A stretch of 64,000 nt of DNA from Candidatus Kaiserbacteria bacterium (GTDB lineage Bacteria; Patescibacteriota; Minisyncoccia; Phycocordibacterales; UBA2100). Below are positions 1 through 64,000 of the stretch, piece after piece. The DNA lies in contig JAQBQU010000017.1 in assembly GCA_028286865.1 (NCBI GenBank), positions 14,395-78,394 on the forward strand, written 5' to 3'. Numbering within the stretch: the first letter of the stretch is position 1; every line of letters starts with the position of its first letter. The notes beneath the pieces are model-generated. The model ran no database searches, had not been told where the DNA came from, and was given only the letters and a program-made list of their open reading frames with translations. A program made the translations under genes and the position numbers.

Positions 1-411
1 CGGCATCATGAGCTTGAATGCGCGGCGATCGATGTCGCGGGCTCCGAAGGTGAGAAGTATCACACATGATGCGAGCAATATGATATCGATGAGTGCCACA
101 AATATCGCATGGTAGCCGAAGAAGAATATCGTCCATGCCGCGTTCAATAAGAGATGGACCAAAAAAAGAGGGACCCAGCCGCTGAAGTTTTTCGCGTGGG
201 GATCCTTTTCCCACACGATGATAAGTGCTGCTGCCATCGTCCCGTAGAGCACCATCCATACGATACCGAACGTCCAGCTCGGCGGATTGAACCAGGGCTT
301 CTGGAGCAGGTCGTACCAGGAGCCGACACCGCTGGAAACGAAGAGTGTACCGAGAAATCCGGTGCCGAAACAGGCGAGGAGTGATATACCGGCGCGGATC
401 AATCTGCGCAT
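1..411 (-). CDS. tspO: TspO/MBR tryptophan-rich sensory protein, partial (C-terminus beyond window start)
   Basis: Reverse-strand translation from ATG at 411..409 gives MRRLIRAGISLLACFGTGFLGTLFVSSGVGSWYDLLQKPWFNPPSWTFGIVWMVLYGTMAAALIIVW..., the characteristic TspO pattern (L.KP.W.PP.W.F..VW..LY). The frame is open to position 1 and was not in the supplied ORF track because it has no stop within the window. Confidence 0.75.
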   Translation of the reverse strand, partial: MRRLIRAGISLLACFGTGFLGTLFVSSGVGSWYDLLQKPWFNPPSWTFGIVWMVLYGTMAAALIIVWEKDPHAKNFSGWVPLFLVHLLLNAAWTIFFFGYHAIFVALIDIILLASCVILLTFGARDIDRRAFKLMMP

Positions 412-609
412 ATGTCTCAATAAGACCAAGCTATTGAGATCTGTCAAGCGGACCGGTCGCGCATCGTTTCTTTTGCGGTCAGGAATATTTTTCTTGCCGA
501 CGCAAGAAAAATTTCACGACTCTGGCTCGCGGTCCCGCAAGCTTGCGGGACATCACTCCGCCTTGCGCAAGTGCACAAAAACGCAAAGCAGTTTGCGTTT
601 TTGGCCTTG

Positions 610-683
610 TGCATCCTGCAGGACTCGAACCTGCGACCTTTCGAATGTGAATCGAACGCTCTAACCACCTGAGCTAAGGATGC
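610..683 (-). tRNA. tRNA-Val (anticodon CAC), 74 nt, no encoded CCA
   Basis: Reverse complement folds as a cloverleaf: acceptor GCATCCT/AGGATGC, D-arm GCTC/GAGC, anticodon arm TTCGA-TTCACAT-TCGAA, T-arm GCAGG-TTCGAGT-CCTGC, discriminator A. Confidence 0.85.
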
Positions 684-817
684 GCCATATCTCACACGAA
701 CCTCTATCTACGCGTTCCTCAGCTGCACTCGCATTCAAAGGCCCAGTGAGCTAAGGATGCGTAGGGCGAATTATTGCCCAAAAGCACACATGTCTCAAGC
801 TTGATATACTTCTGCCC

Positions 818-1774
818 ATGGAACCCGTCATTTTCAGCCTCGGAGCCAACGATCATCTGGCGGCACAGATCGCAGCGCGGGTAGGCGTGCCGCTCGGCGA
901 GATGAAGCGACGAACCTTCTCCGACGGGGAGGAGCAGATACAATTCTTGGAGAATCTGCGCGGCAAGAATGTCTTTCTGGTGCAGCCCACGAATCCGCCT
1001 GCCGAGAACTGGACGCGGCTTTTTCTTGCGATCGATGCGGCGCGCGGCGCTTCCGCTCATGAGATCACGGCGGTCATTCCGTATTTCGGCTATGCGCGGC
1101 AGGATCGCAAATCGAAACCGCGTGAGCCGATCTCGGCGCGCGTATTTGCGACCATTCTCGAGTCACTCGGCACCGATCGTGTGCTGACCATGGACTTGCA
1201 CAACGACGCCATCGGCGGGTTCTTCCGCACGACCAACGTCGATTATCTCTACGCGCGGCCGGTGCTGCTCGCACACTTCAAGAACATCTTCAAAGATGCG
1301 CTCGCTTCCGATGATCTCGTCGTGGTCTCTCCGGACGCCGGCGGGGTAGTGAGGGCACAATCCTATGCCAAGCGACTCATGAGATCCGCTGATCTCGCCA
1401 TCATCCATAAAGAGCGCGATATTCCCAATCAGATAGCGCGAATGAAGCTCATCGGTGACGTGAAGGGAAAGATAGCGCTCATAGTCGACGATATGGCCGA
1501 CACCTGCGGGACACTTTCGCGCGCGGCGACGTTGCTGATGGAGAACGGGGCTACCGAAGTCTATGCCACGACGACGCATGGCGTGCTTTCGGGCGCCTCC
1601 AACGAGACGATCGACGCTTCGCCCATCAAGAAACTTTTCATTACGGATACCATTTCGCCCGAGCGCACCCTCTCGGAGAAAATAGAGATCGTATCTGTCG
1701 CCAATGTCTTCGGCGACGCGATCAAGCGCATCGAAACAGGGGAATCGCTCAGCGCGCTCTTCGAGACCGAATAA
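818..1774 (+). CDS. prs: ribose-phosphate pyrophosphokinase (PRPP synthetase)
   Basis: 318 aa; PRPP synthetase architecture with a PRPP-binding loop (DDMADTCGT) and conserved flanks (ITAVIPYFGYARQDRK). Confidence 0.9.
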   Translation: MEPVIFSLGANDHLAAQIAARVGVPLGEMKRRTFSDGEEQIQFLENLRGKNVFLVQPTNPPAENWTRLFLAIDAARGASAHEITAVIPYFGYARQDRKSKPREPISARVFATILESLGTDRVLTMDLHNDAIGGFFRTTNVDYLYARPVLLAHFKNIFKDALASDDLVVVSPDAGGVVRAQSYAKRLMRSADLAIIHKERDIPNQIARMKLIGDVKGKIALIVDDMADTCGTLSRAATLLMENGATEVYATTTHGVLSGASNETIDASPIKKLFITDTISPERTLSEKIEIVSVANVFGDAIKRIETGESLSALFETE

Positions 1775-1826
1775 TTGCCGACCCCTTTTCCGTTCGATTC
1801 CGTCCTATCGGAAACGCTTAGCTTAT

Positions 1827-1898
1827 TCCTCCCGGCCGGAATCGAACCGACATCAATCCCTTCGGAGGGGACTATCCTATCCATTGAACGACGAGAGG
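1827..1898 (-). tRNA. tRNA-Arg (anticodon CCG), 72 nt
   Basis: Reverse complement CCTCTCG-TC-GTTC..GGAT-A-GTCCC-CTCCGAA-GGGAT-TGAT-GTCGG-TTCGATT-CCGGC-CGGGAGG-A. T-arm and anticodon arm are canonical; the D-stem needs two G-U pairs and position 1 is C. Confidence 0.65.
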
Positions 1899-2046
1899 TA
1901 GTGAGGGACAGAACGAATAGTACTTCATTCTTCCCGAGCGCCCCTCTCGAAAGCTTTGCTTAGGAGAGGTTTGGCTGCTATAGATGTGCCGTGTCCACGT
2001 AACAATCGCGACATAGGCGCGTCTATATCTCTGCTACTATATACCT

Positions 2047-2529
2047 ATGAACACAACGACCAAGACCACGACTCTCCTTGCACTGCTGATCGTACTCGTC
2101 ATCGCGGCGGGACTTCTCCTCTCGCTCTCCACCATCGCTCGGCAACAGCGCATCCTTTCTATCGGCTCATTCGAGGACTGCGCGCTCGCGGGGTATCCCA
2201 TCATGGAGTCCTCCCCGGAGCAGTGCCGCACGCCTGACGGCCGGACGTTCGTCAATTCTAAACAGGTTTCCACGAGCACCGATGTTCTCGCCCCGGCAGC
2301 ACCGCAACCGCGCGACTGTGTCATCGGCGGGTGCAGTTCCCAGCTCTGCGGGGAGCGCGGCGACGATCTTATATCGACCTGCATCTATAAAGCGGAGTAC
2401 GCGTGTTACAAACAGTTCTCCGCGTGCGAACGCCAAGCTGACGGTAAGTGCGATTGGACACCGACCCCTCAGCTTTCGCGTTGCATCGCGAATCCTCCCG
2501 CAACATCCGCTCCCAGCACCGTTTACTAA
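2047..2529 (+). CDS. membrane-anchored cysteine-rich small protein (8 Cys in extracytoplasmic part), hypothetical
   Basis: 160 aa; N-terminal TM anchor (LLALLIVLVIAAGLLL) followed by a Cys-rich stretch (CVIGGCSSQLCGE...CIYKAEYACYKQFSACERQADGKCDW). ATG lies 4 nt after a TATATA box, so the start is leaderless-type. GC3-rich. Confidence 0.55.
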   Translation: MNTTTKTTTLLALLIVLVIAAGLLLSLSTIARQQRILSIGSFEDCALAGYPIMESSPEQCRTPDGRTFVNSKQVSTSTDVLAPAAPQPRDCVIGGCSSQLCGERGDDLISTCIYKAEYACYKQFSACERQADGKCDWTPTPQLSRCIANPPATSAPSTVY

Positions 2530-2556
2530 CGCCCCGTGAGGGAGCATACTTTCTGC

Positions 2557-2880
2557 ATGGAGCTTATTCTTTCAGGCATGGCGGCCAGTAGTGGCATTGC
2601 AGAAGGTACTGTTCGAGTTATATCCAGATACGCTCCCAATGCTGATTTTCAGGAAGGAGAGATCCTCGTTACCGAGATGACGGAGCCTGCCATGGTCGCG
2701 ATGATGAATAAGGCGGCCGCTATCGTCACTGATGTCGGTGGGATCACTTCACATGCAGCGATCATCTCTCGTGAACTGGGAGTGCCATGCGTCACCGCGA
2801 CGCGATCAGGCACCGCTACTCTCAAGGACGGCATGAAAGTGCGTGTGGACGGAACGAAAGGCGAAGTGTATTTGATCTGA
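2557..2880 (+). CDS. stand-alone PEP-utilizing-enzyme mobile (phosphohistidine swivel) domain protein
   Basis: About 107 aa (MELILSGMAASSGIAEGTVRVI...VTDVGGITSHAAIISRELGVPCV). The GGxTSHAAIxxRExGxP motif matches the His-domain of PEP synthase/PPDK/rifampin-phosphotransferase-type enzymes. GAGGGAG sits upstream; an alternative GTG start is at 2536. The stop overlaps the next gene's ATG (TGATATG). Confidence 0.7.
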   Translation: MELILSGMAASSGIAEGTVRVISRYAPNADFQEGEILVTEMTEPAMVAMMNKAAAIVTDVGGITSHAAIISRELGVPCVTATRSGTATLKDGMKVRVDGTKGEVYLI

Positions 2881-2881
2881 T

Positions 2882-3961
2882 ATGAAAACGTATCCCGAGT
2901 GGATCGACGAATACGCGCGGATGATACATATGTCCTTCTCGCATATGGTGCCGTCGAGCTGGCATCCCGATGGCTTTGCCGTCCTGCGATTCCTCAACGG
3001 ATCCTTTTTAAAGAAGCTGCATGCTGGGGTAAGGGAACTCCGTGCGCGGCAGATCCCGCTTGAAACCGTCGGTGCAGGATTTCAGCCGTCGAGCCTTCGT
3101 GCGGCCATATATTTTTCAATGCTTGAATATCAGCACTCGCTGCCGAAAGATAAGGCGGCATATAAAGAGATCATAGAGTATCTGGTGAGTGTTCTGAACA
3201 CTGTGATGAAAGAGGATGTATGGGCGTATTCCCGCAACATCGCTCACTCCGCGCATGAGATCAGCGAGATGGTCACGGAGACGCCTTGGAAGAAAGGCGA
3301 CCCGCAGTCGGCCCGGGAGCTCGGGCTTCTGTACAATTCGACGTCTTCGCTGGTGTATTCGCTCTATCACGACTTTTTTCCGCAAGATGCATGCGATGTC
3401 TTCGGCCCCTATGATGTTTCCGCCACACACGGCGAGGGGGCGATACTTCTGGTAAAGAAATTCGTAAAATTGCGACCGGTCGGAGTGTGGTCGGATCTGA
3501 AGAATCAAAAGTATTCCACGATCGAGATCCGGCAGATCTATCAGAATGTCTCGTTCAAGTGCGAGTTCGTCGCAATGCACACCATGTACGAAGGAGATCT
3601 TCGGCAAGGATTGCGTGCATACGCCGTTAAGGTTGACGATACGTGGCTCGAAGACATCGAGGATGTTCGAAACGTGCGTGACGAAGTGACGGTCTTTGCA
3701 CAGGAGCAGGCTAAGGTCCGTGCTCAGCTGACGATACAAGAGATAGGCTACAAGTTCCTCGACCTGCTCTGTTATCAGTACGCCAACTTATTTGAGCTTG
3801 CGGGCATGGATTGGCGTCCTACGGCCGAAATGAAAGATTCGCTCGCGGGCAAAGAGCTTCCGGAGAAGGTGGTCATCGAATCACTTCCCCCGTATGAAGA
3901 GTACGTAGCATCCGCCGACAATGAAGTGTATTGGCTGAAGGATCTGTATACGACCCAATAA
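2882..3961 (+). CDS. hypothetical protein (359 aa), translationally coupled to the swivel-domain gene
   Basis: Long GC3-biased ORF with a 1-nt spacer from the upstream stop. No recognisable motif. A rho-independent terminator follows. Confidence 0.6.
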   Translation: MKTYPEWIDEYARMIHMSFSHMVPSSWHPDGFAVLRFLNGSFLKKLHAGVRELRARQIPLETVGAGFQPSSLRAAIYFSMLEYQHSLPKDKAAYKEIIEYLVSVLNTVMKEDVWAYSRNIAHSAHEISEMVTETPWKKGDPQSARELGLLYNSTSSLVYSLYHDFFPQDACDVFGPYDVSATHGEGAILLVKKFVKLRPVGVWSDLKNQKYSTIEIRQIYQNVSFKCEFVAMHTMYEGDLRQGLRAYAVKVDDTWLEDIEDVRNVRDEVTVFAQEQAKVRAQLTIQEIGYKFLDLLCYQYANLFELAGMDWRPTAEMKDSLAGKELPEKVVIESLPPYEEYVASADNEVYWLKDLYTTQ

Positions 3962-3990
3962 AAAAGCCCGGCGCATTGCGCCGGGCTCTG
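3961..3990. terminator. bidirectional rho-independent terminator (GCCCGGCGC-ATT-GCGCCGGGC)
   Basis: Perfect 9-bp GC stem flanked by an A-run upstream and a T-rich tract downstream, between convergent genes. Confidence 0.7.
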
Positions 3991-4006
3991 TGCATTCGTG
4001 GTGCGA

Positions 4007-4402
4007 CTATTTGTCGCGGATCTGCTTCATCTCGAAAGCCGACAGGTTGATCCACATCTCTTTGCAGAACTCATCGAGGGCGATGAGATCCGGGCGGGCA
4101 ACCGGTTTGTTGCCCGCTACCGTTTCGAGCATTTCAGCCTTCTTGATCAAAAACTCGCAGAGTTCCGGATCAGTCCAGCGACCGTGATGCGGGTAAAAGG
4201 AGAGCATCACTTTATCGACAACTTCGGTGAGCTTGTCGCTCATTGCGTCAGCATGCTGCGGGGCAAGGCGAGCGATCTCTCGCAGAGCCGCAGCTGACTC
4301 ACGTAATGCGCTTGGCTCCCAGTCTTCGTTGCGGCTGCGAAATCCAAGATTCAGTGTTGCTGTCTTGAATAGCTCCGCTTTCAGCAGATCGTTCAGTGCC
4401 AC
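4007..4402 (-). CDS. hypothetical protein (about 131 aa)
   Basis: A GTG start is preceded by GGAGGA at 5-nt spacing (reverse strand ggaggataccGTG). The longer track ORF 4007..4555 would overlap tRNA-Ala, so it was trimmed. GC3-biased. Confidence 0.45.
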   Translation of the reverse strand: MALNDLLKAELFKTATLNLGFRSRNEDWEPSALRESAAALREIARLAPQHADAMSDKLTEVVDKVMLSFYPHHGRWTDPELCEFLIKKAEMLETVAGNKPVARPDLIALDEFCKEMWINLSAFEMKQIRDK

Positions 4403-4518
4403 ACGGTATCCTCCAAATAGGTAAGCTGAGTAGTTTATAACAGCAAAAAAATATATTGTCAATAAATCTTTCAACCAGCACGAGAGTTTGATAGGATACG
4501 CGGACAAGCATTCAGAAC

Positions 4519-4589
4519 GGGCCCATAGTAAAGTGGTATTACGCGTCCATGGCATGGACGAGTGCGGGGTTCGATTCCCCGTGGGTCCA
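4519..4589 (+). tRNA. tRNA-Ala (anticodon GGC), 71 nt
   Basis: GGGCCCA-TA-GTAA-AGTGGTA-TTAC-G-CGTCC-ATGGCAT-GGACG-AGTG-CGGGG-TTCGATT-CCCCG-TGGGTCC-A. The G3:U70 Ala identity pair is present. Confidence 0.85.
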
Positions 4590-4880
4590 CAAAACGCACA
4601 GAAACCTGCTTGAAGCAGGTTTTGTGGTTTTGTGGAAAGCGGAACGATGCCGAGCCAGTGGGCGAGGCCGTGAGCTAGGGTCGTGAAATTTTCCTTGCGA
4701 CGGCAAGGAAAATATTCCTGACCACAAGGTGGAAGCCGTAGCGTTCAGTGGAGGTCGGAGCAGCTTGGCTGCGAGGCGGGGTCGCGCAAATTTGCAGCAG
4801 CAAATTATGTGTGACCACAGCAACAGAAAGACCTGCTTGAAGCAGGTTTTCTGCTTTTGTGGAAAGCGGAACGATGTCGA
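4590..4880 (+). repeat. tRNA-linked modular repeat region
   Basis: Two direct copies of a terminator-like module (ACCTGCTTGAAGCAGGT hairpin + T-rich tail + GTGGAAAGCGGAACGATG) at about 4596-4650 and 4818-4876. They flank a 10-bp hairpin module (GTCGTGAAATTTTCCTTGC-GACG-GCAAGGAAAATATTCCTGACC, about 4676-4724) and a module GGAGCAGCTTGGCTGCGAGGCGGGGTCGCGCAAATTTGCAGCAGCAAATTATGTGTGACC (about 4756-4818). Inverted or partial copies occur at 474-525 and 12221-12285. Confidence 0.7.
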
Positions 4881-5245
4881 GTCGTAGCAAGTGCTACCAT
4901 ATGCTCATGACCGAGAAAATGGGCCGAGAATCGATGAGTGCTGAAAAGCGGACCGCGCTTGCGGTTTTGGGCAGGCGATTAGAGCGCTGGGATATTCTCT
5001 ACGACCTCTCGCTACCTATAGAAGAGCGGAAGCATCGATTAATGCTCGATATTCAGAGCGAACTCAATTCATTGGACGCCATTGACGATGAGGATCAGGA
5101 TATGGACGTAGAGATGGACGAGCTCATTGCCGAGTTGGAGCAGCTCGAAGAACTTGAGAATGATGAGACGGCGGCAGAGGAACTCCGCTCAGAAAGAAAG
5201 GCGCACTACTCGGACCTGATTGATGCATTAGCCTTGGCGGGCTGA
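4874..5245 (+). CDS. acidic coiled-coil hypothetical protein (about 123 aa)
   Basis: The ATG sits inside the second copy of the repeat (GGAAAGCGGAACGATG). The protein is rich in D/E with heptad-like LEELE stretches. A GTG at 4859 is an alternative start. Confidence 0.5.
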   Translation: MSSRSKCYHMLMTEKMGRESMSAEKRTALAVLGRRLERWDILYDLSLPIEERKHRLMLDIQSELNSLDAIDDEDQDMDVEMDELIAELEQLEELENDETAAEELRSERKAHYSDLIDALALAG

Positions 5246-5310
5246 GATAGCGACCCAGATACGAGAGCTTCTTTCCGAAAAAGTGTAGGAACTCCATATT
5301 ATGTAATGTA

Positions 5311-5341
5311 GAAAAGGCGGCCGAAATGGCCGCCTTTTTTA
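5311..5341. terminator. rho-independent terminator (GGCGGCC-GAAAT-GGCCGCC + TTTTTT)
   Basis: 7-bp GC stem plus a U-tract, between convergent genes. Confidence 0.7.
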
Positions 5342-5369
5342 TAGAGAGCCGCGAGGTCGGCTCGAATTG

Positions 5370-5631
5370 TCATCCCCGATATTCCGTCCTTTCTCCAATG
5401 TGCAGTATCGAGTGCGTTTTGGTGCCCGGCGATTCGCCGATAACTGTCAGACCGTGATGCTGAACGATGCGCTCAGCACATTTGATCGAACAATAATCGT
5501 GAACTCCGTTGCCGTCGATTATGTATCGCATCTTGCCGGCCCAAAGCGGACAGATATGAATGTCGCATTCCGGCATGCTGCTTTTCTTGCGCGGGTGATC
5601 AAGATCAAGGCTTAGCTGGCGCTCTGCCATT
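5370..5631 (-). CDS. small zinc-ribbon-like hypothetical protein (about 86 aa)
   Basis: Start MAERQ is preceded by GGAG (ggagaaaaacaATG). Cysteine pairs CDIHIC and CSIKC are present. The longer track ORF was trimmed to the RBS-supported start. Confidence 0.45.
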
Positions 5632-5790
5632 GTTTTTCTCCCATTCCATTCTGAGCCTACATTTTTACTGCGGACCTGGCTAGTCCCGGCCCTTTTAGAC
5701 ACAGATGTTCGTGTGGATAACTGTGAGCGCGTGGGGTATAGTGGTATATACTCTATTGCAGTGGGAGAAAGTGGGAAATCGTACAAGTTT

Positions 5791-6225
5791 ATGTTTATCG
5801 GAGAATACGAACACAGTCTCGACGACAAGAAGCGGATATCACTTCCGAAGGCCTTTCGCACGGGCCTTGGATCAAAAGTAGTGATGACGCGAGGTCTCGA
5901 TAATTGTCTGTTCGTCTATTCACAGAAAGCGTGGGAGAAGGTCGCCGAGAAGCTCTCGGACCTCTCGTTCGCCCAGGCCGATACGCGTGGCTTCAACCGA
6001 TTCATTCTTTCGGGAGCGGTGGAGGTGGAGGTCGACGGTGCAGGACGAATCCTGATACCGGACCATCAGAAGGATTTCGCAGGACTCAAGAAAAATGTCG
6101 TTTTCGCCGGAGTATCGGACCGAGTCGAGGTCTGGGATGCCGCGCGATGGAACACCTACAAAGCCCGGATCGAAAAAAACGCCGACGCACTCGCCGAGAA
6201 ACTCGGAGAGATCGGAGCACTCTAG
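5791..6225 (+). CDS. mraZ: transcriptional regulator MraZ
   Basis: MFIGEYEHSLDDKKRISLPKAFR... shows the duplicated MraZ/SpoVT-AbrB-like halves (second half DGAGRILIPDHQKDFAGL). It is the first gene of the dcw cluster. The upstream in-frame extension to 5713 is judged non-coding. Confidence 0.85.
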   Translation: MFIGEYEHSLDDKKRISLPKAFRTGLGSKVVMTRGLDNCLFVYSQKAWEKVAEKLSDLSFAQADTRGFNRFILSGAVEVEVDGAGRILIPDHQKDFAGLKKNVVFAGVSDRVEVWDAARWNTYKARIEKNADALAEKLGEIGAL

Positions 6226-6264
6226 TGCCACGGGATCGTTGGAGGACTTATTTCACAAATCGTC

Positions 6265-7242
6265 ATGCGCACACGACGCTCACAGTCTTCCAACGATTCG
6301 ATGCCATCAGAGGGTCTGCCACAACAGACCGGCTCGCCCGCACAGGGGCATCGAACAGTTCTTTTACACGAATCGGTCGATTCACTCGACATTCAACCTA
6401 CTGACATCGTGGTCGATGCAACGCTCGGAGGAGCGGGGCACTCGAAACTCATCATGACCCGTTTGGGAAAGGAGGGGACGCTCATCGGCTTTGATGCCGA
6501 TAGCGATGCGATAGAGCGGGGCAAGAGCGCACTTTTAGATACACCAGCATCCGTCCGTTTTGCGAACGCGAATTTCCGCCAGATAAAAGGGGAACTCGAA
6601 CACCTAGGATTAGGACGGATCAATAAAGCGCTTTTCGACCTCGGCTGGAGCTCGTTCCAGCTTTCCGCCGGCAGAGGATTCTCATTCCTATCTGATGAGC
6701 CGCTCTCAATGGCATATGCAAATTCGCCAGCTGGCGAAAGTGCGCTTACCGCAGAGACGATCGTGAATGAATGGAGTGAGGAATCGATCGCAGATGTGAT
6801 ATTCGGCTGGGGCGAGGAGCGCTATTCGCGCCGTATTGCCAAGCGCATCGTCGAAGAGCGATCTGTCAGACCGATCAAGACCGCGCGAGAGCTGGGCGAC
6901 CTTGTGAAAGCGGCGGTGCCGAGCGCCTATCGATACGGGCGCATTCATCCGGCGACCAAGACCTTCCAGGCACTGCGCATTGCGGTCAACGACGAGCTAG
7001 GCGCGCTCACCGAAGCACTCAAGGCTACATGGCAGATACTCGAGCCGGGAGGACGCATTGCCGTCATTTCGTTCCACTCTATCGAAGACCGACTCGTGAA
7101 GCAGCAATTTGCCGCCTGGGTCGCAGACGGCAGCGGTGAAAAGATCACGAAGAAGCCCATCACTCCCTCGACCGAAGAAGTCGCGTCCAATCCGCGCTCA
7201 CGAAGCGCAAAACTGAGAGTCATACAAAAAATAACTATTTAA
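6265..7242 (+). CDS. rsmH: 16S rRNA (cytosine1402-N4)-methyltransferase RsmH/MraW
   Basis: VDATLGGAGHS SAM-binding motif and the DLGWSSFQL motif, in conserved dcw position after mraZ. The start may be at ATG 6301. Confidence 0.85.
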   Translation: MRTRRSQSSNDSMPSEGLPQQTGSPAQGHRTVLLHESVDSLDIQPTDIVVDATLGGAGHSKLIMTRLGKEGTLIGFDADSDAIERGKSALLDTPASVRFANANFRQIKGELEHLGLGRINKALFDLGWSSFQLSAGRGFSFLSDEPLSMAYANSPAGESALTAETIVNEWSEESIADVIFGWGEERYSRRIAKRIVEERSVRPIKTARELGDLVKAAVPSAYRYGRIHPATKTFQALRIAVNDELGALTEALKATWQILEPGGRIAVISFHSIEDRLVKQQFAAWVADGSGEKITKKPITPSTEEVASNPRSRSAKLRVIQKITI

Positions 7243-7244
7243 AT

Positions 7245-7637
7245 ATGAGCCATAAGATCAGCAAGTACACACCATCGATCTTCCAGGGAACCCTGGAGCT
7301 CTCGCGTGCCCGCGGTATCACGCTCTCCTCCGAGCACCCGCTCGAGCAGGTGATCACCAAGGTGCTTTTCATAACGCTCGCGGTCCTTTTGGCCGGCTAT
7401 ATCTATTTTGTCGGCTCATCGGTCATGAATATCATCGCGCGCAAGGAAGCCGATGCGCAGACGACCCAGATCCAAAGCTCGATCGCGGTGCTTGAACAGC
7501 AGTATTTTGCGGTCGGCCAGTCGGTCAGCCCGGAGAAGCAGGCGAGTCTCGGCCTTTCACCGATCTCGAACACCGATTACGTGTACCGCCCGGGTAATGC
7601 CGCCTCGGCCGGCACTATCGCAAGCAACGCCATCTAA
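7245..7637 (+). CDS. cell division protein FtsL-like (single TM + coiled coil)
   Basis: 130 aa with one TM helix (VLFITLAVLLAGYIYFV) then a helical region, sitting between rsmH and ftsI. Confidence 0.6.
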   Translation: MSHKISKYTPSIFQGTLELSRARGITLSSEHPLEQVITKVLFITLAVLLAGYIYFVGSSVMNIIARKEADAQTTQIQSSIAVLEQQYFAVGQSVSPEKQASLGLSPISNTDYVYRPGNAASAGTIASNAI

Positions 7638-7649
7638 AACTGGCTTATA

Positions 7650-9374
7650 ATGCGGAGTATGAGAAGCACTCTGATACTCCGTGCCCGCATTTTGTGCGGC
7701 TTCTTTATTTGTGCGGCGATCCTGCTCGTCGTCCGACTCTACTTCGTGCAGATCGTGCACGGCGAGGAATATACGAAAGACGCGACGGGCCAATATACCG
7801 AATTCGCGCCCGACACCGCGGCGCGCGGAGATATCTATTTTACGACCAAGGACGGCACCCCCGTAGCGGCGGCCGTGATGCAATCCGGATGGCGCATTGC
7901 CATCACCCCGAAGATGATCACGGATCCCGCGCAGGTCTATACGCAGCTCAATGCCATCACTCCGATCGACCACCAGAAATTCGTCGCGAGTGCGGCCAAA
8001 ACATCAGACCCCTACGAAGAAGTGGCGTTCCGCGTGGACAATGCCGCAGCGCTCAAGATCAAGGCGCTCAAGATCCCGGGGGTGCTTTTGGTGCAGGACG
8101 AATGGCGTAATTACCCGGCCGCAGGTCTTGCCGCGCAGGCCATCGGCTTCGTGGGCTACAAAGGTGACACCAAAGTGGGCGTGTACGGACTCGAGAAGCA
8201 GTGGAACGATACATTGGTCGAGACCTCGTCGGGTCTCTACGTGAATCCCTTCGCGGAAATATTCACCAATCTGCAGGATGTCCTTTCTACCGACCCCGCA
8301 TCTCACGAGGGAAGCATCATCACCTCTATCGAGCCGACGGTGCAGGCCCAGCTCGAAAAGACGCTCGATGATGTGATGCGTACCTACACGCCGAATCTCG
8401 CGGGCGGCATCATCATGGACCCGCATACCGGCGAGATCGTTGCCATCGGTGCTCGTCCGTCGTTCGACCCTAATACGTATAACACCGTTGATGATCCGGC
8501 CGTATTCGACGACCCGCTCGTCGAGGGCCGCTACGAGCTCGGCAGCATTATGAAGCCGCTGACCATGGCGACCGGTATCGATGCCGGTGCCGTGACGGAG
8601 CAGACGACCTACAACGACACCGGATGCATCATGCGGTCGGGCAAAAAAGTGTGTAACTTCGACTTCAAGGCACGCGGCGTGATACCGGTGCAGGAAATTT
8701 TGAATCAATCGCTCAACGTGGGGGCCACCTATGTGGCGGAGACGACCGGGCACGGTGTATTCACAAGCTATATAAAGAAGCTCGGTTTCGGGGAAAAGAC
8801 GGGGGTGGATCTGCCGGGAGAGATCTCGGGCAATATCGCACAGCTTGGCGAGGGCAACGGGCCCGATGTGAATTATGCTGCGGCATCATTCGGGCAGGGC
8901 ATCTCGGTCACACCGATCGAAATGATCCGCGCGCTGGCAACGCTCGCCAACGGCGGGAAGCTCCCAAATCCCCATGTCGTGACGGGAATTCGTTTTGATA
9001 ACGGCGTCACGCGCACTATTCCCACCGCGCCCGAGACACAGGTGTACAAACAGTCGACGACCGACACGCTCACCAACATGCTCACGACCGTGTATGACAA
9101 GGCGCTCCTGAAGGGGGCCATCAAGCTCGACCATTATTCTATCGCGGCGAAAACCGGTACCGCGCAGATCGCGATCCCCGGACAGGGCTATTACACCGAC
9201 CGCTACTTGCACTCGTTCTTCGGATACTTTCCGGCGCACGACCCGCGCTTCATCATCTTCCTCTTTGCGGTCAATCCGCACGGACAGGAATATGCCTCCG
9301 CGACCCTCGCGCGACCCTTCTTCGGCATCGCCCAGTTCATGATAAATTACTACGATATCCCGCCCGATAGGTGA
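7650..9374 (+). CDS. ftsI: penicillin-binding protein transpeptidase (FtsI/PBP3-like, class B)
   Basis: 574 aa with an N-terminal TM anchor and the SxxK (SIMKP), SxN (SLN) and KTG (KTGTA) motifs. Confidence 0.9.
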   Translation: MRSMRSTLILRARILCGFFICAAILLVVRLYFVQIVHGEEYTKDATGQYTEFAPDTAARGDIYFTTKDGTPVAAAVMQSGWRIAITPKMITDPAQVYTQLNAITPIDHQKFVASAAKTSDPYEEVAFRVDNAAALKIKALKIPGVLLVQDEWRNYPAAGLAAQAIGFVGYKGDTKVGVYGLEKQWNDTLVETSSGLYVNPFAEIFTNLQDVLSTDPASHEGSIITSIEPTVQAQLEKTLDDVMRTYTPNLAGGIIMDPHTGEIVAIGARPSFDPNTYNTVDDPAVFDDPLVEGRYELGSIMKPLTMATGIDAGAVTEQTTYNDTGCIMRSGKKVCNFDFKARGVIPVQEILNQSLNVGATYVAETTGHGVFTSYIKKLGFGEKTGVDLPGEISGNIAQLGEGNGPDVNYAAASFGQGISVTPIEMIRALATLANGGKLPNPHVVTGIRFDNGVTRTIPTAPETQVYKQSTTDTLTNMLTTVYDKALLKGAIKLDHYSIAAKTGTAQIAIPGQGYYTDRYLHSFFGYFPAHDPRFIIFLFAVNPHGQEYASATLARPFFGIAQFMINYYDIPPDR

Positions 9375-10666
9375 TCTCCATGCAATTTCTCAAGCAATGC
9401 GTCATTTTGATACTCACGTGGGAAGCGCGCCTGGTGCTGCTTCGACACAAGCCGCGTATCATCGCGGTGACCGGGTCTGTCGGTAAGACGACCACCAAGG
9501 ACGCGATATTCAGCGCGCTCGCCGGTGTTGAGCACGTCCGCAAGAGCGCCAAGAGTTTCAACAGTGATGTCGGTGTACCGCTCACCATACTCGGTCTCGA
9601 CAATGCATGGAGCAATCCGTTCAAATGGCTCATCAATATCTTCAAGGGCGCGCTCGTGATCGTACAGAGCGATTATCCGAAATGGCTCGTGCTCGAAGTG
9701 GGCGCCGACCGACCGGGAGATATCAAGCGCATTGCGCAGTGGCTGCGCCCCGATATTGCGGTCATTACCGGTGTCCCTGAAATACCGGTGCATGTGGAAT
9801 ATTTTAATTCTCCCGAAGATGTGGTGCGCGAGAAGCGCGCGCTGGCGGAGCACCTGAAGCCGGGCGGCAAGCTCATCCTCAACGGCGACGATGCGCGCAT
9901 GCGCGAGATCCACGGCGCATTCCGCGGGTACAGCGTCACCTACGGCATCGAGAACAACAACGAATTTTTCGCATCGCACGAAGAAGTGCTCTACGAGAAC
10001 GGACTGCCCGCAGGCATGCAGTTCCGCGTCGACCACAAAGGCTCATCGGTGCCGGTCTCGGTTTACGGAGCGCTCGGCCGTCCGCGCATCTATGCCGCAC
10101 TTGCGGCCATCGCGGTGGCTGATGTGGTCGGCATCGACACGGTGACTGCCGCGAGTGCACTCGCCGGATGGGAAGCACCGCCGGGTCGTGTGCGTATCAT
10201 CCAAGGTATGAAAGGAAGCATGCTTATCGATGATACGTATAATTCTTCTCCATCCGCGGCGCTTGCGGCACTCGATACACTGCGGGACACGAGAGCGACA
10301 CGTCGCATCGCCGTCCTCGGCGACATGCTCGAGCTCGGCAAATATTCTAAAGAGGCGCACAAGCAAGTGGGCGAGCGAGCGGCATCATGCGCGGATATTC
10401 TGATCACCATCGGATTCCGGGCCCGCGCGATGGCAGAAGGCGCGCTCGACGGCGGTATGCGGGATGAGAGCATCCGGCAATACGAGCGCGACGACTCAGC
10501 CCGCGCGACCGATGAGCTTCTGGCACAGGTGAAAGAAGGCGATGTCATTCTGGTAAAGGGCTCGCAAGGTATGCGTATGGAGCGTATTGTGCGCGCGCTC
10601 ATGAACGACCCCGAGCAGGCGCCCGATCTTCTGGTCCGCATGGACCGCGAGTGGCAATTTAAATGA
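9371..10666 (+). CDS. murF: UDP-MurNAc-tripeptide--D-alanyl-D-alanine ligase MurF (short N-terminal domain)
   Basis: Mur ligase P-loop AVTGSVGKTTTKD appears at residue about 33, and the MurF-type motif NSDVGVPLT is present. It overlaps the ftsI stop by 4 nt. Confidence 0.75.
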   Translation: MISMQFLKQCVILILTWEARLVLLRHKPRIIAVTGSVGKTTTKDAIFSALAGVEHVRKSAKSFNSDVGVPLTILGLDNAWSNPFKWLINIFKGALVIVQSDYPKWLVLEVGADRPGDIKRIAQWLRPDIAVITGVPEIPVHVEYFNSPEDVVREKRALAEHLKPGGKLILNGDDARMREIHGAFRGYSVTYGIENNNEFFASHEEVLYENGLPAGMQFRVDHKGSSVPVSVYGALGRPRIYAALAAIAVADVVGIDTVTAASALAGWEAPPGRVRIIQGMKGSMLIDDTYNSSPSAALAALDTLRDTRATRRIAVLGDMLELGKYSKEAHKQVGERAASCADILITIGFRARAMAEGALDGGMRDESIRQYERDDSARATDELLAQVKEGDVILVKGSQGMRMERIVRALMNDPEQAPDLLVRMDREWQFK

Positions 10667-10687
10667 TCTCCGCATTGTTTAAGGCGA

Positions 10688-10698
10688 GCGTGTATAAT
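10688..10698 (+). promoter_or_regulatory. extended -10 promoter element TGTATAAT
   Basis: TGnTATAAT consensus sits 25 nt upstream of ATG 10723 with GGAGGGAAG between them. Confidence 0.45.
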
Positions 10699-10722
10699 GC
10701 AGACTGAAACGGAGGGAAGAAC

Positions 10723-10890
10723 ATGTATCAGCCGAATGTGCCACGGCGCAGTATTCAGTCGATCGAAGATCGGCGACGCGAACAGTTCCAGGAGGGTCTT
10801 CGTCGGGTGGCTCGCGAGCAAGATGCGGCGAGCCGCAAACGTCCCGCTCGGGCATCTGCCACGCGCAAGAAGCGCGTACGCTCAAACTAG
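10723..10890 (+). CDS. small basic protein (55 aa), hypothetical
   Basis: Not in the ORF track because it is under 60 aa. A strong SD (GGAGGGAAG-N5-ATG) and the extended -10 promoter lie upstream. MYQPNVPRRSIQSIEDRRREQFQEGLRRVAREQDAASRKRPARASATRKKRVRSN. A terminator follows. Confidence 0.5.
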   Translation: MYQPNVPRRSIQSIEDRRREQFQEGLRRVAREQDAASRKRPARASATRKKRVRSN

Positions 10891-10915
10891 CTCATTTATT
10901 TTATGAGCGACAAAA

Positions 10916-10953
10916 TAAAAACGCGGGCCACTAAGCCCGCGTTTTAATTTTTG
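10916..10953. terminator. bidirectional rho-independent terminator (GCGGGC-CACTAA-GCCCGC)
   Basis: An A-run precedes and a T-run follows a 6-bp GC stem. It could serve the small + gene and the convergent purH-like gene. Confidence 0.65.
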
Positions 10954-10961
10954 GTCGTTGC

Positions 10962-11954
10962 CTAATGACGGAAGTGCCGTACCCCTGTCATCACCATGGC
11001 GATGCCGTGCTTGTTGGCCGCCTCAATGACCGCCTCATCCTTCTTTGAGCCGCCGGGCTGAATGACGCAGGTCGCGCCTGCATTGACGACCTCATCCAAG
11101 CCGTCCGCGAAGGGGAAGAACGCATCGGATGCCGCGACAGAGCCGTGAGTGCGCACTTTGAGCTCTTTGGCCGCGCGCCCTGCATCCATAGCCTTTCGTG
11201 CGCCGGTGATCGCGGCATCCACACGGCTGACCTCACCGCCGCCGATGCCGACCGTGGCGCCGCCTTTGGCGTACACGATCGCGTTGGACCTCACATGCTT
11301 TGCGACGGTGAATGCAAAACGCATGTCGGACATCTCGTGCTCTGTCGGCTGCTTGAGCGTGACCACGCGCATCTCGTCGCCGAAGACGATAGAGTCGCGC
11401 GTCTGTGCCACGATCCCGCCGGCGACGCAGGTGTACACGAGCCCGTCCGCTTGCGGAGGTGATATTCCTCCCGCGACCAAAAGGCGGATGTCCGGCTTCT
11501 GCTGCAGTGCACGGATCGCCGCTTCGGATGCATAGGGCGTGATGATGACTTCCACGAAGCCCTCCATCATGATCCTTGCAAGCTTTTCATCGAGCAGACG
11601 GTTGATGGCGATGACGCCGCCGAATGCCGAAAGCGGATCGCAGGTGCGCGCTCGGATGAAGGCGGTCATCTGGTCGGCACTTATTGCTGCGCCGCACGGC
11701 GTTTTGTGCTTCACGATGACGCATGCAGGAGTGCTGAACTCGGCGACGCACTCATATGCAGAGTCGGCATCGGTGATGTTGTTTTGCGACAACTCCTTGC
11801 CTTGCATGACCTTCGAGTTGATGACGCAGAATCGCTTTTCGCCGGTGAGATATATCGCCGCGGACTGATGCGGGTTCTCACCATAGCGGAGCATCTGCTT
11901 GCGCACGAGGCTCAGGTTCAGTGTTTCGGGGAAGATCTTGTCGGCTTGTTCCAT
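10962..11954 (-). CDS. purH: AICAR transformylase domain protein (PurH-like, lacks IMP cyclohydrolase domain)
   Basis: 330 aa with the LRYGENPHQ motif and the PurH C-terminal end ...[11 protein letters not shown]. The start is supported by AGGAAAGCC-ATG. No MGS-like IMPCH domain lies upstream, because the next feature is tRNA-Glu. Confidence 0.75.
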
Positions 11955-12081
11955 GGCTTTCCTCGCCTGGCTGGAGTGAAGGTTCCTTATTGCACTCTAC
12001 CCTCGGCGGCAGGGAATTCAAAACGTGCCTTATCAGCTCTTCCGTTTTGTTGGCTTATACATTACAATCGCTCAGTCAGCA

Positions 12082-12153
12082 GGCCCCATCGTCTATCGGC
12101 TAGGACACATCCTTCTCAAGGATGGAAGCGGGGTTCGATTCCCCGTGGGGTCA
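12082..12153 (+). tRNA. tRNA-Glu (anticodon CTC), 72 nt
   Basis: GGCCCCA-TC-GTCT-ATCGGCTA-GGAC-A-CATCC-TTCTCAA-GGATG-GAAG-CGGGG-TTCGATT-CCCCG-TGGGGTC-A. The TACAAT -10 box lies 15 nt upstream. Confidence 0.85.
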
Positions 12154-12187
12154 AAATTTTAAGCGAAGCGTATTTTGAACCCAAGTA

Positions 12188-12304
12188 GGGTTCGGGGAAC
12201 CCTACGTCGGGGAATCGAAAGACGGAGCAGCTTGGCTGCGAGTCGGGGTCGCGCAAAATTGCAGCTGCAATTTATGTGTGACCGATTCCCCGTGGGGAGA
12301 GAAA
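12188..12304 (+). repeat. tRNA-linked repeat module plus partial duplication of the tRNA-Glu 3' end
   Basis: Perfect 9-bp hairpin GTAGGGTTC-GGG-GAACCCTAC at 12188-12208. Module GGAGCAGCTTGGCTGCGAGTCGGGGTCGCGCAAAATTGCAGCTGCAATTTATGTGTGACC is homologous to 4756-4818. A 15-nt copy of the tRNA 3' end (CGATTCCCCGTGGGG) follows at 12289-12303. Confidence 0.7.
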
Positions 12305-12355
12305 TCGAACTGCAGGAGACACTCGGGAACCGTGTTAGCATAATTTGAAAGAAAT

Positions 12356-12940
12356 ATGCTGCTGTCGCTTTTCTATTTCTCGTTGGTTTGGCTCGCCGCA
12401 ATTTATCTTTTCAACTGTGCTCTAGTTAGAAAGTTCAAGGTTATCCATATCGAAACAGCCCTTCTCTATATCTCCTCGGTAATGCTTTTGGGAGTCTTCG
12501 GAGAAGTATTGATCGACAGCCTTTATAAAGCTGTCTTTAAAATCCCGCTATGGGAATATCATTTACTTCCCATACACAATGCTTTTACTTCTTACTACTC
12601 ATTGTTCATATGGGGCATGTATGGATTTCACCTTTACCTTCTACATCACAGTTTGAATGGGCGAATACGTACAGGATGGGGCTTGGCAGCAATCGTAACT
12701 GCGGAAGCAATTGTGCTCGAAGTCCTTTTCAATCTCACGTCTTTGGCAGTGTTTCATCAATATATTTTCTATTATCTACCGAACGACCTCTGGCACATAA
12801 CCTCAGTACAAGTTATGCCAGTGTACTTCTTGGCAGGATTTCTTGTGGTGAGATTGACCAGAAGTGCCAAAGTTGACCCATGGTTCTTTACATTAACTAA
12901 CGCGGTCCTCGTGTTCGTGTTAGTTTTCCTAACCTCATAA
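12356..12940 (+). CDS. polytopic membrane protein (194 aa) in a low-GC islet
   Basis: About 40% GC against about 58% in the flanks, with 5-6 predicted TM helices. It is flanked by tRNA-3'-end-like repeats at 12289-12303 and 13000-13018. Confidence 0.6.
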
Positions 12941-13057
12941 CCTGGTCTCAACTATCTTCCCAAGCTCCTGCCATTGATACAGTTCCGTCAACAATTGGTT
13001 CCAATTCCATCCCCGTGGGAGCTCGTGCCCGTAGCGAAAATGCTAAAATAGCTCTAT

Positions 13058-13416
13058 ATGAAAGACGAGAGAAACCACCGCATCTATACAATGAGTGTCG
13101 CGAGAGTCTATCCGCTTTATATAAAAAGGTAGAGAAAAAGGGGCGCACCAAGAAAGAGGTGGATACCGTCATTAAGTGGCTGACAGGCTATACCCAAAAA
13201 GAATTGGGGGCGGAATTAAAAAAAGAGACGGACTTCGAGACATTCTTTGCGAATGCGCCCCATATGAATCCCGCGCGGCGATTGGTGACCGGCGTTGTCT
13301 GTGGCGTAAGAGTGGAAGACATCAAGGAGCCCACCATGCAGGCAATTCGCTATATGGATAAGTTGGTGGATGAGATCGCAAAGGGAAAGGCGATGGAGAA
13401 GATACTGCGTGAGTAA
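13058..13416 (+). pseudogene. DUF2200-family protein gene interrupted by a 1-nt frameshift in an A5 run (about 13127-13131)
   Basis: Frame A encodes [24 protein letters not shown] and frame B continues [23 protein letters not shown]...[43 protein letters not shown]. Joined, they match the DUF2200 consensus (IYxMSFAxVYPLYVxKxEKKGRTKEEVxxVIxWLTGY). One extra A in ataaaaagg restores the frame. Confidence 0.55.
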
Positions 13417-13448
13417 CGACCCGATATTTTCAGGTATACAATAGCCAT

Positions 13449-14327
13449 ATGTCGTTCAGTTTTGAACACGGCCGTCATGTGGCACAGCAGAGGAGGTCAG
13501 AAGGCATTCCTGCTCAAAAAGAGGGAAATAATGATGTAGAGACATTGCGGGCGCACAAAAAAGCCAAGAAAATATTAGAAAGCCCGGTATACAAAGTGTC
13601 TCCGAACGAGTTCGTGAAAAAATACGGCAAAGAGGTGGTCGATAGTGATACCGCCTTCGCGCAAGCGAAGCGTCAGGAATTTGAAGCCAGTGACACCGAG
13701 CGGCAGAAAGAGGCGTACGTACTCGCGGAAATATTCGAGGCGATACTCCTCACCGAAGGCCAGGAATCAAAATGGCTCGGTGACGACGTGAAGATACTGA
13801 AAGCATCGGATTATGACGACATCAGAAATCGAGTAGATCTCATCGCGGAGTGGCGCGGACAGGACGCTCACACACTTGGTCTTGCGGTCGACGTCACGTT
13901 CGGTCCGACGACGCTTGAGAAGAAATTCCAGCATATTCAGGATGATGTCGATAAAGGACGTCTGGGTCGGCTGAAATACGCACACAGCGAGCAGACGAGC
14001 GTACCGCGTGTCGTGATCGGTATGAGCAAGGAGACCGTGAAGGAACTCATGAGCCTCTGGCTCGAAGAAGATATCGGGGCACTCGCGGAACATCCTATAC
14101 AGCGCGTACTTCTTGAGCAGATATTCTCTCAGCTGCAGACGATATCGCGATACGCGCGGGCCAACGGCAATGCACACATCGCCGATGCGTATGAGCGGTC
14201 ACTCGCGCCCATCAGAAGACTTTTGAGTACCAAGATGTCGATCCCACTCGATACCATGCAAAGTGATTCTGTCTCGCTCGGCATAGCGCAGCAGCTTGAG
14301 AAGCGATTTACCACTTTAAAACGATAG
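13449..14327 (+). CDS. hypothetical protein (292 aa)
   Basis: Long GC3-biased ORF with no recognisable motif. Confidence 0.5.
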   Translation: MSFSFEHGRHVAQQRRSEGIPAQKEGNNDVETLRAHKKAKKILESPVYKVSPNEFVKKYGKEVVDSDTAFAQAKRQEFEASDTERQKEAYVLAEIFEAILLTEGQESKWLGDDVKILKASDYDDIRNRVDLIAEWRGQDAHTLGLAVDVTFGPTTLEKKFQHIQDDVDKGRLGRLKYAHSEQTSVPRVVIGMSKETVKELMSLWLEEDIGALAEHPIQRVLLEQIFSQLQTISRYARANGNAHIADAYERSLAPIRRLLSTKMSIPLDTMQSDSVSLGIAQQLEKRFTTLKR

Positions 14328-14433
14328 GCGCAAAAAAATTCGAGCACTCGATTTTAGAGTATCCATAAGGTCAGAATAAAAAAGAAATCGTCCAACCAAG
14401 TGAATCGATTGAACGACTCCTTTTGTTGAACGA

Positions 14434-15033
14434 TTAGTTGCTCGTGGCGGGCTCGCGGCGAAGATCAAGCGATCTGATCACGTCGAGGGCGCGGTTGAAC
14501 CGGTCGCGATCTTGTTTGTAGATCGCCATAATAGCGAAGGACGGAACTCCGGCCCAGAAGAGCATCAGCATGCTGGCGACACCGTAGCCGCCGCTTGCTA
14601 AATAGTATCCGAGCAAGCCGAAGGCTGCGAACCCGAGACACATAACCCACAGCCCGCTTACTGGAAGCTCCATCGTCGAGCCCGCGTCCTCGTGCTCTGC
14701 CTTTTCTTGTGCGGTGGCAGAATCGGACACCTTGAGCTCCCAGCATTCTAAAATGCCGGAGCGCTCATGGCTGTTGTAGATCATGCGTTCGACCCAGTGC
14801 GGATAGGTCGAAGTCGAAAACCACAACACCCAGAAATTTGCATTCGTACCGATGTTCTGAGCCTCGACAAGTGTTTTGGGGAGAGCAAGGGAGTAATCCC
14901 CATCGACGAGCTTTTGACCGTCGAAGGTAAATTCATCCCCGGGCTTTGCATCCAAAAGCTGCTTCGCTCCCGGCCCCTTTTTTACGAGAGCCAAGTCGTA
15001 GCGCCGCTTGTAGCGTCCCTGATGGGTGGTCAT
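14434..15033 (-). CDS. hypothetical membrane protein (199 aa; soluble N-domain + 2-3 C-terminal TM helices)
   Basis: GC3-biased ORF with C-terminal hydrophobic segments (LWVMCLGFAAFGLLGYYLA; MLMLFWAGVPSFAIMAIY). Confidence 0.5.
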   Translation of the reverse strand: MTTHQGRYKRRYDLALVKKGPGAKQLLDAKPGDEFTFDGQKLVDGDYSLALPKTLVEAQNIGTNANFWVLWFSTSTYPHWVERMIYNSHERSGILECWELKVSDSATAQEKAEHEDAGSTMELPVSGLWVMCLGFAAFGLLGYYLASGGYGVASMLMLFWAGVPSFAIMAIYKQDRDRFNRALDVIRSLDLRREPATSN

Positions 15034-15253
15034 ACGACCCTCCGTTTTCGAAGAACGAGCTGGAAAGGGAGCTCACCCTCTTATCCGGCATACACCGGAC
15101 GTCCTGTTCTTATGAACAGAATTCCACTCCTGATTATATGCTTGAACAACAAATTTGTCAATTAGTCAAGTTTCGAGTCATCCTTTCCATAGACGATATT
15201 GAATTCTAATGGATCTCATATCGATACTTAGTAGTAAATGGTAATCTTTTCCC

Positions 15254-15841
15254 ATGGATCTGAAGATCGTCCTCGGAACGATCGCGGCACTGCTCGCGTT
15301 CTTCAGCTCGTATTTGTACATTCTCGATATCTTCCGAGGCAACACCAAGCCACACACCTATACCTGGCTTATCTGGGCGATCGTCACGATGATCGCGTTC
15401 CTCGGACAATGGGTTTCCGGCGGCGGACCCGGCTCGTGGGCAACAGGAGTGTCGGCGCTTCTCACCACTTTTATATTGTTACTTTCGCTCAAGGGTGGCT
15501 ACGGCACGAAAGACATCACCAATTTCGATAAGGTCTGTCTCGCCCTTGCCTTGATCGCGATCCTGCCGTGGCTCTTAGCAAAGAGCGTCTTGTGGTCGGT
15601 CATACTTGCGACCGCGATCGATCTCATCGCGTTCTTCCCGACGATGCGGAAGACCTGGCATGCGCCACGCAGCGAGTCTCTCGGATCGATGTATGTCGAC
15701 AGCGTGAAGCACTCATTGTCGATGTTCTCCATGAACAGTTATTCTTTGATCAATCTCATCTATCCCGCCTCGGTGCTACTGACAAAATTCATAATAATTG
15801 TTGAGATCGTCTATCTGCGAGCGATACGCAAGACCCGGTAG
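15254..15841 (+). CDS. hypothetical polytopic membrane protein (195 aa)
   Basis: 5-6 TM helices, lying in a lower-GC (about 48-50%) segment at 15.2-16.6 kb. Confidence 0.5.
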   Translation: MDLKIVLGTIAALLAFFSSYLYILDIFRGNTKPHTYTWLIWAIVTMIAFLGQWVSGGGPGSWATGVSALLTTFILLLSLKGGYGTKDITNFDKVCLALALIAILPWLLAKSVLWSVILATAIDLIAFFPTMRKTWHAPRSESLGSMYVDSVKHSLSMFSMNSYSLINLIYPASVLLTKFIIIVEIVYLRAIRKTR

Positions 15842-15845
15842 CGGT

Positions 15846-16355
15846 ATGACCTCTGCGAGTGCGGTACTTTTATCGCTCGCGGCATACCTCTTCTTTTGTA
15901 AGCTCTGGCCCTTCGTTTTCTATCCCAACTATCTCCGAAAAGCGAAGATCGAAACGTATCCGGAATTAACGGAACTGGCAGCACGCTTGAAGGGGAGCGA
16001 CAGAGTAGAGACCTTGAGAAGCGCGTATGCATATATGCAGGACACCTACACGGGATACCGCGAGATCTGGCGCATTAAGAATTTGCGTACGCTGATACGG
16101 ATCGGCGACTTCTCTACCGAGAAGATATTGAGCCGGAAACAATTCCTCTGGTGTCATACGCAGAACAGACTACTCAAGTCCATCCTGGTACATACCGGAG
16201 ACTTTACGGAAAAGGAGATCGTGATCAAAAGGGTATTTGACAGATCGTTCTTCATACATCAATGGCTGTCGGTACAGGCAAACAAGCATATATATACCGT
16301 TGATCCGCACTGCGGGATCTTTGAAGAGCATCATGAGGCATTCATAAATGCTTAA
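15846..16355 (+). CDS. membrane-anchored transglutaminase-like (papain-fold Cys-His-Asp) protein
   Basis: N-terminal TM helix, then FLWCHTQNRLL ... FIHQWLSVQ ... YTVDPHCG, matching the TGase-like core (G.C...A / HAW.EV / DPT). A start at 15798 is an alternative. Confidence 0.5.
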   Translation: MTSASAVLLSLAAYLFFCKLWPFVFYPNYLRKAKIETYPELTELAARLKGSDRVETLRSAYAYMQDTYTGYREIWRIKNLRTLIRIGDFSTEKILSRKQFLWCHTQNRLLKSILVHTGDFTEKEIVIKRVFDRSFFIHQWLSVQANKHIYTVDPHCGIFEEHHEAFINA

Positions 16356-16438
16356 CGATTGCTTCATTCGCGTATTGATATTTTGCATACAAGGTCGATT
16401 TTATTTTGTGCACGTTTAATTCAATAAACAAAAAACAT

Positions 16439-16585
16439 ATGACATCGAATAATAAAGACAATCAGAAGAATCAGAACCAGAATCGCGATCAGGGTGCGCA
16501 GGGCCAGGGTCAGGACAATAACCAGAACTCGAGCAAGAATCAGCAGGATTCAACGCGCGATTCGCAGGATCGAGACAATCAATAG
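16439..16585 (+). CDS. possible micro-ORF encoding a 48-aa Q/N/D-rich low-complexity peptide
   Basis: MTSNNKDNQKNQNQNRDQGAQGQGQDNNQNSSKNQQDSTRDSQDRDNQ. There is no SD. A strong hairpin (GACGCCGGCGA-GCGA-TCGCCGGTGTC) follows at 16597-16626. Confidence 0.25.
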   Translation: MTSNNKDNQKNQNQNRDQGAQGQGQDNNQNSSKNQQDSTRDSQDRDNQ

Positions 16586-16639
16586 CGGATCACAAGACGC
16601 CGGCGAGCGATCGCCGGTGTCTTATGACTGCGTATCTCT

Positions 16640-17203
16640 ATGGAAATATGGTATAGCCTCACGGGCGATCTCGATAAAAAAGCGGGGCAGGATGCTATAC
16701 AGTGGATCAATCATGAGCTCTACTCGAAGCCCGTGACGCTCCTGCGATTCATGGTGGCATCCGGCGGCGGCAATATTGATACCGGCACAAATTTACATAT
16801 GTACCTCAAGTCGCTCCCCGTAAAAGTGGAGACGATCGGTTTCGGTGTGGTGGATGCTGCTGCGGTACTGGTCTTTCTTGGCGGGCATACACGCATCGCG
16901 GTCGAGGGCTGCAGATTCTTCTTTCACGAAGGCCGCTACACGATCGAGAATCCAACGGGCCCTTTGCATGCGCATGAAGAAGCAATATCTGTGTTCAAAC
17001 GCAATCTGCACGAAATGATCTACGTGATCGCGCGGGAAACGGGCAACGACACCGAGACCGTCGCGAACATGCTTCGCAAGAGCAAGATCATGCAGACCAG
17101 TGAGGCAAAAGATTTCGGACTCTGCAGCGAGATCATCAAGGAGCTCCCGCTGCGCCAACAGGAGACCGCGTTCGGTTTTCGAGAATCACAAGCCGCTGAG
17201 TGA
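16640..17203 (+). CDS. ClpP/S14-family protease-like protein, catalytic Ser apparently replaced
   Basis: ASGGGNIDTGTNLHMYLKSL...ETIGFGVVDAAAVLVFLGGHTRI...FFFHEG aligns to ClpP (NSPGG...ICMGQAASMGAFLL...IHQP). Ala/Asp stand at the Ser position while the His is retained. No clpX is adjacent. Confidence 0.55.
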   Translation: MEIWYSLTGDLDKKAGQDAIQWINHELYSKPVTLLRFMVASGGGNIDTGTNLHMYLKSLPVKVETIGFGVVDAAAVLVFLGGHTRIAVEGCRFFFHEGRYTIENPTGPLHAHEEAISVFKRNLHEMIYVIARETGNDTETVANMLRKSKIMQTSEAKDFGLCSEIIKELPLRQQETAFGFRESQAAE

Positions 17204-17210
17204 GATTCTT

Positions 17211-17249
17211 TTAAAAAAAATTGCCCGGGCGCGGCCCGGGCAATTTGCG
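17211..17249. terminator. bidirectional rho-independent terminator (TTGCCCGGGC-GC-GGCCCGGGCAA)
   Basis: 10-bp GC stem with A8 upstream and a T-rich tract downstream, between convergent genes. Confidence 0.7.
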
Positions 17250-17263
17250 ATGAGGTGGCTGGA

Positions 17264-17494
17264 TCAGTCTCGGATGATACTGATCCGGTACGCTGCGGTC
17301 TTTCCTTGGTGGAACTTGTCGGCGGGCCCGATCACGAAGCGGACACGCTGACCATCGCTCAGGGACGGCAGTCCGCTCTGTCCGAGCGAAAATACGCCGA
17401 CGAACACATCCTTGCCGCCGACGACTTTGATGAAGCCGAACCCCTTCTTGCGATTATAGAACTTGACCGTTCCTTCGACGAACTCGGTGCCCAT
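17264..17494 (-). CDS. cold-shock domain protein (CspA family)
   Basis: MGTEFVEGTVKFYNRKKGFGFIKVVGGKDVFVGVFSL...GQRVRFVI shows the RNP1-like KGFGFI and VFVH-like motifs. The longer ORF-track version was trimmed to a Csp-length start. Confidence 0.8.
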   Translation of the reverse strand: MGTEFVEGTVKFYNRKKGFGFIKVVGGKDVFVGVFSLGQSGLPSLSDGQRVRFVIGPADKFHQGKTAAYRISIIRD

Positions 17495-17725
17495 GGCGAT
17501 GGGATCGTCGGATGCCGGCGGCTTCCGCGAGTGTCTTCCGTTGTTGTTCTTGTGTGCATGCCGGGGCGGATTCCGGTAGACATCTTGCATTGCCATTCGT
17601 CGCAATTCCTCTCTTGTTGCAGGGACCGAAAGAACTTATTTCCTCCGGGATAGCCGCGCGCTCTTCGAGTGCAGGGCGGACCGGAGGCAATTCGAGTCAC
17701 TCTGCATTCCGGAGCAATGGTTGTC

Positions 17726-17758
17726 AATAAAAAAATCCCGGCCAATTTCTCGGCCGGG
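17726..17758 (-). terminator. rho-independent terminator on the minus strand (CCCGGCC-loop-GGCCGGG + T7)
   Basis: On the minus strand, the hairpin is followed by TTTTTTT, downstream of the small gene 17784..17957. Confidence 0.6.
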
Positions 17759-17783
17759 GTAAGTCTGGGGCAGTGTGGGGCGA

Positions 17784-17957
17784 TCAATTGTCCGGATAGC
17801 GGCGCGCGATCTGCCGTGCCGTGTCGCGGATGTATTCCGGTGTGCGGTGGTAGGGGTCGCGTGGCTTCGAGCGTCGTGACGAGCGTACAGCGCGCGGGCG
17901 TTGCTCACGCTCATTGTCTGAACGCTGACTCGGAAGTTCCGGGCCGTTGTTCTGCAT
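17784..17957 (-). CDS. small basic hypothetical protein (57 aa)
   Basis: Start MQNNGPELPS... is supported by AGGAGCCATC-ATG (SD at 6-nt spacing). A terminator follows. Confidence 0.45.
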   Translation of the reverse strand: MQNNGPELPSQRSDNEREQRPRAVRSSRRSKPRDPYHRTPEYIRDTARQIARRYPDN

Positions 17958-18095
17958 GATGGCTCCTGAATAGAGGAACCGGGGGACGCACAACTCACCC
18001 CCGTCTATTTGTTATTATACACCAAAGCGGAATAATGTCAATAATACGCAGTTGATATGGCTCAAAGGAGCCGTTTTCTTTGGTAGAATGATGCA

Positions 18096-19756
<1,661 letters not shown>

Positions 19757-19871
19757 GCCAAGATGAAGATGCCCCTTGCATCTTTTTAGACCAGGCGTGG
19801 GTGGGGTGGTCAAGCCAATATATGGCTTAAAACCTCGGTTTTGTCTTCACGTAGGCTTCATTAGGCCATGA

Positions 19872-19907
19872 AAATGCCTTGACAGTCAAGGGTCTTCGTG
19901 CTACCAT
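19872..19907 (+). promoter_or_regulatory. sigma70-like promoter TTGACA-17-TACCAT with overlapping palindrome CCTTGAC-A-GTCAAGG
   Basis: TTGACA at 19879-19884 and TACCAT at 19902-19907 with a 17-nt spacer, 34 nt upstream of the 3D-domain gene ATG. The perfect 7-bp inverted repeat spans the -35 and is a possible operator. Confidence 0.5.
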
Positions 19908-19940
19908 ATTCATGTTAGAGATTCGTCTCTTGCATTGAAC

Positions 19941-20525
19941 ATGTCAGGAATCTTCACATCAGCCCTCATCGGGTTTTTTGCTTACGCAGGCGTCGGCATC
20001 GCATCCGCCGACACCCAGCAGCAGATCGCCCCCGAGGCGCCCACATACAAGAGCATTTCGGTATCCATGACGGGCTATAACGCCGTTGCCGCTCAGACCG
20101 ACGGCGATCCCTATACCACCGCAAGCGGGGCGTATTCTGATCCCGATGTGGTCGCTGCCCGCTCTGTCGACCTCGCCGACCAGCTCCCGTTCGGAACGGT
20201 TATCGAGATCGATACTACGAGCAGCACATCGACCACCTGCGGACTCTCATTGGTAGACGACACCGTCGGCTATCGTGTTATTGCCGACTCAATGCACCCT
20301 CGTAAGCGCAACCAGATCGACCTCTTGTTCCACACGTCCGACAAGGTTCGTGCCGGTGGCCGCATCGTCAACGCCGCAGTGGCGCTCGGCGTCTGTAAGA
20401 ATGTCTCGATCAAGATCATCGGGCACGTTGATATTGCCCACATGCCGAAGAACCAGGAGGAACTCAAGCTTGCGATAGGGCAGCTCGATAAGGCACCCGC
20501 CGGGAACCTCGTGGTAAGCAAATAA
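19941..20525 (+). CDS. secreted 3D-domain protein (MltA-like double-psi beta-barrel; cell-wall associated)
   Basis: Signal-peptide-like N-terminus, then TASGAYSDPDVVAARSVDLADQLPFGTVIEID...GYRVIADSMHPRKRNQIDLLF matching the 3D-domain pattern (tASG..vAvD...iPfGt...GyavvaDtG..I.g..iDlf). Confidence 0.65.
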   Translation: MSGIFTSALIGFFAYAGVGIASADTQQQIAPEAPTYKSISVSMTGYNAVAAQTDGDPYTTASGAYSDPDVVAARSVDLADQLPFGTVIEIDTTSSTSTTCGLSLVDDTVGYRVIADSMHPRKRNQIDLLFHTSDKVRAGGRIVNAAVALGVCKNVSIKIIGHVDIAHMPKNQEELKLAIGQLDKAPAGNLVVSK

Positions 20526-20636
20526 AGACGCGGACATATCATGAAGTCCTCTTCATGAAATCTTCCGTTTTGATATGCCATACTTTCGTATCCTCTTGAT
20601 AGGGGTTATCAGCAATTAATAGCTATACATATTTCT

Positions 20637-21293
20637 ATGAATAATGACTCAAACCGCGGCCTATGGATCGGCATCGTCATCGTGATAGTGCTCGTGGCCC
20701 TGGGCCTCTGGTGGTACTCATCCAGCATGACCGATAATTCCATGACGACCGATACCACCGCGACCACAACGGTGACTACGGGTACAGGTGCAGGTACGAC
20801 GGGCACCACCGGCACCACAGGTTCTGGCGCGGGCACTTCGGGCTCAGCCGCAGTCATCCCGGTGACCAAGTCGAGCAACGATGTCGTCTCGATCGTTTCA
20901 GGTCTCTCGGGCGTCTCTCAGTTCAACGCGCTCTTCCACTCAACAGGAGTCGCCGCGACCATCGTCCCTCAGGCGGGCGGTAAGTACACGATCTTCGTTC
21001 CGACCAACGGTGCGATCTCCCAGCTTCCTGCCGGCACGATCTCGAACATGACGGCGGCTGAGAAGAAGCGCCTTATTCAGTATCACGTCGTCTCCGGGCG
21101 CGCGATCGATACGACGTCTCAGACCGCAGGCCAGATCCAGGCACTTTCCGGTGACGCATTGAACTTCAACTACGGGACCAACAAGATCCCGATGGTCAAC
21201 AGCTCGATCATCATCGCTCAGTACAACGGTTCTAACGGTACGGTCTACCTTGTGGACAATGTGCTGCTTCCTCCGAAGAAGTCGAACATCTAA
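20637..21293 (+). CDS. membrane-anchored fasciclin (FAS1) domain protein with Thr/Gly-rich linker
   Basis: N-terminal TM, then a TTGTTG/GAG linker, then the FAS1 motifs YTIFVPTNGAISQLPAGT ... VYLVDNVLLP. Confidence 0.7.
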   Translation: MNNDSNRGLWIGIVIVIVLVALGLWWYSSSMTDNSMTTDTTATTTVTTGTGAGTTGTTGTTGSGAGTSGSAAVIPVTKSSNDVVSIVSGLSGVSQFNALFHSTGVAATIVPQAGGKYTIFVPTNGAISQLPAGTISNMTAAEKKRLIQYHVVSGRAIDTTSQTAGQIQALSGDALNFNYGTNKIPMVNSSIIIAQYNGSNGTVYLVDNVLLPPKKSNI

Positions 21294-21305
21294 CTCTCGT
21301 TCGCA

Positions 21306-21338
21306 GAAAAACACCCTCCGTTCGGAGGGTGTTTTTTG
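21306..21338 (+). terminator. rho-independent terminator (CACCCTCC-GTTC-GGAGGGTG + T6)
   Basis: Perfect 8-bp stem plus a U-tract immediately after the fasciclin gene. Confidence 0.75.
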
Positions 21339-22106
21339 ATGGCGGAACGTGGTATTATTCCGCCGATGAATGAAGCAATCCACGTAGCGCTCGCACCCGA
21401 AGTAGTGACCACGCTCTTCGGGATCCCGATCACCAACACGCTCATTACGAGCTGGGCGGTGATAGGGGTACTTTTTGTCATCGCACTCGTGATAGGACGC
21501 AATCCGAAGCTCATCCCGGGCCGTTTCCAGACACTCCTCGAGTGGCTTTTCGGATTCGTCTACGATTACATCGCCGAGACCCTCGAGAGCCGCGACCTCG
21601 CGCGCCGTTTCTTTCCGTACCTCACGACGATGTTCCTCTTTGTATTCACCTCGAACCTGCTCGAGTTCACCCCCGGTATCGGCTCTATCGGTTTTTTCAG
21701 TGGTACTGAGTTCACGCCACTGCTTCGCAGCGTGAACACCGACCTCAACGTCACCCTCATGCTCGCGATCCTCGCATTCTTGGTGATCGAGGTGACCGGC
21801 GTCGTGGTCATCGGCTTCTGGCGCTACGGAGGGAAGTTCATCAACGTGCGGCACGGGGTCATCGCATTCTTCGTCGGCATCATCGAACTTTTTTCGGAAA
21901 TGGCGCGCATCGTGTCGTTCTCGTTCCGACTCTTCGGCAACATCTTCGCCGGCGAAGTGCTCATCCTCGTCGTGACCCACTTCTTGCCCTACATCGGCCC
22001 CGTTCCCGTCATGACCTTCGAGCTCTTCGTGGGCTTCGTGCAGGCGGCCATCTTCTCGCTTCTGACCCTCTTTTTCATCAAGCTCGCTGTCTCAGAACCT
22101 CACTAA
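21339..22106 (+). CDS. atpB: F0F1 ATP synthase subunit a
   Basis: Conserved FSFRLFGNIFAGEVLILV with the essential Arg. An alternative start is at ATG 21366. Confidence 0.85.
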   Translation: MAERGIIPPMNEAIHVALAPEVVTTLFGIPITNTLITSWAVIGVLFVIALVIGRNPKLIPGRFQTLLEWLFGFVYDYIAETLESRDLARRFFPYLTTMFLFVFTSNLLEFTPGIGSIGFFSGTEFTPLLRSVNTDLNVTLMLAILAFLVIEVTGVVVIGFWRYGGKFINVRHGVIAFFVGIIELFSEMARIVSFSFRLFGNIFAGEVLILVVTHFLPYIGPVPVMTFELFVGFVQAAIFSLLTLFFIKLAVSEPH

Positions 22107-22261
22107 TCGGTCTGGAAATCAGGAGGCAGCGATGGTATGATGCATGCGGTCGGAAATGAAAGAAGTACATTATGGCGGCTAACGAGCCGGATCGCGAGCG
22201 CTTGCGCTCATGATCGGCGAGAGAAGACGACATATGAGCGTAGAGATTATTAACCAAGTAA

Positions 22262-22501
<240 letters not shown>

Positions 22502-22637
22502 TTTGACGCGCTTCGTCGTTGAGGTTCAAAAAAAATTCTTCACCGTACGTTTCGTACGACTCAGAATATTTTTCTCCCTCGCCTAGAATCGCATTCAAAT
22601 TACTCAAATTCACACACACGGCGTTCAGAAAAAAATT

Positions 22638-23087
22638 ATGGAACCACTTTTCGCAGCATTCGGAGTCAATTGGAAACTGCTTATCGTTCAAGCGGTGAAT
22701 TTCGGATTGCTTTTGTCCTTGCTCACATACCTCCTCTACAAGCCGTTGCTCCGCATCATTGATGAGCGACGCGAAAAGGTAGCGGAAGGTGTGCGCACTG
22801 CACAAGAAGCAGCTCGAACACTCTCCGATGCGAAGATAGAAAGTGAGGGTTTGGTAGGTACCGCAGCACGCGAGGCGGAAATCCTTGTCGCGACCGCTCG
22901 GAGTCGTGCGGACGAAAAGGGGAATGAGATCGTCAAAGCCGCTGAAGCACGTGCAGATGGTGTCATGAAAGATGCTGCCGCTCGGGCCGAAGAGGCGCGA
23001 CGCACGGCAATGCTCGAAAGCGAGAAAGACATCGCACGCGCCGCAATGCTCGCGGCTGAAAAGGTACTCCGACAAAAGTCGGCATAA
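22638..23087 (+). CDS. atpF: F0F1 ATP synthase subunit b
   Basis: N-terminal TM then a long charged helix (ERREKVAEGVRTAQEAARTL...). Confidence 0.85.
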   Translation: MEPLFAAFGVNWKLLIVQAVNFGLLLSLLTYLLYKPLLRIIDERREKVAEGVRTAQEAARTLSDAKIESEGLVGTAAREAEILVATARSRADEKGNEIVKAAEARADGVMKDAAARAEEARRTAMLESEKDIARAAMLAAEKVLRQKSA

Positions 23088-23091
23088 TAAT

Positions 23092-23481
23092 ATGGAAGAA
23101 GGCTACGCACGGGCATTATGGAAAGTGATACATGCGGGGACTCCCGCACATAAGGCTGTGCAGGCACTGACCGAAACGCTCAAGTCTCACGGCCGATTGG
23201 CACTTTCACCGCGTATCGCTAAGGCATTTGCTCGTATCGCAGAGCGCGAGAGTGCTCGCGAGGGGGCAGTGCTTACCGTCGCGCGTGAGAAGGACGAGCG
23301 TCATGCACACGCGGAAGCAAAAAAGGTACTTGCAGACATGGGGGTGGAGGTTCAGGACCTCAAGACGGAAGTCGACGATACATTGATCGGCGGCTGGCGC
23401 CTCGAGGGACGGGGAACCCTTATTGATGCAAGTTTCAAAAAACATTTATTGGACATCTTTAGCAGCGTCACGGGCGCATAA
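23092..23481 (+). CDS. atpH: F0F1 ATP synthase subunit delta (short, about 129 aa)
   Basis: C-terminal IGGWRLEGRGTLIDASFKKHLLDI matches the delta/OSCP C-terminal region. The track ORF 22972 was trimmed to the Met after the atpF stop. Confidence 0.7.
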   Translation: MEEGYARALWKVIHAGTPAHKAVQALTETLKSHGRLALSPRIAKAFARIAERESAREGAVLTVAREKDERHAHAEAKKVLADMGVEVQDLKTEVDDTLIGGWRLEGRGTLIDASFKKHLLDIFSSVTGA

Positions 23482-23484
23482 TAT

Positions 23485-25056
<1,572 letters not shown>

Positions 25057-25082
25057 TTTCTTGCGCATAAGCGCACCCGATC

Positions 25083-25991
25083 ATGGCAAATCTTAAACTC
25101 ATCAAATCAAAGATCCTCTCGTACAAGAAGACGGGAACGGTGACCCATGCCATGGAGGCAGTTTCGGCGGTGAAAATGCGCAAGGGACAGGAGCGTGCGC
25201 TTTCGGGCCGCTCATATGCTGCCTCAGCACTTTCAGTACTTGAGCGACTCTCGGGCACGGCCGACCTTTCTCGTCATCCGATGATGCAAGATCGTGTGGG
25301 CAAAACAGCGGTCGTGGTCATTACTTCAGACAAAGGACTTGCGGGAGGCTTCAATAGCGGTGTCATTCGAGCTGCAGAAAATCTTATACAGGAAAAAAAT
25401 CTTACGAAGGAAGATGCGATCATTCTCGCCTTCGGTCGCAAGGGCGGAGAATTCTTCAAGTCGCGCGGTTTTGCCGTAGAAGTGGAGCGCACCAATGTGA
25501 GCGACGATATTTCCGAGAGCGAACTCGCCGAGATCACCCGCATGCTTATCGATCGCAGTGATATCACGACCGTATTCGTCGTCTATCAGAATTTCATATC
25601 AACATTCGAGCAGCAGCCGATCTCACGACAGATCGTCCCCATCAAGCCGGAGGTCATCCGCGAGATCGTCGCCGGCATCCGCCCGGCGCGCGGTCGCTAT
25701 GCTCCGCAGAACGACTCCGAAGTCGTGCGCCCTGCATCGTATACGGTGGAGCCCGATGCCGAGACGGTGCTCTCGGTCCTTCTCCCGAAACTTCTCAATA
25801 TCGCCGTATTCCACGCACTGCTTGAATCGAAAGCATCAGAACATTCAGCGCGCATGGTCGCGATGAAGAGCGCGACCGACAAAGCGCGCGACATGGCCAA
25901 GAGTCTCACCCGCATCTTCAACAAGGTACGCCAGGCAGCGATCACGCGCGAAGTATCCGAGATCACTTCCGGAATGGAAGCGATGAAATAA
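25083..25991 (+). CDS. atpG: F0F1 ATP synthase subunit gamma
   Basis: 302 aa with the gamma N-terminal and C-terminal helices (MANLKLIKSKI...; ...AITREVSEITSGMEAMK). Confidence 0.9.
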   Translation: MANLKLIKSKILSYKKTGTVTHAMEAVSAVKMRKGQERALSGRSYAASALSVLERLSGTADLSRHPMMQDRVGKTAVVVITSDKGLAGGFNSGVIRAAENLIQEKNLTKEDAIILAFGRKGGEFFKSRGFAVEVERTNVSDDISESELAEITRMLIDRSDITTVFVVYQNFISTFEQQPISRQIVPIKPEVIREIVAGIRPARGRYAPQNDSEVVRPASYTVEPDAETVLSVLLPKLLNIAVFHALLESKASEHSARMVAMKSATDKARDMAKSLTRIFNKVRQAAITREVSEITSGMEAMK

Positions 25992-25992
25992 T

Positions 25993-26316
25993 ATGCCGGA
26001 GAGCGCGGATCGACACATCAATAAGATTCGCTCGCAGGCAGAAATACGCGCCAAGGTCGCCGCCGCTATTCACGAAGCCATCGCGCAGATCGCCATGCTC
26101 AATCATGCGGGACCTACCAATGCACTGCGCGCTATACGTGCAGCTGATGAAGTGTTGGCAAGTGATGTAGCTTTTACTTCCGTTGAAGAGCTTTCAGTCC
26201 TGGCACAGGATGCCGCGGAAGCGGCGTTCGCCGATGTCGGATTCAACAGCGCAAAGCTCGTTGCGGATCTCCATGTCATAACGCAGACAAAATTGGCTAA
26301 CGCGGACCAATCATGA
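25993..26316 (+). CDS. Ala-rich helical hypothetical protein (107 aa) inserted in the atp operon
   Basis: Tightly coupled to atpG by a 1-nt gap and overlapping the next gene by 4 nt. No motif recognised. Confidence 0.45.
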   Translation: MPESADRHINKIRSQAEIRAKVAAAIHEAIAQIAMLNHAGPTNALRAIRAADEVLASDVAFTSVEELSVLAQDAAEAAFADVGFNSAKLVADLHVITQTKLANADQS

Positions 26317-26744
26317 GCAAATTTCTTTTCTATGGAGCCGCATTCTTGATCCTGCGAGACGACAATAAGATATTACTTTCTAAGCGGCACAATACAGGAC
26401 ATGAGGATGGTAACTTCGGTCTTGTTTCGGGGCACATTGAAGAGAAAGAAACAGCACAGCGCGCGATCATCCGCGAGGCATTTGAGGAAGCGGGGATCAC
26501 CTTGCGCGAGGAAGATCTGGACGTCGTGCATGTTCAGCATCGCAATGCCGGGGATAGAACGTATTTTGATGTGTACCTGCGCGCACGTGCCTGGAGCGGG
26601 GATCCGATCAATAAAGAGCCCGCAAAATGCTCCGCACTCGAGTGGGTCGCAATGGACAGCTTGCCCGACAACACGGTCAACTATGTCGCGGACGTGCTTC
26701 AGCAGATCGACGCCGGTGTCACTTACAGCAATAAAGGATTTTAA
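26313..26744 (+). CDS. NUDIX hydrolase
   Basis: Nudix box GHIEEKETAQRAIIREAFEEAGI (Gx5Ex7REUxEExGU). Confidence 0.85.
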   Translation: MSKFLFYGAAFLILRDDNKILLSKRHNTGHEDGNFGLVSGHIEEKETAQRAIIREAFEEAGITLREEDLDVVHVQHRNAGDRTYFDVYLRARAWSGDPINKEPAKCSALEWVAMDSLPDNTVNYVADVLQQIDAGVTYSNKGF

Positions 26745-26745
26745 T

Positions 26746-27348
26746 ATGAGAGAACTTCTGATCGCGACACGTAATAAAGGCAAAGTGCCCGAAATGGCGG
26801 CCGCACTCGCCGGGCTGCCGTTCACACTTATGAGCGTAGACGACGTGCCCGCGCTCGAAGGTTTTGATGTAGAAGAGACGGGAACCACCTTCGAAGAAAA
26901 TGCGTTGCTCAAGGCGAAGCAGTACGGCGACAAGAGCGGGAAACTTACTATCGCTGATGACTCGGGACTCGAAGTGGACGCACTTGAAGGCGCCCCTGGA
27001 GTTTACAGTGCTCGCTATGTGCTCGGTACTAATGTCGACCGTTACAATGCGCTGCTCAAGAACATGAATGATATTCAGGATGATAGGGAACGCGGAGCCC
27101 AATTCCACTCGACGATCGCCGTATACGACCCTACTACTGGTCGCTCGATCACCACGGAAGGGATCTGCCGGGGACGTATTCTCCGTGCTCCGGTGGGCGA
27201 GCATGGTTTTGGCTATGATCCGATATTCTATGTGGACGAGCTCGGGGCAACATTTGGCGAGGCCTCTTTAGAGGAGAAGCAGTCGGTGGACCATCGAGCC
27301 AAAGCCATCAAGAAAATGAGAGAACTGCTGCTTGGCGAATTTATATAA
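26746..27348 (+). CDS. rdgB: dITP/XTP pyrophosphatase (RdgB/Ham1 family)
   Basis: MRELLIATRNKGKVPEM...TFEENALLKAKQ...GLEVDALEGAPGVYSARY...HGFGYDPIF shows Ham1-family motifs. The track ORF 26401 was trimmed to ATG 26746. Confidence 0.85.
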   Translation: MRELLIATRNKGKVPEMAAALAGLPFTLMSVDDVPALEGFDVEETGTTFEENALLKAKQYGDKSGKLTIADDSGLEVDALEGAPGVYSARYVLGTNVDRYNALLKNMNDIQDDRERGAQFHSTIAVYDPTTGRSITTEGICRGRILRAPVGEHGFGYDPIFYVDELGATFGEASLEEKQSVDHRAKAIKKMRELLLGEFI

Positions 27349-27360
27349 AATCGGTTATAA

Positions 27361-28743
<1,383 letters not shown>

Positions 28744-28747
28744 AAAC

Positions 28748-29002
28748 ATGGCTGAGCACGCGAACACATTCCATCTCGTCGTGGCAAGCGTCGGCGAGAC
28801 GCGCTTCGACGGCGCGGCGCTCTCCGTCACGCTCCCGGGCACATCCGGCGAAATGACGCTGCTCCCGCATCACGAACCGCTCGTGACGACGCTCAAGCCG
28901 GGGACGATCACCGTCAAAGATTCACTCGGCGAAATAAAGAAATTCGAGATCGAAGGCGGTGTCATCGAATGCTCCGGCAACAAAGTCGTCGTCCTGCTCT
29001 AG
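28748..29002 (+). CDS. atpC: F0F1 ATP synthase subunit epsilon, N-terminal beta-sandwich domain only (84 aa)
   Basis: FHLVVASVGETRFDGAALSVTLPGTSGEMTLLPHHEPLVTTLKPG matches the epsilon N-domain. The C-terminal two-helix inhibitory hairpin is absent. Confidence 0.8.
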   Translation: MAEHANTFHLVVASVGETRFDGAALSVTLPGTSGEMTLLPHHEPLVTTLKPGTITVKDSLGEIKKFEIEGGVIECSGNKVVVLL

Positions 29003-29087
29003 TTTACCCGTGCGGAGCGATGGGCTCGTCCGTGGCGAAGCAGGGTTTTCAACACAACGCGAAGAGCAGCGGCATAAGAAAGGTACA

Positions 29088-31037
29088 ATGAGCGCAATGC
29101 GAACCGTGAGTGCGCTTTTGTTTTTGGCATTGATGCTCCTGCCGGTCTCGGCCTTTGCCGCGGGGCCTGCGCGTATGCAGTGTTTCCTTACTTCTGCCTC
29201 TGACCCAAGCACGAAAACACCAAAGGAATTCACCGGAAATGCCGCGGCGCAGATAAAATCATTTCTCGACAACATCGAGCAGTGTCCGACCGCCTGCTAT
29301 TACGAGACAATCACGGTGAATATCGCCGACCAGAAAGTAAATATTTCAGTGCAAGCGCAGAATAAGTGCGGCGATCAGCCGACCAAGCAAAAGGCCGACC
29401 AGCTCAAGCTCGGCTGCAATAACGGTCAGACGCAGCCGACCGTTATCGTGAAGCGGACCGGTCTGGTCACCAAGACCGAGGCGCCAAAGTCGCGTTGCGA
29501 TACGACCAACAGTGTTTCAAGTAAGGTCGGCGCGGCGCTCGCTCAAACGGCCAAAGACGCAGTGCTTCAAGGGCTCGCTCAGAAAGCCGCGACCGATGTG
29601 GATATCAATACTCCGATAGGGAAGGAACAGACAGCGGGAGTACTGAAAGCATTCGGTGTGAATGATGCCGAGGCGAACGATCTGGTGGCCAAGAAGCCCG
29701 AGGAAGCAAAAGCGCTCCTGCAAGCACTGGCGTCGGGCGACCAGACAAAAGTGACTGAAGCGGCGCAAAATGCAGGAGTAACGCTCAACTCAAATCTCAG
29801 CGATATCGCGAGCTTATCGCCCAACGATGTCTCGAATAAGTTCGCAGGTATCTATACCGACGAACAGAAGCAAACCGCACTGACCTTACAGACGACGGGA
29901 TTAGGAACAGGTGACCCTGCAGCCGCGGCAAATGCTGCGCCCGCCGTACCTCCCGGCGGCAAATATGGCGATATGCTGAAGCGCGTTGAGGACGAATCCG
30001 GCCTTTCTGCGGTCGCCCCCGGTGTTTTGGCAAAAACAATGAAGATCGAGACCGGCGGTAACTGCAATTCGGTCTCTCCGACGGGGCCTGCCGGCTGCTT
30101 CCAGTACAGCGGCACCACCTGGGACAAGTGGAGCGCGGCGATCAACAATGGAGTTCCCTTGGACCGCTCACTGCGCTACGACCCGGAAGTATCGGCTCGC
30201 GTCACAGCGAATTATATGGCGACCAACTGGGCAAAATACGGAGATCTCATCACACAGTCCGGCATGGATCCGGCAGCAGCCCTCTACACTATTCATAATA
30301 TCGGCGATGGAGGTGGTCCGAAGTTTATCGCGGCATACGCGCAGGACCCGAACATGTCGGTATCGCAGGTGCTCGACGCCAACTCAATACGCTACAATCC
30401 CGGCCTCTATGGCAACGGGAATATCACGCTCGCCCAAGCCGAGCAGAACATGCTCTCGCGCATGAACGGCTCGACCAATTTTGCAGGTGCTGCATACACC
30501 GGCTCGCCGTTCGGCGGCGGTGCTCAAACAGGGTGGAACTATTACTCACCGAACACCCCATACGGCGTCTCTGCGAGTCCGTTCGGCAATGTATACACTC
30601 CGGTCCCGGCATCGTATCCGGGTGCTCCGGTCCCGACCGTGTCTACCGGCGCGCCCGTATCCACCGGTAATCCGGTCTCAACCGGCGGCACTGTCTCGAC
30701 CGGAGGCGTAATTTCTACGAACGGCACCGTCTCGAATGGTGTGACCACGGCGCCGGTTCCGGCAGCACAGCCGGTGGCGAGTATCATCGTGCAGCCGGCA
30801 TCGGCGATCGCCGGAAACCCGCTCACCGTATCGTGGTCGAGCTTCGGAATGCAGCCGAATAACCCGTGCAAGATCCTCGTCGTCGATGCATCATCCTCTC
30901 AGAGTGTACTGGCGCAAAGCAATGAGGGGACCAAGAGCATCACTCCCGCGCAATCAGGAAAACTGACGTTCTCGATGCAGTGCCTCGCTCTCAACGGCGC
31001 TTCCGTGCAGCAAGCAACATCCGCTTCCATCAGGTAG
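29088..31037 (+). CDS. large secreted protein with SLT-type lytic transglycosylase domain and PxSTG repeats
   Basis: Signal peptide MSAMRTVSALLFLALMLLPVSAFAAG. The SLT catalytic motif is MKIETGGNCNSVSPTGPAGCFQYSGTTW (ES..N..A.S..GA.GLMQ-like). The C-terminus has PVSTG repeats then a beta-rich domain. The start was trimmed from the track's 28959. Confidence 0.65.
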   Translation: MSAMRTVSALLFLALMLLPVSAFAAGPARMQCFLTSASDPSTKTPKEFTGNAAAQIKSFLDNIEQCPTACYYETITVNIADQKVNISVQAQNKCGDQPTKQKADQLKLGCNNGQTQPTVIVKRTGLVTKTEAPKSRCDTTNSVSSKVGAALAQTAKDAVLQGLAQKAATDVDINTPIGKEQTAGVLKAFGVNDAEANDLVAKKPEEAKALLQALASGDQTKVTEAAQNAGVTLNSNLSDIASLSPNDVSNKFAGIYTDEQKQTALTLQTTGLGTGDPAAAANAAPAVPPGGKYGDMLKRVEDESGLSAVAPGVLAKTMKIETGGNCNSVSPTGPAGCFQYSGTTWDKWSAAINNGVPLDRSLRYDPEVSARVTANYMATNWAKYGDLITQSGMDPAAALYTIHNIGDGGGPKFIAAYAQDPNMSVSQVLDANSIRYNPGLYGNGNITLAQAEQNMLSRMNGSTNFAGAAYTGSPFGGGAQTGWNYYSPNTPYGVSASPFGNVYTPVPASYPGAPVPTVSTGAPVSTGNPVSTGGTVSTGGVISTNGTVSNGVTTAPVPAAQPVASIIVQPASAIAGNPLTVSWSSFGMQPNNPCKILVVDASSSQSVLAQSNEGTKSITPAQSGKLTFSMQCLALNGASVQQATSASIR

Positions 31038-31046
31038 AATGCCGAA

Positions 31047-31346
31047 ATGTTCAAGCGCACCAAAGAAGATTTCGTCTGTGAGCATTGCGGCACTCAGGTA
31101 AAAGGTAATGGATATACCAATCACTGTCCGAAGTGCTTGTGGAGCAAGCATGTCGATGTCGACCCGGGGGATCGGGCGGCGAGCTGTGGCGGCCTTATGG
31201 AGCCCATCAGCATCGAGGGATCGAGCCCGGAGTATGTACTTACCCAAAAATGTACCGTATGCGGGCACGAGCGTCGCAATGTCATAGCCGCCAACGACGA
31301 CCCCACAAGCATCGTACAGCTCGCTCAAAAGCAGGCCTCGAAATGA
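31047..31346 (+). CDS. RNHCP-domain zinc-binding protein
   Basis: GYTNHCPKCLWSKHVD ... CTVCGHERRN matches the RNHCP domain signature with its two Cys pairs. Confidence 0.7.
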   Translation: MFKRTKEDFVCEHCGTQVKGNGYTNHCPKCLWSKHVDVDPGDRAASCGGLMEPISIEGSSPEYVLTQKCTVCGHERRNVIAANDDPTSIVQLAQKQASK

Positions 31347-31539
31347 CTTGTACGTATTCCGAGAGCCGTGCATAATGTATCTATGACAATGGGACCGGAT
31401 AACGAAGACCGCGGAGTCGAAGGCGAGAAGGAAGAGATCGTCGTCGACGGCGAGCATATCGAGATACAAATGCCGCCGGCACTTGATGGTCTCGGGAATC
31501 CCGCGGCGCCCGAAGACGACATGGGTCACGACTCGTAAT

Positions 31540-32133
31540 ATGGCGGCGAAGAAAATATTTCTCCTCCTCGGGCATCCCGACAAAGTCGGCATGTGCAATG
31601 ATCTGGCCGACGCGTACGAGCGCTCCGCGAAAGCTGCGGGGCACACCGTAGATCGCATGGACCTCTCAAAGATGCAGTTCGATCCCATCATGCATCAGGG
31701 GTATCGCGCAATCCAGCCGCTCGAGCCGGATCTCGTGCGCTTTCAGGAGCTCGTGAAAGGCTGCGATCATTTTGTGGTCATACACCCCATCTGGTGGGTG
31801 GGTATGCCGGCCCTTTTGAAGGGAGTATTCGATCGTGCATGGTTGCCGGGTTCAGCATTTCGATACATCAAAACAAGCGCCGGAGCGCGCACTATCTTTT
31901 GGCACCGGCTTTTTCGCGGGAAGACCGCACGCATCATTGTGACGAGCGGCACCCAGCCACTGCTCGTGAGATTCCTTCCGGGCAATGTGAATGCTCAGCT
32001 CAAATGGGGAATATTATGGTTCGCAGGATTCAAAACGCGCACGACCTGGTTTGGCCCGGCAGAAAATGTTCCGGAGGAGAAGAAGGCACACTGGATACAA
32101 GTGGTTGAAAAGTTGGGGAACAAGGGAATATAA
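31540..32133 (+). CDS. NAD(P)H-dependent oxidoreductase, flavodoxin-like fold (Flavodoxin_2/MdaB/KefF-like)
   Basis: KIFLLLGHPDKVGMCNDLADAY ... FVVIHPIWWVGMPALLKGVFDRAW is the typical NAD(P)H dehydrogenase (quinone) family pattern. Confidence 0.7.
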   Translation: MAAKKIFLLLGHPDKVGMCNDLADAYERSAKAAGHTVDRMDLSKMQFDPIMHQGYRAIQPLEPDLVRFQELVKGCDHFVVIHPIWWVGMPALLKGVFDRAWLPGSAFRYIKTSAGARTIFWHRLFRGKTARIIVTSGTQPLLVRFLPGNVNAQLKWGILWFAGFKTRTTWFGPAENVPEEKKAHWIQVVEKLGNKGI

Positions 32134-32190
32134 GAGGTATTTCAGCGGGCCAATGGCATAAACGCGCTTTTTCGGCTAGTATGGTCCCTT

Positions 32191-33291
32191 ATGTCACTCT
32201 CTATCGGTATCGTCGGTCTTCCCAACGTCGGCAAATCGACGCTTTTCTCTGCATTGACCAAAAAGCAGGTGCTTATCGCCAATTATCCTTTTGCGACCAT
32301 CGATCCGTCGGTCGGCGTCGTGGCAGTGCCCGATAATCGACTCGACTCACTCGCGAAGATGTCGAGTTCAGAAAAAGTTGTCCCGGCGATTGTAGAATTC
32401 GTCGATATCGCAGGGCTCGTGAAGGGGGCAAGCGAAGGAGAAGGTCTCGGCAATCAATTCCTACAGAACATCCGGGAGTGCGATGCGATCGCCGAAGTGG
32501 TTCGTCTCTTTGATGATGAGGACGTGCATCACGTATCAGGTAATGTCGATCCGCTGCACGATATCGAGATCATCGATATGGAACTCGTCCTCGCCGATCT
32601 TGAAAGCGCCGAGAAGCGTCTCGATCGGGTCGAGCGTGATTCAAAGGGCGGCGATAAGGCACTGCTCGCGGAGCGCGACGCACTTTTGAAGATCGTGCCG
32701 TTGCTCAAAGACGGTAAGCCTGCGCGCGCAGCATCACTCGATGAAAAGGACCTTGAGGCCGTCAAAGCGCTTCACTTGCTCACCCTCAAACCGCTTTTGT
32801 ACGTACTCAACAGAAAAGCGGGCACGGTAAACATCGATGCCGAAAATGGCGAGCGCTGGCGAGAACTCCAGTCGTTCTTCGAGCGCACCAATTCGCAGTA
32901 TGTAATTGTCGATGCCGGCGTCGAGCACGAACTCTCCGAAGTACACGATGACGAGCGCATGGATTTCCGCCGTGAGCTCGGTGTCAACGATGATGGTATT
33001 GATTTGCTCATCAAGGGCGGTTATCGACTTCTCAATTTAATATCCTTCTTCACTACAGGGGAGAAGGAAACGCGCGCATGGACCATCAAGCGGGGAGATA
33101 CCGCACCGGTGGCGGGTGCCGCAATTCACACTGATTTTAAAGATAAATTCATACGCGCCGAGGTCATCCACTGGGATACGCTTTTGGAAGACGGGTCATG
33201 GGGCAAAGCGAAAGAAAAAGGGCACGTACGTGCCGAAGGCAAAGAGTATGTCGTTGAAGACGGCGACGTAATGGAATTCCGCCACTCCTAA
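32191..33291 (+). CDS. ychF: ribosome-binding ATPase YchF
   Basis: MSLSIGIVGLPNVGKSTLFSALT P-loop, and the TGS-domain C-terminus (...AEGKEYVVEDGDVMEFRHS). Confidence 0.9.
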   Translation: MSLSIGIVGLPNVGKSTLFSALTKKQVLIANYPFATIDPSVGVVAVPDNRLDSLAKMSSSEKVVPAIVEFVDIAGLVKGASEGEGLGNQFLQNIRECDAIAEVVRLFDDEDVHHVSGNVDPLHDIEIIDMELVLADLESAEKRLDRVERDSKGGDKALLAERDALLKIVPLLKDGKPARAASLDEKDLEAVKALHLLTLKPLLYVLNRKAGTVNIDAENGERWRELQSFFERTNSQYVIVDAGVEHELSEVHDDERMDFRRELGVNDDGIDLLIKGGYRLLNLISFFTTGEKETRAWTIKRGDTAPVAGAAIHTDFKDKFIRAEVIHWDTLLEDGSWGKAKEKGHVRAEGKEYVVEDGDVMEFRHS

Positions 33292-33293
33292 AT

Positions 33294-33325
33294 AAAAAAC
33301 CCCGGGGAATGCCCCGGGGTTTTCT
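33294..33325. terminator. bidirectional terminator (CCCCGGGG-AATG-CCCCGGGG)
   Basis: An A-run upstream and a T-run downstream of an 8-bp GC stem, between convergent genes. Confidence 0.7.
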
Positions 33326-33350
33326 CGAATGACCATGTGGTCCGAAAGAT

Positions 33351-33848
33351 CTAGACGCGGCATTCCTGCCGAAGGACCGGACGAATGTCGATCGCGCGGA
33401 CGTTTCTTGCCGTCGCCCACAGTATCGCTGTCGGATCGAATTCCTTATTCGGTGCGGGAATAAAGGCGAAGACGAAGCCGGGTTTACTGATGACGCGAAT
33501 GGCGCCACGGGTCGCTTCTTTGAGCTGCTCCGCCTGAGACTTTGCGGCTTCGACGTCCCACTTGCGTGTGGTGCCGCAGAAGCCGTTATTCCACGCTTCG
33601 AGATCGAGCGGCTTCTTCGGCGGCACCATCGGCGATAGGATCGGCTTCACGCCCTTCTCGATCGTAATCCGCATGCACTTCGCACGCGCAGGGACTTCCA
33701 GAGATTCGACGTAAGACGACCTGCCATGCCAGAAGCCGAATTTCCGCAGTGAAGGATTCCAGGAATAAAACGAACCGCTCAGAGCTGGCACTGGTGTGCG
33801 AGCAGCGGACGAATCGGCGGGAATTGCTATACGAAGCACTGTCTGCAA
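33351..33848 (-). CDS. hypothetical protein (up to 165 aa; start uncertain)
   Basis: Strongly GC3-biased ORF with no motif recognised. Confidence 0.4.
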   Translation of the reverse strand: MQTVLRIAIPADSSAARTPVPALSGSFYSWNPSLRKFGFWHGRSSYVESLEVPARAKCMRITIEKGVKPILSPMVPPKKPLDLEAWNNGFCGTTRKWDVEAAKSQAEQLKEATRGAIRVISKPGFVFAFIPAPNKEFDPTAILWATARNVRAIDIRPVLRQECRV

Positions 33849-33926
33849 GGCTTTCCTCCATGTATTGCCCGCCTTTGCGGGTCAGGCCACAACGACCTCG
33901 GGATACTTTGCTATACGGATCTATAT

Positions 33927-34934
33927 ATGTCAACAGTAGGCGATTTATGGGCGACTGCTACAATAATCCTCATGAATACACATAAAGTAACCCCTAAGGA
34001 TTTCTTCCTCTGGGCCGGGGCGATGATCGCGTTCTACGTGAGCATGTTCTCCTTTATTACGCTTCTGTTCGAATACATTAATAATGCATACCCGGACGCT
34101 TTGAGCTACGGCTATACCGATCCGTACTCCGGTGCAATCCGGTTCGCGATCGCATCGCTCATCGTGCTTTTCCCGGTATTTCTCATCCTTATGCGCGTGA
34201 TCCGCAACGACATCCAGAAACATTCGGAAAAGAAGGATCTCTGGGTCCGTCGCTGGGCGCTCTTCCTCACGGTCTTTATCGCAGGAGCTGCTGTCGCGAT
34301 CGACCTCATCACCCTCGTGAACTCGTTCCTCGGCGGTGAACTTTCGACACGCTTCGTTCTGAAGGTCGTCGTGATCCTGCTCGTGGCAGGCGGGACATTC
34401 CTGCACTTCATGGCGGATGTGTGGGGCTACTGGCTCTTGTTCCCGAAGAAAGCGCGCAGTGTCGGCTATGCGGCAGCGCTCGTAGTGCTCCTTACGATCA
34501 TCGCCGGATTCTTTATCATGGGCTCGCCGTCGCAGGTACGTATGTATCGCTTTGACGACCAGAAGGTGAGCGACCTCACCAATCTTCAATGGCAGATCGT
34601 CAATTACTATCAGCAGAAGGGAGCTCTTCCGGCGGACCTCTCGATGTTGCAGGATCCTATCTCCGGATACCAGGTTCCGACCGATCCGCAGACCGGCAAC
34701 CCATACGCGTACCGCGTGACGACCGCTCCATACTCGTTCGAAATGTGTGCCGACTTCAATGCGACAAGCGACCATTCGGCGATCGCCGCACCCGTGAAAG
34801 CACCGCAGGCCCATGTAGGCGGTTCTATCGAGAATTCAACATGGACACACGATGCAGGAAGTACCTGCTTCGAGCGAACCATCGATCCGCAGATGTACCC
34901 GGTCTTCAACAAGAACGCCACGATCACTAATTAA
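33927..34934 (+). CDS. hypothetical membrane protein (335 aa; 5-6 TM N-domain + extracytoplasmic C-domain)
   Basis: The ATG immediately follows TATATA (leaderless-type). Hydrophobic segments run through about residue 200, then a Cys-containing soluble domain. Confidence 0.55.
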   Translation: MSTVGDLWATATIILMNTHKVTPKDFFLWAGAMIAFYVSMFSFITLLFEYINNAYPDALSYGYTDPYSGAIRFAIASLIVLFPVFLILMRVIRNDIQKHSEKKDLWVRRWALFLTVFIAGAAVAIDLITLVNSFLGGELSTRFVLKVVVILLVAGGTFLHFMADVWGYWLLFPKKARSVGYAAALVVLLTIIAGFFIMGSPSQVRMYRFDDQKVSDLTNLQWQIVNYYQQKGALPADLSMLQDPISGYQVPTDPQTGNPYAYRVTTAPYSFEMCADFNATSDHSAIAAPVKAPQAHVGGSIENSTWTHDAGSTCFERTIDPQMYPVFNKNATITN

Positions 34935-34978
34935 GCCGTCTTTTGCGCACGTACTGCACATGGTACGCTGGTACGACC

Positions 34979-37906
34979 ATGCAGTACGACCATAAGAAAA
35001 TTGAGAAAAAGTGGCAGGATATCTGGGCACAGAACAAGATCTATACCACACCGGATTCTGCTCCCGGCAAAGAAAATTTCTACCTCCTCGTCGAGTTCCC
35101 GTATCCGTCGGGCAATCTGCACGTGGGACACTGGTACGCATTCGCGGTGCCGGATATTTTGGCGCGTTTCCAGCGCATGCAAGGAAAGAACGTTCTCTAT
35201 CCTATCGGCTTCGACGCGTTCGGGCTTCCTGCGGAAAATGCGGCTATCAAGAATAAAGTGAATCCGCGCACGTGGACCGACGGCAACATCAAGTTTATGA
35301 AAGGTCAGATCGAATCGATGGGAACATCGTTCGACTGGTCGCGCGAAGTAGCGACGTACACTCCCGAATACTACAAGTGGACGCAGTGGCTTTTCCTGCA
35401 GCTCTATCAGAAAGGATTGGTCTATCAGAAAGAGACGGCGGTCAACTGGTGCCCGAATGATAAGACCGTGCTCGCCAACGAGCAGGTCGTCGACGGCAAG
35501 TGTGAGCGATGCGGACACGTAGTCGAGCAGCGGCAGATGCTGCAGTGGAATATCAAGATCACCGACTACGCAGACCGTCTTATCGACGATCTCGAGCCCC
35601 TCGATTGGCCGAATGAAATAAAGGAATCCCAAAAGAACTGGATCGGCCGCAGCGAGGGGGCGGAGATCGATTTTCAAGTTGTATTTGGAGAAAGCGATAT
35701 AAAATACAACTATATTTTTCTACACGGAAAAGGTGGTTCGCCGGAATCTGATTTCTGGCCGTGGCTCAAAGTACAGCTTGAGCGAAGAGGGCATCGCGTA
35801 CAAGCGCCGGCAATGCCGAACCCTGCAGACCCGAGTGATGAGGAGCAGGCGGATCATGTACAAAAAAATTGCACATTCGATGAGCATACAATTTTGCTCG
35901 GTCATTCCTTCGGTGGCATCGTGGCGCTTCGCCTTCTCGAGCGAGGTGTAAAGGTGGAGGCCGTCACGTTGATCGGTACACCGACGAGCGGTGTTTATCT
36001 CGATGGAAAAGATCGTCCATCAGTTACAAAGGCGGCTCAAAAGGGATTTAATTCAGAGAAGATCAATGCAAGTTCAAAACGAATCGTGTTGCTTTATGAT
36101 ACCAATGATCATGTGGTGCCGCTGTCGGACGGGGAAGCTCTAGTAAAACAGATCGGTGGACATTTCTTTACCGCAAAAGCGGAGAAGTCCCACTTTAATG
36201 CAAAGATCGAGCCCGAAGTACTTAGATACGCCGACCCGACCCTCACAGTCTTTACAACGCGTCCCGATACACTTTTCGGAGCCACGTATCTCGTACTCGC
36301 ACCCGAGCATCCATGGGTGACACTCGCGCTCGGGCATAAGACCGTACTTGAGAATAACGATGAAGTTGCCTCCTATGTGGACCGCACGCAGAAGATGTCG
36401 GACATGGACCGACAGACCACCAAAGAAAAAACCGGCGCACAGCTTAAAGGTGTGATGGCGATCAATCCTGCGACCAATGAAAAGATCCCGATGTTCATCG
36501 CGGATTACGTGCTTCCGCAATACGGTACCGGCGCCATCATGGCAGTGCCTGCACACGATGAGCGTGACTATGAATTCGCGAAGAAATTTGGTCTGCCGAT
36601 CAGACAGGTCGTTTCATCGGATTCTGATCTGCCGTATACCGGCACCGGGACGATCATGAATTCGGCCTCGTATGATGGGCTTTCGATAGAAGATGCAAAG
36701 AAGATGATGATAGAGGCGTACGGCAGACGCAAAACGACTTTCCGTCTTCGCGACTGGATCGTATCGCGCCAAAGGTATTGGGGTGTGCCGATACCAATGA
36801 TCCACTGTGAGAAATGTGGTGCTCAGCCGGTTCCTGATGCACATCTGCCGGTCGTACTTCCTGATGTCGAAGATTATCTTCCGGAAGGCTCAGGCAAATC
36901 ACCGCTCGCCAAGGTGGATTCGTTCGTGAATGTGAAGTGTCCGAAGTGCGGCGGCGCAGCGAAGCGCGAGACCGATACGCTCGATACGTTCGTCGATTCT
37001 TCGTGGTACTTCTTGCGCTATACCGATCCGAAAAATGCTGTTGAATTTGCATCGCGTGAGAAGCAGGACGCATGGTTGCCGGTGGATCTGTATTCCGGCG
37101 GCGCAGAGCACACGACGATGCATTTGCTCTATAGCCGTTTCTGGCACAAAGCGCTCTATGATATCGGGCTTGTAAAAGATCCGGAGCCGTATAAGCGCCG
37201 CATGAATCGCAGTCTCATCATGGGTCCCGACGGCCAGAAGATGAGCAAATCCCGCGGCAACGTCATCGATCCCGATGAGGTAGTGAATATGCTCGGGGCC
37301 GACACCGTGCGAATGTACCTGGCATTTATCGGCCCGTACGCAGAGGTTGCCAGCTATCCGTGGAATCCCGACGGGGTTGTCGGCGTACGTCGATTCTTGG
37401 AGCGCGTGGCCCGTGCCGAAGAATATGTACAAGCCGAGGATGTCGCATCGCTCAACGGCCCGCTTCACAAAGCGATCAAGAAGATCGGCGAGGATATAAC
37501 GTTGATGAAATTCAATACCGGCATCTCGCAACTGATGATCCTGCAGAATGCGATAGAGAAAGATAAGAAAATAGAAAAAGCGCAGTTCTCGACGATGCTG
37601 CAGTTGCTCGCACCGTTCGCGCCACACATCACAGAAGAACTCTGGAACAAGCTCGGCAACGAGTCTTCAATTCATACGCAGCCGTGGCCCGCATTCGATG
37701 CAAAATATCTGGTGGATGACGAGGTGGTCATTGCGGTGCAGATCGACGGCAAGACACGAGGCGAATTCACGATCGCGAGCGATGCCGACAAAGCTGCCGT
37801 AGAAGCCGCTGCAAAAGCAGCGGTCGCCGCACGGCTCGACGGGAAGACGATCTCGCGCACGATCGTGGTACCCAAGCGCCTCGTCAACTTTGTTCTCGAA
37901 GCTTAG
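34979..37906 (+). CDS. leuS: leucyl-tRNA synthetase carrying an inserted RBBP9/YdeN-like alpha/beta serine hydrolase domain
   Basis: HVGH-like (LHVGHWY) and KMSKS motifs, and CP1 editing domain motifs (TVFTTRPDTLFGATY). Between NWIGRSEGAEIDF and TVFTTRPDT, where E. coli LeuS has about 9 residues, about 190 residues are inserted: YIFLHGKGGSPESDFWPWLK...MPNP...ILLGHSFGGIVA...DHVVP...GGHFF. Confidence 0.9.
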   Translation: MQYDHKKIEKKWQDIWAQNKIYTTPDSAPGKENFYLLVEFPYPSGNLHVGHWYAFAVPDILARFQRMQGKNVLYPIGFDAFGLPAENAAIKNKVNPRTWTDGNIKFMKGQIESMGTSFDWSREVATYTPEYYKWTQWLFLQLYQKGLVYQKETAVNWCPNDKTVLANEQVVDGKCERCGHVVEQRQMLQWNIKITDYADRLIDDLEPLDWPNEIKESQKNWIGRSEGAEIDFQVVFGESDIKYNYIFLHGKGGSPESDFWPWLKVQLERRGHRVQAPAMPNPADPSDEEQADHVQKNCTFDEHTILLGHSFGGIVALRLLERGVKVEAVTLIGTPTSGVYLDGKDRPSVTKAAQKGFNSEKINASSKRIVLLYDTNDHVVPLSDGEALVKQIGGHFFTAKAEKSHFNAKIEPEVLRYADPTLTVFTTRPDTLFGATYLVLAPEHPWVTLALGHKTVLENNDEVASYVDRTQKMSDMDRQTTKEKTGAQLKGVMAINPATNEKIPMFIADYVLPQYGTGAIMAVPAHDERDYEFAKKFGLPIRQVVSSDSDLPYTGTGTIMNSASYDGLSIEDAKKMMIEAYGRRKTTFRLRDWIVSRQRYWGVPIPMIHCEKCGAQPVPDAHLPVVLPDVEDYLPEGSGKSPLAKVDSFVNVKCPKCGGAAKRETDTLDTFVDSSWYFLRYTDPKNAVEFASREKQDAWLPVDLYSGGAEHTTMHLLYSRFWHKALYDIGLVKDPEPYKRRMNRSLIMGPDGQKMSKSRGNVIDPDEVVNMLGADTVRMYLAFIGPYAEVASYPWNPDGVVGVRRFLERVARAEEYVQAEDVASLNGPLHKAIKKIGEDITLMKFNTGISQLMILQNAIEKDKKIEKAQFSTMLQLLAPFAPHITEELWNKLGNESSIHTQPWPAFDAKYLVDDEVVIAVQIDGKTRGEFTIASDADKAAVEAAAKAAVAARLDGKTISRTIVVPKRLVNFVLEA
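35675..36245 (+). other. in-frame lower-GC insertion within leuS encoding a small alpha/beta hydrolase (GHSFG nucleophile elbow)
   Basis: This segment has about 48% GC with AT-rich codons (aaa, tta, gat, aat), while the flanking leuS is about 58% GC and GC3-biased. The encoded sequence fits the RBBP9/YdeN serine hydrolase family (HG.GG...W..WLK..L...MPNP......GHS.G). Confidence 0.7.
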
Positions 37907-39363
37907 CGTTTTACTACCTCGACTCCGGCGGCACCGTCCTTAATGTCGTAGCCCATTTCTGCGATCTTCGAACGCAGCTCATCTGCTTTTGCAAAATCTT
38001 TGTTCGATCGGGCCTCTTCTCTCTCGTCTATCAGAAGTGCGACGTCGCTCGGCACGTCGGCGATCTTGATCGTGTCTTTCACAAAAAGTTTCAATGTCTC
38101 CGGATCAGCGAGTCCGAGACCCAATATCTTGTCGGCGTCGCGGATCCCCGCAGCTATATCTTCTTTGGAAAGCGATTCATCTTTTGTCATCTCCCACAGG
38201 ACCGCAAGCGCTCCCGGTGTATCGAGGTCGTCATTCATGCGCTCAATAAAGCGGGTCTGATATGTTCCCGGGATCACACCGCCTTCTGCCGAAGCGAATG
38301 CGGCAAGTCGTGAGAGGGCAGTGGCCGATCCGGTCAGCGCTTCCCATGAGAAGTTCGACGACGTGCGGTAATGGGCTCCCAAGAATAGATAGCGGAGCGC
38401 CTGAGGCTGATATCCCTTTTCTACGATCTCGGAGAGATATACGACATTGCCGCCCGATTTGGCGATCTTTTTGCTCTCGATCTGTACGTGCGCGCGGTGC
38501 ATCCAAAAGCGGGAGAGCGGACGCTTGCCGGTCACGGCCTCGGACTGTGCGATCTCATTATTGTGATGCACGGGGATGTGTTCGATCCCGCCCGTATGAA
38601 TATCGATCTGCTCACCGAGCGTCTTGCGTATCATGGCCGAACACTCGATGTGCCACCCCGGGAATCCCTGGCCAAAAGGCGACGGCCATCCGAGCTTCTT
38701 GTCGAGCTTCCAGAGCGCAAAGTCCGAAGGATGGCGCTTGCCCTCGACGGTCGCTACACGCGCTCCCTCTTTGAGGCCTTCGAGGTCTATACCGCCAAGT
38801 GCTCCGTAATTGCCGAAACGCGTCGTATCGTAATACACGCCGTCGAGGGTTCGATAGGCATAGCCTTTTTGTTCGAGTGTCTCCACCATCGCGATCTGGG
38901 TCGAAATATAATCGCTCGCGCGCGGGAAATTGATCTTCGAAATATCGATGTTGAGCGTCTCAAGGTCCTTCTTGAAAATATCCGTGTACTCGTCCGCCAA
39001 AAGTCGCATATTCTCCAGCGTGAGTTTCATCTTCCGTTGCTTGAGGCCTTTGGTCATTTTGTCCTCACCTTCGTCGCCGTCAGAAACCAAATGGCCGACG
39101 TCGGTGATATTGATGACCTGCTTCACTTGGAAATTGTTGTACTCGAGCGTCTTGCGCAAAAGGTCCGCAAAGACGAACATCGAAAGATTACCGATATGCT
39201 GGCGTCCGTATACGGTCGGGCCGCAGTTGTACATACGTACGGAATTCGCGACCGGAGGCAATGTGAAAAGCTGCTTCTCTTTACTGAGCGTGTTGTAGAA
39301 ATAAACGGGCCTCTCAGACGATGCGTGCGAAGGTGAGGCCTTTTTCGAGAACGGCCACATCAT
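37903..39363 (-). CDS. cysS: cysteinyl-tRNA synthetase
   Basis: 486 aa with MYNCGPTVYGRQHIGN (HIGH region) and a KMSKS-like motif KIAKSGGN. It overlaps the leuS stop by 4 nt on the opposite strand. Confidence 0.9.
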   Translation of the reverse strand: MMWPFSKKASPSHASSERPVYFYNTLSKEKQLFTLPPVANSVRMYNCGPTVYGRQHIGNLSMFVFADLLRKTLEYNNFQVKQVINITDVGHLVSDGDEGEDKMTKGLKQRKMKLTLENMRLLADEYTDIFKKDLETLNIDISKINFPRASDYISTQIAMVETLEQKGYAYRTLDGVYYDTTRFGNYGALGGIDLEGLKEGARVATVEGKRHPSDFALWKLDKKLGWPSPFGQGFPGWHIECSAMIRKTLGEQIDIHTGGIEHIPVHHNNEIAQSEAVTGKRPLSRFWMHRAHVQIESKKIAKSGGNVVYLSEIVEKGYQPQALRYLFLGAHYRTSSNFSWEALTGSATALSRLAAFASAEGGVIPGTYQTRFIERMNDDLDTPGALAVLWEMTKDESLSKEDIAAGIRDADKILGLGLADPETLKLFVKDTIKIADVPSDVALLIDEREEARSNKDFAKADELRSKIAEMGYDIKDGAAGVEVVKR

Positions 39364-39451
39364 ACCCCGTCACACGATACTGATAAAAAAATATCGTCAA
39401 AAAACAAATCGTGCATTTCCGAAGTATATTCGCAATGTTTCGTGTGGGGGG

Positions 39452-40369
39452 TCATAACCACTTCTTCTTTTTGAAGTACATGAACATCAGGAAGGATGTG
39501 AATGCCATAACGCCGATAATGATCCAGAATCCGTATTTAAGGTTCTCGAACGGATTCTCTACGGTATTGATATCGAATATCGCAGCCAGGAGCGAAAGCG
39601 GGAAGGTCACGAACGCGAGAATGGTGAATACTTTCATGGTCTCGTTCTGCCGTGTGGTGAGGAGCGAATTATTCGTCTCCCTCAGTTCATGCAGGGATTC
39701 GGTATGGCGCATGATGTGATTGTGGACGCGGTAGTAATCGGCTGAGAGCCCGCGCAGATACGGCAGGAATTCTTCGCCGAAGAATTTAGTGCCGTCTTCC
39801 TCGAGCGAACGGAGGGACTCGCGATGCGGCTCAATGGTCTGGCGAAGATTCAAAAGGTCGCGCGCGCTGCGCGATATCGCTTCCACCATTTCGACTTGCT
39901 CGTGCGAGAAGATATGGTCTTCGATCTCGCTGAGGTCATGGCGAACGTATTCGACCTCGTGCTCGATCGCTTTGTAGAGCTTCTTGAGCATATAGAAGAA
40001 GAGAAATCCCGCATGGTCCCCGATGGGACCCTTTTCGAGCATCGTGTTGACCTCGAACACTTTCGAGAACTTATGGAGCGGATCGACCGTATCGTAATGG
40101 GTCGTGACAATGAAATCTTTACCGACAATGAAATCCACCTCTTGTTCGCGGGATTTGTGCGAGTGTCGAAGCGCGGGGAAGTGGAGTACGAGATATATAT
40201 AGGTAGGGCGGAACTCGGTGCGCGGCTTGGCGGAAGGAAGCAGCAGCTCTTCCGCGATCAAGGGCTCTATGGCGAACTCGGTGGCGACGGCACGCACCTC
40301 GTCGCGGGTCGGGGATTCGAGGTCGACCCACAAAAGCCCGTTGTGCTCGTGTCGTGATTGCATCGGCAT
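39452..40369 (-). CDS. CorA-family divalent cation transporter-like protein with non-canonical DIN in place of GMN
   Basis: 305 aa. CorA-like soluble domain plus two C-terminal TM helices. The loop FPLSLLAAIFDINTVENPF aligns to CorA's LPLTFIAGIYGMNFEYMPE. Confidence 0.65.
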   Translation of the reverse strand: MPMQSRHEHNGLLWVDLESPTRDEVRAVATEFAIEPLIAEELLLPSAKPRTEFRPTYIYLVLHFPALRHSHKSREQEVDFIVGKDFIVTTHYDTVDPLHKFSKVFEVNTMLEKGPIGDHAGFLFFYMLKKLYKAIEHEVEYVRHDLSEIEDHIFSHEQVEMVEAISRSARDLLNLRQTIEPHRESLRSLEEDGTKFFGEEFLPYLRGLSADYYRVHNHIMRHTESLHELRETNNSLLTTRQNETMKVFTILAFVTFPLSLLAAIFDINTVENPFENLKYGFWIIIGVMAFTSFLMFMYFKKKKWL

Positions 40370-40451
40370 ATTATACCTTGCTCCTCACATCGCGCATGCG
40401 CAGTGCGGTGATATTTGCAACACAACTTTCGCGTGCGATACTTCTGTGACT

Positions 40452-41723
40452 ATGCGTCCCAACAGCATCTCAACGACGGCGGCCTCGATCGGCGGCGCGG
40501 TACTCATCCTCATTTCGTTCGCCGGCGGCCTCGAACTCGGTACGCATCGCGCGGTCGCAGCAAGTGCCTCCGGTGCACCTGCAGGCGTGGATTTCTCTCC
40601 GGTCTGGAAATCGTGGGACTTGCTTAACAAGAATTTCGTACCCGCTGCGGTCGCGACATCGTCGCCTATCGCAACGACGACCGCCGCGCTTAATCAGCAG
40701 AAGGTATACGGCATGATCACCGGGCTCGCAGCATCGCTCAATGACCCGTACACATTCTTCTTCCCGCCGACGGAGAATAAGCAGTTCTCGTCGGACATGA
40801 GCGGCGTCTTCGAAGGTGTCGGCATGGAGATCGATGTGAAGGATCAAACGCTCGTCGTCGTGACTCCGCTCAAGGGTTCTCCGGCGGAGGCCGCCGGCAT
40901 CAAGGCGGGCGACCAGGTCCTGAAGATCAACGGCCAGGAGACGACCGGCATGGACGTCACGGCAGCGGTCAAGATCATCCGCGGTCCGAAGGGCTCGGTC
41001 GTCACGCTCACCATGATGCGCAGCGGTTGGACCGCGCCGAAAGAGATCAAAGTGACCCGCCAGGTGATCAATGTCCCCATCGTCGTCACTACAAAACGAC
41101 CGGACGGGGTATTTGTCATCTCGGTCTCGACCTTCACGTCCAATGCTCCCGATCTCTTCCGCGACGCATTGCGCGAATTCATTCAATCGGGCGATACCAA
41201 GCTCGTGCTCGACCTGCGCGGCAATCCGGGCGGCTACCTCGATGCGGCGGTTGATATCGCCAGCTGGTTCTTGCCTTCAGGCGCTATCGTCGTGACGGAA
41301 GATTATGCAGGACACCAGACCAATATCATTCATCGTTCGTCAGGCTATAACGTATTCAACAGCAATCTCAAAATGGTCATCCTGGTCAACAAAGGTTCAG
41401 CATCGGCATCAGAGATCCTTACGGATGCGCTTCGCTATTACAAGGTCGGCGTATCGGTCGGTACCAACACCTTCGGCAAAGGGGTGGTGCAGGAACTCTT
41501 CGATGTGACCCCGGAGACCTCGATCAAGATCACGGTCGCCCGATGGCTCGGTCCCGACGGTTTCCAAATACCGCACGCAGGACTGACTCCCGATGTGCAG
41601 CAGGATGTGACCGACGAGGATATCAAAGCAGGCAAGGACCCGCAGATGGCACGAGCCGTCCAGATACTCACGGGTGTCGCGCCGGTTTCGGCAACATCCA
41701 CTGCGACCTCCACACACCAATAG
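40452..41723 (+). CDS. carboxyl-terminal processing (tail-specific) protease, S41 family, with PDZ domain
   Basis: PDZ (GIKAGDQVLKINGQETTGMD) and S41 motifs (LVLDLRGNPGGYLDAAV; LVNKGSASASE). The start was trimmed to ATG 40452 after a TM/signal segment. Confidence 0.85.
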   Translation: MRPNSISTTAASIGGAVLILISFAGGLELGTHRAVAASASGAPAGVDFSPVWKSWDLLNKNFVPAAVATSSPIATTTAALNQQKVYGMITGLAASLNDPYTFFFPPTENKQFSSDMSGVFEGVGMEIDVKDQTLVVVTPLKGSPAEAAGIKAGDQVLKINGQETTGMDVTAAVKIIRGPKGSVVTLTMMRSGWTAPKEIKVTRQVINVPIVVTTKRPDGVFVISVSTFTSNAPDLFRDALREFIQSGDTKLVLDLRGNPGGYLDAAVDIASWFLPSGAIVVTEDYAGHQTNIIHRSSGYNVFNSNLKMVILVNKGSASASEILTDALRYYKVGVSVGTNTFGKGVVQELFDVTPETSIKITVARWLGPDGFQIPHAGLTPDVQQDVTDEDIKAGKDPQMARAVQILTGVAPVSATSTATSTHQ

Positions 41724-41730
41724 CGACCAC

Positions 41731-41768
41731 AAAAAGCGGGCGGCATCATGCCGCCCGCTTTTTTGTTT
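41731..41768 (+). terminator. rho-independent terminator (AGCGGGCGGCAT-C-ATGCCGCCCGCT + T7)
   Basis: 12-bp stem plus a U-tract after ctpA. Confidence 0.75.
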
Positions 41769-41797
41769 GGAAATCGATATGGGTGTAGGATGAATAG

Positions 41798-42241
41798 ATG
41801 AAAGTAATCATGCTTAAGGATGTGGGAAAGGTAGGGCAGCGCGGAAAGGTGATAGAAGTGAGCGACGGCTATGCGCTCAATTTCCTTATTCCTCAGGGAG
41901 CTGCGGAGCAGGCGACACCGGATAAGATCAAAGCATTCCAGGCTCGTGAGAAGGTAGAGAATGAGAATCGCGCGAAGGAGCAGGCAAAGCTCCAGGCCAC
42001 AGTGCAGAGTATGAATAATCAGAAGATCGAGATGAAAGCCCGCGCCACCGAAAAGGGCGGGCTCTTCAAGGCGATCACCGCCGGAGACATTGTGAAATCG
42101 ATCAAAGAGCAGAAAGGTGTGACGATCTCATCTGAGTCCGTGGAGCTTGAGAAGCCGCTCAAGCAGACCGGCGAGCATATATTGAAAATCCGCGCCGGAG
42201 GCGCGGAATCTCAGATCACTTTCGTGATAGCGGCGGCTTAA
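41798..42241 (+). CDS. rplI: 50S ribosomal protein L9
   Basis: [34 protein letters not shown] is a canonical L9 N-domain. Confidence 0.9.
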
Positions 42242-42510
42242 ACGACGTGGACGATCTTGCGGGTGACCGAGCGGCCGTCGAAATTGGTCTTGCGCTTGGA
42301 TGCGAACTGAACCGTACCCGATGCGTATGAGAAAAGAGTGTGGTCCTTTCCGACGCCGACGTTCTTGCCTGCCATGATCGCAGTACCGCGCTGGCGGACG
42401 ATGATCTGGCCCGGCTTTACGATCTCGCCGTCAGAGAGCTTCACCCCCAAATACTTTGGATTTGAATCTCGTAGGTTTTTCGTTGTTCCTCCTGCTTTTG
42501 TATGTGCCAT
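42238..42510 (-). CDS. rpmA: 50S ribosomal protein L27
   Basis: [24 protein letters not shown]...IIVRQRGT...[12 protein letters not shown] is a canonical L27. Confidence 0.9.
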
Positions 42511-42592
42511 ATAAGATGATAGTTGTTATTTTTTTGGAATGGTAGGGCCTCGGAATGCGATATAGTACTGGTATACCGTCCGCTACCTACGT

Positions 42593-42961
42593 ATGCAGAC
42601 TATACAGAATATAGGGCAGAAAATCAAGCCCGTACTCGACCGGGGGATAGCCGAATGGGGCATTTTTGGCCTTATTTTGCTCGCTTCTGTGGCTTCCTTC
42701 GGCCTGGGCCGTTTATCTGCCCTAGAAGACGCACGGCCCGTCGTATCTGTCTCCCAGGCCTCAGCGGCCGCTCTGGCCATATCTGAGGCCCCCGGGGGCC
42801 TTTTGGAGGCATCGAAGACCGGTACCGTCTACTATTACCCCTGGTGCGCCGGGGCCGCCAAGATAAGCCCTCAAAATGCCCGATGGTTTGCCTCAGAAAA
42901 GGCCGCTCAGGCGGCAGGATTGCGCCCAGCTAAGAACTGCAAAGGTTTAGTGTCCTCCTGA
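42593..42961 (+). CDS. membrane-anchored protein with degenerate Ada-N (methylphosphotriester Zn-binding)-like motif
   Basis: TM helix, then VYYYPWCAGAAKISPQNARWFASEKAAQAAGLRPAKNC, resembling Ada N-domain (FY...C...C...N..F.....A..AGFRPCK.C) but retaining only 2 of the 4 Cys. Confidence 0.4.
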   Translation: MQTIQNIGQKIKPVLDRGIAEWGIFGLILLASVASFGLGRLSALEDARPVVSVSQASAAALAISEAPGGLLEASKTGTVYYYPWCAGAAKISPQNARWFASEKAAQAAGLRPAKNCKGLVSS

Positions 42962-42984
42962 ATATAGGCTACAATGCTCGCCAT

Positions 42985-43578
42985 ATGATCGTACTTGATG
43001 TTGAGGCTTCCGGAGTGGAGCCCACAAAGCACTCCATTGTCAGTATCGGGGCGCTTGATATCGCGAATCCGACGAACCGCTTTTATATGGAATGCCGCAT
43101 CTGGGATGGGGCGCACATCATGGACGGGGCGCTTGCGGTCAACGGCTTTACCAAATCTGAGATCACCGACAGATCAAAGCCGAGCGAAGCGGATCTCACT
43201 CATGCCTTCCGCACCTGGTCGGAGACCGTCGAGGAGCGCACGTTTGTGGGTCAGAACGTCTCATTCGATCGCGACTTTCTCAAAGAGGCGGCGACACGCG
43301 CAGGGCACACCGACTGGCCTTTTGCGCACCGCACCATCGACGTGCACACCCTCTGCTTTATGCACATGGTCCTCAAGGGCCTGCAGCCACCCGTGAAGAA
43401 TCATCGATCCGCTCTCAACCTCGATGCGGTCCTCAATTATTGCGGAATTCCCGAAGAGCCCTCGCCGCACAATGCACTCACCGGCGCACTCTCTCACGCG
43501 GAGGTCGCCGCGCGACTTTTGTATGGCCGCAAACTCCTTCCCGAATTCGAGCAGTTCGACATTCCGTGGAATAAATAA
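42985..43578 (+). CDS. DEDDh 3'-5' exonuclease (DnaQ/RNase T-like)
   Basis: Exo I (VLDVEASG), Exo II (GQNVSFDRDFL) and Exo III (HNALTGALSHAEVAARLL) motifs. Confidence 0.8.
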   Translation: MIVLDVEASGVEPTKHSIVSIGALDIANPTNRFYMECRIWDGAHIMDGALAVNGFTKSEITDRSKPSEADLTHAFRTWSETVEERTFVGQNVSFDRDFLKEAATRAGHTDWPFAHRTIDVHTLCFMHMVLKGLQPPVKNHRSALNLDAVLNYCGIPEEPSPHNALTGALSHAEVAARLLYGRKLLPEFEQFDIPWNK

Positions 43579-43583
43579 TCCCT

Positions 43584-44081
43584 ATGTCGCTTTTCAGGCG
43601 CGTGGGAATGTATCTTTCGTTCGCGCTGATCTACAAAGCGCACGCTGCACGATATCTTCTGGCAGCGATTCGCGGCGAAAAGGCGGAGGGCGTACGCGCT
43701 ATCATCATTGACGAGAACCGCGTGCTGCTGGTGCGCCACTGGTATGCGCCGTGGGCATGGACGCTCCTGGGTGGCGGCATTGCTCGCAATGAAGAGCCCG
43801 AAGAGGCTGCGATACGCGAAGCGCGCGAAGAGACGGGGCTTGTGCTGCGCACCATCGCCGGGAAGATCGGCATATATAAAGGAGTGGTGGGTAAGAACGA
43901 CAAAGTGCATGTGTTCTATACGAGAGATTTTGAAGGTTCGCTTGCAATGAAGCCAAATCTGGAGATCATGGCGCGCAGCTGGTTTGATATCGATAATTTA
44001 CCGCTCGAACTTTCTCCCGCCAATCGTCGGCGCATCGAAGCGTACCGATCAGGGCAGCGCAACGAATCAGGGAAGTGGTAA
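43584..44081 (+). CDS. NUDIX hydrolase (second copy in window)
   Basis: Nudix box GGGIARNEEPEEAAIREAREETGL. Confidence 0.8.
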   Translation: MSLFRRVGMYLSFALIYKAHAARYLLAAIRGEKAEGVRAIIIDENRVLLVRHWYAPWAWTLLGGGIARNEEPEEAAIREAREETGLVLRTIAGKIGIYKGVVGKNDKVHVFYTRDFEGSLAMKPNLEIMARSWFDIDNLPLELSPANRRRIEAYRSGQRNESGKW

Positions 44082-44082
44082 T

Positions 44083-44114
44083 AAAAAATTGCGGGCCGCA
44101 TCGCGGCCCGCAAA
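44083..44114. terminator. terminator hairpin (TTGCGGGCCGC-ATC-GCGGCCCGCAA), T-run on minus strand
   Basis: 11-bp GC stem with an A6 on the plus side, which equals a T6 tail for the minus-strand gene 44136..44528. Confidence 0.6.
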
Positions 44115-44135
44115 CAATATCGGGAATGATCGTGA

Positions 44136-44528
44136 CTATGCCGGCACGAGTTCGGGGGTGAGCGTGTAGCTCTCGTGACCGTAATCGACGGTCACCGGAC
44201 CGCGAGGGAAGTCGATGGTGAGGACGTTTCGGTGCAGGTGTCCGATCATCGAGTCGATGAAGTGCTTCGTGTCGCCGTACTGCGGATTCTTGAGCGCGCC
44301 GAGCACTTTTCCGGAGAAAATGATGACCGGATATTTGCGATCCTCTTTCGGACCCTTCCATGTCCAGTCGCTCGACATCCTCGTGCCTTGCGGTAGGGGA
44401 TGATCAGCCATGAACGACTTTGCGCGCGCTTCGGCCATGCTGCACGCCTGGCCGAGCTCTATTTTCCCGTTTATGGGGATAATGACTTTGAACACCACGA
44501 CGCCATCATCGGTCGGAACCCTCTTCAT
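44136..44528 (-). CDS. hypothetical protein (about 130 aa)
   Basis: GC3-biased. The start was set at MKRVPTDD...; the longer track ORF starts at 44594. Confidence 0.45.
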   Translation of the reverse strand: MKRVPTDDGVVVFKVIIPINGKIELGQACSMAEARAKSFMADHPLPQGTRMSSDWTWKGPKEDRKYPVIIFSGKVLGALKNPQYGDTKHFIDSMIGHLHRNVLTIDFPRGPVTVDYGHESYTLTPELVPA

Positions 44529-44613
44529 CGTTCTCTCCCTTCGGCACACCTGTGCCACTGACCAGATAATGCAATACCCAGTCCGAGCAGTCAATCGCTC
44601 AATAAGTGATAAA

Positions 44614-45063
44614 ATGAAGACTTACTACTTAGGGTCAATTTTTATGTTACCTATCAATTATGTGGCTGTTCTCGTGGCGGCAGTGATAGCATTTATCATC
44701 GGATTCTTAATGCACGGACCGGTGGCAGGGAAGCTCTGGATGCGCCTTGCTGATGTGCACCCGACGGGCAATGAGAAGTTCTCGGACATGATCCCGCAGA
44801 TGATCTGGAATATCATCGTTAATATCGTGACGGCGTACGCACTCGCCGCCGTCATTGTGCTCACGACCGGTTCTCAATATCTGACCGGCTCGCTCCTGCA
44901 TGACGCGATCGCGGTCTCGCTCATTATCTGGGCGGGATTCTTGCTTACCTCTACATCTATCAACGTCATCTGGATGAAGGCATCATTCAAGCTCTGGCTT
45001 TTCGAAGCATTCTCGAGCCTCATCGTGATGCTCGCCATGGGTGCGACCATCGCACTGATGTAA
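44614..45063 (+). CDS. DUF1761-family membrane protein
   Basis: MLPINYVAVLVAAVIAFIIGFLMHGPVAGKLWMRL matches the DUF1761 N-terminal signature (INxLAVLVAAVASFVIGFLWYGPLFGKxWM). The start is either 44614 or 44644. Confidence 0.55.
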   Translation: MKTYYLGSIFMLPINYVAVLVAAVIAFIIGFLMHGPVAGKLWMRLADVHPTGNEKFSDMIPQMIWNIIVNIVTAYALAAVIVLTTGSQYLTGSLLHDAIAVSLIIWAGFLLTSTSINVIWMKASFKLWLFEAFSSLIVMLAMGATIALM

Positions 45064-45073
45064 GCATTTGATC

Positions 45074-45112
45074 AAGAAGCGGCCGTGCTACGTGCGCGGC
45101 CGCTTCTTTTAT
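45074..45112 (+). terminator. rho-independent terminator (AAGAAGCGGCCG-loop-CGGCCGCTTCTT + TTTT)
   Basis: 12-bp stem plus a U-tract after the DUF1761 gene. Confidence 0.7.
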
Positions 45113-45433
45113 TGACATCATCGCCCATCGCGGGCATTCTAGGCCGAGCTCGCTTTAAGGAGAATTGGAATTGAATTACGCGCTGCTCGCTTACGCCCTC
45201 GCCGCCGTCGTCCTATTAGGGACCGCTTTCTGCACCCGTCAGGATACCGACCCATCGAAGCCGCTTCCTCCCAAGTATGCGGCCACTCAACACTGAGCCT
45301 TGTAGGGCTCCTGCGATCGCGCTTCACGGCGCGGTCGTTTTCTTTTATTGACACTCTTTTAAACAGGTACATGCTTACGGTAGGGAGGACAATATCGTCC
45401 TGAAGCGACATTGAAAGAAGAAGAGAGGGAACA

Positions 45434-45676
45434 ATGCTATTGATGATCGTTGGAGGTGCCATCGCAATCGGTCTGGCATATTACATCCTACCGAAGAAGC
45501 GGCCAGATTTTCTACCACCTGATCAGCGAGTAGCGTTCGTGTGCCTGGTCGTGGCGGCTTGCAGCTTTCCCTTGATCGGGGTCGGTGCCGCATCTTCTAA
45601 ATCTCTGCAATGCACAAGTAAGGCCCAGGGCCTTGCGATCATTGTTTCGAATCCGTTCATGGCGTGCAAAAAATAA
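45434..45676 (+). CDS. small membrane protein (80 aa)
   Basis: SD AGAGGG-N5-ATG with two hydrophobic segments. The overlapping minus ORF 45139..45462 was judged spurious. Confidence 0.45.
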   Translation: MLLMIVGGAIAIGLAYYILPKKRPDFLPPDQRVAFVCLVVAACSFPLIGVGAASSKSLQCTSKAQGLAIIVSNPFMACKK

Positions 45677-45745
45677 CGATCCGTATCAGACGGACGAAGA
45701 ATAAAAGAGGCGGTTCACAACCGCCTTTTGCTATATAATTAACGA

Positions 45746-46339
45746 ATGGACCACTTCCTTATCTGGTGCGGGGTTCTTGTAGCACCTGTTTTTATCTCCA
45801 TCTTTCTTATAGAGGGATATCTGCGCAAAGGATATCTGCCGCTTCGGCAGCCGGTCAGTGCGCTTGCGATCGGTCCGCGCGGATGGATACAGCGTGCCAA
45901 CTTTTTTATCACCGGTGCTCTGGCCCTTTTGTACGCGTTCAGTCTGCAGGGATGGGGATCGATACTCACGATCATCTTCGGTGCGGGCCTCGTGGGGGCA
46001 GGTGTTTTCGTGACGGATGTCACCGGATCGCCCAAGCAGGATAGCGGCCCGGTGATCAGGAGCAGGGCCGGCCTCCTTCACGATATATTTTCTCTCCCGG
46101 TTTTTATGGCCCTCTTGGTGAACTGCTTCGTGTTCGCGCAGGGCTTTAGTGCGTCGGGCGAAGACGCGTGGACCGTCTATTCAAGACTGTCCGGCATTCT
46201 GCTCGCGGTCTTTTTCGTATTCGCCGGAGTAGGTTTTTCGGGCTCGCCTAAATTCGCGCATATAGGCGGCCTTATGCAGCGCTTGTCTATCTCAATAGGG
46301 TGGATATGGCTTTCGGTGGTGGCACTGCACCTTCTCTAG
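45746..46339 (+). CDS. polytopic membrane protein (197 aa, about 6 TM; DUF998-like)
   Basis: Hydrophobicity pattern and length. GC3-biased. Confidence 0.5.
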   Translation: MDHFLIWCGVLVAPVFISIFLIEGYLRKGYLPLRQPVSALAIGPRGWIQRANFFITGALALLYAFSLQGWGSILTIIFGAGLVGAGVFVTDVTGSPKQDSGPVIRSRAGLLHDIFSLPVFMALLVNCFVFAQGFSASGEDAWTVYSRLSGILLAVFFVFAGVGFSGSPKFAHIGGLMQRLSISIGWIWLSVVALHLL

Positions 46340-46359
46340 GGGGTATATACTTCATCTAT

Positions 46360-46530
46360 ATGAATACAAAGACCACGTATATCGTTATCGGCACTATTAT
46401 TTTTTTTGCAGTTATCACGGTCGCGATGAAGATGTATTCCGATAGGCGGCAGGGGACGGAGAAGCTTTCCGCAGAGCAGGTCGTGGATCTTGAAGTGCAG
46501 GCAGATGTGCAGAACGGAGGAGGTCGTTGA
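46360..46530 (+). CDS. small single-TM protein alpha-1 (56 aa), paralog of 47851..48033
   Basis: MNTKTTYIVIGTIIFFAVITVAMKMYSDRRQGTEKLSAEQVVDLEVQADVQNGGGR. The ATG lies 9 nt after TATACT within the conserved box ATATACTTCAT-NN-ATATGAATACA shared with the paralog. The conserved C-terminus is RQGTE.L.AEQVV.LEVQAD.QN. Confidence 0.55.
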   Translation: MNTKTTYIVIGTIIFFAVITVAMKMYSDRRQGTEKLSAEQVVDLEVQADVQNGGGR

Positions 46531-46586
46531 CCCTCTTCTTCATCGATGGCATAGTTTCGCCAGCTATCTCAAGGGAGGACCTACCG

Positions 46587-46910
46587 ATGGCGTTTTTTTC
46601 GAACGACAGTGAGATGATGCACGGACCGTATCAGGGAATCGCGAAGTCGTTTTTGTGCGTCGTCTTCCTGCTGCTGTTCTACAAGTTCTGCCTCGCAGTC
46701 GGAATATTCCCGAGGACCTTGCCGGTGCCGCCGGTCGCGTACCACTGGTGGGTCATCGACGTTCTGACCTTCTTCTCGGCGGTGTTCTGGCTCCTTCATG
46801 GCGCCAAGACCCACAATCACAACGATGAATGGGAGCAGGCGCTTTTGTTCGGGATCGTTCTGGTCGTTGTCTGTCTGGTCATCACGATCGGTCAGGTCAT
46901 CTTCGGCTGA
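46587..46910 (+). CDS. small membrane protein beta-1 (107 aa), tandem paralog of 46939..47250
   Basis: Strong SD GGGAGGA-N6-ATG with 3 TM segments. Shared motifs with beta-2 are GIFPRTLPVPPVA / GLFPPSSPVPFVA. Confidence 0.55.
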   Translation: MAFFSNDSEMMHGPYQGIAKSFLCVVFLLLFYKFCLAVGIFPRTLPVPPVAYHWWVIDVLTFFSAVFWLLHGAKTHNHNDEWEQALLFGIVLVVVCLVITIGQVIFG

Positions 46911-46938
46911 TCATCACGCACCTCTGGGAGGAGACACC

Positions 46939-47250
46939 ATGGCTATTCGCTTCGCGTATAGCGGGATGACGGAATCGGTCCAGGTGCTTGCGAAACTGCT
47001 CACCGGACTCATCTTCCTTCTTTTGCTCCACAAGCTGTGGATACGCATCGGATTGTTCCCGCCAAGCTCACCGGTGCCGTTCGTCGCGCAACACCTCGGC
47101 TATATCGCCGTATTGTCGTTCTGCGCGACGCTGTGCTGGTTCCATTACGCGCTTCTGACCGACGACGCTCAGTGGGAGGACGGCCGACTGCTCGGCTTCA
47201 TCATGCTGGGTGTCACCGTTCTGCTCACCTATCTCCAGTTCTTTGCCTGA
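46939..47250 (+). CDS. small membrane protein beta-2 (103 aa)
   Basis: Strong SD GGGAGGAGACACC-ATG. It is a paralog of beta-1. A terminator follows. Confidence 0.55.
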   Translation: MAIRFAYSGMTESVQVLAKLLTGLIFLLLLHKLWIRIGLFPPSSPVPFVAQHLGYIAVLSFCATLCWFHYALLTDDAQWEDGRLLGFIMLGVTVLLTYLQFFA

Positions 47251-47263
47251 GCGCATCTGTCTG

Positions 47264-47308
47264 AAAAACGGCCGCTTCTCGAAAGGGAAGCGGCCGTAAT
47301 CTTTTTTT
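47264..47308 (+). terminator. rho-independent terminator (GGCCGCTTC-loop-GAAGCGGCC + T7)
   Basis: 9-bp stem plus a U-tract. Confidence 0.7.
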
Positions 47309-47373
47309 CGTTGACACCTTGGCAGGACAACGAGATAGTTGAGACAGTCACAACCATTCGGGGGAGAATTGTC

Positions 47374-47766
47374 ATGAGGCGTTGGATCGTCACATTTGTT
47401 CTGTTGGCGCTGATCACCTTCAACGATGCTGGAGCGCAGTCTCGGGCCGATGACGTGGTCGAGGTCGGCGTTATCGGCAGTATGTTGATCATAACGGCGT
47501 GCGATACGCCGAAGGATCTGCTTGCGGTGGTCTCGTCGAATTCGAGCACGGAGAAGGAAAGAGTTCTGAAGAAGATGATCGCCGCGCGAAAATGCCAGGT
47601 CGGGTACGGCGTGCGGGTAAAGGTCCTCGATCTCTTGCAGCCGGTACAGATCGGCGCGCTCCAACTTTGTCTGATGAAGGTCGGGACGGGAGAGAACTTC
47701 ACCGAGAAGGTCTCCTACATCGTCATGGGGCTCCGAAGCGTGCGCGGCTGCGGGGTATCAATATAA
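47374..47766 (+). CDS. small secreted protein gamma (130 aa, signal peptide)
   Basis: SD GGGGGAG-N8-ATG, with signal peptide MRRWIVTFVLLALITFNDAGAQS. A terminator follows at 47789-47830. Confidence 0.5.
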   Translation: MRRWIVTFVLLALITFNDAGAQSRADDVVEVGVIGSMLIITACDTPKDLLAVVSSNSSTEKERVLKKMIAARKCQVGYGVRVKVLDLLQPVQIGALQLCLMKVGTGENFTEKVSYIVMGLRSVRGCGVSI

Positions 47767-47788
47767 GTTCATTTTCCGCATCTAGAAT

Positions 47789-47830
47789 AGCCGCTCGAGA
47801 CCAAAGCCGTCTTGAGCGGCTTTGTGTTTT
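47789..47830 (+). terminator. rho-independent terminator (GCCGCTCGAG-loop-CTTGAGCGGC + TTTGTGTTTT)
   Basis: 10-bp stem plus a U-rich tail. Confidence 0.65.
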
Positions 47831-47850
47831 GCGGCGGCCGGATATACTTC

Positions 47851-48033
47851 ATGAATATGAATACACGAATCGTAGAGATCATTATTGGAGCGGTCATTAT
47901 TATCCTCGCCGGCATCGTTATTTATGTAACCATGCACAACAGGGCAGCGAGCCAGAGGCAGGGGACGGAGCAGCTCACCGCAGAACAAGTGGTCGGTCTC
48001 GAGGTGCAAGCAGATGCTCAGAATAATCAGTAG
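47851..48033 (+). CDS. small single-TM protein alpha-2 (about 58-60 aa)
   Basis: MNMNTRIVEIIIGAVIIILAGIVIYVTMHNRAASQRQGTEQLTAEQVVGLEVQADAQNNQ, with the same conserved upstream box as alpha-1. Confidence 0.55.
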   Translation: MNMNTRIVEIIIGAVIIILAGIVIYVTMHNRAASQRQGTEQLTAEQVVGLEVQADAQNNQ

Positions 48034-48142
48034 AAGAATCGTTCAAAGACGAAGTCGATCGGTGTGGGTTTGACAGGGTAGGGCAGGAGGTAGATGCTAG
48101 CCAGTAGTCCGCATTCAGCGGTGATATTTGGAGGGACAACAG

Positions 48143-48586
48143 ATGGCCTACAAAGAGGCGGGGACATACGTGCGCCCCACACACATGAATGCCCGCAAGA
48201 ATGCCCGTCGCGCCGCGGAGAAGAAACATCCCGGCGAGCCGATGGCCTGGTGCGGCGGCAAGCTCTGCTTCCTGAGCAACGGCTTCGTCGTTCCTGGTAC
48301 ACCGGTGCTGCCCAAGCCGCACCGGAAAGCTATCGGCTTCGAAGCTTCCGGTGCACAACGCCTGGCTGTCATTCCGAGCTTTGGTGCCTCGCGCGAGTTC
48401 GGCGAAGGCGGCTTCTACGGGTTTCACCCGTCGAAGAAGACCGATTCTGCCACGACTTTCTACGATCACGAGCGCAAGCACGGCGCCGCCAATGATCGCG
48501 ATCGGTCGCGTAGCAGCCATCGTCCCGAAAGCTACGTCAGCGGCGGCGGTGACTACGAAGGAGGGTATCGCGGCGGTCGCTCCTGA
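48143..48586 (+). CDS. hypothetical protein (147 aa), Gly/Arg-rich C-terminus
   Basis: SD GGAGGGACAACAG-ATG. GC3-biased. Preceded by the conserved TTGACA-containing motif at 48068-48104. Confidence 0.5.
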   Translation: MAYKEAGTYVRPTHMNARKNARRAAEKKHPGEPMAWCGGKLCFLSNGFVVPGTPVLPKPHRKAIGFEASGAQRLAVIPSFGASREFGEGGFYGFHPSKKTDSATTFYDHERKHGAANDRDRSRSSHRPESYVSGGGDYEGGYRGGRS

Positions 48587-48611
48587 TCTTCAGTACAGAT
48601 TTCTTCCCTCA

Positions 48612-48652
48612 GCGGGCTGCGTTCGAAAGAGCGCAGCCTGTTCCTTTTGTTG
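48612..48652 (+). terminator. rho-independent terminator (GGCTGCG-loop-GCGCAGCC + T-rich)
   Basis: 7-bp stem plus TGTTCCTTTTGTT. Confidence 0.6.
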
Positions 48653-48723
48653 TGGCTTTTGAAAAGAATTGACCCGCATCTTCATAAATGACATAGTCTC
48701 ATAAGCAAGAAAGGGACGAACTC

Positions 48724-49170
48724 ATGACAGAGAAAATGCTTTTGGCGCCATCGGAGCCGACCGAGGCATCGTTCTGCGCCCTGGTGAAGACGGCGATAGA
48801 GTCCCGGCGCACTCACTATTATAGAATTCGCGATGAGGCGCGTATCGGATCAGCGTTTCTGTTTTCGGTGTGGCATTACGCAAAACTTCCCGAGAATAAA
48901 AGTGGAAGAAACAATCTTGCGAATGTCGTCCGCCTCTGCGATCATCTCGATCTCGACCTGAAAGCCTGCCTCGCCGCATGCAAGATCAAGGGTGATCTAT
49001 TCCACATCGACAAGGCGCGTGCGACATTGCTCGAGCTTTCTATCCCAGATCTCGAATTTGTCATTCATCAGATGAAGTCCGACAAAGCGACAAAGATCGG
49101 CATTAACCGTATTCGCCAGTATCTGCAGTACCGTCGTTCCGTAGAAGAGGAGAAAAAGGAGTCAGGCTAA
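48724..49170 (+). CDS. hypothetical cytoplasmic protein (148 aa)
   Basis: SD AAGAAAGGGACGAACTC-ATG. No motif recognised. Confidence 0.5.
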   Translation: MTEKMLLAPSEPTEASFCALVKTAIESRRTHYYRIRDEARIGSAFLFSVWHYAKLPENKSGRNNLANVVRLCDHLDLDLKACLAACKIKGDLFHIDKARATLLELSIPDLEFVIHQMKSDKATKIGINRIRQYLQYRRSVEEEKKESG

Positions 49171-49226
49171 CGCGCCTGGCTCTTTCTATTTGTGGCTTTT
49201 GGAAGAGGAACTGATACGATTTTGAT

Positions 49227-49433
49227 ATGGCTCTGGCAAAAAAGGTAATCAAGAAAAAGAAGAGCGAGATCGTCAGGGGATTTACGATCAAGTATCACGC
49301 CAATGGCACGACCGTGTGGTCTAAGGGCAAAATGAAAGGCGGGAAGCCAAACGGCTATTGGGAATGGTATCGCCTCGACGGCACCCTCAAGCGCTCGGGC
49401 TTCTTCAAGGATGGGGTGACAGTAGGCAAGTAG
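49227..49433 (+). CDS. MORN-variant repeat (YwqK-like) small protein (68 aa)
   Basis: GYWEWYRLDGTLKRSGFFKDG matches the MORN_2 repeat (G.W..Y..nG.l...G.y.nG). Confidence 0.5.
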   Translation: MALAKKVIKKKKSEIVRGFTIKYHANGTTVWSKGKMKGGKPNGYWEWYRLDGTLKRSGFFKDGVTVGK

Positions 49434-49518
49434 ACCACGTATGACTCAAAAGGGAAGGTCCATAAAGTCACAGAAAACAAGTAGTTTGACAGGGAATAGG
49501 GAGAGGTAGATGCTAGCG

Positions 49519-49697
49519 GCATGATTCCGGTAATAGAGTTCATATTGAACTGGGTATTTATGCCTATTTTCTATATAGGATATGCGGCCTGGAAGGCCGT
49601 CACTCACGTTCTTAGACATCCGCTTGTTGTCGCTGTCGCAGGTCTTGTAATAGGGACGATCATTCTAAACGCCCTTGGTTACATTGAATTTAAATAG
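49519..49697 (+). CDS. small membrane protein (58 aa), not in ORF track
   Basis: MIPVIEFILNWVFMPIFYIGYAAWKAVTHVLRHPLVVAVAGLVIGTIILNALGYIEFK. The ATG directly follows the second copy of the conserved TTGACA motif (a leaderless-type start). GC is about 44%. Confidence 0.4.
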
Positions 49698-49726
49698 CTT
49701 TTGGGAGGGGAATTGGTAGGATTTGG

Positions 49727-50845
49727 GTGCATGGCGGAGTCAATATGAAAGCCTACTTTCAGACAGAGAAGTACAAGCGTTATTGCTTTGCAATTGCTCG
49801 CAGAGCACGCAAAAGAAGAAGGCAGCGAAAAGTATCCATCCGTATTCTACGGCAAGTTCTACTTGGGAAAGATACTAACTCTGCAAGTCGCATAAGGGAT
49901 TTTGCCGACTACAAGCTGCATGTAGTAGCTCCAGTTGATTGTTGTTTTTTAACTAACATTGAAGAAGTCACAACATTTATAAACAAGCTGGAAGAGCATA
50001 GGGCAGCACGATCAAGAGTATTCGTGGTTCTCAAGAAGGTCGAAAAGTTTGATTATGCAGCAATATCGGTGCTACTTTCAGTCATGTCCACTTTTAAGTT
50101 GGAGCGGACGGGATTTAATGGCGATTTTCCAGCGAATCGTGAGGCAAGAAAGCTGATTGTGGAGTCTGGTTTCTTCGACCATATAAATCGAAAACGTTCC
50201 GAAAAGGAGGAAGATTTGGGATATATAAGAGGTAAAGACAATCAAATATTCACTCACCTAAACACCAATGTTGTTCCGGAACTTGGGTTACCTATTCTTG
50301 AGCAGGCTTCAACTACTGTTTGCGGTGAAAAAAAGGCCAATGGGGGTCTTCACAGTGTACTGATGGAACTAATGCAAAATACTAACAACCATGCCGCTTC
50401 GGGCATAAAAGGGGAGAAGCATTGGTGGCTGTCTGTAAATCACAATGCCGTAAATAAACTTGTCAGTTTCTCATTCATAGATCACGGAGTAGGAGTATTA
50501 ACGAGCCTAGATAGAAAGCCTCCTTCCAGTAGGTGGCACAGAGCTGTACAAAATGCTGCAAAAACTTTTGGCATAGAAAGTAATGAAAACTTCATAGAAG
50601 CGCTTTTGTCGGGAAAAATCCATCAGACCGTCACAAAAAAGTCCTATCGAGGCAAGGGATTGCCAAATATCAAGCGAATGCTAGATTTCAATAAGATTGG
50701 TAACTTACAGATAATTACCAATAATGTCTACGCAAATGTGGCCAAGAAGGAATATAGGCTGCTAAATCAGGATTTTAAAGGAACCTTCTTCTACTGGGAG
50801 CTTTCCTCTGAAAATGAATTTAAACCATGGACAATAATCTCATAA
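49727..50845 (+). CDS. STAS-like + GHKL (histidine-kinase/anti-sigma-kinase-like) ATPase protein, low-GC
   Basis: Bergerat-fold motifs: N-box LMELMQNTNNHA, G1 IDHGVGV, G2 YRGKGLPNIKRML. N-terminal region is basic (RRARKRRRQRK) followed by a STAS-like segment (VFVVLKKVEKFDYAAISVLLSVM...ARKLIVESGFFDHI). GC is about 40%. An alternative ATG start is at 49745. Confidence 0.65.
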   Translation: MHGGVNMKAYFQTEKYKRYCFAIARRARKRRRQRKVSIRILRQVLLGKDTNSASRIRDFADYKLHVVAPVDCCFLTNIEEVTTFINKLEEHRAARSRVFVVLKKVEKFDYAAISVLLSVMSTFKLERTGFNGDFPANREARKLIVESGFFDHINRKRSEKEEDLGYIRGKDNQIFTHLNTNVVPELGLPILEQASTTVCGEKKANGGLHSVLMELMQNTNNHAASGIKGEKHWWLSVNHNAVNKLVSFSFIDHGVGVLTSLDRKPPSSRWHRAVQNAAKTFGIESNENFIEALLSGKIHQTVTKKSYRGKGLPNIKRMLDFNKIGNLQIITNNVYANVAKKEYRLLNQDFKGTFFYWELSSENEFKPWTIIS

Positions 50846-51162
50846 CACTAGCTACGGATTTCTCTATAACGCCAGGTCCTCGATCTATAGTCGAGGGCCC
50901 GTTTTCAGGTGAAAAGTTTAGAGATGAAATTCTCGCGCCTAGATTTTTAGCTGCTCTCGAAAATGGCGGTACCCTTACAGTTAATTTGGATGGTGCGGTT
51001 GGATATGGGACAAGCTTTCTTGAGGAAGCTTTCGGTGGACTCGCGAGACTCTATGGCATCCAGGAGGTTAAGCAAACTATCCGAATAATTTCTAACGAGG
51101 AACCGTATCTAAAGGATGACGTCATGCAATATATAGACGAAGCAAATGACCAAGTTAAATAA
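50827..51162 (+). CDS. DUF4325/STAS-like domain protein (111 aa)
   Basis: TVNLDGAVGYGTSFLEEAFGGLARLYG matches the DUF4325 core (..DF.gV....sSF.dE.fG.L....G). It overlaps the upstream gene by 19 nt. Confidence 0.6.
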   Translation: MDNNLITLATDFSITPGPRSIVEGPFSGEKFRDEILAPRFLAALENGGTLTVNLDGAVGYGTSFLEEAFGGLARLYGIQEVKQTIRIISNEEPYLKDDVMQYIDEANDQVK

Positions 51163-51772
51163 AACTTACTTTCCGATTGCACTTATAATCTTGCTCGTCG
51201 GGACACTTCTTGGTTTTTGTGCCTACGCGTATTCTGAAAATTACTTATTTATCGATTATCAAAAAGGGTTGCAATTGTCACTCGATCCAATCGAGATTTT
51301 TTCTATAGCGATCAATATATTGCTCGCTGTATGGATACTGCGAAAATTGAGTCGGGACGATGATAGTGAAAAGGTTGAGCGTGATTTGATAATCCGCTAC
51401 TTCGAAGACTTCGATAAAGACTTAATGCGGGCGGTAAGAAAGTCTTCTCAAAATGGTGTTAAGTATGCGTTTGTCGTAGCTGCTCTCAAGGAGCTGAGAA
51501 TTCGTCTGTTAAGACTTTTATCTCTTGCGATTGAGCAGGGATTTATAACTAATGATTCTGTATGTACGATAGCGCTCCCGGAGCACTTAAAAGGCCTTAG
51601 AAAGCTTTTGACTACGACTCCGCGAAAAGGGGCCGTAGAGGATGGGATCAGAGTTGAGGAAGGAAAGCTGTATTTTTCGGATGAGCATATAAATAAAATA
51701 AATGCAGCAATGTTCGAGACAAACAATGGAGTTTTCCGACTTCTGGTCGAAGTTACGCGTGCTCGACGGTAG
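51146..51772 (+). CDS. 2-TM membrane protein with cytoplasmic domain (208 aa), third gene of the low-GC cassette
   Basis: Overlaps the upstream gene by 17 nt. Two N-terminal TM helices then a charged helical domain. About 38% GC. Confidence 0.55.
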   Translation: MTKLNKTYFPIALIILLVGTLLGFCAYAYSENYLFIDYQKGLQLSLDPIEIFSIAINILLAVWILRKLSRDDDSEKVERDLIIRYFEDFDKDLMRAVRKSSQNGVKYAFVVAALKELRIRLLRLLSLAIEQGFITNDSVCTIALPEHLKGLRKLLTTTPRKGAVEDGIRVEEGKLYFSDEHINKINAAMFETNNGVFRLLVEVTRARR

Positions 51773-52398
51773 CATTCAATCTTTTTTAATCCTATTAATC
51801 AGATTGGGTCAACGCGGACCATTGATACGGTCCGCAGATATAAGCCAAAAAAGGGGAGAGTAAGTCCCCTGAATATTGTAATGAATTTCCTTCCGCATAA
51901 AAAATTTAGCCGCCAGAAAATAAAGAAATCCTACGTCGCACACGCATTCAACAACACGGTGCCTTTAACGAATCTCATCTCCAATCAGTATCCACCTAGA
52001 GGGAAGAGGGCTTTGTTATTTACTTACAGCGTCGCACAATATATCTTTTGCGACACGTAGGCCCAGGCAATAAGGCCGGAATGGCTTGAGCCGGACTTTG
52101 TATCGAATTGGATTCCGCATGTATGTCTCAGTCCGTTTAAATCCCGCTCACACTCCCCTCTAGATCTCTATAAATATATTCTATAAATATATTCTGTCCT
52201 GGATCCCCTGATACTGATATCAACTTTTACTCAAAAAAAGGTCTTTTTGCCAAACCGCCGTGTCCCCCGTTTTTCCGAAATTTCCGGGGGACTCGGATGC
52301 CCGATAATTGCCATTTATATATTTCTGAATAAAACGACTCATTTAAATCGCTCAGGAGCTTTGGCAACGCGTTCGAGTCGATACTTGGTACGGCTCGT

Positions 52399-52427
52399 TT
52401 AAAGAAAAAGACCCGTTGTCCGGGTCG
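52399..52427 (-). terminator. rho-independent terminator for minus strand (GACCCG-GACAA-CGGGTC + TTTTTCTTT)
   Basis: Lies immediately downstream of the DUF1059 gene stop on the minus strand. Confidence 0.6.
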
Positions 52428-52445
52428 TTTGTCTTTTCGGAGCAT

Positions 52446-52661
52446 TTATTCGTCCTCGAGCGAATCAAACTTCACTTTGAACTCGCTCATCCACTTATCG
52501 TTCACGTCTTTCGGATTGTTCATAATATTCTTCGCTTGCTCCGGATGCGCTTCCTGAAGATGCTTCCAGCCGGTGTCGATCATGCCTTCGGCCGTCGGTG
52601 CCATAAGAACGACCTTACAATCTGCCGGTCCGCCCATGTTCGAACAAAGTATCTGCTTCAT
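52446..52661 (-). CDS. DUF1059-family small metal-binding protein
   Basis: MKQILCSNMGGPADCKVVLMAPTAEGMIDTGWKHLQEAHPE matches the DUF1059 pattern (MK.F.C.D.G.DC.f.a.a.teeEl......Ha.e.H). Confidence 0.6.
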   Translation of the reverse strand: MKQILCSNMGGPADCKVVLMAPTAEGMIDTGWKHLQEAHPEQAKNIMNNPKDVNDKWMSEFKVKFDSLEDE

Positions 52662-53190
52662 AGATATGGTGTTACGGATAAGTCCTCAAATCGTATCACG
52701 AGCGCGCTTGATGAAGAATGTGCTTTACGGCCAATAGAATGGCGCTACAGTAATGGTGTCAGGGCCGTCACGAAAGACTCCATTCCGGAGTCATACCGAA
52801 TGTGGCGTTTTCCTGGCCCTCCCATACGCCGGCTGTCGGTCGCGGGAGGTTTCTATTTCGGGTATACTCGGCAGATCCTGGCAGCGTAGCGTTTTGCCCG
52901 GACGTCGACCGTTGTCGACATGTTCGTTGCGTAGTGTTGTAGCGTAGTTCGGTTGTTCTGCGTGAGCGGGGCCCGATGCAAAAGCGATCTGTGGATCGTC
53001 TGGAGCATCGGGTCCTTCACTTTGACCGTTTTTCCTACTGTATACTACGAGCAGCCAAAGCCGATATTGGGGCATTACGTCCCGCTATCGGCATCAGCTC
53101 TTTCGATCGCCCGAAGCCTCTTTACTGATCACTTTGTGATCATCAAAAGAGGCTCTCGGGCCTTCTTTGTATAACTGGTATTGTGTCTCT

Positions 53191-53823
53191 ATGTATAAAG
53201 ATAAGATAAAAGCCGCTCTGACTCCCCTCGAGCGGAAACTTTTTACGAAGCTCAGTACGCCGCAGAAGATCCAGGACTATCTCGATTCCCTTCCTATTAA
53301 TTTTGAAACTGCGGGAGAGACGTATATGTCACCGCGACGTACGATCGCGACGAAGACCGCGCATTGCTTCGAAGGTGCTTTACTTGCGGGAGCTGTACTT
53401 GCATATCATGGCGCCAAGCCGCTGCTGCTCGACTTGAAGACCGCGCCGAATGACCAGGACCATGTAGTGGCCCTCTTCAGGCAGAACGGCTTCTGGGGCG
53501 CCATCAGCAAGACAAATCATGCGGTCTTGCGCTATCGCGACCCGATATATAAAAGCGTGCGCGAGCTCGCGCTTTCGTACTTCCACGAGTATTTTCTGAA
53601 GTCCGGTAAAAAGACACTTCGCTCGTATTCTGCTCCCTTTGACCTAAGCACGTATAAGCCCGAGGAATGGGTCACGACCGAAGAGGAGCTTTTCGATCTT
53701 GTGCAGGATCTCGATACGAGTCGCCACTTCCCTCTTGTGCCGACTAAAAATCTCAGACTGCTTCGCAAAGCCACGAAGTTCGAAATTGATACCGTCGAGG
53801 CCCGCGAATGGCCCGAGAAATAA
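53191..53823 (+). CDS. papain-fold (transglutaminase-like/C39-like) putative cysteine peptidase-like protein
   Basis: TAHCFEGALLAGAVLAYHGAKP and DHVVALFRQNGFWGAIS resemble the TGase-like Cys and His motifs. The Asp position is unclear. Confidence 0.4.
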   Translation: MYKDKIKAALTPLERKLFTKLSTPQKIQDYLDSLPINFETAGETYMSPRRTIATKTAHCFEGALLAGAVLAYHGAKPLLLDLKTAPNDQDHVVALFRQNGFWGAISKTNHAVLRYRDPIYKSVRELALSYFHEYFLKSGKKTLRSYSAPFDLSTYKPEEWVTTEEELFDLVQDLDTSRHFPLVPTKNLRLLRKATKFEIDTVEAREWPEK

Positions 53824-53832
53824 ATTGAAAGC

Positions 53833-55107
53833 CTAGAGCGCCGGCAGATACAAGAGCGGATTCACGTAGCCGTTGAACGGAGATACCGGCACACGCACCG
53901 TGCCGCCGCTATTGCACTTGTAGTTGATGAAGCTCACGCTCGAGGAGTTGTAGACGGTGAAGTGAAGGTGCGGCCCGGTCGCGTAACCGGTCTCTCCGCT
54001 ATAAGCAAGCAGGTCGCCGGTGCCGACGCTCTGCCCGGCGGAAACCTTGATCGATGAAAGGTGCGCGTAAAGGGTAGAAAGTCCGTCGGCGTGCTTCACC
54101 AATACCCACTTACCATACTGACAATTCGGAGAGGTTCCCAGATTGATCTCTTGTACCGTGCCGGAGAGCGCTGCGTGGACCGGCGTCCCGATGGCGGCAC
54201 CGAGGTCGATGCCGTTGTGACCGTTGCCCTTATACGCTGCCGTGCGTGAGAACTCCGTGTCGCCGAAGTACTGTGTGATTCGTACCGAATCAAGCGGCCA
54301 GCTTAGTACACTCGTCCCGGCGATCGGAATCGTGGTGTTGTCCGCTGCCTTAAGCTTCGACTGCAGCTGGCGGAGCGTCTCTTCGAAGCTCGCTTCCTGC
54401 GCCTTTTTCTGCGCGAGGATCGATTGATAGGTCGCTTCCTGCGACTTTGTCTGCGTGAGGAGTGTCGCCTGTGCGGTGCGGGTCACAGCCAGAGAGCCCT
54501 GCTGGGTCGTCAGCGTTTGCTGCTGCTTCAGAAGATCGGCAGCCTTCTGCTCCGCGGTCTTTTTCGAATCGCTCAGCGACTGCGCCTCCTGATTGAGTGT
54601 TTGAATATCCCCGCGTACAGATTCCTGAAGCGTCGCGGTGTTGTCGAGGTCCTGCCATGCCTGCGAAATGTTACTCGCGGAAAGTACTTTGAGCGAAAGC
54701 GGTACTTTTTCGGTCTGGTAGAGCGTGCGAAGCGATTCCGCGAGCCCGGCACGGTCGGTCTCGATCGTGCTTTGTTTGATGGCGATCGAGCCGGAAAGCT
54801 GCCGGATCTGCAGTTGGGTGGTGTTGATCTGTTTTTGGGTCACGGTGATCGAGGCCTGGAGCTTGTTCTTCTGCAGGTCGAGGGCCTTTATCTTATTGGT
54901 CAGTGTGTTTTTCTGCGCGGTCGTCGTGTTGAGCTGTGCCTGGTACTGTGCGATCTCTTTGTTGATGGCGTCGATCTGTGCGCTGTTGGTGTCTATCTGC
55001 GCCTGAAGGTCGGAGACGCTTTGTGAGTGCGCGGTGCGCGGCGTCGCAAGCGGCAGAACGAGAAAGAGGCACGCAAGTGCCAGTGTGAATACATATTTCT
55101 CTCTCAT
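53833..55107 (-). CDS. M23 family metallopeptidase with N-terminal coiled coil (EnvC/LytM-like)
   Basis: Signal peptide, then a long Q/L-rich coiled coil. The C-terminal M23 motifs are HNGIDLGAAIGTPVHA ... GETGYATGPHLHF. The start was trimmed to MREKY at 55107, which overlaps the gltX stop (ATGA). Confidence 0.8.
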   Translation of the reverse strand: MREKYVFTLALACLFLVLPLATPRTAHSQSVSDLQAQIDTNSAQIDAINKEIAQYQAQLNTTTAQKNTLTNKIKALDLQKNKLQASITVTQKQINTTQLQIRQLSGSIAIKQSTIETDRAGLAESLRTLYQTEKVPLSLKVLSASNISQAWQDLDNTATLQESVRGDIQTLNQEAQSLSDSKKTAEQKAADLLKQQQTLTTQQGSLAVTRTAQATLLTQTKSQEATYQSILAQKKAQEASFEETLRQLQSKLKAADNTTIPIAGTSVLSWPLDSVRITQYFGDTEFSRTAAYKGNGHNGIDLGAAIGTPVHAALSGTVQEINLGTSPNCQYGKWVLVKHADGLSTLYAHLSSIKVSAGQSVGTGDLLAYSGETGYATGPHLHFTVYNSSSVSFINYKCNSGGTVRVPVSPFNGYVNPLLYLPAL

Positions 55108-56477
55108 ATAAGGAGTTGTCGTGCTGCGTCGAGGCGGCGAAGCGTGGCATCGCGGCCTATGATAGAGGCGATCGTGAAGGGGTCGGGAGAGCGCGCGAGG
55201 CCCGAAAGAGAAAAGCGCATCGGCCACAATACGGCCCCGCGACCTTGCTCTGTTGCGTATTCCCACACAGTATCTTTGAGACGTTCGGGGGTGTCGAATA
55301 TTTCTGCGGAAGCGCCGATATATAGTTCATGAAGCTTTGCCAGATGCGTAGCCGCCGCCGCCTTCGTGTTGCCTTTGCCGGGTATTTCTTCTGCCGCGGG
55401 CGTCGGATCTTTGAAGAAAAGATCGTATTCCCCGGCCGCTAGCTGCTCGCTCAGATCGCTCCATACGCTCACGCGCTCCTTTATGACGGGAAGAAGCTTT
55501 GTCGCCATACCCTGATCCCAGGTGAGTCCCCTCCCCTGCATGCCCTCCTCCATAATGGGAAGCACTGCCGCGGCAAATTCATCGTCGGTAAGTTTGAGAA
55601 TATATTCGCGGTTGAACCAGCGGAGCTTCTCCATATCGAAGACCGCGCCGCTTTTGTGAACGTCTCTGATATCGAACGCTTCGATCATCTCCGTGAGTGA
55701 GAGAAGCTCTTTGCCGGAAGGTGCCGTCCACCCGAGCACCGCGATGTAATTGAGGAGTGCCTGGGGCAAAAAACCTTTCTCCCGATAACTTTTTACCGCG
55801 ACGTCTCCGGTGCGCTTTGAGAGCTTCGAGCGGTCGGCACCGAGATGGAGCGGATAGTGCGCATACTGAGGACGCGGATAGCCGAGTGCCTCCTGAATGA
55901 GTATCTGACGCGGAGTATTTGAAATGTGATCCTCGCCGCGTATCACATGCGTGATGCCGTGCGACGCATCATCGACGACGACCGCCAGATGATAGAGGGG
56001 GTCGTCAATGGCACGACCGATGGCAAAATCACCGAGCTCGGTCGTATCAAACGTGATCTCGCCGCGGATGAGGTCGGTGAAGGTAATGGCCGTGCCGGGA
56101 TTGCGCAGTCGCACCACCTGGACCATGGTGCCCGGCTCCTTTTTGCTCTCTTCCTCAGAGACACATGCTTTATCTTCCGCGACCAATTTTTGCATCGCGT
56201 CGGTATGAGTCGATACCAGATCGGTGGTTCGATAGAACTCGTCCCACGAAAGCCCCAGCCACTGAAGCTGCTCTTTGATATCTTCCTCAAATTCCGGACG
56301 ACTACGTGCTTTGTCGGTATCTTCGCTGCGAAACACGATAGTCCCGCCGTTCTTCTTTGCAAAAAGATAATTCAATATGGCCATGCGCGCGGTACCCACA
56401 TGGCAAAAACCGGTCGGGCTCGGCGGGAATCGTACTTTAATAGGAGAATCCATGGTATTAGAGAGGTTCGTGCTCAA
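55104..56477 (-). CDS. gltX: glutamyl-tRNA synthetase
   Basis: RFPPSPTGFCHVGTARMAILNYLFAK (HIGH-region variant) and KLSKR. Confidence 0.9.
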   Translation of the reverse strand: MSTNLSNTMDSPIKVRFPPSPTGFCHVGTARMAILNYLFAKKNGGTIVFRSEDTDKARSRPEFEEDIKEQLQWLGLSWDEFYRTTDLVSTHTDAMQKLVAEDKACVSEEESKKEPGTMVQVVRLRNPGTAITFTDLIRGEITFDTTELGDFAIGRAIDDPLYHLAVVVDDASHGITHVIRGEDHISNTPRQILIQEALGYPRPQYAHYPLHLGADRSKLSKRTGDVAVKSYREKGFLPQALLNYIAVLGWTAPSGKELLSLTEMIEAFDIRDVHKSGAVFDMEKLRWFNREYILKLTDDEFAAAVLPIMEEGMQGRGLTWDQGMATKLLPVIKERVSVWSDLSEQLAAGEYDLFFKDPTPAAEEIPGKGNTKAAAATHLAKLHELYIGASAEIFDTPERLKDTVWEYATEQGRGAVLWPMRFSLSGLARSPDPFTIASIIGRDATLRRLDAARQLLI

Positions 56478-57600
56478 GGCCGGTCTCGACCAGAATAGTG
56501 GCTATCTTTCGGGCGGCATCAGGGCGCGCGAACGCTTGAGCGGCCTTGCTCATTTCTGTGCGGCGAGCCGGGTCATTCACGATACGGTCGATCTCGGCGC
56601 GCAGGATGTGCGGTGCGAGATTGCGCTGCTCGATCACGACCGCGGCACCCGCGCGCGCATAGGAAAACGCGTTCTCGGTCTGATCGTGCGATACATCGAG
56701 CGGGATCGGGACCAGGATAGCAGGGATCCCCCACGACGCGATCTCGAATATCGAGCCGGAGCCCGCGCGCGATACGATGATGGTCGAGATACCGGCCGCC
56801 ATGCGCAGCGCAAGCGCATTGAGAAGACCGAATGCGCGGTAGCGGTCAGCGTGAGCAGAGTTCTTGAGGACGACCTGCGTGATGCCGTTGACCTCCTGAA
56901 AATTGGCGGTGCCCGTCTGGTGGATCACATTGTACGACTCGACCAGGTCGGGCAAGACGTCGATAAGCACCTCGTTGATAGCCCGCGCGCCCTGCGAACC
57001 TCCGATGACGAAGACCGTCGGGACATCCTTGTCGAGTTTGAGAAATTCATGTCCGCCTTCTGATGTGGGCTTGGCGATCTCTTTGCGTATCGGATGTCCG
57101 ACGCGCGCGATGCGGTCGCGCACCTTCGCGGGAAATTGCATCGCAGCCTCGGGGTGTGCCACACCGATAGAACGCGCGAATTTCGACGACCAGAGCGACA
57201 CGCGCCCCGGCTTTGCGTCGGCGTCATAGATAATGCACGGGATGCGCAGTAGCTTTGCTGCGGCGAGGGTCGGAAATGCGGCGAATCCGCCGGTCGAAAA
57301 GACCGCATCCGGATAGAGCGAATAGAGCTGGAGGGTCGAGAGGAATACTCCCCATGCCGTCGCGAAGACCCCGAAGATGTTCCAGATACTGTTGTAGCGG
57401 CGCATGCGGCCGGCGGGGCTTCGGATGAAGCGAATATCGCGCTCCTGCATCGCCTCCATATCGAAGGGTGCCGGGCCGACGTAATACATTTCCGGTTCGA
57501 TGAGTGTCCGCTCAAGAGCGATATCCTGCACCGCCTCAGCCACGGCGATAAGCGGGTAGAAATGTCCTCCCGTGCCACCGCCCGTAAGCGCAATTCGCAT
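56458..57600 (-). CDS. murG: undecaprenyldiphospho-muramoylpentapeptide beta-N-acetylglucosaminyltransferase MurG
   Basis: MRIALTGGGTGGHFYPLIAVAEAV, the MurG N-terminal G-loop, and a GT-B fold C-domain. Confidence 0.9.
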   Translation of the reverse strand: MRIALTGGGTGGHFYPLIAVAEAVQDIALERTLIEPEMYYVGPAPFDMEAMQERDIRFIRSPAGRMRRYNSIWNIFGVFATAWGVFLSTLQLYSLYPDAVFSTGGFAAFPTLAAAKLLRIPCIIYDADAKPGRVSLWSSKFARSIGVAHPEAAMQFPAKVRDRIARVGHPIRKEIAKPTSEGGHEFLKLDKDVPTVFVIGGSQGARAINEVLIDVLPDLVESYNVIHQTGTANFQEVNGITQVVLKNSAHADRYRAFGLLNALALRMAAGISTIIVSRAGSGSIFEIASWGIPAILVPIPLDVSHDQTENAFSYARAGAAVVIEQRNLAPHILRAEIDRIVNDPARRTEMSKAAQAFARPDAARKIATILVETGLEHEPL

Positions 57601-57638
57601 ATCTGCTCATTGTAACCCGTCACGGGCCGTTTGTAACT

Positions 57639-58748
57639 TTAACCCTGGGAATGAGCCCTTCTCTGGCGGGAGATATTGAGGAGGACCCCCGCTGCCGCGA
57701 GCGACGCGAGCATGGCGCTGCCGCCTTGGCTCATGAACGTGAGCGGGATGCCGGTAAGCGGCGCGACACCGAGCATGGCGGCGATATTGATGAATGCCTC
57801 AACGACGAGATAGGTGGATATGCCGATGGCGAGAAGCGAGCCGAACATATCCGGCGAGCGCGTCCCGATAGAATATCCGCGAAGTGCGAATGCGAGGAAC
57901 AGTAAGACGATGCTGACCGTCCCGATGAAGCCCATCTCTTCCCCGGCGACCGCAAAGATGGAGTCTCCCATGGGCTCCGGCAAGTAGGTGAATTTCTGTA
58001 TCCCCTGTCCGAGTCCGCGCCCGGTGAATCCGCCGGAACCGACCGCGATGAGCGATTGCTTGATCTGATACGCCTGCGATTGCTGGCCCTTGGAGGGGTC
58101 GAAGAAGGTCGTGATGCGGTCGCGCACGTAGGGACGCCATGCGGCAAGGATGGTGAGCGCGATGATCCCGATCAGAATTGATGCAAGTATCTGCTTCCAC
58201 GAAGCGCCGGCGGCAAAAAATATCGCTGCGACCGAAAAACATATCACGCCGAGCGTGCCCAGATCGGGCTGCGCAATAAGTATCAATACGGGAGCCGCAA
58301 GGATGGCCGCGAATCCCCCGAAACCGTACTTGAACGATTCCACCTGCTTGCGCATGCTTGAGAAATACGCCGCGGCCATAAGTATCGCGGCAAGCTTGAG
58401 CCCTTCCGACGGTTGGAGCGAAATATGCGCGATCGATATCCAGCGACGTCCGCCGCCGTGAGAGAAGCCGAGATGCGGCACGAATACCGCTGCTGTCCCG
58501 ATAAGTGCTAGTACGAATATGTGTATCGCGTACGGACGCAAAAGCCGGTAGTCAAAGAATGCGAATCCTACCATCGCTACCAGTCCGAGCCCGACTCCGA
58601 GCACGAGGTGATTGAAAACGACCGATGACATATCGGTCGAGCCGCGCGCGAGAAGTCCGAAGGCGGCGGACGCAAAAATAAGGCAGCCGCCGACGACAAG
58701 CAAGGCAATGAGAAGCATCAGTGGCTTGTCGAAGTGTCCGCGCTTCAT
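57639..58748 (-). CDS. ftsW: SEDS family peptidoglycan polymerase FtsW/RodA
   Basis: 369 aa with about 10 TM helices and conserved SEDS segments (GSGGFTGRGLGQG; PTDFIFA-like SIFAVAGEEMGFIG). Confidence 0.85.
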   Translation of the reverse strand: MKRGHFDKPLMLLIALLVVGGCLIFASAAFGLLARGSTDMSSVVFNHLVLGVGLGLVAMVGFAFFDYRLLRPYAIHIFVLALIGTAAVFVPHLGFSHGGGRRWISIAHISLQPSEGLKLAAILMAAAYFSSMRKQVESFKYGFGGFAAILAAPVLILIAQPDLGTLGVICFSVAAIFFAAGASWKQILASILIGIIALTILAAWRPYVRDRITTFFDPSKGQQSQAYQIKQSLIAVGSGGFTGRGLGQGIQKFTYLPEPMGDSIFAVAGEEMGFIGTVSIVLLFLAFALRGYSIGTRSPDMFGSLLAIGISTYLVVEAFINIAAMLGVAPLTGIPLTFMSQGGSAMLASLAAAGVLLNISRQRRAHSQG

Positions 58749-58751
58749 ACC

Positions 58752-59822
58752 CTAGATCGTATAGATAGCGGAAAGCGCCAGAAGGACGCCGGCAAAGGCG
58801 AAAACGACGGAGAGGATCCAGTAGCGCATTACGACCTTGCTCCCCGGCCATCCGATGGCTTCGAAATGGTGATGCAGCGGTGCGATCCGCAGGAGTTTGC
58901 GGCCGAGCACCCGCTTCCAGAACATCTGACCGACATTCGAAAGTACCGTGATCACGAGCAGAATACCGATGATGGGAAGCACGAAGACCCCTACGCCGCC
59001 GCCAAGGTTGTCGGTCATGAAGGCGACGACCGCGAGGGTTAGCGTGAGTCCCATGGTACCGGTATCGCTCATATAGAAGCGCGCGGGCGGGACATTGAAC
59101 CACAAGAAGGCCAGAAGTCCTCCGACGAGCGCGGTGCAGAATGCGGCGAGATCGAATTCCTGGAGTGCAAAGGCGATGACCGCATATGCGCCGAATATCG
59201 ACGCGAATACCCCGCCGGAGAGTCCGTCGATACCATCGATGACTCCGGATGCGTAGAGACAAAGCGAAACGAAGACGAAGAACGGAATAATGTATACGCC
59301 GACATCGAACGGATTCCCGAAGGGTATGTTGATGAGATGCACACCGAGTTTGTCCCAGAACCACCAGCCGATAAGCGATGACACGATGACGACGAATACG
59401 AGGCGCAGGCGAAGCGGAAGTCCCTCAGCGTTCGGTCGGATCATTAAGAGGTCATCGACCAGTCCGATGAAGGCACCCACTAAAAGCGCCGCCAGCGGCA
59501 GCCACGTTTGGCCGCGGCTGAGGAAGTTGAGTCGTGAGAATCCGGTGCTCGGGACCAGTGCCGCGATGAGCGCGATACCCACTATGGTGAGCAGCGTACT
59601 CGCCCAGATGACGATCCCGCCCATGCGCGGCGCGCGCACTTCTTGTACCTGATGAAGCCGATTGAATTCCTGTGCCGCGGTGCCGTCGAGCGCTGTCTTC
59701 CCCGGACGCTTCTTCCATGCCTTATGTATAAAAAGATAATGGGTCACTATCGGGGTGAGCGCGATGCCGATCCAGAAGGATGCGGCTGCCGGAATGATGA
59801 CGCGGGATAGGTCAGAAAACAT
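58752..59822 (-). CDS. mraY: phospho-N-acetylmuramoyl-pentapeptide transferase MraY
   Basis: 356 aa polytopic protein with MraY conserved motifs (DDLLMI...; NVGQMFW-like; HHHFE). Confidence 0.9.
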   Translation of the reverse strand: MFSDLSRVIIPAAASFWIGIALTPIVTHYLFIHKAWKKRPGKTALDGTAAQEFNRLHQVQEVRAPRMGGIVIWASTLLTIVGIALIAALVPSTGFSRLNFLSRGQTWLPLAALLVGAFIGLVDDLLMIRPNAEGLPLRLRLVFVVIVSSLIGWWFWDKLGVHLINIPFGNPFDVGVYIIPFFVFVSLCLYASGVIDGIDGLSGGVFASIFGAYAVIAFALQEFDLAAFCTALVGGLLAFLWFNVPPARFYMSDTGTMGLTLTLAVVAFMTDNLGGGVGVFVLPIIGILLVITVLSNVGQMFWKRVLGRKLLRIAPLHHHFEAIGWPGSKVVMRYWILSVVFAFAGVLLALSAIYTI

Positions 59823-59839
59823 ATATTGACAATTGTACG

Positions 59840-60823
59840 CTATTCTTGGGCAACCGCCTTGCGCGCTGCCGTAACGATGCGCTTCATATCGCTGAACCGG
59901 CCCTCTTGCGTCGAGCCCAGGACGACCGCGACGACCGGGTGCGATAGTCCCACATCAAAAACGACCGTGAGATTGCCTCCCGCCAGGTCAGTAAAACCGG
60001 TCTTACCCATGATGAGTCCCGGAATGGCACCCAATGCTTCGTTGGTGTTATACGCGGAAGCCTTGGTACCGTCGGCGCCCGTGAGCAAGAGCCCGTCGCG
60101 CGTCGTACCGGAGAATGTTGCGGGAGTGGTGGATGCCGCGTACGCAAAAAGTGTGGCTACTTCGCGGGCGGTCGCATAGGCGCCCGATCTACCGGCCGCG
60201 ACATCCAGGTCGAGCCCGCTGTCGTTGAGGAAATACATATGTGTGAGGCCCAGTGAGTGCGAGAGGTCGTTCATGCGCCATATCGCGGCCGATCCCTCGG
60301 TCGCCTGCGGGTATTTGGCGCGCACGGCGTCCTCGACGGCTGCCGCAAGGATGTCGGCACCTTGATTCGATGATGCGGTGAGCGTGAAGCTTAAGACATC
60401 GCCAATGCGCCAATGGTCTCCTTGTGCGAGCCGCTCGGCGCTTCCCGGCGGCGCAGTATCGTATGGGATGGTGATCACGGTGTCCGGTGAAGCGACCTCA
60501 GCGACAACAAGTGCCAAGGCGACCTTGGTGAGCGACGCAAGCGGCAGCTGCTCTTCGGCGTTGCGTCTGAAGAGCACCTTGCCGGTCACAAGGTCCTGCA
60601 CGTAGACGCTCTTGGCCTCGAGTAATATCCCGTTGAACGCGTCGATCTTCTGGACCTCTTCTGCGGGCACAACGACCGGTTCGGGACGCGTTCCCATATA
60701 CGTAAGCACGAGTGCAAAGGCGCAGAGGCCGGTCAATATCAGTGCGGCAATACCGACAACGTGCGGTGAGCGCGCAATTATTGAAATTATATTATGGCGA
60801 GAGGGGTTCGGATGTTGAGGCAT
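59840..60823 (-). CDS. D-alanyl-D-alanine carboxypeptidase (S11, PBP5/6-like)
   Basis: SxxK ASLTK, SxN SSNQGA, KTG MGKTGFT, with an N-terminal TM anchor. The track start 60841 overlaps scpB. Confidence 0.8.
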   Translation of the reverse strand: MPQHPNPSRHNIISIIARSPHVVGIAALILTGLCAFALVLTYMGTRPEPVVVPAEEVQKIDAFNGILLEAKSVYVQDLVTGKVLFRRNAEEQLPLASLTKVALALVVAEVASPDTVITIPYDTAPPGSAERLAQGDHWRIGDVLSFTLTASSNQGADILAAAVEDAVRAKYPQATEGSAAIWRMNDLSHSLGLTHMYFLNDSGLDLDVAAGRSGAYATAREVATLFAYAASTTPATFSGTTRDGLLLTGADGTKASAYNTNEALGAIPGLIMGKTGFTDLAGGNLTVVFDVGLSHPVVAVVLGSTQEGRFSDMKRIVTAARKAVAQE

Positions 60824-61400
60824 GATCTTCGAACGGCTCACGCTCTGTCAGAGAGTTGTTCATCGCTTTCTGCGATTCCTCGAATGCGGCCAATTCGCTC
60901 GTTATCTTATCATATTCGGGAAGTTCTGTGGTGTTGCGGGCGCCTAGGTGCGCAAGCAGCTCCACCGTCGGTCGGTAGAGATATTCGCGGGAATCTTTGG
61001 GATTGAGCGCTCGCTCGATGAGACCCCGCGCGGTGAGCAAGCGGATCGTGGAAGAAGTGTTCACGCCGCGGATGTAGTCGATCTCGGCACGCGTCGACGG
61101 TCCGCGATACAGAATAATGGCCAGCACTTCGAGTCCGGCATCGCCTACTTCGCGGCCAAGTTCGCGCTCGAAGGCCGCTGCGACCACCGGCGAGGCTTCC
61201 TCTGATACGGCGAGCGTGACCTCGCGCTCCGTTTCTATAAGGCTCAGCGCGCTTCCCTCTTTTCGCTGCTTTAGTTCGACGAGTGCGACATTGATCGCAT
61301 CCTCTGATTCATTGAGCACTTGTGCGAGCTTCTTGCGCGGCAAGGTCCCCCCTTCGCTGAAAAGGATGGCTTCTATCTTTGATGCGAGGTCAATAGTCAT
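60792..61400 (-). CDS. scpB: segregation and condensation protein B
   Basis: Winged-helix ScpB pattern (IEAILFSEGGTLPRKKLAQVLN ... IDYIRGVNTSSTIRLLTARGLIE). Confidence 0.85.
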   Translation of the reverse strand: MTIDLASKIEAILFSEGGTLPRKKLAQVLNESEDAINVALVELKQRKEGSALSLIETEREVTLAVSEEASPVVAAAFERELGREVGDAGLEVLAIILYRGPSTRAEIDYIRGVNTSSTIRLLTARGLIERALNPKDSREYLYRPTVELLAHLGARNTTELPEYDKITSELAAFEESQKAMNNSLTEREPFEDHASTSEPLSP

Positions 61401-61415
61401 AATTAGTTTCCCAAT

Positions 61416-62141
61416 TTAATTTCCATAGCGAGGCAGTCCGCCTCCTTCTATCTCGATCGTAATATCCTCAAAAAGCTTCTCCTGGGAGATGCTCGCACTT
61501 CCGGAACGCACCAGTTCGAGCATCGCTAGGAAGTATACGATAATTTCGTGACGGTCTTTGCTTTTGGTGAGTTCCGAAAAGCGCGCGCGAAATGCGGTAT
61601 TGAGTCGATGTTTGAGGCTCACGATCACGTCCTCAAGTGCGAGAACCGGGGCGACCGCCGCGCGCGCGAGTGCCTCCGGCATCGGCAGGACACTCAGCAG
61701 CTTTTTTGCGGCAGCGAGCACGGTCGCAATAGATGATTCGGCAGGACTAAACACGGCCGGAGCAGCGGGGGCACGGTACGCGAGCATGAGTGGTGCTTTT
61801 CCCCATGTCGCACGAAGTCCCTTTGCGGCAGCACGCACGATCGCATAGCGCGCAAGACGACGCTCGAGCTCTTCTACCGATTCGCGTTCGTCGCTCGAGA
61901 GTTCGAGTGTGGGCAAGAGCGTTCGCGACTTGATGAGAAGCAGTGTTGAGGCCACAAGAATGAACTGGGCCGTTTCGCCGAGCGGAAGCTGCGGCAGCTT
62001 TTCTACGTACGAAAGATACGCATCGGTCACGTCGGCAAGCGAGATATCCGATATAGACATCTTACGGTCTTCTATCAGATTGAGCAGCGCCTCGAGCGGC
62101 CCCTGGAATGACTCAGTGGCTACGTGGAAGCGGTCGTTCAT
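61416..62141 (-). CDS. scpA: segregation and condensation protein A
   Basis: FQGPLEALLNLIEDRKMSISDISLADVTDAYLSYV is the ScpA (kleisin) N-terminal signature. Confidence 0.85.
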   Translation of the reverse strand: MNDRFHVATESFQGPLEALLNLIEDRKMSISDISLADVTDAYLSYVEKLPQLPLGETAQFILVASTLLLIKSRTLLPTLELSSDERESVEELERRLARYAIVRAAAKGLRATWGKAPLMLAYRAPAAPAVFSPAESSIATVLAAAKKLLSVLPMPEALARAAVAPVLALEDVIVSLKHRLNTAFRARFSELTKSKDRHEIIVYFLAMLELVRSGSASISQEKLFEDITIEIEGGGLPRYGN

Positions 62142-63538
62142 GCCTTTTTTTCTTTCTTCTCTACTCGCAAACCAAGCTCGATCAGTTGCTCTGGCGTCAG
62201 TTCTTTGGGAGCTTTCATGACAGCCGTTTGACCGCCGCGGGTCATCGGAAATGCCTGCACTTCGCGTAAATACTCTTCATTCGTGAGGTTCATCAGTACT
62301 CGTTCTACGCCGAGCGCGATACCGCCGTGAGTGGGAGCACCGTATTTGAACGCTTCAAGCATATGTCCGATCCTTTCTTCGGTCTCTTCGTCTGTATATC
62401 CCATGATCTCGTATACCGACTTCAGTAATTCCGGTTTATGCGCCCGGATCGATCCACCGCCGGTCTCAAATCCGTTGCAGACGAGGTCGTACTGGGTCGT
62501 CAGAATATCGCCGACATTCTCTTTCTTCAGAAGCATGTCCACATGCTCGGGGATCGGCATCGAGAACGGATTGTGCGTGAAGGTCCACCCGCCTTCCGGG
62601 GTCTTTTCGAAGAACGGGAACTTATACACCCACGCGTAGGCTAATACATTGTTCGCCCTATCCTCCTCGGTGCGCATGTCGAACTTATCGGCTCCGTATT
62701 TTTCCATGGATTCGGCATAGGTGAGGCGCGGGAACGGCTTCTCCTTTATCGTGAAGCCGAGCGATTCGACGGTCTCGATCATCATCTCTTCGATCATGCC
62801 CATGATATCTCCCTGCTCGACGAACGACATTTCGATATCTATCTGCGTATGTTCAAAGCCGCGGTCGGCACGAAGGTCCTCATCGCGAAGAGCGCGTGCG
62901 ATCTGGAAGTATCGCTCGAATGCGCCGACCATCAGGAGCTGTTTGTACTGCTGCGGAGATTGCGGCAGCGCATAGAATTTGCCCGGCTGAAGTCTCGAGG
63001 GAACGACGAAATCGCGCGAACCTTCCGGCGTCGATTCGGTGAGCAGCGGGGTCTCGATCTCGGTGAATTTCTGCTTGAAAAGATATTCGCGGCATTTTTG
63101 TACGAACTGGCTGCGAAGACGAATATTGCGCTGCATGCGCTCGCTGCGGAGGTCGAGGTATCGATATTGCAGGCGAACCTCCTCGTTGATACCCGACGTA
63201 TCTCCGTTGATCTCGAATGGCAGCGTTTCTGAAAGATTAAGAATATCGATAGACTCGATAAGCAGTTCGATATCGCCGTTGAGCTTGTCGGCCTGAACAT
63301 TCTTCTCGGGACGCTTGTTCACAGCCCCCGTGATCGCGACCGCTGACTCCACTTTGAGACCTTTTGCGATCTCTATAGCAGGATTAGAAGGCAGTACGAG
63401 CCCTTGCACGGTACCCGTCATATCGCGGAGATCGAAGAAGACCATCTTGCCCTGGTCGCGGCGCACGCTCACCCAGCCCTTGATGGTGATGGTCTCTCCG
63501 ACATGTTGTCCCAACTCTCCTATATATGTTCTTTCCAT
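62138..63538 (-). CDS. aspS: aspartyl-tRNA synthetase, short form lacking the GAD insertion domain
   Basis: 466 aa with an OB anticodon-binding N-domain and class II motifs (FYALPQSPQ; GFETGGGSIRAH). The motif 2 to motif 3 distance is about 110 aa, against about 250 in GAD-containing bacterial AspRS. Confidence 0.85.
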   Translation of the reverse strand: MERTYIGELGQHVGETITIKGWVSVRRDQGKMVFFDLRDMTGTVQGLVLPSNPAIEIAKGLKVESAVAITGAVNKRPEKNVQADKLNGDIELLIESIDILNLSETLPFEINGDTSGINEEVRLQYRYLDLRSERMQRNIRLRSQFVQKCREYLFKQKFTEIETPLLTESTPEGSRDFVVPSRLQPGKFYALPQSPQQYKQLLMVGAFERYFQIARALRDEDLRADRGFEHTQIDIEMSFVEQGDIMGMIEEMMIETVESLGFTIKEKPFPRLTYAESMEKYGADKFDMRTEEDRANNVLAYAWVYKFPFFEKTPEGGWTFTHNPFSMPIPEHVDMLLKKENVGDILTTQYDLVCNGFETGGGSIRAHKPELLKSVYEIMGYTDEETEERIGHMLEAFKYGAPTHGGIALGVERVLMNLTNEEYLREVQAFPMTRGGQTAVMKAPKELTPEQLIELGLRVEKKEKKA

Positions 63539-63540
63539 AA

Positions 63541-64000
63541 TTATATTGTTACTCCTACTTTAGCTCGCACATCTTTCATCTTCTCCGACGCTCGGGACCG
63601 TGCGCGAGCACCGCCTTCTTTAAGCACCTGCTCGACATCGCTCTCAGCGATCGCATTGCGGATCTCGCGCATAGGCGCCACGAGTGAATCAATATCTTCG
63701 ATCAGCGCTTCCTTGAGGTTCTTGTACTTGCCCTTGTGCTCCTCATAGAGTGCCGCAAGTTCGCTTTCTGTCTTGAAGAGCTGGTGTATCGCGAATACAT
63801 TTTCCGGTTTATCACTGCCTGAATCCGTGACGATGCTCATAACTGCCTTTGCTATCTCGTCCTTAGTACCGAAAAGCGGAATGGTATTGCCGTAGGATTT
63901 GCTCATCTTCTTGCCGTCGGTACCCGGGACGGTGGCGATCATCTCAAGGATCTTCTCTTTCGGCTCCTTGAATGTCTGGCCGTAGGCATTATTGAATTTT
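63541..64000 (-). CDS. trpS: tryptophanyl-tRNA synthetase, C-terminal part (5' end beyond window)
   Basis: GTDGKKMSKSYGNTI (KMSKS) and a TrpRS-like C-terminus. The ORF is open at the window end. Confidence 0.75.
   Translation of the reverse strand, partial: KFNNAYGQTFKEPKEKILEMIATVPGTDGKKMSKSYGNTIPLFGTKDEIAKAVMSIVTDSGSDKPENVFAIHQLFKTESELAALYEEHKGKYKNLKEALIEDIDSLVAPMREIRNAIAESDVEQVLKEGGARARSRASEKMKDVRAKVGVTI

Follow-up and report, generated by a model that had tools for sequence, protein, structure and literature searches.

We propose that positions 4590-4880 hold a tandem array of three units, two complete and the third truncated, and that these belong to a Patescibacteria-wide family of structured, non-autonomous mobile insertion elements; to this reading we assign a probability of about 0.6. 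The array trails tRNA-Ala(GGC) within the window, by which we mean the whole 64-kb stretch of DNA analysed. It belongs to what is apparently an undescribed, large family of small folded elements present in many CPR genomes, and the mobility of this family is inferred. In a preliminary description of the site, three structured modules had been recognised at positions that we confirm to within a few bases: a terminator-like hairpin (i), a second hairpin (ii) and a further module (iii).

Structure of the element and its copies in the window

Each unit begins with a trailer hairpin (H0) that takes in the 3′ end of the upstream tRNA at its base, and continues with a core element of 70-95 nt that folds into a three-way junction. 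The core reads, in order, a linker TYGNRAGNC, helix P2 with a GGA/GA internal loop, CGG, and a long helix P3 that ends in TGAC(C) and holds a conserved G.U pair and one bulged A. The following features were identified in the window, with R1 and R2 denoting covariance models:

4519-4590, + strand: tRNA-Ala(GGC) (ARAGORN; Rfam tRNA, 56.6 bits)
4587-4635, + strand: trailer hairpin H0 of tRNA-Ala, the core of repeat A1 (sequence, MFE fold)
4597-4654, + strand: direct repeat A1, 90% identical to 4824-4881 (alignment)
4631-4723, + strand: element copy 1, B-type (R1, 32.7 bits, E=3e-5, model positions 1-70)
4747-4816, + strand: element copy 2, C-type, module (iii) (R1, 90.0 bits; R2, 87.2 bits, E=2.7e-22)
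4824-4881, + strand: direct repeat A2, 90% identical to A1 (terminator-like match at 4828-4850)
609-683, - strand: tRNA-Val(CAC) (ARAGORN; Rfam tRNA)
572-613, - strand: trailer hairpin H0 of tRNA-Val (sequence, fold)
477-569, - strand: element copy 3, B-type (R1, 32.8 bits; R2, 44.7 bits, E=1.8e-10)
12082-12153, + strand: tRNA-Glu(CTC) (ARAGORN; Rfam tRNA)
12151-12217, + strand: spacer from tRNA-Glu to the element (sequence, fold)
12214-12283, + strand: element copy 4, C-type (R1, 88.4 bits; R2, 85.6 bits, E=7.7e-22)
12283-12297, + strand: direct copy of the tRNA-Glu 3′ part from T-loop position C56 (longest common substring, 15 nt)

The gene for tRNA-Ala ends in ...GGGTCCAC without an encoded CCA, and its last bases build the base of a long H0 stem (CCACAAAAC...GTTTTGTGG) whose inner part is terminator-like (match 4601-4623). 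This hairpin (ACAGAAA..CTGC..GCAG..TTTCTG..TTTGTG) also lies 3′ of tRNAs at four loci outside the window (L005, L018, L066, L070). A repeat search recovered module (i) as two 58-nt copies (4597-4654 and 4824-4881; 90% identical), both of which score as terminator-like in a consensus scan (4601-4623 and 4828-4850) and meet the criterion for an intrinsic terminator, having 10-bp stems with TTTT..TTTTGT behind them; the match is to the consensus alone, and function is not shown. Module (i) is not an element in its own right: it is the hairpin of the tRNA trailer, which either precedes a unit or has been duplicated along with it. Repeat A1 corresponds to H0 plus the first 24 nt of a B-type element (linker, GGAACG, ATG), and A2 to a second H0 copy plus a 24-nt 5′ fragment of a B-type element. 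A2 could be a duplicated target or a truncated third unit, and the pair is readable either as a target duplication or as tandem units. The start codon of an ORF at 4874-5245 falls within A2 (ATG at 4874); neither this ORF nor the one at 12356-12940, both of which adjoin the arrays, has a Pfam match.

Module (ii) (4680-4723, + strand; 477-520, - strand) is, at its first position, the P3 helix of copy 1, which runs from a linker TGTGGAAAGC through GGAACG-ATG-[P2 hairpin]-CGTGAG and CTAGG to P3 (GTCGTG...CCTGACC) and scores 44.7 bits with R2 when filters are off (E=1.8e-10). Its 44-nt pattern matches twice in the window and never in 100 shuffles, and the likeness between its two copies (78%) extends to 108 nt. 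Module (iii) (4756-4816 and 12223-12283; 61 nt, 93% identical) lies within copies 2 and 4, the former comprising a linker AGTGGAGGTC, P2 GGAGCAGCTTGGCTGCGAG, GCGG and P3 GGTCGCGCAAATTTGC-AGCA-GCAAATT-A-TGTGTGACC. A covariance model built only from C-type relatives of module (iii) finds both copies of module (ii) over their full length; modules (ii) and (iii), initially described as different, are therefore the B and C subtypes of one element. Flanking sequence is not common to the copies of the window.

Copy 3 has the same orientation relative to tRNA-Val as copy 1 has relative to tRNA-Ala, and follows an H0 in which TGCAC at the tRNA end pairs with GTGCA above an inner stem AAAAACGCAAA/TTTGCGTTTTT. 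The spacer behind tRNA-Glu contains an H0 (TCAAAAT...ATTTTGA) that includes the last 3 nt of the tRNA, a further hairpin GTAGGGTTC-GGG-GAACCCTAC, and a 'guide' sequence CGGGGAATCG (12208-12217) whose reverse complement exactly matches the T-loop/T-stem CGATTCCCCG; the 5′ flank of this element forms a 10-bp Watson-Crick run with the 3′ flank. The direct copy downstream, CGATTCCCCGTGGGG, is identical to 12136-12150 and is decayed beyond that point (AGAG versus TCA). Scanning the window with the covariance model gave four copies that all trail tRNAs, and none beyond these were found in the 64 kb with filters off. Three of the four tRNAs of the window carry a copy, the exception being tRNA-Arg (1827-1898, - strand), which lacks any module.

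Covariation and distribution of the family

The compensatory changes reported between the window copies are real, both in module (ii) (TTTTCC/GGAAAA versus TTTTTC/GAAAAA) and in module (iii) (AAATTTGC/GCAAATT versus AAAATTGC/GCAATTT). Two copies alone would constitute weak evidence, and it is the wider family that makes the evidence strong. In 30 relatives collected only through a 19-mer in P2, 96.9% of cells in P3 are paired and 11 of its 16 pairs have changed on both sides, values that none of 500 shuffles reaches. Over the whole fold, the 30 sequences have 97.4% of their cells paired and changes on both sides in 12 of 23 pairs, and in an alignment of 69 copies the figures are 96.9% and 20 of 23; slid registers give pairing of only 30-48%. 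The general criterion for a structured RNA or single strand, that pairs are kept by compensatory change in independent sequences, is therefore met, and the functional structure originally inferred from covariation within the window gains much stronger support from outside sequences. The 69-copy alignment has conserved ends (TYGNRAGNC-GGAG and YGTGAC(C)) and two hairpins. One P3 pair is G.U in 54 of 61 sequences of this alignment; since it would be C.A on the opposite strand, the fold forms on the tRNA-sense strand only and hence needs a single-stranded intermediate, either a read-through tRNA trailer RNA or one DNA strand. An apparent rewriting of the inner P3 base (GACC/GGTC) in nested copies proved to be ordinary sub-lineage covariation plus a 4-nt junction microhomology.

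The GGA/GA loop is k-turn-like, yet its bulge is 1 nt instead of 3. Further comparisons of the conserved junction with SRP RNA, RNase P RNA and tmRNA, and with the sarcin-ricin loop, k-turn and hairpin ribozyme, led us to reject these candidates, which fit only short strings.

In a genome-collection scan of 596 Gb, the P2 19-mer was found at 41 loci in approximately 33 Patescibacteria assemblies, compared with about four matches calculated by chance, and the element was not found in any phylum beyond Patescibacteria. At each of these loci the 19-mer is followed by the same P3 with a differing apical stem. The junction is very highly conserved and retains an exact 19-mer across CPR classes, and Saccharibacteria, Kaiserbacteria, Paceibacterota, Nomurabacteria and Adlerbacteria all have near-identical cores. 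Copy number is four in the 64-kb window and up to four per 8-kb locus elsewhere. Within-genome clustering is modest and only weakly supported (the nearest neighbour is from the same genome for 7-8 of 37 copies; expected 1.5, permuted maximum 8-9), and we make no claim of recent bursts. As a separate observation, an unrelated family of repeats, from Acidimicrobiia, also makes use of this P2 hairpin, a hint that a recognition module and its enzyme may be widespread and so far unrecognised.

The placement at tRNA 3′ ends noted in the window holds family-wide: a co-oriented tRNA ends 5-152 nt upstream of 31 of 58 arrays, where approximately 2.5% is expected by chance, compared with an opposite-strand tRNA upstream in only four and a tRNA downstream in four. 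One copy lies 81 nt behind a 5S rRNA. Copies away from tRNAs have varied neighbours and either orientation, and some are antisense between protein genes (e.g. L003, L067). Elements at the same tRNA can be homologous across CPR classes, as at tRNA-Ser(GCT) (L048/L081 versus L026) and tRNA-Ile(TAT) (L075 versus L074).

No match to the element was obtained from Rfam 15 (4227 covariance models), which at E up to 1 returned only tRNAs and sub-threshold noise in window positions 1-13000, and nothing at 4631-4816, 477-569 or 12214-12283; at the gathering score, 20 element-bearing loci yielded only rRNA, tRNA and one group I intron. The literature consulted on Patescibacteria and Saccharibacteria repeats, MITEs, T-loop duplications and structured-RNA surveys contained no description of the element; most subscription journals were not covered, and a prior description is not excluded. 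A phage or prophage origin was rejected given that three scans of viral contigs produced only chance sub-motif matches, with no covariance-model match in 278 kb.

Apparent signatures of insertion and alternative readings

Direct repeats flank approximately 19 of 59 copies (score at least 12; control median 6), and in 14 copies the element is followed by the 3′ part of the tRNA, repeated directly from C56/G57 onwards (11 by computed comparison; three, L042, L081 and L091, read directly). In seven copies the repeat spans C56/G57 to the tRNA 3′ end without a mismatch (18-21 nt; L002, L048, L052, L055 (two), L075, L042), and shorter or partly decayed repeats occur at the tRNA-Glu of the window (15 nt), L092, L095, L075b, L081, L091 and a third L055 copy. 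The repeat has decayed in its acceptor part at the window tRNA-Glu, L026, L062 and L075b. Duplication lengths across the family are 5, 8, 15-21, 31 and 58 nt.

Often the direct repeat of the target reappears as its reverse complement in the 5′ flank. Of 60 copies, 21 have at least 6 bp of complementarity between the 5′ and 3′ flanks and 10 have at least 8 bp, against 6% and 0.8%, respectively, of permuted pairs, with a tRNA-specific maximum of 14 nt at L062; class-2 copies have no flank pairing and thus no P1, the helix formed by the two flanks. We rejected a tRNA gene with a T-loop intron, because the two flanks are reverse complements of each other, loop and acceptor bases included (window GGGGAATCG, L062 ATGAGGGAATCGAA); moreover, the 5′ flank does not represent the 5′ strand of a T-stem, and the upstream sequence contains no 5′ strand of an acceptor stem.

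Other signatures include nested copies, one within another (L025, L047, L070, L064), and a copy inserted into a GH1 gene at its 5′ end (L035), where a 31-nt duplication restores the ORF. Orthologous tRNA-Val and tRNA-Ala genes are empty in related Kaiserbacteria (L101, L103, L104; 80-83% Prs identity), and the tRNA-Lys(CTT) locus bears different insertion classes in L005, L041, L052 and L087. Within one genome, similar cores with tRNA-specific flanks occur at different tRNAs (window Ala versus Glu, 93%; three L055 copies). At three loci a single cargo gene of 1-1.8 kb lies between the tRNA and the unit, encoding, according to the translated ORFs, an APH-like kinase (L042), a secreted protein (L081) and an ABC1 kinase (L091), with no recombinase among them.

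From these signatures we infer the following model. New copies would land just 3′ of hairpin-bearing sites, chiefly at the 3′ end or in the T-loop of tRNA genes, and landing would duplicate 5-58 nt of the target, typically from C56/G57 to the tRNA 3′ end, so that the upstream tRNA stays intact and the downstream copy decays. The stretch immediately 5′ of the core, being complementary to the duplicated target, would let the flanks close the junction as P1, and the element would be transcribed within tRNA trailers and fold on the tRNA-sense strand. How the fold is selected is a matter of speculation; we infer that it may be recognised by a trans-acting enzyme of the host or element, as yet unidentified. 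Equally speculative is how the 5′ flank comes to complement the target; we infer that this happens in the course of insertion, through either fold-back copying or correction of a heteroduplex against the target. We raise only tentatively, as possible but doubtful, that the family is a new mobile-element class or mobile ribozyme with a closing helix templated by its own target, in which an RNA or single-stranded DNA core is joined at the tRNA T-loop or 3′ end, making direct and inverted target copies, such that insertion is target-programmed without a fixed guide.

Several observations speak against mobility. No autonomous partner is known and no mobilising gene adjoins the copies: transposase, integrase and reverse transcriptase genes were not found beside any copy in the 64-kb window or in the 8-kb pieces examined elsewhere. 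The 5-58 nt range of duplications is unlike that of any single known transposase, the homology of same-tRNA elements across CPR classes could mean ancient, vertically kept functional RNA modules, and an exact cross-class 19-mer suits a functional RNA or a site of protein binding better than a selfish repeat in decay. The modest within-genome clustering and the two possible readings of A1/A2 count on the same side.

The alternative that survives best, although we regard it as rather unlikely, is a cis-acting functional RNA module of the 3′ trailers of tRNAs and other stable RNAs, involved in processing, stability or regulation and spread by ordinary duplication only. The 'guide' 5′ flank would then pair with the T-arm/3′ end of the upstream tRNA or, as P1, with the downstream decoy copy, and the three-way junction would be an aptamer-like or protein-binding switch over tRNA maturation. 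The sense-strand-specific fold with its conserved G.U pair, the extreme conservation of the junction, the homologous units at the same tRNA in different classes and the copy behind 5S rRNA are all consistent with such a module, as are a topology that recalls small aptamers (P1 from flanks plus two hairpins, ~70 nt) and a decoy copy that keeps the P1 part while its acceptor part decays. However, it does not readily account for nested copies, copies antisense between protein genes, copies in an ORF 5′ end with a compensating duplication, related genomes without the element at the same tRNAs, or class-2 copies without flank pairing, and no consistent gene class is tied to the element.

A new self-cleaving or self-ligating ribozyme, with its scissile site at the P3/P1 boundary (the element/target junction) and a role in trailer processing or its own RNA-level mobility, appears improbable to us. 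A compact three-way junction whose helices covary and whose junction nucleotides are invariant, together with the absence of a linker between P3 and P1, would suit catalysis; the theta ribozymes (PMC10879173) are a precedent for small ribozymes right after tRNAs, and RNA-based elements abound in Patescibacteria (PMC13011429). Activity data are absent, though, no Rfam 15 ribozyme matches even at E up to 1, class-2 copies lack P1, and the element lies 5-152 nt from the tRNA end rather than abutting it.

We likewise give little credence to the copies being att-site scars or miniature cis-mobilisable cassettes of T-loop-integrating integrase islands, with the core as a folded attP arm (compare integron attC and CTX-phage attP) and the recombinase supplied in trans. 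Direct repeats from T-loop to tRNA 3′ end are as expected at T-loop attB sites (Ms6, PMC1762012), and the three loci with a cargo gene, the arrays and a strand-specific hairpin with an extrahelical base, as in attC, point in the same direction. Yet an integrase is absent from every unit and cargo, many copies lack a tRNA-derived flank, there is no match in 278 kb of viral contigs, and GTTRRRY-type boxes are not visible. Furthermore, a fixed attP is disfavoured by the very similar cores at different tRNAs of one genome, each with tRNA-specific flanks, which would be impossible for such a site.

Neutral repeats from a recent segmental duplication in this genome, with chance compensatory changes, would fit a window with just two copies per module at 78-93% identity but are already refuted, because near-identical cores occur across the five Patescibacteria groups named above, the same element, with covariation at 20 of 23 pairs, is present in ~33 other assemblies that span several CPR classes, and the copies share no flanking sequence.

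Patescibacteria genomes are tiny, with little room for junk, and yet up to three quarters of a region's tRNA genes have the element in their trailers, and its core is almost identical across classes of very ancient divergence. If mobile, it represents a tRNA-targeting insertion system that spares its target gene through duplication and whose enzyme is unidentified; if a functional RNA, it is a phylum-wide tRNA-linked motif absent from Rfam. The covariance model from this analysis makes this question testable in cultivated Saccharibacteria. The element also explains assembly breaks at tRNA loci in these organisms, and a separate assembly of the source organism breaks at the array.

Comparison with known systems

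REP/BIME/REPIN elements and bacterial MITEs (Correia, RUP, ERIC) are non-coding, multi-copy, intergenic, hairpin-forming sequences of <300 nt that lie in transcribed 3′ regions, form mosaics or arrays, show presence/absence polymorphism and are presumed to be mobilised in trans. The element resembles them in being small, non-coding, multi-copy and intergenic, in its hairpins, its location in transcribed 3′ regions and its mosaics or arrays, and it meets the criterion of presence/absence polymorphism given the empty tRNAs of L101, L103 and L104. In contrast to these families, it is an asymmetric three-way junction rather than a simple palindrome, shows a strong preference, in a fixed orientation, for the 3′ side of tRNA genes, has long and variable target duplications (5-58 nt) and a 5′ flank complementary to the target, and keeps a nearly identical core across CPR classes. 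Among the candidates first put forward for the site (a tRNA-cotranscribed sRNA, a processing or termination signal, or a MITE family), a MITE-like mobile family co-transcribed with tRNAs fits best, whereas a classical MITE does not, because the element lacks terminal inverted repeats: family-wide repeats of this kind are missing, the flank complementarity is locus-specific and target-derived (e.g. from the tRNA T-loop), and target-site duplications are not of a short fixed length (5, 8, 15-21, 31, 58 nt).

Integrative elements can also use the tRNA T-loop as attB, as in mycobacteriophage Ms6 (PMC1762012). Similar to these, a direct repeat from T-loop to 3′ end brackets the insert, the tRNA stays intact and a few copies carry cargo; the seven exact copies satisfy the criterion of direct repeats of the tRNA 3′ segment for tRNA-integrating islands. 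The criterion of an integrase inside the element is not met, either in units of 75-200 nt or in the three cargo cases, and one core type occurs with matching flanks at many tRNAs of one genome; many copies lie at non-tRNA sites. Integron attC sites and cassettes and CTX-type folded attP share with the element structure over sequence in distal stems, strand specificity and an extrahelical base, as well as serial arrays and now and then a single gene. However, the element has no R/L core boxes and no adjoining IntI, its three-way junction has invariant sequence, and its target is tRNA, not attI or dif; with no GTTRRRY in 69 copies and two hairpins, it does not fit the attC definition (R''/R' sites RYYYAAC ... 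GTTRRRY, single bulged hairpin).

Among RNA elements, riboswitches are expected in the 5′ UTR of a consistent gene set, whereas most copies follow tRNAs and the rest have varied neighbours and orientation. The theta (HDV-like) ribozymes, which adjoin phage tRNAs (PMC10879173), are likewise small conserved structured RNAs immediately 3′ of tRNA genes; the element differs in having no HDV-like double pseudoknot and no Rfam match, and in being chromosomal in CPR and not found in the viral contigs scanned (278 kb). Nor does it qualify as another known self-cleaving ribozyme (hammerhead, HDV-like/theta, twister, pistol, hatchet or hairpin), since Rfam at E up to 1 gave no match to any of these; the consensus shows no CUGAUGA/GAAA cores and no nested double pseudoknot. 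Finally, group I introns of >200 nt reside inside the anticodon loop of Patescibacteria tRNA genes (PMC13011429). Unlike these introns, the element lies outside the mature tRNA, measures 70-95 nt and has no Intron_gpI match, but it is similarly a structured insertion tied to tRNA genes in the same phylum.

tRNA trailers in the window

ARAGORN and Rfam place four tRNA genes in the window, and every repeat of the preliminary description was recovered there, with 2 matches per search pattern against 0 in shuffles.

Features of the window (H0, trailer hairpin, formerly module (i); B-type and C-type, formerly modules (ii) and (iii); core, a 70-95-nt fold; guide, 5'-flank sequence complementary to the tRNA target)
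609-683, minus strand: tRNA-Val
1827-1898, minus strand: tRNA-Arg
4519-4590, plus strand: tRNA-Ala
12082-12153, plus strand: tRNA-Glu
4597-4654 and 4824-4881: direct repeat of 58 nt, 90% identity
4756-4816 and 12223-12283: repeat of 61 nt, 93% identity
4620-4727 against 473-580: inverted match of 108 nt, 78% identity
Behind tRNA-Ala, plus strand, in order: H0 (4587-4635); a B-type core (4631-4723); a C-type core (4747-4816), after a short gap; a further H0 together with the opening 24 nt of a B core (4824-4881)
Behind tRNA-Val, minus strand, in order: H0, B core (477-569)
Behind tRNA-Glu, plus strand, in order: H0, hairpin, guide, C core, 15-nt copy of the tRNA 3' part

Alignment of the copies bears out the compensatory changes claimed for modules (ii) and (iii), and both copies of module (i), which had been called terminator-like, match a terminator consensus scan. 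The latter hairpin (ACAGAAA..TTTCTG..TTTGTG) is seen again behind other tRNAs in other genomes. The three trailers fold far more stably than shuffles (z = -7.1, -3.4 and -4.9), and the element in them matches no family of Rfam 15 (positions 1-13000, up to E=1). The piece at 4824-4881 is either a duplicated target or a truncated third unit. tRNA-Arg has the next gene only 52 nt away and lacks the element; genes nearby are ordinary chromosomal ones (prs, mraW, ftsI, murE, purH), and the Prs protein shows 100% identity to one from a Candidatus Kaiserbacteria MAG.

The first ATG of an ORF at 4874-5245 (123 aa, without Pfam match) lies inside the B-type fragment of the second direct-repeat copy (A2, 4824-4881; GGAACGATG); the ORF may therefore owe its start codon and ribosome-binding site to the element remnant, unless it really begins further downstream. 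A promoter-like site (GAGACA-17-CATAAT, 12316-12344) stands between the Glu element and an ORF at 12356-12940, and G+C falls to 0.475 in 12001-14000.

A phylum-wide structured family on the 3' side of tRNAs

A 19-mer (GGAGCAGCTTGGCTGCGAG) from helix P2, the initial hairpin of module (iii), was used to scan 185,579 species genomes. The scan found 89 stretches, compared with ~4 calculated by chance, and 41 of these lie in Patescibacteria assemblies (Saccharibacteria, Kaiserbacteria, Paceibacterota, Nomurabacteria, Adlerbacteria, Zambryskibacteria and Minisyncoccia), where the 19-mer leads into GCGG-GGTCGCGCAA, then a variable 7-bp stem, a 4-nt loop and TTATGYGTGACC. The second hairpin is absent from the matches outside Patescibacteria.

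The fold was tested on an alignment of 30 cores (A4) as a 2-bp helix closing the GGA/GA internal loop, a 5-bp P2 and a 16-bp P3 with one bulged A. Pairing holds in 97.4% of cells, with double-sided changes at 12/23 pairs; 0/500 shuffles equalled these values, and slid registers paired only 30-46%. Since P3 lies outside the search pattern, its covariation is an independent result. Within a 69-sequence alignment, 20/23 pairs covary, all five P2 pairs among them, and one P3 pair is G.U in 54/61 sequences; the fold is therefore restricted to the strand carrying the tRNA sense.

R1, a covariance model built from A4, finds 69 copies at E < 1e-4 in Patescibacteria loci. The preliminary description's division into separate modules (ii) and (iii) does not stand: they are one element, as R1, derived from module-(iii) relatives, covers both module-(ii) regions over the whole model (477-569 and 4631-4723, 32.8 bits). 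Two features alone set the B subtype apart: an additional hairpin within P2 (GGAGCG-ATG-[hairpin]-C-CGCGAG) and a longer P3 tip. With filters off, a second covariance model, R2, detects exactly the four cores listed above in the whole window and nothing else above 13 bits; it gave 0 matches on 278 kb of viral contigs containing exact sub-motifs and 0 on 46 kb of related Kaiserbacteria.

The element strongly prefers the 3' side of tRNAs. Among loci picked by motif irrespective of tRNA content, a co-oriented tRNA 3' end lies 5-152 nt upstream in 31/58 arrays, against ~2.5% by chance in the same loci; an opposite-strand tRNA lies upstream in only 4 of 58 and a tRNA downstream in 4. Arrays trail at least eleven different tRNA identities, one copy stands behind a 5S rRNA, and others are found after stop codons or, in either orientation, between genes. 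The 5S rRNA of locus L038 belongs to an rRNA operon (3113-7349) that also includes a tRNA and a 23S gene interrupted by a group I intron (6121-6343); the copy lies 81 nt past the 5S rRNA, at the tip of a long hairpin.

MAGs of Acidimicrobiia and Ilumatobacteraceae have an abundant repeat of another kind that is also centred on the exact P2 19-mer (consensus GGGCGAGCGCCGCTGCGAAGCGGCGGCGGCGAGCTCGGAGGCGAGG-[19-mer]-CCGAGCCCGAG, without P3; loci L006, L007 at 3746-4804, L009, L010, L014, L019, L022, L030, L044, L051, L057-L060, L065, L080 and L089), with 11 tandem copies of period 104 nt in L007. On sequence alone, the sharing of this hairpin between two phyla points to a common recognition module.

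Signs of insertion

Target duplications, flank complementarity, nesting and presence/absence polymorphism were all observed. Flanking direct repeats score >= 12 in ~19/59 copies (control median 6), and fourteen copies, eleven from repeat comparison and three read directly (L042, L081, L091), have behind them the upstream tRNA's 3' part in direct orientation, from T-loop C56/G57 onwards. In L002, L048, L052, L055 (two copies), L075 and L042 this repeat matches the tRNA perfectly for 18-21 nt, up to its 3' end; the window Glu copy reads CGATTCCCCGTGGGG and is decayed beyond, as is the acceptor part in L026, L062 and L075b, so the downstream copy does not work as an acceptor.

The 5' flank adjoining the core matches the repeat start in reverse complement (10 nt in window Glu, 14 nt in L062), and complementary flank-flank runs of >= 6 bp occur in 21/60 copies against 6% of permuted pairs; a helix P1 could thus close the junction. 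The 5' flank is not the T-stem 5' strand, because it is complementary to loop and acceptor bases. In a second class, to which window Ala and Val belong, the long hairpin H0 is the upstream partner, its base built with the last tRNA bases, and the repeat is CAC plus trailer (e.g. CACAAGTG in L041).

Long locus-specific hairpins carry a copy at their tip in L016, L038 and L069; in L078 a copy occupies a hairpin loop and 5 nt are duplicated; and copies lie within other copies in L025, L047, L070 and L064. One copy interrupts the 5' end of a GH1 beta-glucosidase gene (L035, ~950-1130, minus strand), where 31 nt (ATG...TGGG) are duplicated, restoring the ORF, so that an intact start is kept downstream; the orthologous gene of L064 carries three nested elements at its 5' end (5600-5900, minus strand). 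Elsewhere (L033, 6030-6170, minus strand) an insertion immediately follows a hairpin spanning the stop codon, and the duplicated copy retains the C-terminal peptide GKVTLK* via synonymous changes. Relatives with 80-83% Prs identity lack the element: what comes after their orthologous tRNA-Val or tRNA-Ala(GGC) is a plain terminator, a further tRNA or a promoter.

Three loci hold a single gene of 1-1.8 kb between tRNA and unit, the tRNA 3' repeat bracketing the whole; the right end of each cargo has a short and degenerate tRNA-end copy.

Cargo genes, from reading of translations
L042, 107-1205, minus strand: APH-like kinase
L081, 3588-4560, plus strand: 272-aa secreted protein
L091, 531-2323, minus strand: ABC1/UbiB-like kinase on the opposite strand

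At 4697-4790 of L081, a tRNA-Ser 3' copy, a 5'-truncated B-type P3 and a third, diverged tRNA-Ser 3' fragment succeed one another, suggesting serial insertions at one tRNA. Behind a B-type unit, a short sequence resembling the 5' start of another B unit occurs at window 455-476 (minus strand, AAAGAAACGATG) and downstream of 2673 in L005 (minus strand, GCGCGGAGAGAT); truncated units may therefore be a frequent ending of arrays. An independent Logan assembly of the same organism (L137) ends inside tRNA-Ala, at ~window 4548, right at the array, consistent with the element breaking assemblies.

Inferred mobility and known systems

We infer that the family is mobile but non-autonomous and is transcribed as part of tRNA trailers. 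Recognition by a trans-acting factor would maintain the fold, and the inverted target copy might, speculatively, stem from fold-back copying around the junction or from guide:target heteroduplex correction. A purely selfish element is opposed by the extreme conservation of the junction sequence and by the homology of same-tRNA units across CPR (Patescibacteria) classes, and rivals are therefore retained, none of them incompatible with mobility. A cis-acting RNA function is unlikely, though the strongest of these; a new ribozyme, or folded att sites of trans-mobilised cassettes, would each be a distinctly long shot.

The element is absent from Rfam 15, and a literature search, with subscription journals mostly outside its coverage, found no description. 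We rate it as a kind of small structured interspersed element; a categorically new mechanism is less likely than not, yet a real possibility. Some traits are held in common with REP/BIME and MITE repeats, although conserved TIRs and a fixed TSD are missing; with T-loop-integrating islands (PMC1762012), although there is no internal integrase; with integron attC sites, without their R boxes; and with tRNA-adjacent theta ribozymes (PMC10879173), without the HDV fold. Group I introns, reported from Patescibacteria tRNAs (PMC13011429), are distinct from the element as well.

What the first reader, a model, noticed from the sequence alone, without database searches (positions are those of the whole stretch)
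35675..36245. leuS carries an in-frame, compositionally foreign insertion encoding an RBBP9/YdeN-like serine hydrolase domain at the catalytic/CP1 junction
In bacterial LeuS the segment between NWIGRSEG(A/V)E(I/V).F and (T)V(F/Y)TTRPDT is about 9-20 residues. Here about 190 residues are inserted. They contain a GHSFG nucleophile elbow, an N-terminal HGKGGSP...WPWLK...MPNP block and downstream D/H candidates (TNDHVVP; GGHFF). That is the signature of the smallest alpha/beta-hydrolase family (RBBP9/YdeN, PF06821-like). The inserted DNA is visibly lower in GC and uses AT-rich codons, unlike the GC3-rich flanks, which argues for horizontal acquisition rather than drift. An esterase sitting at the editing-domain hinge of a synthetase is, to my knowledge, not a described LeuS architecture. 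It could be an extra editing or deacylating activity, a resistance function against aminoacyl-adenylate-mimicking inhibitors, or a domesticated mobile insertion.
Basis: partly seen in the sequence, partly recalled or inferred. Interest (0 to 1): 0.85.

Follow-up and report, generated by a model that had tools for sequence, protein, structure and literature searches.

The report
Serine hydrolase cassette nested inside LeuRS
The leucyl-tRNA synthetase of this Kaiserbacteria genome carries a complete, apparently active RBBP9/YdeN-type serine hydrolase inside its editing domain; the module is widespread and swapped like a cassette among candidate-phyla-radiation bacteria, and no paper I could find describes it.

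Summary
leuS (34979-37906, +) carries an in-frame 190-codon insert (35675-36244). It lies in the first beta-hairpin of the CP1 editing domain. The insert passes Pfam PF06821 and folds on its own (pLDDT 95.9). Its closest solved structures are RBBP9 and YdeN (TM about 0.8). The HG, Ser322, Asp386/Asp389 and His417 positions are conserved in 117 homologues.

The insert is not a one-off. 117 of the 121 closest LeuRS sequences carry it, and 87 also carry a NUDIX domain in CP1. It evolves under purifying selection (omega 0.06). Its history is decoupled from the host gene: near-identical leuS backbones carry unrelated hydrolase types, or none. Low GC3 is shared by all cassettes examined.

The module occurs at three or more sites in LeuRS. 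Free-standing relatives lie next to bacterial-type and archaeal-type leuS, once with YbaK-like and Ham1 genes.

It most likely hydrolyses alpha-aminoacyl esters or amides in partnership with LeuRS, either as extra proofreading or as inhibitor clearance. This function is inferred, not shown. Nine literature searches found no description.

The parts
34979..37906 (+). leuS, bacterial-type leucyl-tRNA synthetase carrying the insert. It is 975 aa from the ATG. The ORF stays open upstream to a TTG at 34943, and residue numbers in this report count from that TTG.
   Evidence: ORF. TIGR00396 981 bits in two stretches. Pfam PF00133, PF13603 and PF08264. 100% identical to NCBI 'MAG: leuS [Candidatus Kaiserbacteria bacterium]' P0002.
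35675..36244 (+). The in-frame 190-codon insert (Q245-L434): an RBBP9/YdeN-type alpha/beta serine hydrolase domain placed between the two strands of the first CP1 beta-hairpin.
   Evidence: PF06821 34.1 bits against a gathering score of 22. AF2 pLDDT 95.9, pTM 0.92. Foldseek gives 2qs9 and 1uxo at TM 0.79-0.81. In the full-length model, strands E224-236 and E421-426 flank the insert.
35708..36235 (+). The part of the insert that aligns without gaps, end to end, with the free-standing 179-aa hydrolase P0001 (46% identity).
   Evidence: BLASTP, 176 columns, no gaps. Coordinates.
35723..35728 (+). The His261-Gly262 'HG' motif, whose position matches the oxyanion-hole motif of alpha/beta hydrolases.
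   Evidence: His in 117 of 117 and Gly in 110 of 117 insert-bearing LeuRS. The oxyanion-hole role is inferred from general knowledge of the fold.
35900..35914 (+). The GHSFG nucleophile elbow. Ser322 is the codon at 35906-35908.
   Evidence: Ser in 116 of 117. It aligns with RBBP9 Ser75 and the YdeN serine.
36098..36109 (+). Asp386 (invariant) and Asp389, which aligns with the catalytic Asp138 of RBBP9. These are the candidate catalytic acids.
   Evidence: D386 in 117 of 117. D389 is Asp in 98 and Glu in 13. RBBP9 alignment.
36191..36193 (+). His417 in 'KSHF', the conserved catalytic histidine.
   Evidence: 117 of 117. It aligns with 'HHF' of P0001. Invariant column H173 in alignment A1.
36245..36817 (+). 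The CP1 editing domain proper. Its canonical editing motifs are intact: TTRPDT at 36254-36271 and the Asp542 codon of the HDERD motif at 36566-36568.
   Evidence: PF13603 187 bits. TTRPDT is kept in 119 of 121 and D542 in 121 of 121 homologues.
36626..36634 (+). The position in CP1 (residues 562-564) where 88 of the 121 closest LeuRS sequences carry a NUDIX domain of about 150 aa. This site is empty in the window.
   Evidence: Alignment insertions after window residues 562-564, and architecture counts. NUDIX box positions.
35636..35674 (+). The left conserved flank (NWIGRSEGAEIDF). Together with the right flank (VFTTRPDTLFGATY, 36248-36289), it is the proposed homology arm for cassette exchange.
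   Evidence: The drop in nucleotide identity between near-identical leuS alleles starts and ends at these motifs. The role in recombination is inferred.

Best explanation
Shown: the insert is a complete, catalytically equipped RBBP9/YdeN-type serine hydrolase. It is nested at the tip of the first beta-hairpin of the LeuRS CP1 editing domain, six residues before the threonine-rich editing motif. It is one member of a pool of hydrolase cassettes in candidate-phyla-radiation LeuRS, with at least three sequence types and often a NUDIX domain inserted elsewhere in CP1. The cassettes are kept by purifying selection. They are lost or replaced between leuS alleles. Inferred: the exchange happens by homologous recombination through the very conserved flanks NWIGRSEGAEIDF and VFTTRPDT. 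Inferred function: the domain works with LeuRS as an alpha-aminoacyl hydrolase. Ser322 attacks an aminoacyl ester or amide that has a free alpha-amine. The most likely substrates are aminoacyl-tRNA or aminoacyl-adenylate species made or released by LeuRS. This would add a hydrolytic clearance step to the intact CP1 editing site. The partner NUDIX or Ham1 enzymes would deal with the nucleotide part.
For: Fold and triad: PF06821 above its gathering score, AF2 pLDDT 95.9, RBBP9 and YdeN as top structural matches at TM about 0.8, and H261, S322, D386, D389 and H417 conserved in 117 sequences. Selection: omega is 0.059 in the insert, 0.05 in the catalytic core and 0.10 in CP1, for L002 against L073. 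Link to LeuRS, four lines. (i) LeuRS is the host in about 50 of about 60 fused cluster representatives at E<=1e-30. (ii) The module sits at three different LeuRS sites: the CP1 hairpin, the Zn hairpin after RDWxxSRQRYWG, and the first loop of the anticodon-binding domain. (iii) In 6 of 7 cases that could be evaluated, free-standing relatives lie beside leuS. P0001 has a 2-bp gap, P0127 6 bp, and P0153 24 bp (that leuS carries NUDIX only). L083 lies 12 bp upstream of an archaeal-type leuS, and L084 lies 1.3 kb upstream of leuS. L077 is an operon of hydrolase, hydrolase, YbaK-like tRNA_edit, Ham1 and archaeal-type leuS. (iv) In the domain tree these stand-alone genes interleave with the LeuRS-embedded modules. 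[quoted passage not shown] It is also cited as a valacyclovir-activating enzyme, and valacyclovir is an amino-acid ester (reference list of PMC7730578). Cassette exchange: L002 and L004 leuS are 97-100% identical in nucleotides outside the insert (C-terminal core, residues 620-985: dS 0.076) but 28-58% identical inside it. L003 has the same backbone with no insert. Core and insert identities are nearly uncorrelated (Spearman 0.13 over 6670 pairs).
Against: No biochemical data exist for any member. The canonical CP1 editing motifs are intact in 119-121 of 121 homologues, so an extra deacylase looks redundant. Near-identical strains live with a different cassette type or with none, which argues against an indispensable proofreading role. 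The residues that bind the alpha-amine in RBBP9 (Ser76, Tyr99, Glu108) are not conserved here. The three insertion sites are far apart in sequence, and I could not measure distances in the models. The same module occurs once each inside AlaRS, ValRS, TsaD, EngA, SecA, UvrA, UvrB and a formyltransferase, so LeuRS is not its only host.
Confidence: 0.4

Rival explanations
1. Target-mounted antidote. The hydrolase, together with the NUDIX, Ham1 or GNAT partners, destroys aminoacyl-adenylate-mimicking inhibitors of LeuRS (agrocin-84-like, microcin-C-like or aminoacyl-sulfamoyl-adenosine-like compounds). It would do so by cleaving the aminoacyl-nucleotide amide or ester, in the way MccF does for microcin C. 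The cassette turnover would reflect an arms race.
For: Presence/absence and type polymorphism among near-identical strains, with cassettes decoupled from the core. One LeuRS carries GNAT plus hydrolase at the same site (P0212). From my own knowledge, GNAT acetylation by MccE is a known route of resistance to aminoacyl-nucleotide antibiotics. NCBIfam already has an 'ileS_w_GNAT' class. The hydrolase repeatedly pairs with the nucleotide pyrophosphatases NUDIX and Ham1, both inside LeuRS and in free two-domain proteins. Parcubacteria encode MccH-like phosphoramidases, and one of them protects E. coli from microcin C (bioRxiv 10.1101/2020.03.04.977132). RBBP9 cleaves aminoacyl amides that have a free amine.
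Against: No such inhibitor is known in the habitats of these organisms. There is no PADLOC hit and no resistance-family hit. The module is not homologous to MccF. The hosts SecA, UvrA, UvrB and EngA are not aaRS targets. The YbaK-like neighbour in L077 points to tRNA editing rather than drug clearance.
Confidence: 0.2
2. Host-independent passenger. The hydrolase is a gene-within-a-gene cassette that rides in frame in conserved sites of essential genes and spreads by recombination. Its enzymatic role would have nothing to do with LeuRS, for example a general esterase or aminopeptidase, or nucleotide-derivative house-cleaning with NUDIX. LeuRS would simply be the most permissive carrier.
For: In-frame copies of the same clade lie inside AlaRS, ValRS, TsaD, EngA, SecA, UvrA, UvrB and a formyltransferase. 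Absence is precise in near-identical backbones. GC3 is lower than the host gene in every genome examined. One pair has 100% identical inserts in LeuRS cores that are 83% identical (P0046 and P0116). More distant family members are ordinary stand-alone genes not linked to leuS (L090-L096), or are fused to NUDIX, Ham1, ADK or peptidase S51 without any aaRS.
Against: There is a strong bias to LeuRS as host and three independent LeuRS sites. In 6 of 7 evaluable cases the stand-alone relatives sit beside leuS, including archaeal-type leuS, which a carrier-only model does not predict. No nuclease or recombinase is associated. No relative was found on viral contigs beyond one weak partial hit. No intein motifs are present.
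Confidence: 0.25
3. Substrate supply. An RBBP9-like aminopeptidase releases N-terminal hydrophobic residues, including leucine, from scavenged peptides right next to the LeuRS synthetic site. This would help an auxotrophic episymbiont.
For: RBBP9 is an aminopeptidase, and Leu/Ile is among the amino acids it traps. One family member is fused to a peptidase S51 domain. CPR bacteria lack most amino-acid biosynthesis (my own knowledge).
Against: This does not explain the partnership with NUDIX, Ham1 and YbaK-like proteins. It also does not explain the hosts that are not aaRS.
Confidence: 0.05
4. Artefact or dead insertion: a chimeric metagenome assembly or a decaying remnant with no function.
For: All sequences come from metagenome-assembled genomes. 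One relative (P0013) has Leu in place of the nucleophilic Ser.
Against: The frame is open in more than 100 independent assemblies from NCBI, ENA, JGI and Logan. Omega is 0.059. The triad is invariant. The fold is predicted with confidence.
Confidence: 0.02

Closest known systems
RBBP9 / YdeN serine hydrolases (Pfam PF06821; PDB 2qs9, 7oex, 1uxo)
   Same: The same minimal alpha/beta-hydrolase fold of about 180 residues, with no lid (TM 0.79-0.81). The same order of HG, GxSxG, Asp and His. The insert passes the Pfam gathering score.
   Different: Sequence identity is only 23-27%. The domain is nested inside another enzyme rather than free. The RBBP9 residues that hold the alpha-amine (Ser76, Tyr99, Glu108) are not conserved. 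It belongs to a separate subclade whose members are embedded in, or adjacent to, leuS. Its substrate is unknown.
Bacterial-type LeuRS with a CP1 editing domain (TIGR00396, PF13603; for example E. coli and T. thermophilus LeuRS)
   Same: HIGH (HVGH), KMSKS, the NWIGRS, TTRPDT and HDxRD editing motifs, the RDWxxSRQRYWG motif, and the anticodon-binding and C-terminal domains are all present.
   Different: A 190-residue catalytic domain interrupts the first CP1 hairpin. Relatives add a NUDIX domain inside CP1, and one adds a GNAT domain. The curated list of aaRS domain superfamilies in AARS Online mentions no hydrolase or NUDIX module.
Free-standing trans-editing deacylases (YbaK/ProX family PF04073, AlaX, DTD)
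   Same: The proposed job is the same: hydrolysis of an aminoacyl ester in partnership with an aaRS. A YbaK-like gene shares an operon with two of these hydrolases and leuS in L077.
   Different: There is no sequence or fold relationship. Those enzymes do not use a Ser-His-Asp triad (my own knowledge). Activity on aminoacyl-tRNA is untested here.
Microcin C immunity enzymes (the serine peptidase MccF, the GNAT MccE, the HIT phosphoramidase MccH)
   Same: The concept is the same: hydrolases or acetyltransferases that neutralise aminoacyl-nucleotide inhibitors of an aaRS. GNAT and hydrolase occur together in one LeuRS. MccH-like genes exist in Parcubacteria.
   Different: The module is not homologous to MccF or MccH. 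It is physically built into the target enzyme. No inhibitor is known.
Inteins
   Same: They are in-frame insertions at conserved sites of essential genes. They show presence/absence polymorphism between close strains and a phylogeny decoupled from the host gene.
   Different: There is no Hint fold. The insert starts with Gln rather than Cys or Ser, and there is no His-Asn before the downstream junction (it reads ...DPTL|TVFTT). There is no homing endonuclease. The domain is presumably kept in the mature protein.

Membership tests
PF06821 Ser_hydrolase (RBBP9/YdeN) | Profile HMM score at or above the Pfam gathering score | tested here: met
   34.1 bits for the insert alone and 30.2 bits within the whole protein, against a gathering score of 22.
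PF06821 Ser_hydrolase (RBBP9/YdeN) | Minimal alpha/beta-hydrolase fold of about 180-190 residues | tested here: met
   AF2 pLDDT 95.9, pTM 0.92. The best PDB matches are 2qs9, 7oex, 9fcr and 1uxo at TM 0.78-0.84, E about 1e-12. The next tier is at E about 1e-8.
PF06821 Ser_hydrolase (RBBP9/YdeN) | Ser-Asp-His triad, with the serine in GxSxG | tested here: met
   S322 in 116 of 117, D386 in 117 of 117, D389 as Asp or Glu in 111 of 117, and H417 in 117 of 117. S322 and D389 align with RBBP9 Ser75 and Asp138. The three-dimensional geometry could not be inspected.
PF06821 Ser_hydrolase (RBBP9/YdeN) | Hydrolase activity on aminoacyl amides or esters with a free alpha-amine, as shown for RBBP9 | not testable with these tools
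   Known for RBBP9 only (PMC8866121). The RBBP9 residues that bind the alpha-amine are not conserved in the insert.
Bacterial-type leucyl-tRNA synthetase (TIGR00396) | Equivalog HMM score above the curated cut-off | tested here: met
   981 bits against a cut-off of 548, in two stretches broken at the insert.
Bacterial-type leucyl-tRNA synthetase (TIGR00396) | HIGH and KMSKS class I signatures, and a CP1 editing site (threonine-rich motif plus the conserved Asp) | tested here: met
   HVGH at residue 60, KMSKS at 766, TTRPDT at 438-443 and HDERD at 538-542.
Intein | N-terminal Cys or Ser, C-terminal His-Asn followed by Cys, Ser or Thr, and a Hint fold | tested here: not met
   The insert starts at Q245 (the fold starts at N256) and ends ...ADPTL before T435. 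The fold is an alpha/beta hydrolase.
YbaK/ProX-type trans-editing domain (PF04073) | Homology to the tRNA_edit domain | tested here: not met
   The insert has no PF04073 hit at E<=1. A real PF04073 gene is only a neighbour, in L077. The idea that the insert works like a deacylase remains a hypothesis.
Known anti-phage defence proteins (PADLOC-DB) | A match to any defence-system model | tested here: not met
   No hits for the insert or for P0001 at E<=0.01.

The most novel reading that the evidence does not exclude
The hydrolase is a new kind of in-frame mobile domain cassette, a gene within a gene. It colonises highly conserved sites of essential genes in CPR bacteria and some archaea: LeuRS above all, but also ValRS, AlaRS, TsaD, EngA, SecA, UvrA and UvrB. 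It would spread by recombination through the conserved flanks, with an intein-like lifestyle but no Hint domain. A more speculative extension is that its own Ser-His-Asp triad acts on the host polypeptide.
Probability: 0.1. Interest if true: 0.95.

Novelty: new variant of a known kind. Interest (0 to 1): 0.78.

Why it matters
Aminoacyl-tRNA synthetases are among the best-studied enzymes, and their known accessory domains do not include an alpha/beta serine hydrolase. In this case a whole radiation of uncultivated bacteria has built one into LeuRS beside the editing site, often with a NUDIX domain as well. The nearest characterised relative of the hydrolase cleaves aminoacyl bonds. If the hydrolase acts on aminoacyl-tRNA, on aminoacyl-adenylate, or on adenylate-mimicking antibiotics, it is either a new proofreading layer or a new target-mounted resistance mechanism. 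Natural alleles with different cassettes, or with none, on almost identical backbones provide ready-made controls for experiments. The cassette behaviour also gives a clean case of domain-level horizontal exchange inside an essential gene.

Tried and rejected
1. Recent single horizontal insertion into this genome. Rejected: the insert is present in 117 of the 121 closest LeuRS sequences, and the GC3 dip is shared across genomes.

2. Intein. Rejected on junction residues and fold.

3. Compensation for a degenerate CP1 editing site. Not supported: TTRPDT and HDxRD are intact in 119-121 of 121. Only L001 (YDSVPQT) and L021 (FTTWPHT) deviate, with no consistent pattern.

4. Assembly artefact or pseudogene. 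Rejected.

5. Phage-borne module. One scan of viral contigs gave a single weak partial hit at 34% identity.

6. Defence-system homology. No PADLOC hit.

7. Link between cassette type and NUDIX presence. None seen: type 1 is 47 with and 11 without NUDIX, and type 3 is 35 with and 14 without.

8. The first word-index search with the insert alone returned only P0001 and missed even the window's own protein. This was a sensitivity limit of that tool. The full-length and exhaustive searches corrected it.

9. The Foldseek afdb50 library was unavailable.

10. The wide alignment A1 was too divergent for a locus scan, so I used narrower alignments.

11. The NUDIX insert of relatives could not be assigned to a subfamily. 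It gave only sub-threshold MutT-like and RppH-like hits.

12. Rfam found nothing around leuS.

13. I could not measure the distance between Ser322 and the CP1 pocket, because model coordinates are not exposed.


Full report
**1. What is in the window**

An uninterrupted ORF runs from 34943 to 37906 on the + strand. Homologues and the NCBI record start at the ATG at 34979 (MQYDHKKIEKKWQ). Residue numbers below count from the TTG at 34943. Upstream lie a YchF GTPase gene and a DUF5671 gene, and a convergent cysS lies downstream. The same gene order occurs in related contigs.

The protein is a bacterial-type LeuRS. TIGR00396 scores 981 bits against a cut-off of 548, but in two stretches that resume at profile position 237. 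Pfam's LeuRS editing-domain model is split in the same way and resumes at profile position 20 at residue 431.

There are 200 residues between NWIGRS and TTRPDT. Insert-less LeuRS seen here have 19-32.

**2. The insert is an RBBP9/YdeN-type serine hydrolase**

- On its own it scores 34.1 bits on PF06821, against a gathering score of 22.
- It matches YdeN 1uxo (E 5e-11) and RBBP9 (E 1e-8) by sequence.
- An AlphaFold2 model built from a 27-sequence alignment has pLDDT 95.9 and pTM 0.92.
- Its best PDB matches are RBBP9 (2qs9, 7oex, 9fcr) and YdeN (1uxo) at TM 0.78-0.84. These are well separated from other alpha/beta hydrolases.
- In a full-length model (pLDDT 80.2, pTM 0.59) the insert is the most confidently predicted part. 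It sits between two long beta-strands, the CP1 entry hairpin.

Across 117 insert-bearing LeuRS, the conserved residues are:

| Residue | Conservation |
|---|---|
| His261 (HG motif) | 117/117 |
| Ser322 (GHSFG) | 116/117 |
| Asp386 | 117/117 |
| Asp389 | 98 Asp, 13 Glu |
| Arg358 | 113 Arg, 4 Lys |
| His417 (KSHF) | 117/117 |

Ser322 and Asp389 align with RBBP9 Ser75 and Asp138.

The canonical CP1 editing motifs just downstream are intact: TTRPDT in 119 of 121 sequences and the HDxRD aspartate in 121 of 121.

**3. It is a lineage-wide architecture, not a private insertion**

The window protein is identical to an NCBI entry named 'MAG: leuS [Candidatus Kaiserbacteria bacterium]'. The 121 closest LeuRS sequences (the window protein plus its 120 best database matches) have these architectures:

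| Architecture | Count | Typical length |
|---|---|---|
| Hydrolase plus NUDIX (NUDIX inside CP1, after window residues 562-564) | 87 | about 1125 aa |
| Hydrolase only, as in the window | 30 | about 975 aa |
| NUDIX only | 1 | 955 aa |
| Neither | 3 | 811 aa |

Species-representative genomes labelled Parcubacteria, Paceibacterota, Doudnabacteria, Kerfeldbacteria and 'Saccharibacteria' also carry the module. Their LeuRS N-terminal catalytic segment (window residues 13-244) is only about 50-60% identical to the window's.

Public names for these proteins vary: 'leucine--tRNA ligase', 'alpha/beta fold hydrolase', 'NUDIX domain-containing protein', 'class I tRNA ligase family protein' and 'hypothetical protein'.

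Nine full-text searches found no paper describing the architecture. A curated overview of aaRS domains mentions no hydrolase or NUDIX module.

**4. The module behaves as an exchangeable cassette**

- *Identity is discordant.* The window's nearest LeuRS cores (P0003 88%, P0007 88%, P0004 86% identity) carry inserts only 41%, 32% and 43% identical to the window's. P0013 has a 69.5% core and a 67% insert.
- *There is almost no correlation.* Over 6670 pairs, core and insert identities correlate at Spearman 0.13. The inserts fall into three types, and 10 of 18 core clades (80% identity or more) mix types.
- *The DNA shows sharp boundaries.* leuS of L002 and L004 is 97-100% identical in nucleotides over most of the gene (C-terminal core, residues 620-985: dS 0.076). 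Inside the insert it is 28-58% identical (dN 0.82). The change occurs at the NWIGRSEGAEIDF and VFTTRPDT motifs.
- *Precise absence.* L003 has the same backbone, 100% identical to L004 over residues 13-222, and lacks the insert exactly. Its hairpin is slightly longer than usual and may be a deletion scar.
- *Selection is purifying.* Where two genomes share a cassette type (L002 and L073), omega is 0.059 in the insert. It is 0.05 in the catalytic core and 0.10 in CP1.
- *Low GC3 is a cassette property.* GC3 is 0.46-0.50 in the insert and 0.60-0.67 in the core, in the window, L002, L004 and L005. In the window only 3.8% of 190-codon windows are this low.

I infer that homologous recombination through the ultra-conserved flanks moves cassettes between alleles.

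**5. Evidence that the hydrolase and LeuRS belong together**

*(a) Host bias.* An exhaustive profile search of 1.84 billion cluster representatives found 82 at E<=1e-30. About 50 of these are LeuRS with the module embedded.

*(b) Several insertion sites.* The module occupies at least three different places in LeuRS:
- the CP1 hairpin, as in the window;
- the Zn hairpin after RDWxxSRQRYWG, inside 'HCxKC...PVP' (L021, P0136, P0181);
- the loop after the first helix of the anticodon-binding domain (L020, L018).

Tandem NUDIX-hydrolase insertions also exist.

*(c) Gene neighbourhood.* Free-standing relatives lie beside leuS in 6 of 7 cases that could be evaluated:

| Stand-alone gene | Context |
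|---|---|
| P0001 | 2 bp upstream of leuS |
| P0127 | 6 bp upstream of leuS |
| P0153 | 24 bp upstream of a leuS that carries only the NUDIX insert |
| L083 | 12 bp upstream of an archaeal-type leuS |
| L084 | 1.3 kb upstream of a bacterial-type leuS, on an archaeal contig |
| L077 (P0144) | operon: hydrolase, hydrolase, YbaK-like tRNA_edit, Ham1-like pyrophosphatase, archaeal-type leuS |
| P0132 | no leuS in its 3-kb contig |

One further case could not be read.

*(d) Domain tree.* These stand-alone genes interleave with the LeuRS-embedded modules. They are separate from a large clade of ordinary stand-alone YdeN-like proteins, whose members are not linked to leuS (L090-L096).

**6. A complication**

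The same clade also occurs in frame, once each among the representatives examined, inside AlaRS, ValRS, TsaD, EngA, SecA, UvrA-like, UvrB and a formyltransferase. One LeuRS carries GNAT plus hydrolase. More distant members are fused to NUDIX (three times), Ham1, adenylate kinase, peptidase S51 and a glyoxalase-fold domain.

Two points follow. First, the pairing of this hydrolase with a nucleotide pyrophosphatase (NUDIX or Ham1) recurs with and without LeuRS. Second, the module can colonise conserved sites of other essential genes, which resembles the lifestyle of inteins. Intein junction residues and the Hint fold are absent. No relative was found on viral contigs beyond one weak partial hit.

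**7. Mechanism**

Shown:
- a complete, conserved Ser-Asp-His hydrolase;
- purifying selection on it;
- physical or genomic coupling to LeuRS;
- an intact CP1 editing site alongside it.

From the literature: RBBP9, one of the two closest characterised relatives, forms acyl-enzyme adducts with single Leu/Ile, Met, Phe, Tyr and Trp. [quoted passage not shown] It is also cited as a valacyclovir-activating enzyme, and valacyclovir is an amino-acid ester.

Inferred: the module is an alpha-aminoacyl hydrolase that serves LeuRS. My preferred reading (0.4) is auxiliary clearance of aminoacyl-tRNA or aminoacyl-adenylate species. The YbaK-like neighbour and the position six residues before the threonine-rich editing peptide favour this.

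The main rivals are:
- a target-mounted antidote against adenylate-mimicking inhibitors (0.2). The cassette polymorphism, the GNAT co-insertion, the NUDIX and Ham1 partners, and the existence of MccH-like resistance genes in Parcubacteria favour it.
- a host-independent passenger cassette (0.25), which the other hosts favour.

Arguments against the preferred reading: the intact CP1 site makes an extra deacylase look redundant; natural strains lack the insert; the RBBP9 residues that bind the alpha-amine are not conserved; and I had no access to model coordinates to test geometry.

**8. Verdict**

The domain assignment is correct, apart from the histidine. The 'foreign' signal reflects a pool of exchangeable cassettes.

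The architecture is common in CPR LeuRS but appears undescribed in the literature I could search. I rate it a new variant of a known kind (LeuRS with a new nested catalytic module) and of high interest. The mechanism is unresolved but can be tested directly.

Noticed in passing
window 36626-36634 (LeuRS residues 562-564); relatives P0005, P0006 (L073), P0009, P0020 and others: 88 of the 121 closest LeuRS sequences carry a second nested domain, a NUDIX hydrolase of about 150 aa, inside CP1 at this position. The window's allele lacks it. The NUDIX part gives only sub-threshold MutT-like and RppH-like hits.
   Followed up: partly
P0169, P0165, P0177, P0191, P0155, P0193, P0230, P0200 (cluster representatives, not in the window): The same hydrolase clade is inserted in frame in AlaRS, ValRS, TsaD, EngA, SecA, UvrA-like, UvrB and a formyltransferase. 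This suggests a promiscuous in-frame domain cassette in conserved housekeeping genes.
   Followed up: partly
P0212 (1318 aa LeuRS): This LeuRS carries a GNAT acetyltransferase domain (306-388) and the hydrolase (437-603) in tandem at the CP1 hairpin site. NCBIfam already lists an IleRS class with a GNAT domain.
   Followed up: no
L077 4001-8549 (GCA_020049755.1): An operon of two PF06821 hydrolases, a YbaK-like tRNA_edit protein, a Ham1-like NTP pyrophosphatase and an archaeal-type leuS.
   Followed up: partly
L084 172-5389: A contig with archaeal uS9 and RNA polymerase subunit N genes encodes a bacterial-type LeuRS (TIGR00396, 946 bits). A stand-alone hydrolase lies 1.3 kb upstream, and a 409-aa ORF with no family hit lies between them.
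   Followed up: partly
window 33292-33926: This is a 635-bp gap between the YchF and DUF5671 genes. In the syntenic relatives L002 and L004 the gap is 41 bp. The region is GC-rich (0.58-0.62). It holds a 165-aa minus-strand ORF (33351-33848) with genome-typical GC3 (0.66) but no Pfam hit. Rfam and tRNA searches found nothing.
   Followed up: partly
window 49727-50845, 51146-51772 and 12356-12940: Three ORFs have GC3 of 0.40, 0.41 and 0.47, against a window mean of 0.66. None has a Pfam hit. They are probably foreign or fast-evolving genes.
   Followed up: partly
P0013 (L005 2205-5138): This is the LeuRS whose insert is most similar to the window's (67%). It has Leu in place of the nucleophilic Ser (GHLFG), the only such case among 117. 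It is either an inactivated copy or a sequencing error.
   Followed up: no
L001 2831-4558 and L021: Two LeuRS have non-canonical threonine-rich editing motifs: YDSVPQT in L001 and FTTWPHT in L021. In L001 the hydrolase is a separate upstream gene, and in L021 it sits at site 2. There are too few cases to tell whether this correlates with where the hydrolase is placed.
   Followed up: partly
window 37903-37906: The leuS stop codon overlaps the 3' end of the convergent cysS gene by 4 bp. L003 and L073 show the same overlap.
   Followed up: no
(tool behaviour): The word-index protein search with the 190-aa insert returned one hit only. It missed the window's own database entry (P0002) and more than 100 LeuRS that carry the domain. 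A negative result from that tool with a short query is therefore unreliable.
   Followed up: yes

Follow-up and report, generated by a model that had tools for sequence, protein, structure and literature searches.

The locus comprises three overlapping open reading frames on the plus strand of a Candidatus Kaiserbacteria contig (Table 1; positions refer to the window, i.e. the whole stretch of 64,000 nucleotides that was analysed). The overlaps given in the initial annotation, 19 nt between genes 1 and 2 and 17 nt between genes 2 and 3, agree exactly with the ORF coordinates, and the overlapping frames of the three genes suggest translational coupling. The low GC content stated there was likewise recovered (41.6% in the cassette), while the value of 58-60% assumed for the chromosome turned out slightly too high, as the remaining window has 55.0%. 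Besides the cassette, the low-GC islet holds 3 small ORFs upstream; in its roughly 700 nt downstream no gene is supported. The search for a tRNA gene in or around the islet found none, the searches around it for an integrase and for convincing flanking or att-like repeats found none either, and the Rfam scan of the islet gave 0 matches. Homologs of the ORFs beside the cassette in the window were sought at the related loci and found at none of them. Judging from sequence, the cassette ORFs themselves are genuine genes and not chance ORFs, because the profile of gene 1 retrieves a large family (3061 cluster representatives with E<=1e-3; with E<=1e-30 still at least 884, which are 50%-identity clusters).

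Table 1. Features of the three-gene cassette and its islet (residue numbers of gene 1 are counted from GTG 49727, the start of the mechanical ORF)
Feature	Position	Strand	Remark
Low-GC islet with the cassette	48750..52500 (approx.)	none	GC 0.41-0.50, composition profile
Gene 1, STAS-GHKL serine-kinase-like protein, 366 aa from ATG	49745..50845	+	mechanical ORF 49727-50845, 372 aa from GTG
Gene 1, N-terminal basic helical tail, 56 aa	49745..49912	+	net charge +14
Gene 1, STAS domain, approx. aa 63-155	49913..50191	+	ends in conserved SGFF linker motif
Gene 1, GHKL (Bergerat-fold) kinase domain	50234..50842	+	
Gene 1, N box, E214/N218	50378-50380 (codon N218)	+	
Gene 1, G1 box, D252HGVG256	50480-50494	+	
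Gene 1, G2 box/ATP lid, R308GKGLP313	50648-50665	+	
Gene 1, G3 box, G352TF	50780-50788	+	
Gene 2, single-domain STAS-like DUF4325 protein, 111 aa	50827..51162	+	Pfam PF14213
Gene 2, predicted phospho-acceptor Ser63	51013-51015 (codon)	+	within LDGxxGYGTS63FLEExFGGLxR
Gene 3, membrane protein, 208 aa	51146..51772	+	
Gene 3, TM1, aa 9-27	51170-51226	+	
Gene 3, TM2, aa 47-65	51284-51340	+	
Gene 3, cytoplasmic four-helix bundle with beta-hairpin, aa 74-205	51365-51760	+	predicted
Gene 3, invariant Thr156 in LxTxTP motif	51611-51613 (codon)	+	

Gene 1 had been read as an RsbW/SpoIIAB-type GHKL protein with a STAS segment and a basic N-terminal tract, and its motifs, folds and the tails of its homologs bear this out. 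The true start is likely to be ATG 49745 and not GTG 49727, because of the GGAG located 5 nt upstream, the starts of the homologs and the public gene call of 366 aa. The basic tail, in which AF2 predicts a long helix at aa 14-45, is at least 40 aa long in 75 of 78 loci and has a median net charge of +15.5. The analysis of predicted structure revealed a STAS fold in the N-terminal part (best fold matches: RsbV and SLC26 STAS) and the Bergerat alpha/beta sandwich in the kinase domain, for which SpoIIAB, RsbW and UsfX are the best structural matches. All four boxes of the kinase (E214, N218, D252xGxG256, R308GKGLP313 and G352TF) occur in order and are invariant in 32 gene 1 homologs. Its sequence and structural model make gene 1 a fusion of a STAS domain with a SpoIIAB/RsbW-like serine kinase, the kinase activity itself being predicted.

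The HMM searches proposed in the initial annotation gave a divided answer: DUF4325 was found above the cut-off in gene 2, whereas HATPase_c-type models of Pfam match gene 1 below the gathering threshold (best HATPase_c_5, E 0.023, 15 vs 22 bits). VapK and CapK, the kinases of the VapKSC and CapK/CapS systems discussed below, likewise fall under the HATPase_c-type cut-off. The Pfam, NCBIfam and PADLOC scans of genes 1 and 3 yielded only sub-threshold or spurious matches, and FtsX, MscL, ETF-beta and other families were disregarded as such. Searches of PDB sequences with the profiles of genes 1 and 2 returned nothing meaningful, and gene 1 has no significant Pfam or PDB sequence match; it matches the phage protein family phrog_3364 (E 2.8e-36). 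That no named defence system could be assigned at first holds after the comparison with PADLOC v2.0.0, which gave 0 matches for genes 2 and 3 and a weak one for gene 1, whose C-terminal ~70 residues align with the corresponding part of the PDC-M65A model (398 positions, E 8.7e-5). PDC-M65A is matched by only 2 of the 32 gene 1 family members and by neither VapK nor CapK, and no literature on PDC-M65 was found.

Gene 2 is confidently assigned to DUF4325, as had been suggested (PF14213, E 1.6e-12, 47.4 bits, gathering cut-off 23 bits), and the public gene calls for its homologs bear the same Pfam match. The literature search returned few papers that name this domain. VapS also belongs to DUF4325 (E 2.7e-17 in the Pfam scan), and the family HMM of gene 2 detects neither VapS nor CapS directly. 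Ser63 is invariant in 80/80 homologs, remains so after addition of the Leptospira and Helicobacter relatives, and is the alignment partner of VapS S48 and CapS S54. The Pfam scan, which gives HTH_24 for CapS, identified no wHTH or other DNA-binding domain in gene 2.

The reading of gene 3 as a protein with two TM segments and a cytoplasmic domain was confirmed by the two hydrophobic helices in its N-terminal part, the positive-inside rule and the structural model. The word-indexed protein search with gene 3 found only the query itself and, with a profile, two relatives, so the structure was predicted from 3 sequences; the resulting model is of moderate confidence (pLDDT 68) and its fold matches are generic. 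According to the positive-inside rule the four-helix bundle is cytoplasmic and therefore within the reach of gene 2. No recognisable toxin or pore domain was found by family scans and fold matches, and there is no PIN match in Pfam.

The co-conservation of the triad, proposed for checking in the initial annotation, is strict. A homolog of gene 2 lies directly 3' of gene 1 in 79/79 complete genome loci and a homolog of gene 3 is likewise found in 79/79, and the three genes are in order, intact and overlapping in all of these loci, which come from many phyla, as well as in 5/5 complete IMG/VR contigs. The family ranges over Bacteroidota, Patescibacteria, Proteobacteria, Verrucomicrobiota, Acidobacteriota, prophage-like contigs and a plasmid, with a patchy distribution over more than 8 phyla; orthologs occur in cultivable species such as Sphingobacterium corticibacter, Marivirga salinae and Bizionia arctica. 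A distant copy on a Leptospira plasmid likewise has all three genes intact and adjoins an MNT/HepT TA pair and ParB. No fourth gene is conserved across the loci, and downstream only gene 3 is kept. The flanks are unrelated between loci and the GC content of the cassette is below that of its flanks in 63/73 loci. On these sequence grounds the low GC of the cassette reflects horizontal acquisition, as originally proposed, and not a syntenic core position. The supposed defence-island context stands only in part: R-M, AbiE and recombinase genes are neighbors in a minority of loci and MADS in some, but many loci, among them those of P0055 and the one in this window, have ordinary genes around them and lie outside defence islands. 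Many are isolated insertions in an ordinary chromosomal setting, and MutS, RtcB, PEPCK and transporters are among the immediate neighbors. The analysis thereby shows how the genes are arranged and folded, that their catalytic and acceptor residues are invariant, that the three are strictly co-conserved and that they are mobile.

Classical partner switches are reset by a PP2C phosphatase. The cassette differs from SpoIIAB/SpoIIAA and RsbW/RsbV in that neither this phosphatase nor a sigma factor was found in the cassette, among the 25 most frequent Pfam families of its 134 nearest neighbors, or in the shared flank clusters; moreover, its kinase is fused to a STAS domain of its own and its third partner is a membrane protein. 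In the Sia system of Pseudomonas aeruginosa the kinase SiaB and its DUF1987 STAS-like substrate SiaC signal to a diguanylate cyclase and are accompanied by a PP2C phosphatase, whereas the cassette has neither the cyclase nor the phosphatase. No literature uniting partner switching with anti-phage activity was found.

The nearest known systems of the cassette are CapK/CapS (Controller of associated pathways, kinase and STAS) and VapKSC (the VapK kinase, the VapS STAS antitoxin and the VapC PIN toxin), which act as stress and anti-phage switches (Chambers et al., EMBO J 2026, PMC13373217). With them a GHKL-kinase/STAS-substrate switch was tied to bacterial immunity for the first time, the outputs being a transcriptional repressor and a PIN toxin (PMC13373217), and since this publication in 2026 an immune role for the kinase/STAS logic can no longer count as new. 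In VapKSC the partner that binds the effector and blocks it is VapS, not the kinase, and phosphomimetic VapS lets the effector go; effects of phosphorylation or phosphomimetic substitution were experimentally shown for VapS S48 and CapS S54 (PMC13373217).

The profile of gene 1 is collinear with CapK (hhalign E 5.5e-4, positions 132-317 vs 126-315; BLASTP E 0.001) and aligns with VapK (hhalign E 1.8e-4), the homology being remote (hhalign probability 30-49% vs single sequences), and the motif alignment shows the SGFFD linker and all catalytic motifs to be common to the three proteins. CapK resembles gene 1 in the succession of N-terminal extension, STAS and GHKL domains, in near-equal length (368 vs 366-372 aa), in the GFFDH linker (SGFF motif in gene 1, LGFFDH in CapK) and in the catalytic Asn, which is N218 in both numberings; in both systems the conserved Ser is borne by a separate STAS substrate. 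However, the N-terminal extension of CapK is an HTH and that of gene 1 a basic helix, CapS, a transcriptional repressor, carries a wHTH and gene 2 lacks any DNA-binding domain, and CapKS is located upstream of CBASS, Bub or Thoeris operons, while gene 3 is the sole conserved downstream gene here; the window contains no such immune operon (CBASS, Bub, Thoeris and others), and none is conserved downstream of the cassette. The likeness to VapKSC extends to the three-gene operon with the order kinase, small STAS protein, effector, to the STAS and GHKL domains of the first-encoded kinase, to the single-domain DUF4325 architecture of the second protein, with an invariant Ser starting helix 2 and a short C-terminal helix, and to mobility and spread across diverse bacteria. 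Of the VapKSC loci, 36% are located near known defence genes. The third gene, in contrast, encodes a 2-TM protein with a four-helix bundle where VapC is a PIN nuclease, and VapK has no counterpart of the ~56-aa basic tail (net charge ~+14). CapK W68 and VapK F54 are aromatic residues that stack on ssDNA (PMC13373217), and VapKSC is activated by ssDNA through this conserved residue of the kinase STAS domain; the corresponding column of the gene 1 family has no conserved aromatic, in a region where the alignment is uncertain, so the trigger may differ from that of CapK and VapK. Among switches of the CapK/CapS and VapKSC kind the cassette represents a variant with a membrane protein that had not been described before.

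How might such a variant work? We give about even weight to a three-component phospho-switch of the CapK/VapK type that is complete in itself, moves horizontally and has the membrane protein as its third partner. Gene 1 would be an active SpoIIAB/RsbW-like serine kinase, with its own STAS domain and the strongly basic tail as the regulatory or sensor part, and gene 2 its dedicated substrate, phosphorylated on the invariant Ser63. The output would be gene 3, a putative two-pass inner-membrane protein kept inactive by unphosphorylated gene 2 bound to its cytoplasmic bundle. If VapKSC is a guide, the kinase would be activated by a signal of stress or infection, perhaps a nucleic acid that binds to the basic tail and in the STAS-GHKL groove; phospho-Ser63 would then free gene 2 from gene 3, and the released gene 3 could perturb the membrane, leading to growth arrest or abortive infection. 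Phosphorylation of gene 2 Ser63 by gene 1, thereby switching the activity of a membrane protein of a toxin or abortive-infection type, appears most likely. The phosphorylation, the binding between genes 2 and 3, a toxic action of gene 3, the nature of the trigger and anti-phage effects of any kind are inferred, and with them the defence or toxin function of the cassette. A bolder version, in which the cassette is a widespread unnamed abortive-infection/toxin system whose nucleic-acid-sensing tail drives phosphorylation of the STAS antitoxin and the release of a new type of two-pass membrane toxin with a four-helix-bundle gate, is tentative and in our judgement possible but short of probable.

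In classical partner switching of the RsbW/RsbV/sigma-B type, gene 1 itself would sequester the cytoplasmic bundle of gene 3, much like an anti-sigma factor with its sigma factor, unphosphorylated gene 2 would compete for the kinase and free gene 3, and the trigger would be a fall of ATP/ADP upon infection or starvation and not a ligand. SpoIIAB, RsbW and UsfX, the best structural matches of gene 1, are indeed anti-sigma factors with two alternative partners, and the order kinase, STAS protein, third partner with overlapping frames would suit a three-way complex. Nevertheless, we regard this arrangement as rather unlikely, since in VapKSC, the closest characterised relative, the inhibitor of the effector is VapS and not VapK (PMC13373217), the PP2C phosphatase is absent from the commonest neighbor families and shared flank clusters surveyed above, and RsbW and SpoIIAB have no additional fused STAS domain like that of gene 1. 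The regulator pair exemplified by CapK/CapS, governing the transcription of an adjacent operon, would account for the length, domain order and collinear alignment that gene 1 shares with CapK; it was rejected and is very improbable, as gene 2 consists solely of DUF4325 with no wHTH or other DNA-binding domain, the tail of gene 1 is not an HTH and nothing is conserved downstream of gene 3.

The cassette could also serve a purpose other than immunity, either as a TA-like addiction cassette that stabilises mobile DNA or as a general stress-signalling unit that regulates a membrane function (for instance a channel or envelope homeostasis). The solitary position of many loci among ordinary chromosomal genes, immediate neighbors such as MutS, RtcB, PEPCK and transporters, and the TA pair and ParB next to the Leptospira plasmid copy all point in this direction, and the CapK/VapK authors themselves describe the boundary between immunity and stress response as blurred (PMC13373217). 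On the other hand, the strong signature of horizontal transfer, the patchy spread over more than 8 phyla, the prophage-like contigs and the R-M, AbiE and MADS neighbors in some loci are typical of defence genes, and addiction and defence roles are compatible with each other. We consider a non-immune module rather unlikely. The possibility that the three genes lie together by accident, or are what is left of unrelated genes decaying in an AT-rich insertion, has nothing in its favor except that genes 1 and 3 belong to no Pfam family; preservation of the ordered, intact, overlapping triad in all 79 genome loci and all 5 viral contigs, together with the invariance of the catalytic motifs and Ser63, refutes it and leaves it barely credible.

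If the proposed switch is real, the cassette would add a third, membrane-targeted output to the GHKL-kinase/STAS switches, and it would establish a large family that has no annotation in any database, with a kinase and a membrane protein that lack Pfam families. It offers a simple three-gene system for testing how STAS phosphorylation gates a membrane protein, and permits a test of whether a sensor that has a basic tail in place of the HTH responds to another signal than CapK and VapK. Should the abortive-infection reading hold true, the cassette would be a phospho-gated membrane effector system and among the few dedicated immune modules in CPR/Patescibacteria.

The three open reading frames (ORFs) of the cassette are present as the initial annotation described them, with overlaps of 19 nt between gene 1 and gene 2 and of 17 nt between gene 2 and gene 3. 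Gene 1 most likely starts at the ATG at 49745, which is codon 7 of the mechanical ORF (residues are numbered here from the GTG of that ORF): this ATG has GGAG upstream, the homologues begin there and the public gene prediction for this contig is 366 aa long. The GC content of the cassette is 41.6%, versus 55.0% in the rest of the window, and the composition profile places the dip (the islet) between ~48750 and 52500.

Features of the cassette and its surroundings (window coordinates)
Feature	Position	Strand	Source
Gene 1, STAS-GHKL kinase-like (mechanical ORF)	49727-50845	+	ORF call
Gene 2, small DUF4325 STAS-like	50827-51162	+	ORF call
Gene 3, two-TM protein	51146-51772	+	ORF call
Low-GC segment past gene 3	51773-52500
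Small single-TM ORF, 76 aa	46300-46530
Larger multi-TM ORF	46527-46910
Larger multi-TM ORF	46798-47250
Small single-TM ORF, 73 aa	47812-48033
34-nt direct repeat, upstream copy	48068-48101
34-nt direct repeat, downstream copy	49484-49517
Membrane ORF, 58 aa	49521-49697

Sequence libraries barely detect gene 1 (Pfam HATPase_c_5, E 0.023; STAS_2, E 0.031), and NCBIfam gave no match. Despite these poor matches, its family is large and well conserved: a word-indexed search returned >250 homologues, and the gene 1 profile retrieved 3061 cluster representatives at E<=1e-3, 2018 at E<=1e-10 and 884 at E<=1e-30. In the 32 aligned members, E214 and N218 (N box), D252xGxG256 (G1 box), R308GKGLP313 (G2/lid) and G352TF (G3 box) are invariant; this invariance, together with analogy, strongly suggests catalytic competence. 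The STAS domain is preceded by a tail of 56 aa that is helical and very basic (net charge +14). This tail comprises at least 40 residues in 75 of 78 loci, with a median net charge of +15.5; what is kept is the property, not the sequence. That the tail senses nucleic acids is plausible but speculative. Gene 1 also matches the phage family phrog_3364 (E 2.8e-36). Residues 299-366 (window 50621-50824) match the PADLOC candidate PDC-M65A weakly, at equivalent positions (E 8.7e-5); this profile matched only 2 of the 32 family members and neither VapK nor CapK, and a literature search on PDC-M65 found nothing.

Gene 2 clearly belongs to DUF4325 (Pfam, E 1.6e-12), and its family is strongly conserved. 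Ser63 in the motif LDGxxGYGTS63FLEExFGGLxR is invariant in all 80 gene 2 sequences, and still so once the distant Leptospira and Helicobacter relatives join the alignment; its invariance and analogy strongly suggest it as the phospho-acceptor. In the phage protein family phrog_5816, gene 2 matches only the last ~100 of 441 positions (E 2.2e-9), which suggests that in some phages DUF4325 is the C-terminal domain of a larger protein, possibly a kinase-substrate fusion. Gene 3 has two hydrophobic helices near its N terminus, and in 65 of 77 homologues both reach a score of 1.6 or more; the clustering of positive charges before TM1 and after TM2 places the C-terminal domain in the cytoplasm. Thr156 (codon 51611-51613), the only invariant residue of this fast-evolving family, belongs to an LxTxTP motif where a bundle helix ends, and it may serve as a second site of phosphorylation or contact.

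The three genes travel together. We fetched 80 genome loci that contain a relative of gene 1, of which 79 are not truncated at the edge of a contig; they come from Patescibacteria, Bacteroidota, Gammaproteobacteria, Burkholderiales, Verrucomicrobiota, Acidobacteriota, Nitrospirota, Fibrobacterota, Cloacimonadota, Omnitrophota and one Vallitalea. Gene 2 lies directly 3' of gene 1 in 79/79 uncut loci and is followed in all 79 by a ~200-aa ORF, mostly overlapping it, which one HMM iteration identified as a gene 3 homologue in every case (weakest E 1e-30). The triad is thus not a random juxtaposition. The GHKL and STAS assignments of the initial annotation find support at the fold level. No fourth gene is common to the 80 loci, the largest flank cluster covering only 7. 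Complete triads occur also on five IMG/VR contigs and, as a distant version, on Leptospira interrogans plasmid p4 (3878-5706 of the fetched locus), where ParB and an MNT/HepT toxin-antitoxin pair are its neighbours. Another distant version of the arrangement is in the Helicobacter prophage BK070146.1 (4064-5638 of the fetched locus), with a kinase relative, a DUF4325 gene and a protein with one TM helix. The third gene is small with one N-terminal TM helix in both; the Leptospira copy matches the gene 3 HMM, whereas the Helicobacter copy does not. A Francisella prophage table lists consecutively a 293-aa hypothetical, a DUF4325 and a TM protein (PMC7924643).

In 63 of 73 loci the GC content of the cassette is lower than that of its flanks by >3 points (mean difference -9.3 points), and its neighbours in the window have a homologue at no other locus; low GC is therefore not a feature of a syntenic core position, in keeping with the horizontal acquisition proposed initially. 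Flank clusters of the 80 loci include an HsdM-like methylase (7), a serine recombinase (5) and AbiEi, AbiEii, HsdS and HsdR (3 each). Pfam and PADLOC analysis of 134 nearest neighbours revealed R-M, MADS, PbeA, AbiE and integrase genes among housekeeping ones (MutS, RtcB, PEPCK), and some loci are plain chromosomal insertions. Around the islet we found no tRNA gene and no convincing att-like repeat, and no integrase among scanned ORFs or public gene calls. Low GC persists for ~700 nt past the gene 3 stop; this tract contains no ORF that has homologues, matches nothing in Rfam and may be left over from the transferred DNA. Upstream of the islet lies a membrane-protein gene cluster, in which the two small single-TM ORFs are paralogous, with near-identical C-terminal tails (…QGTE.L.AEQVV.LEVQAD.QN), the first being followed by two multi-TM ORFs. 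The copies of the direct repeat are 82% identical, the downstream one stopping 3 nt short of the start codon (ATG) of the 58-aa membrane ORF that lies shortly before the cassette; the repeat could act as a common 5' leader or as a promoter element.

The closest described relatives are the kinase/STAS systems of Chambers et al., EMBO J 2026 (PMC13373217). There, CapK (HTH-STAS-GHKL), activated by ssDNA, phosphorylates CapS (STAS-wHTH) at S54, whereupon adjacent immune operons are de-repressed. VapK (STAS-GHKL) is proposed to phosphorylate S48 of VapS, a STAS protein whose C terminus forms a short helix. VapS binds the PIN toxin VapC and inhibits it; with the phosphomimetic change S48E, both binding and rescue are lost, and the VapKSC operon gives ~2 logs of protection from phage Bas42 (PMC13373217). 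The sequences compared here come from the source data of that paper and agree with its named residues (CapK W68, N218, K237, K239; VapK F54). The gene 1 profile is collinear with CapK (E 5.5e-4, positions 132-317 vs 126-315) and with VapK (E 1.8e-4), the linker SGFFDH/LGFFDH and every catalytic motif lining up. VapS belongs to DUF4325 (E 2.7e-17), like gene 2, and VapS S48 and CapS S54 align with Ser63, although the gene 2 HMM gave no direct match to VapS or CapS. The kinase-substrate core is thus common to all. However, there is no PIN domain in gene 3, gene 2 lacks the wHTH of CapS, gene 1 has a basic tail where CapK has an HTH and VapK nothing, the ssDNA-stacking aromatic of CapK/VapK appears not to be conserved at the corresponding column of the gene 1 family (a region of uncertain alignment), and the sequence similarity is remote; hence the cassette is not a member of VapKSC/CapKS as defined. 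The paper mentions neither a membrane-protein variant nor DUF4325.

By analogy, a VapKSC-like switch is the best-supported reading. Unphosphorylated gene 2 would hold gene 3 by its cytoplasmic bundle; once activated, the kinase would phosphorylate Ser63, and gene 2 would release gene 3, which would act on the membrane, leading to growth arrest or abortive infection. In this scheme we infer that gene 2 interacts with gene 3, that gene 3 is toxic and what the trigger is. Its chief competitor is a classical partner switch, where the kinase would hold gene 3 and unphosphorylated gene 2 would displace gene 3 from it; a second is a non-immune role in addiction or stress signalling.

The observation is real, and its initial interpretation was essentially right: this is a widespread, unannotated type of cassette, of a kind of system known since 2026. 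After the CapK/VapK paper, a membrane-effector version would seem to a specialist plausible rather than shocking. The family is large, two of its three proteins are without a database family, and the proposal is directly testable.
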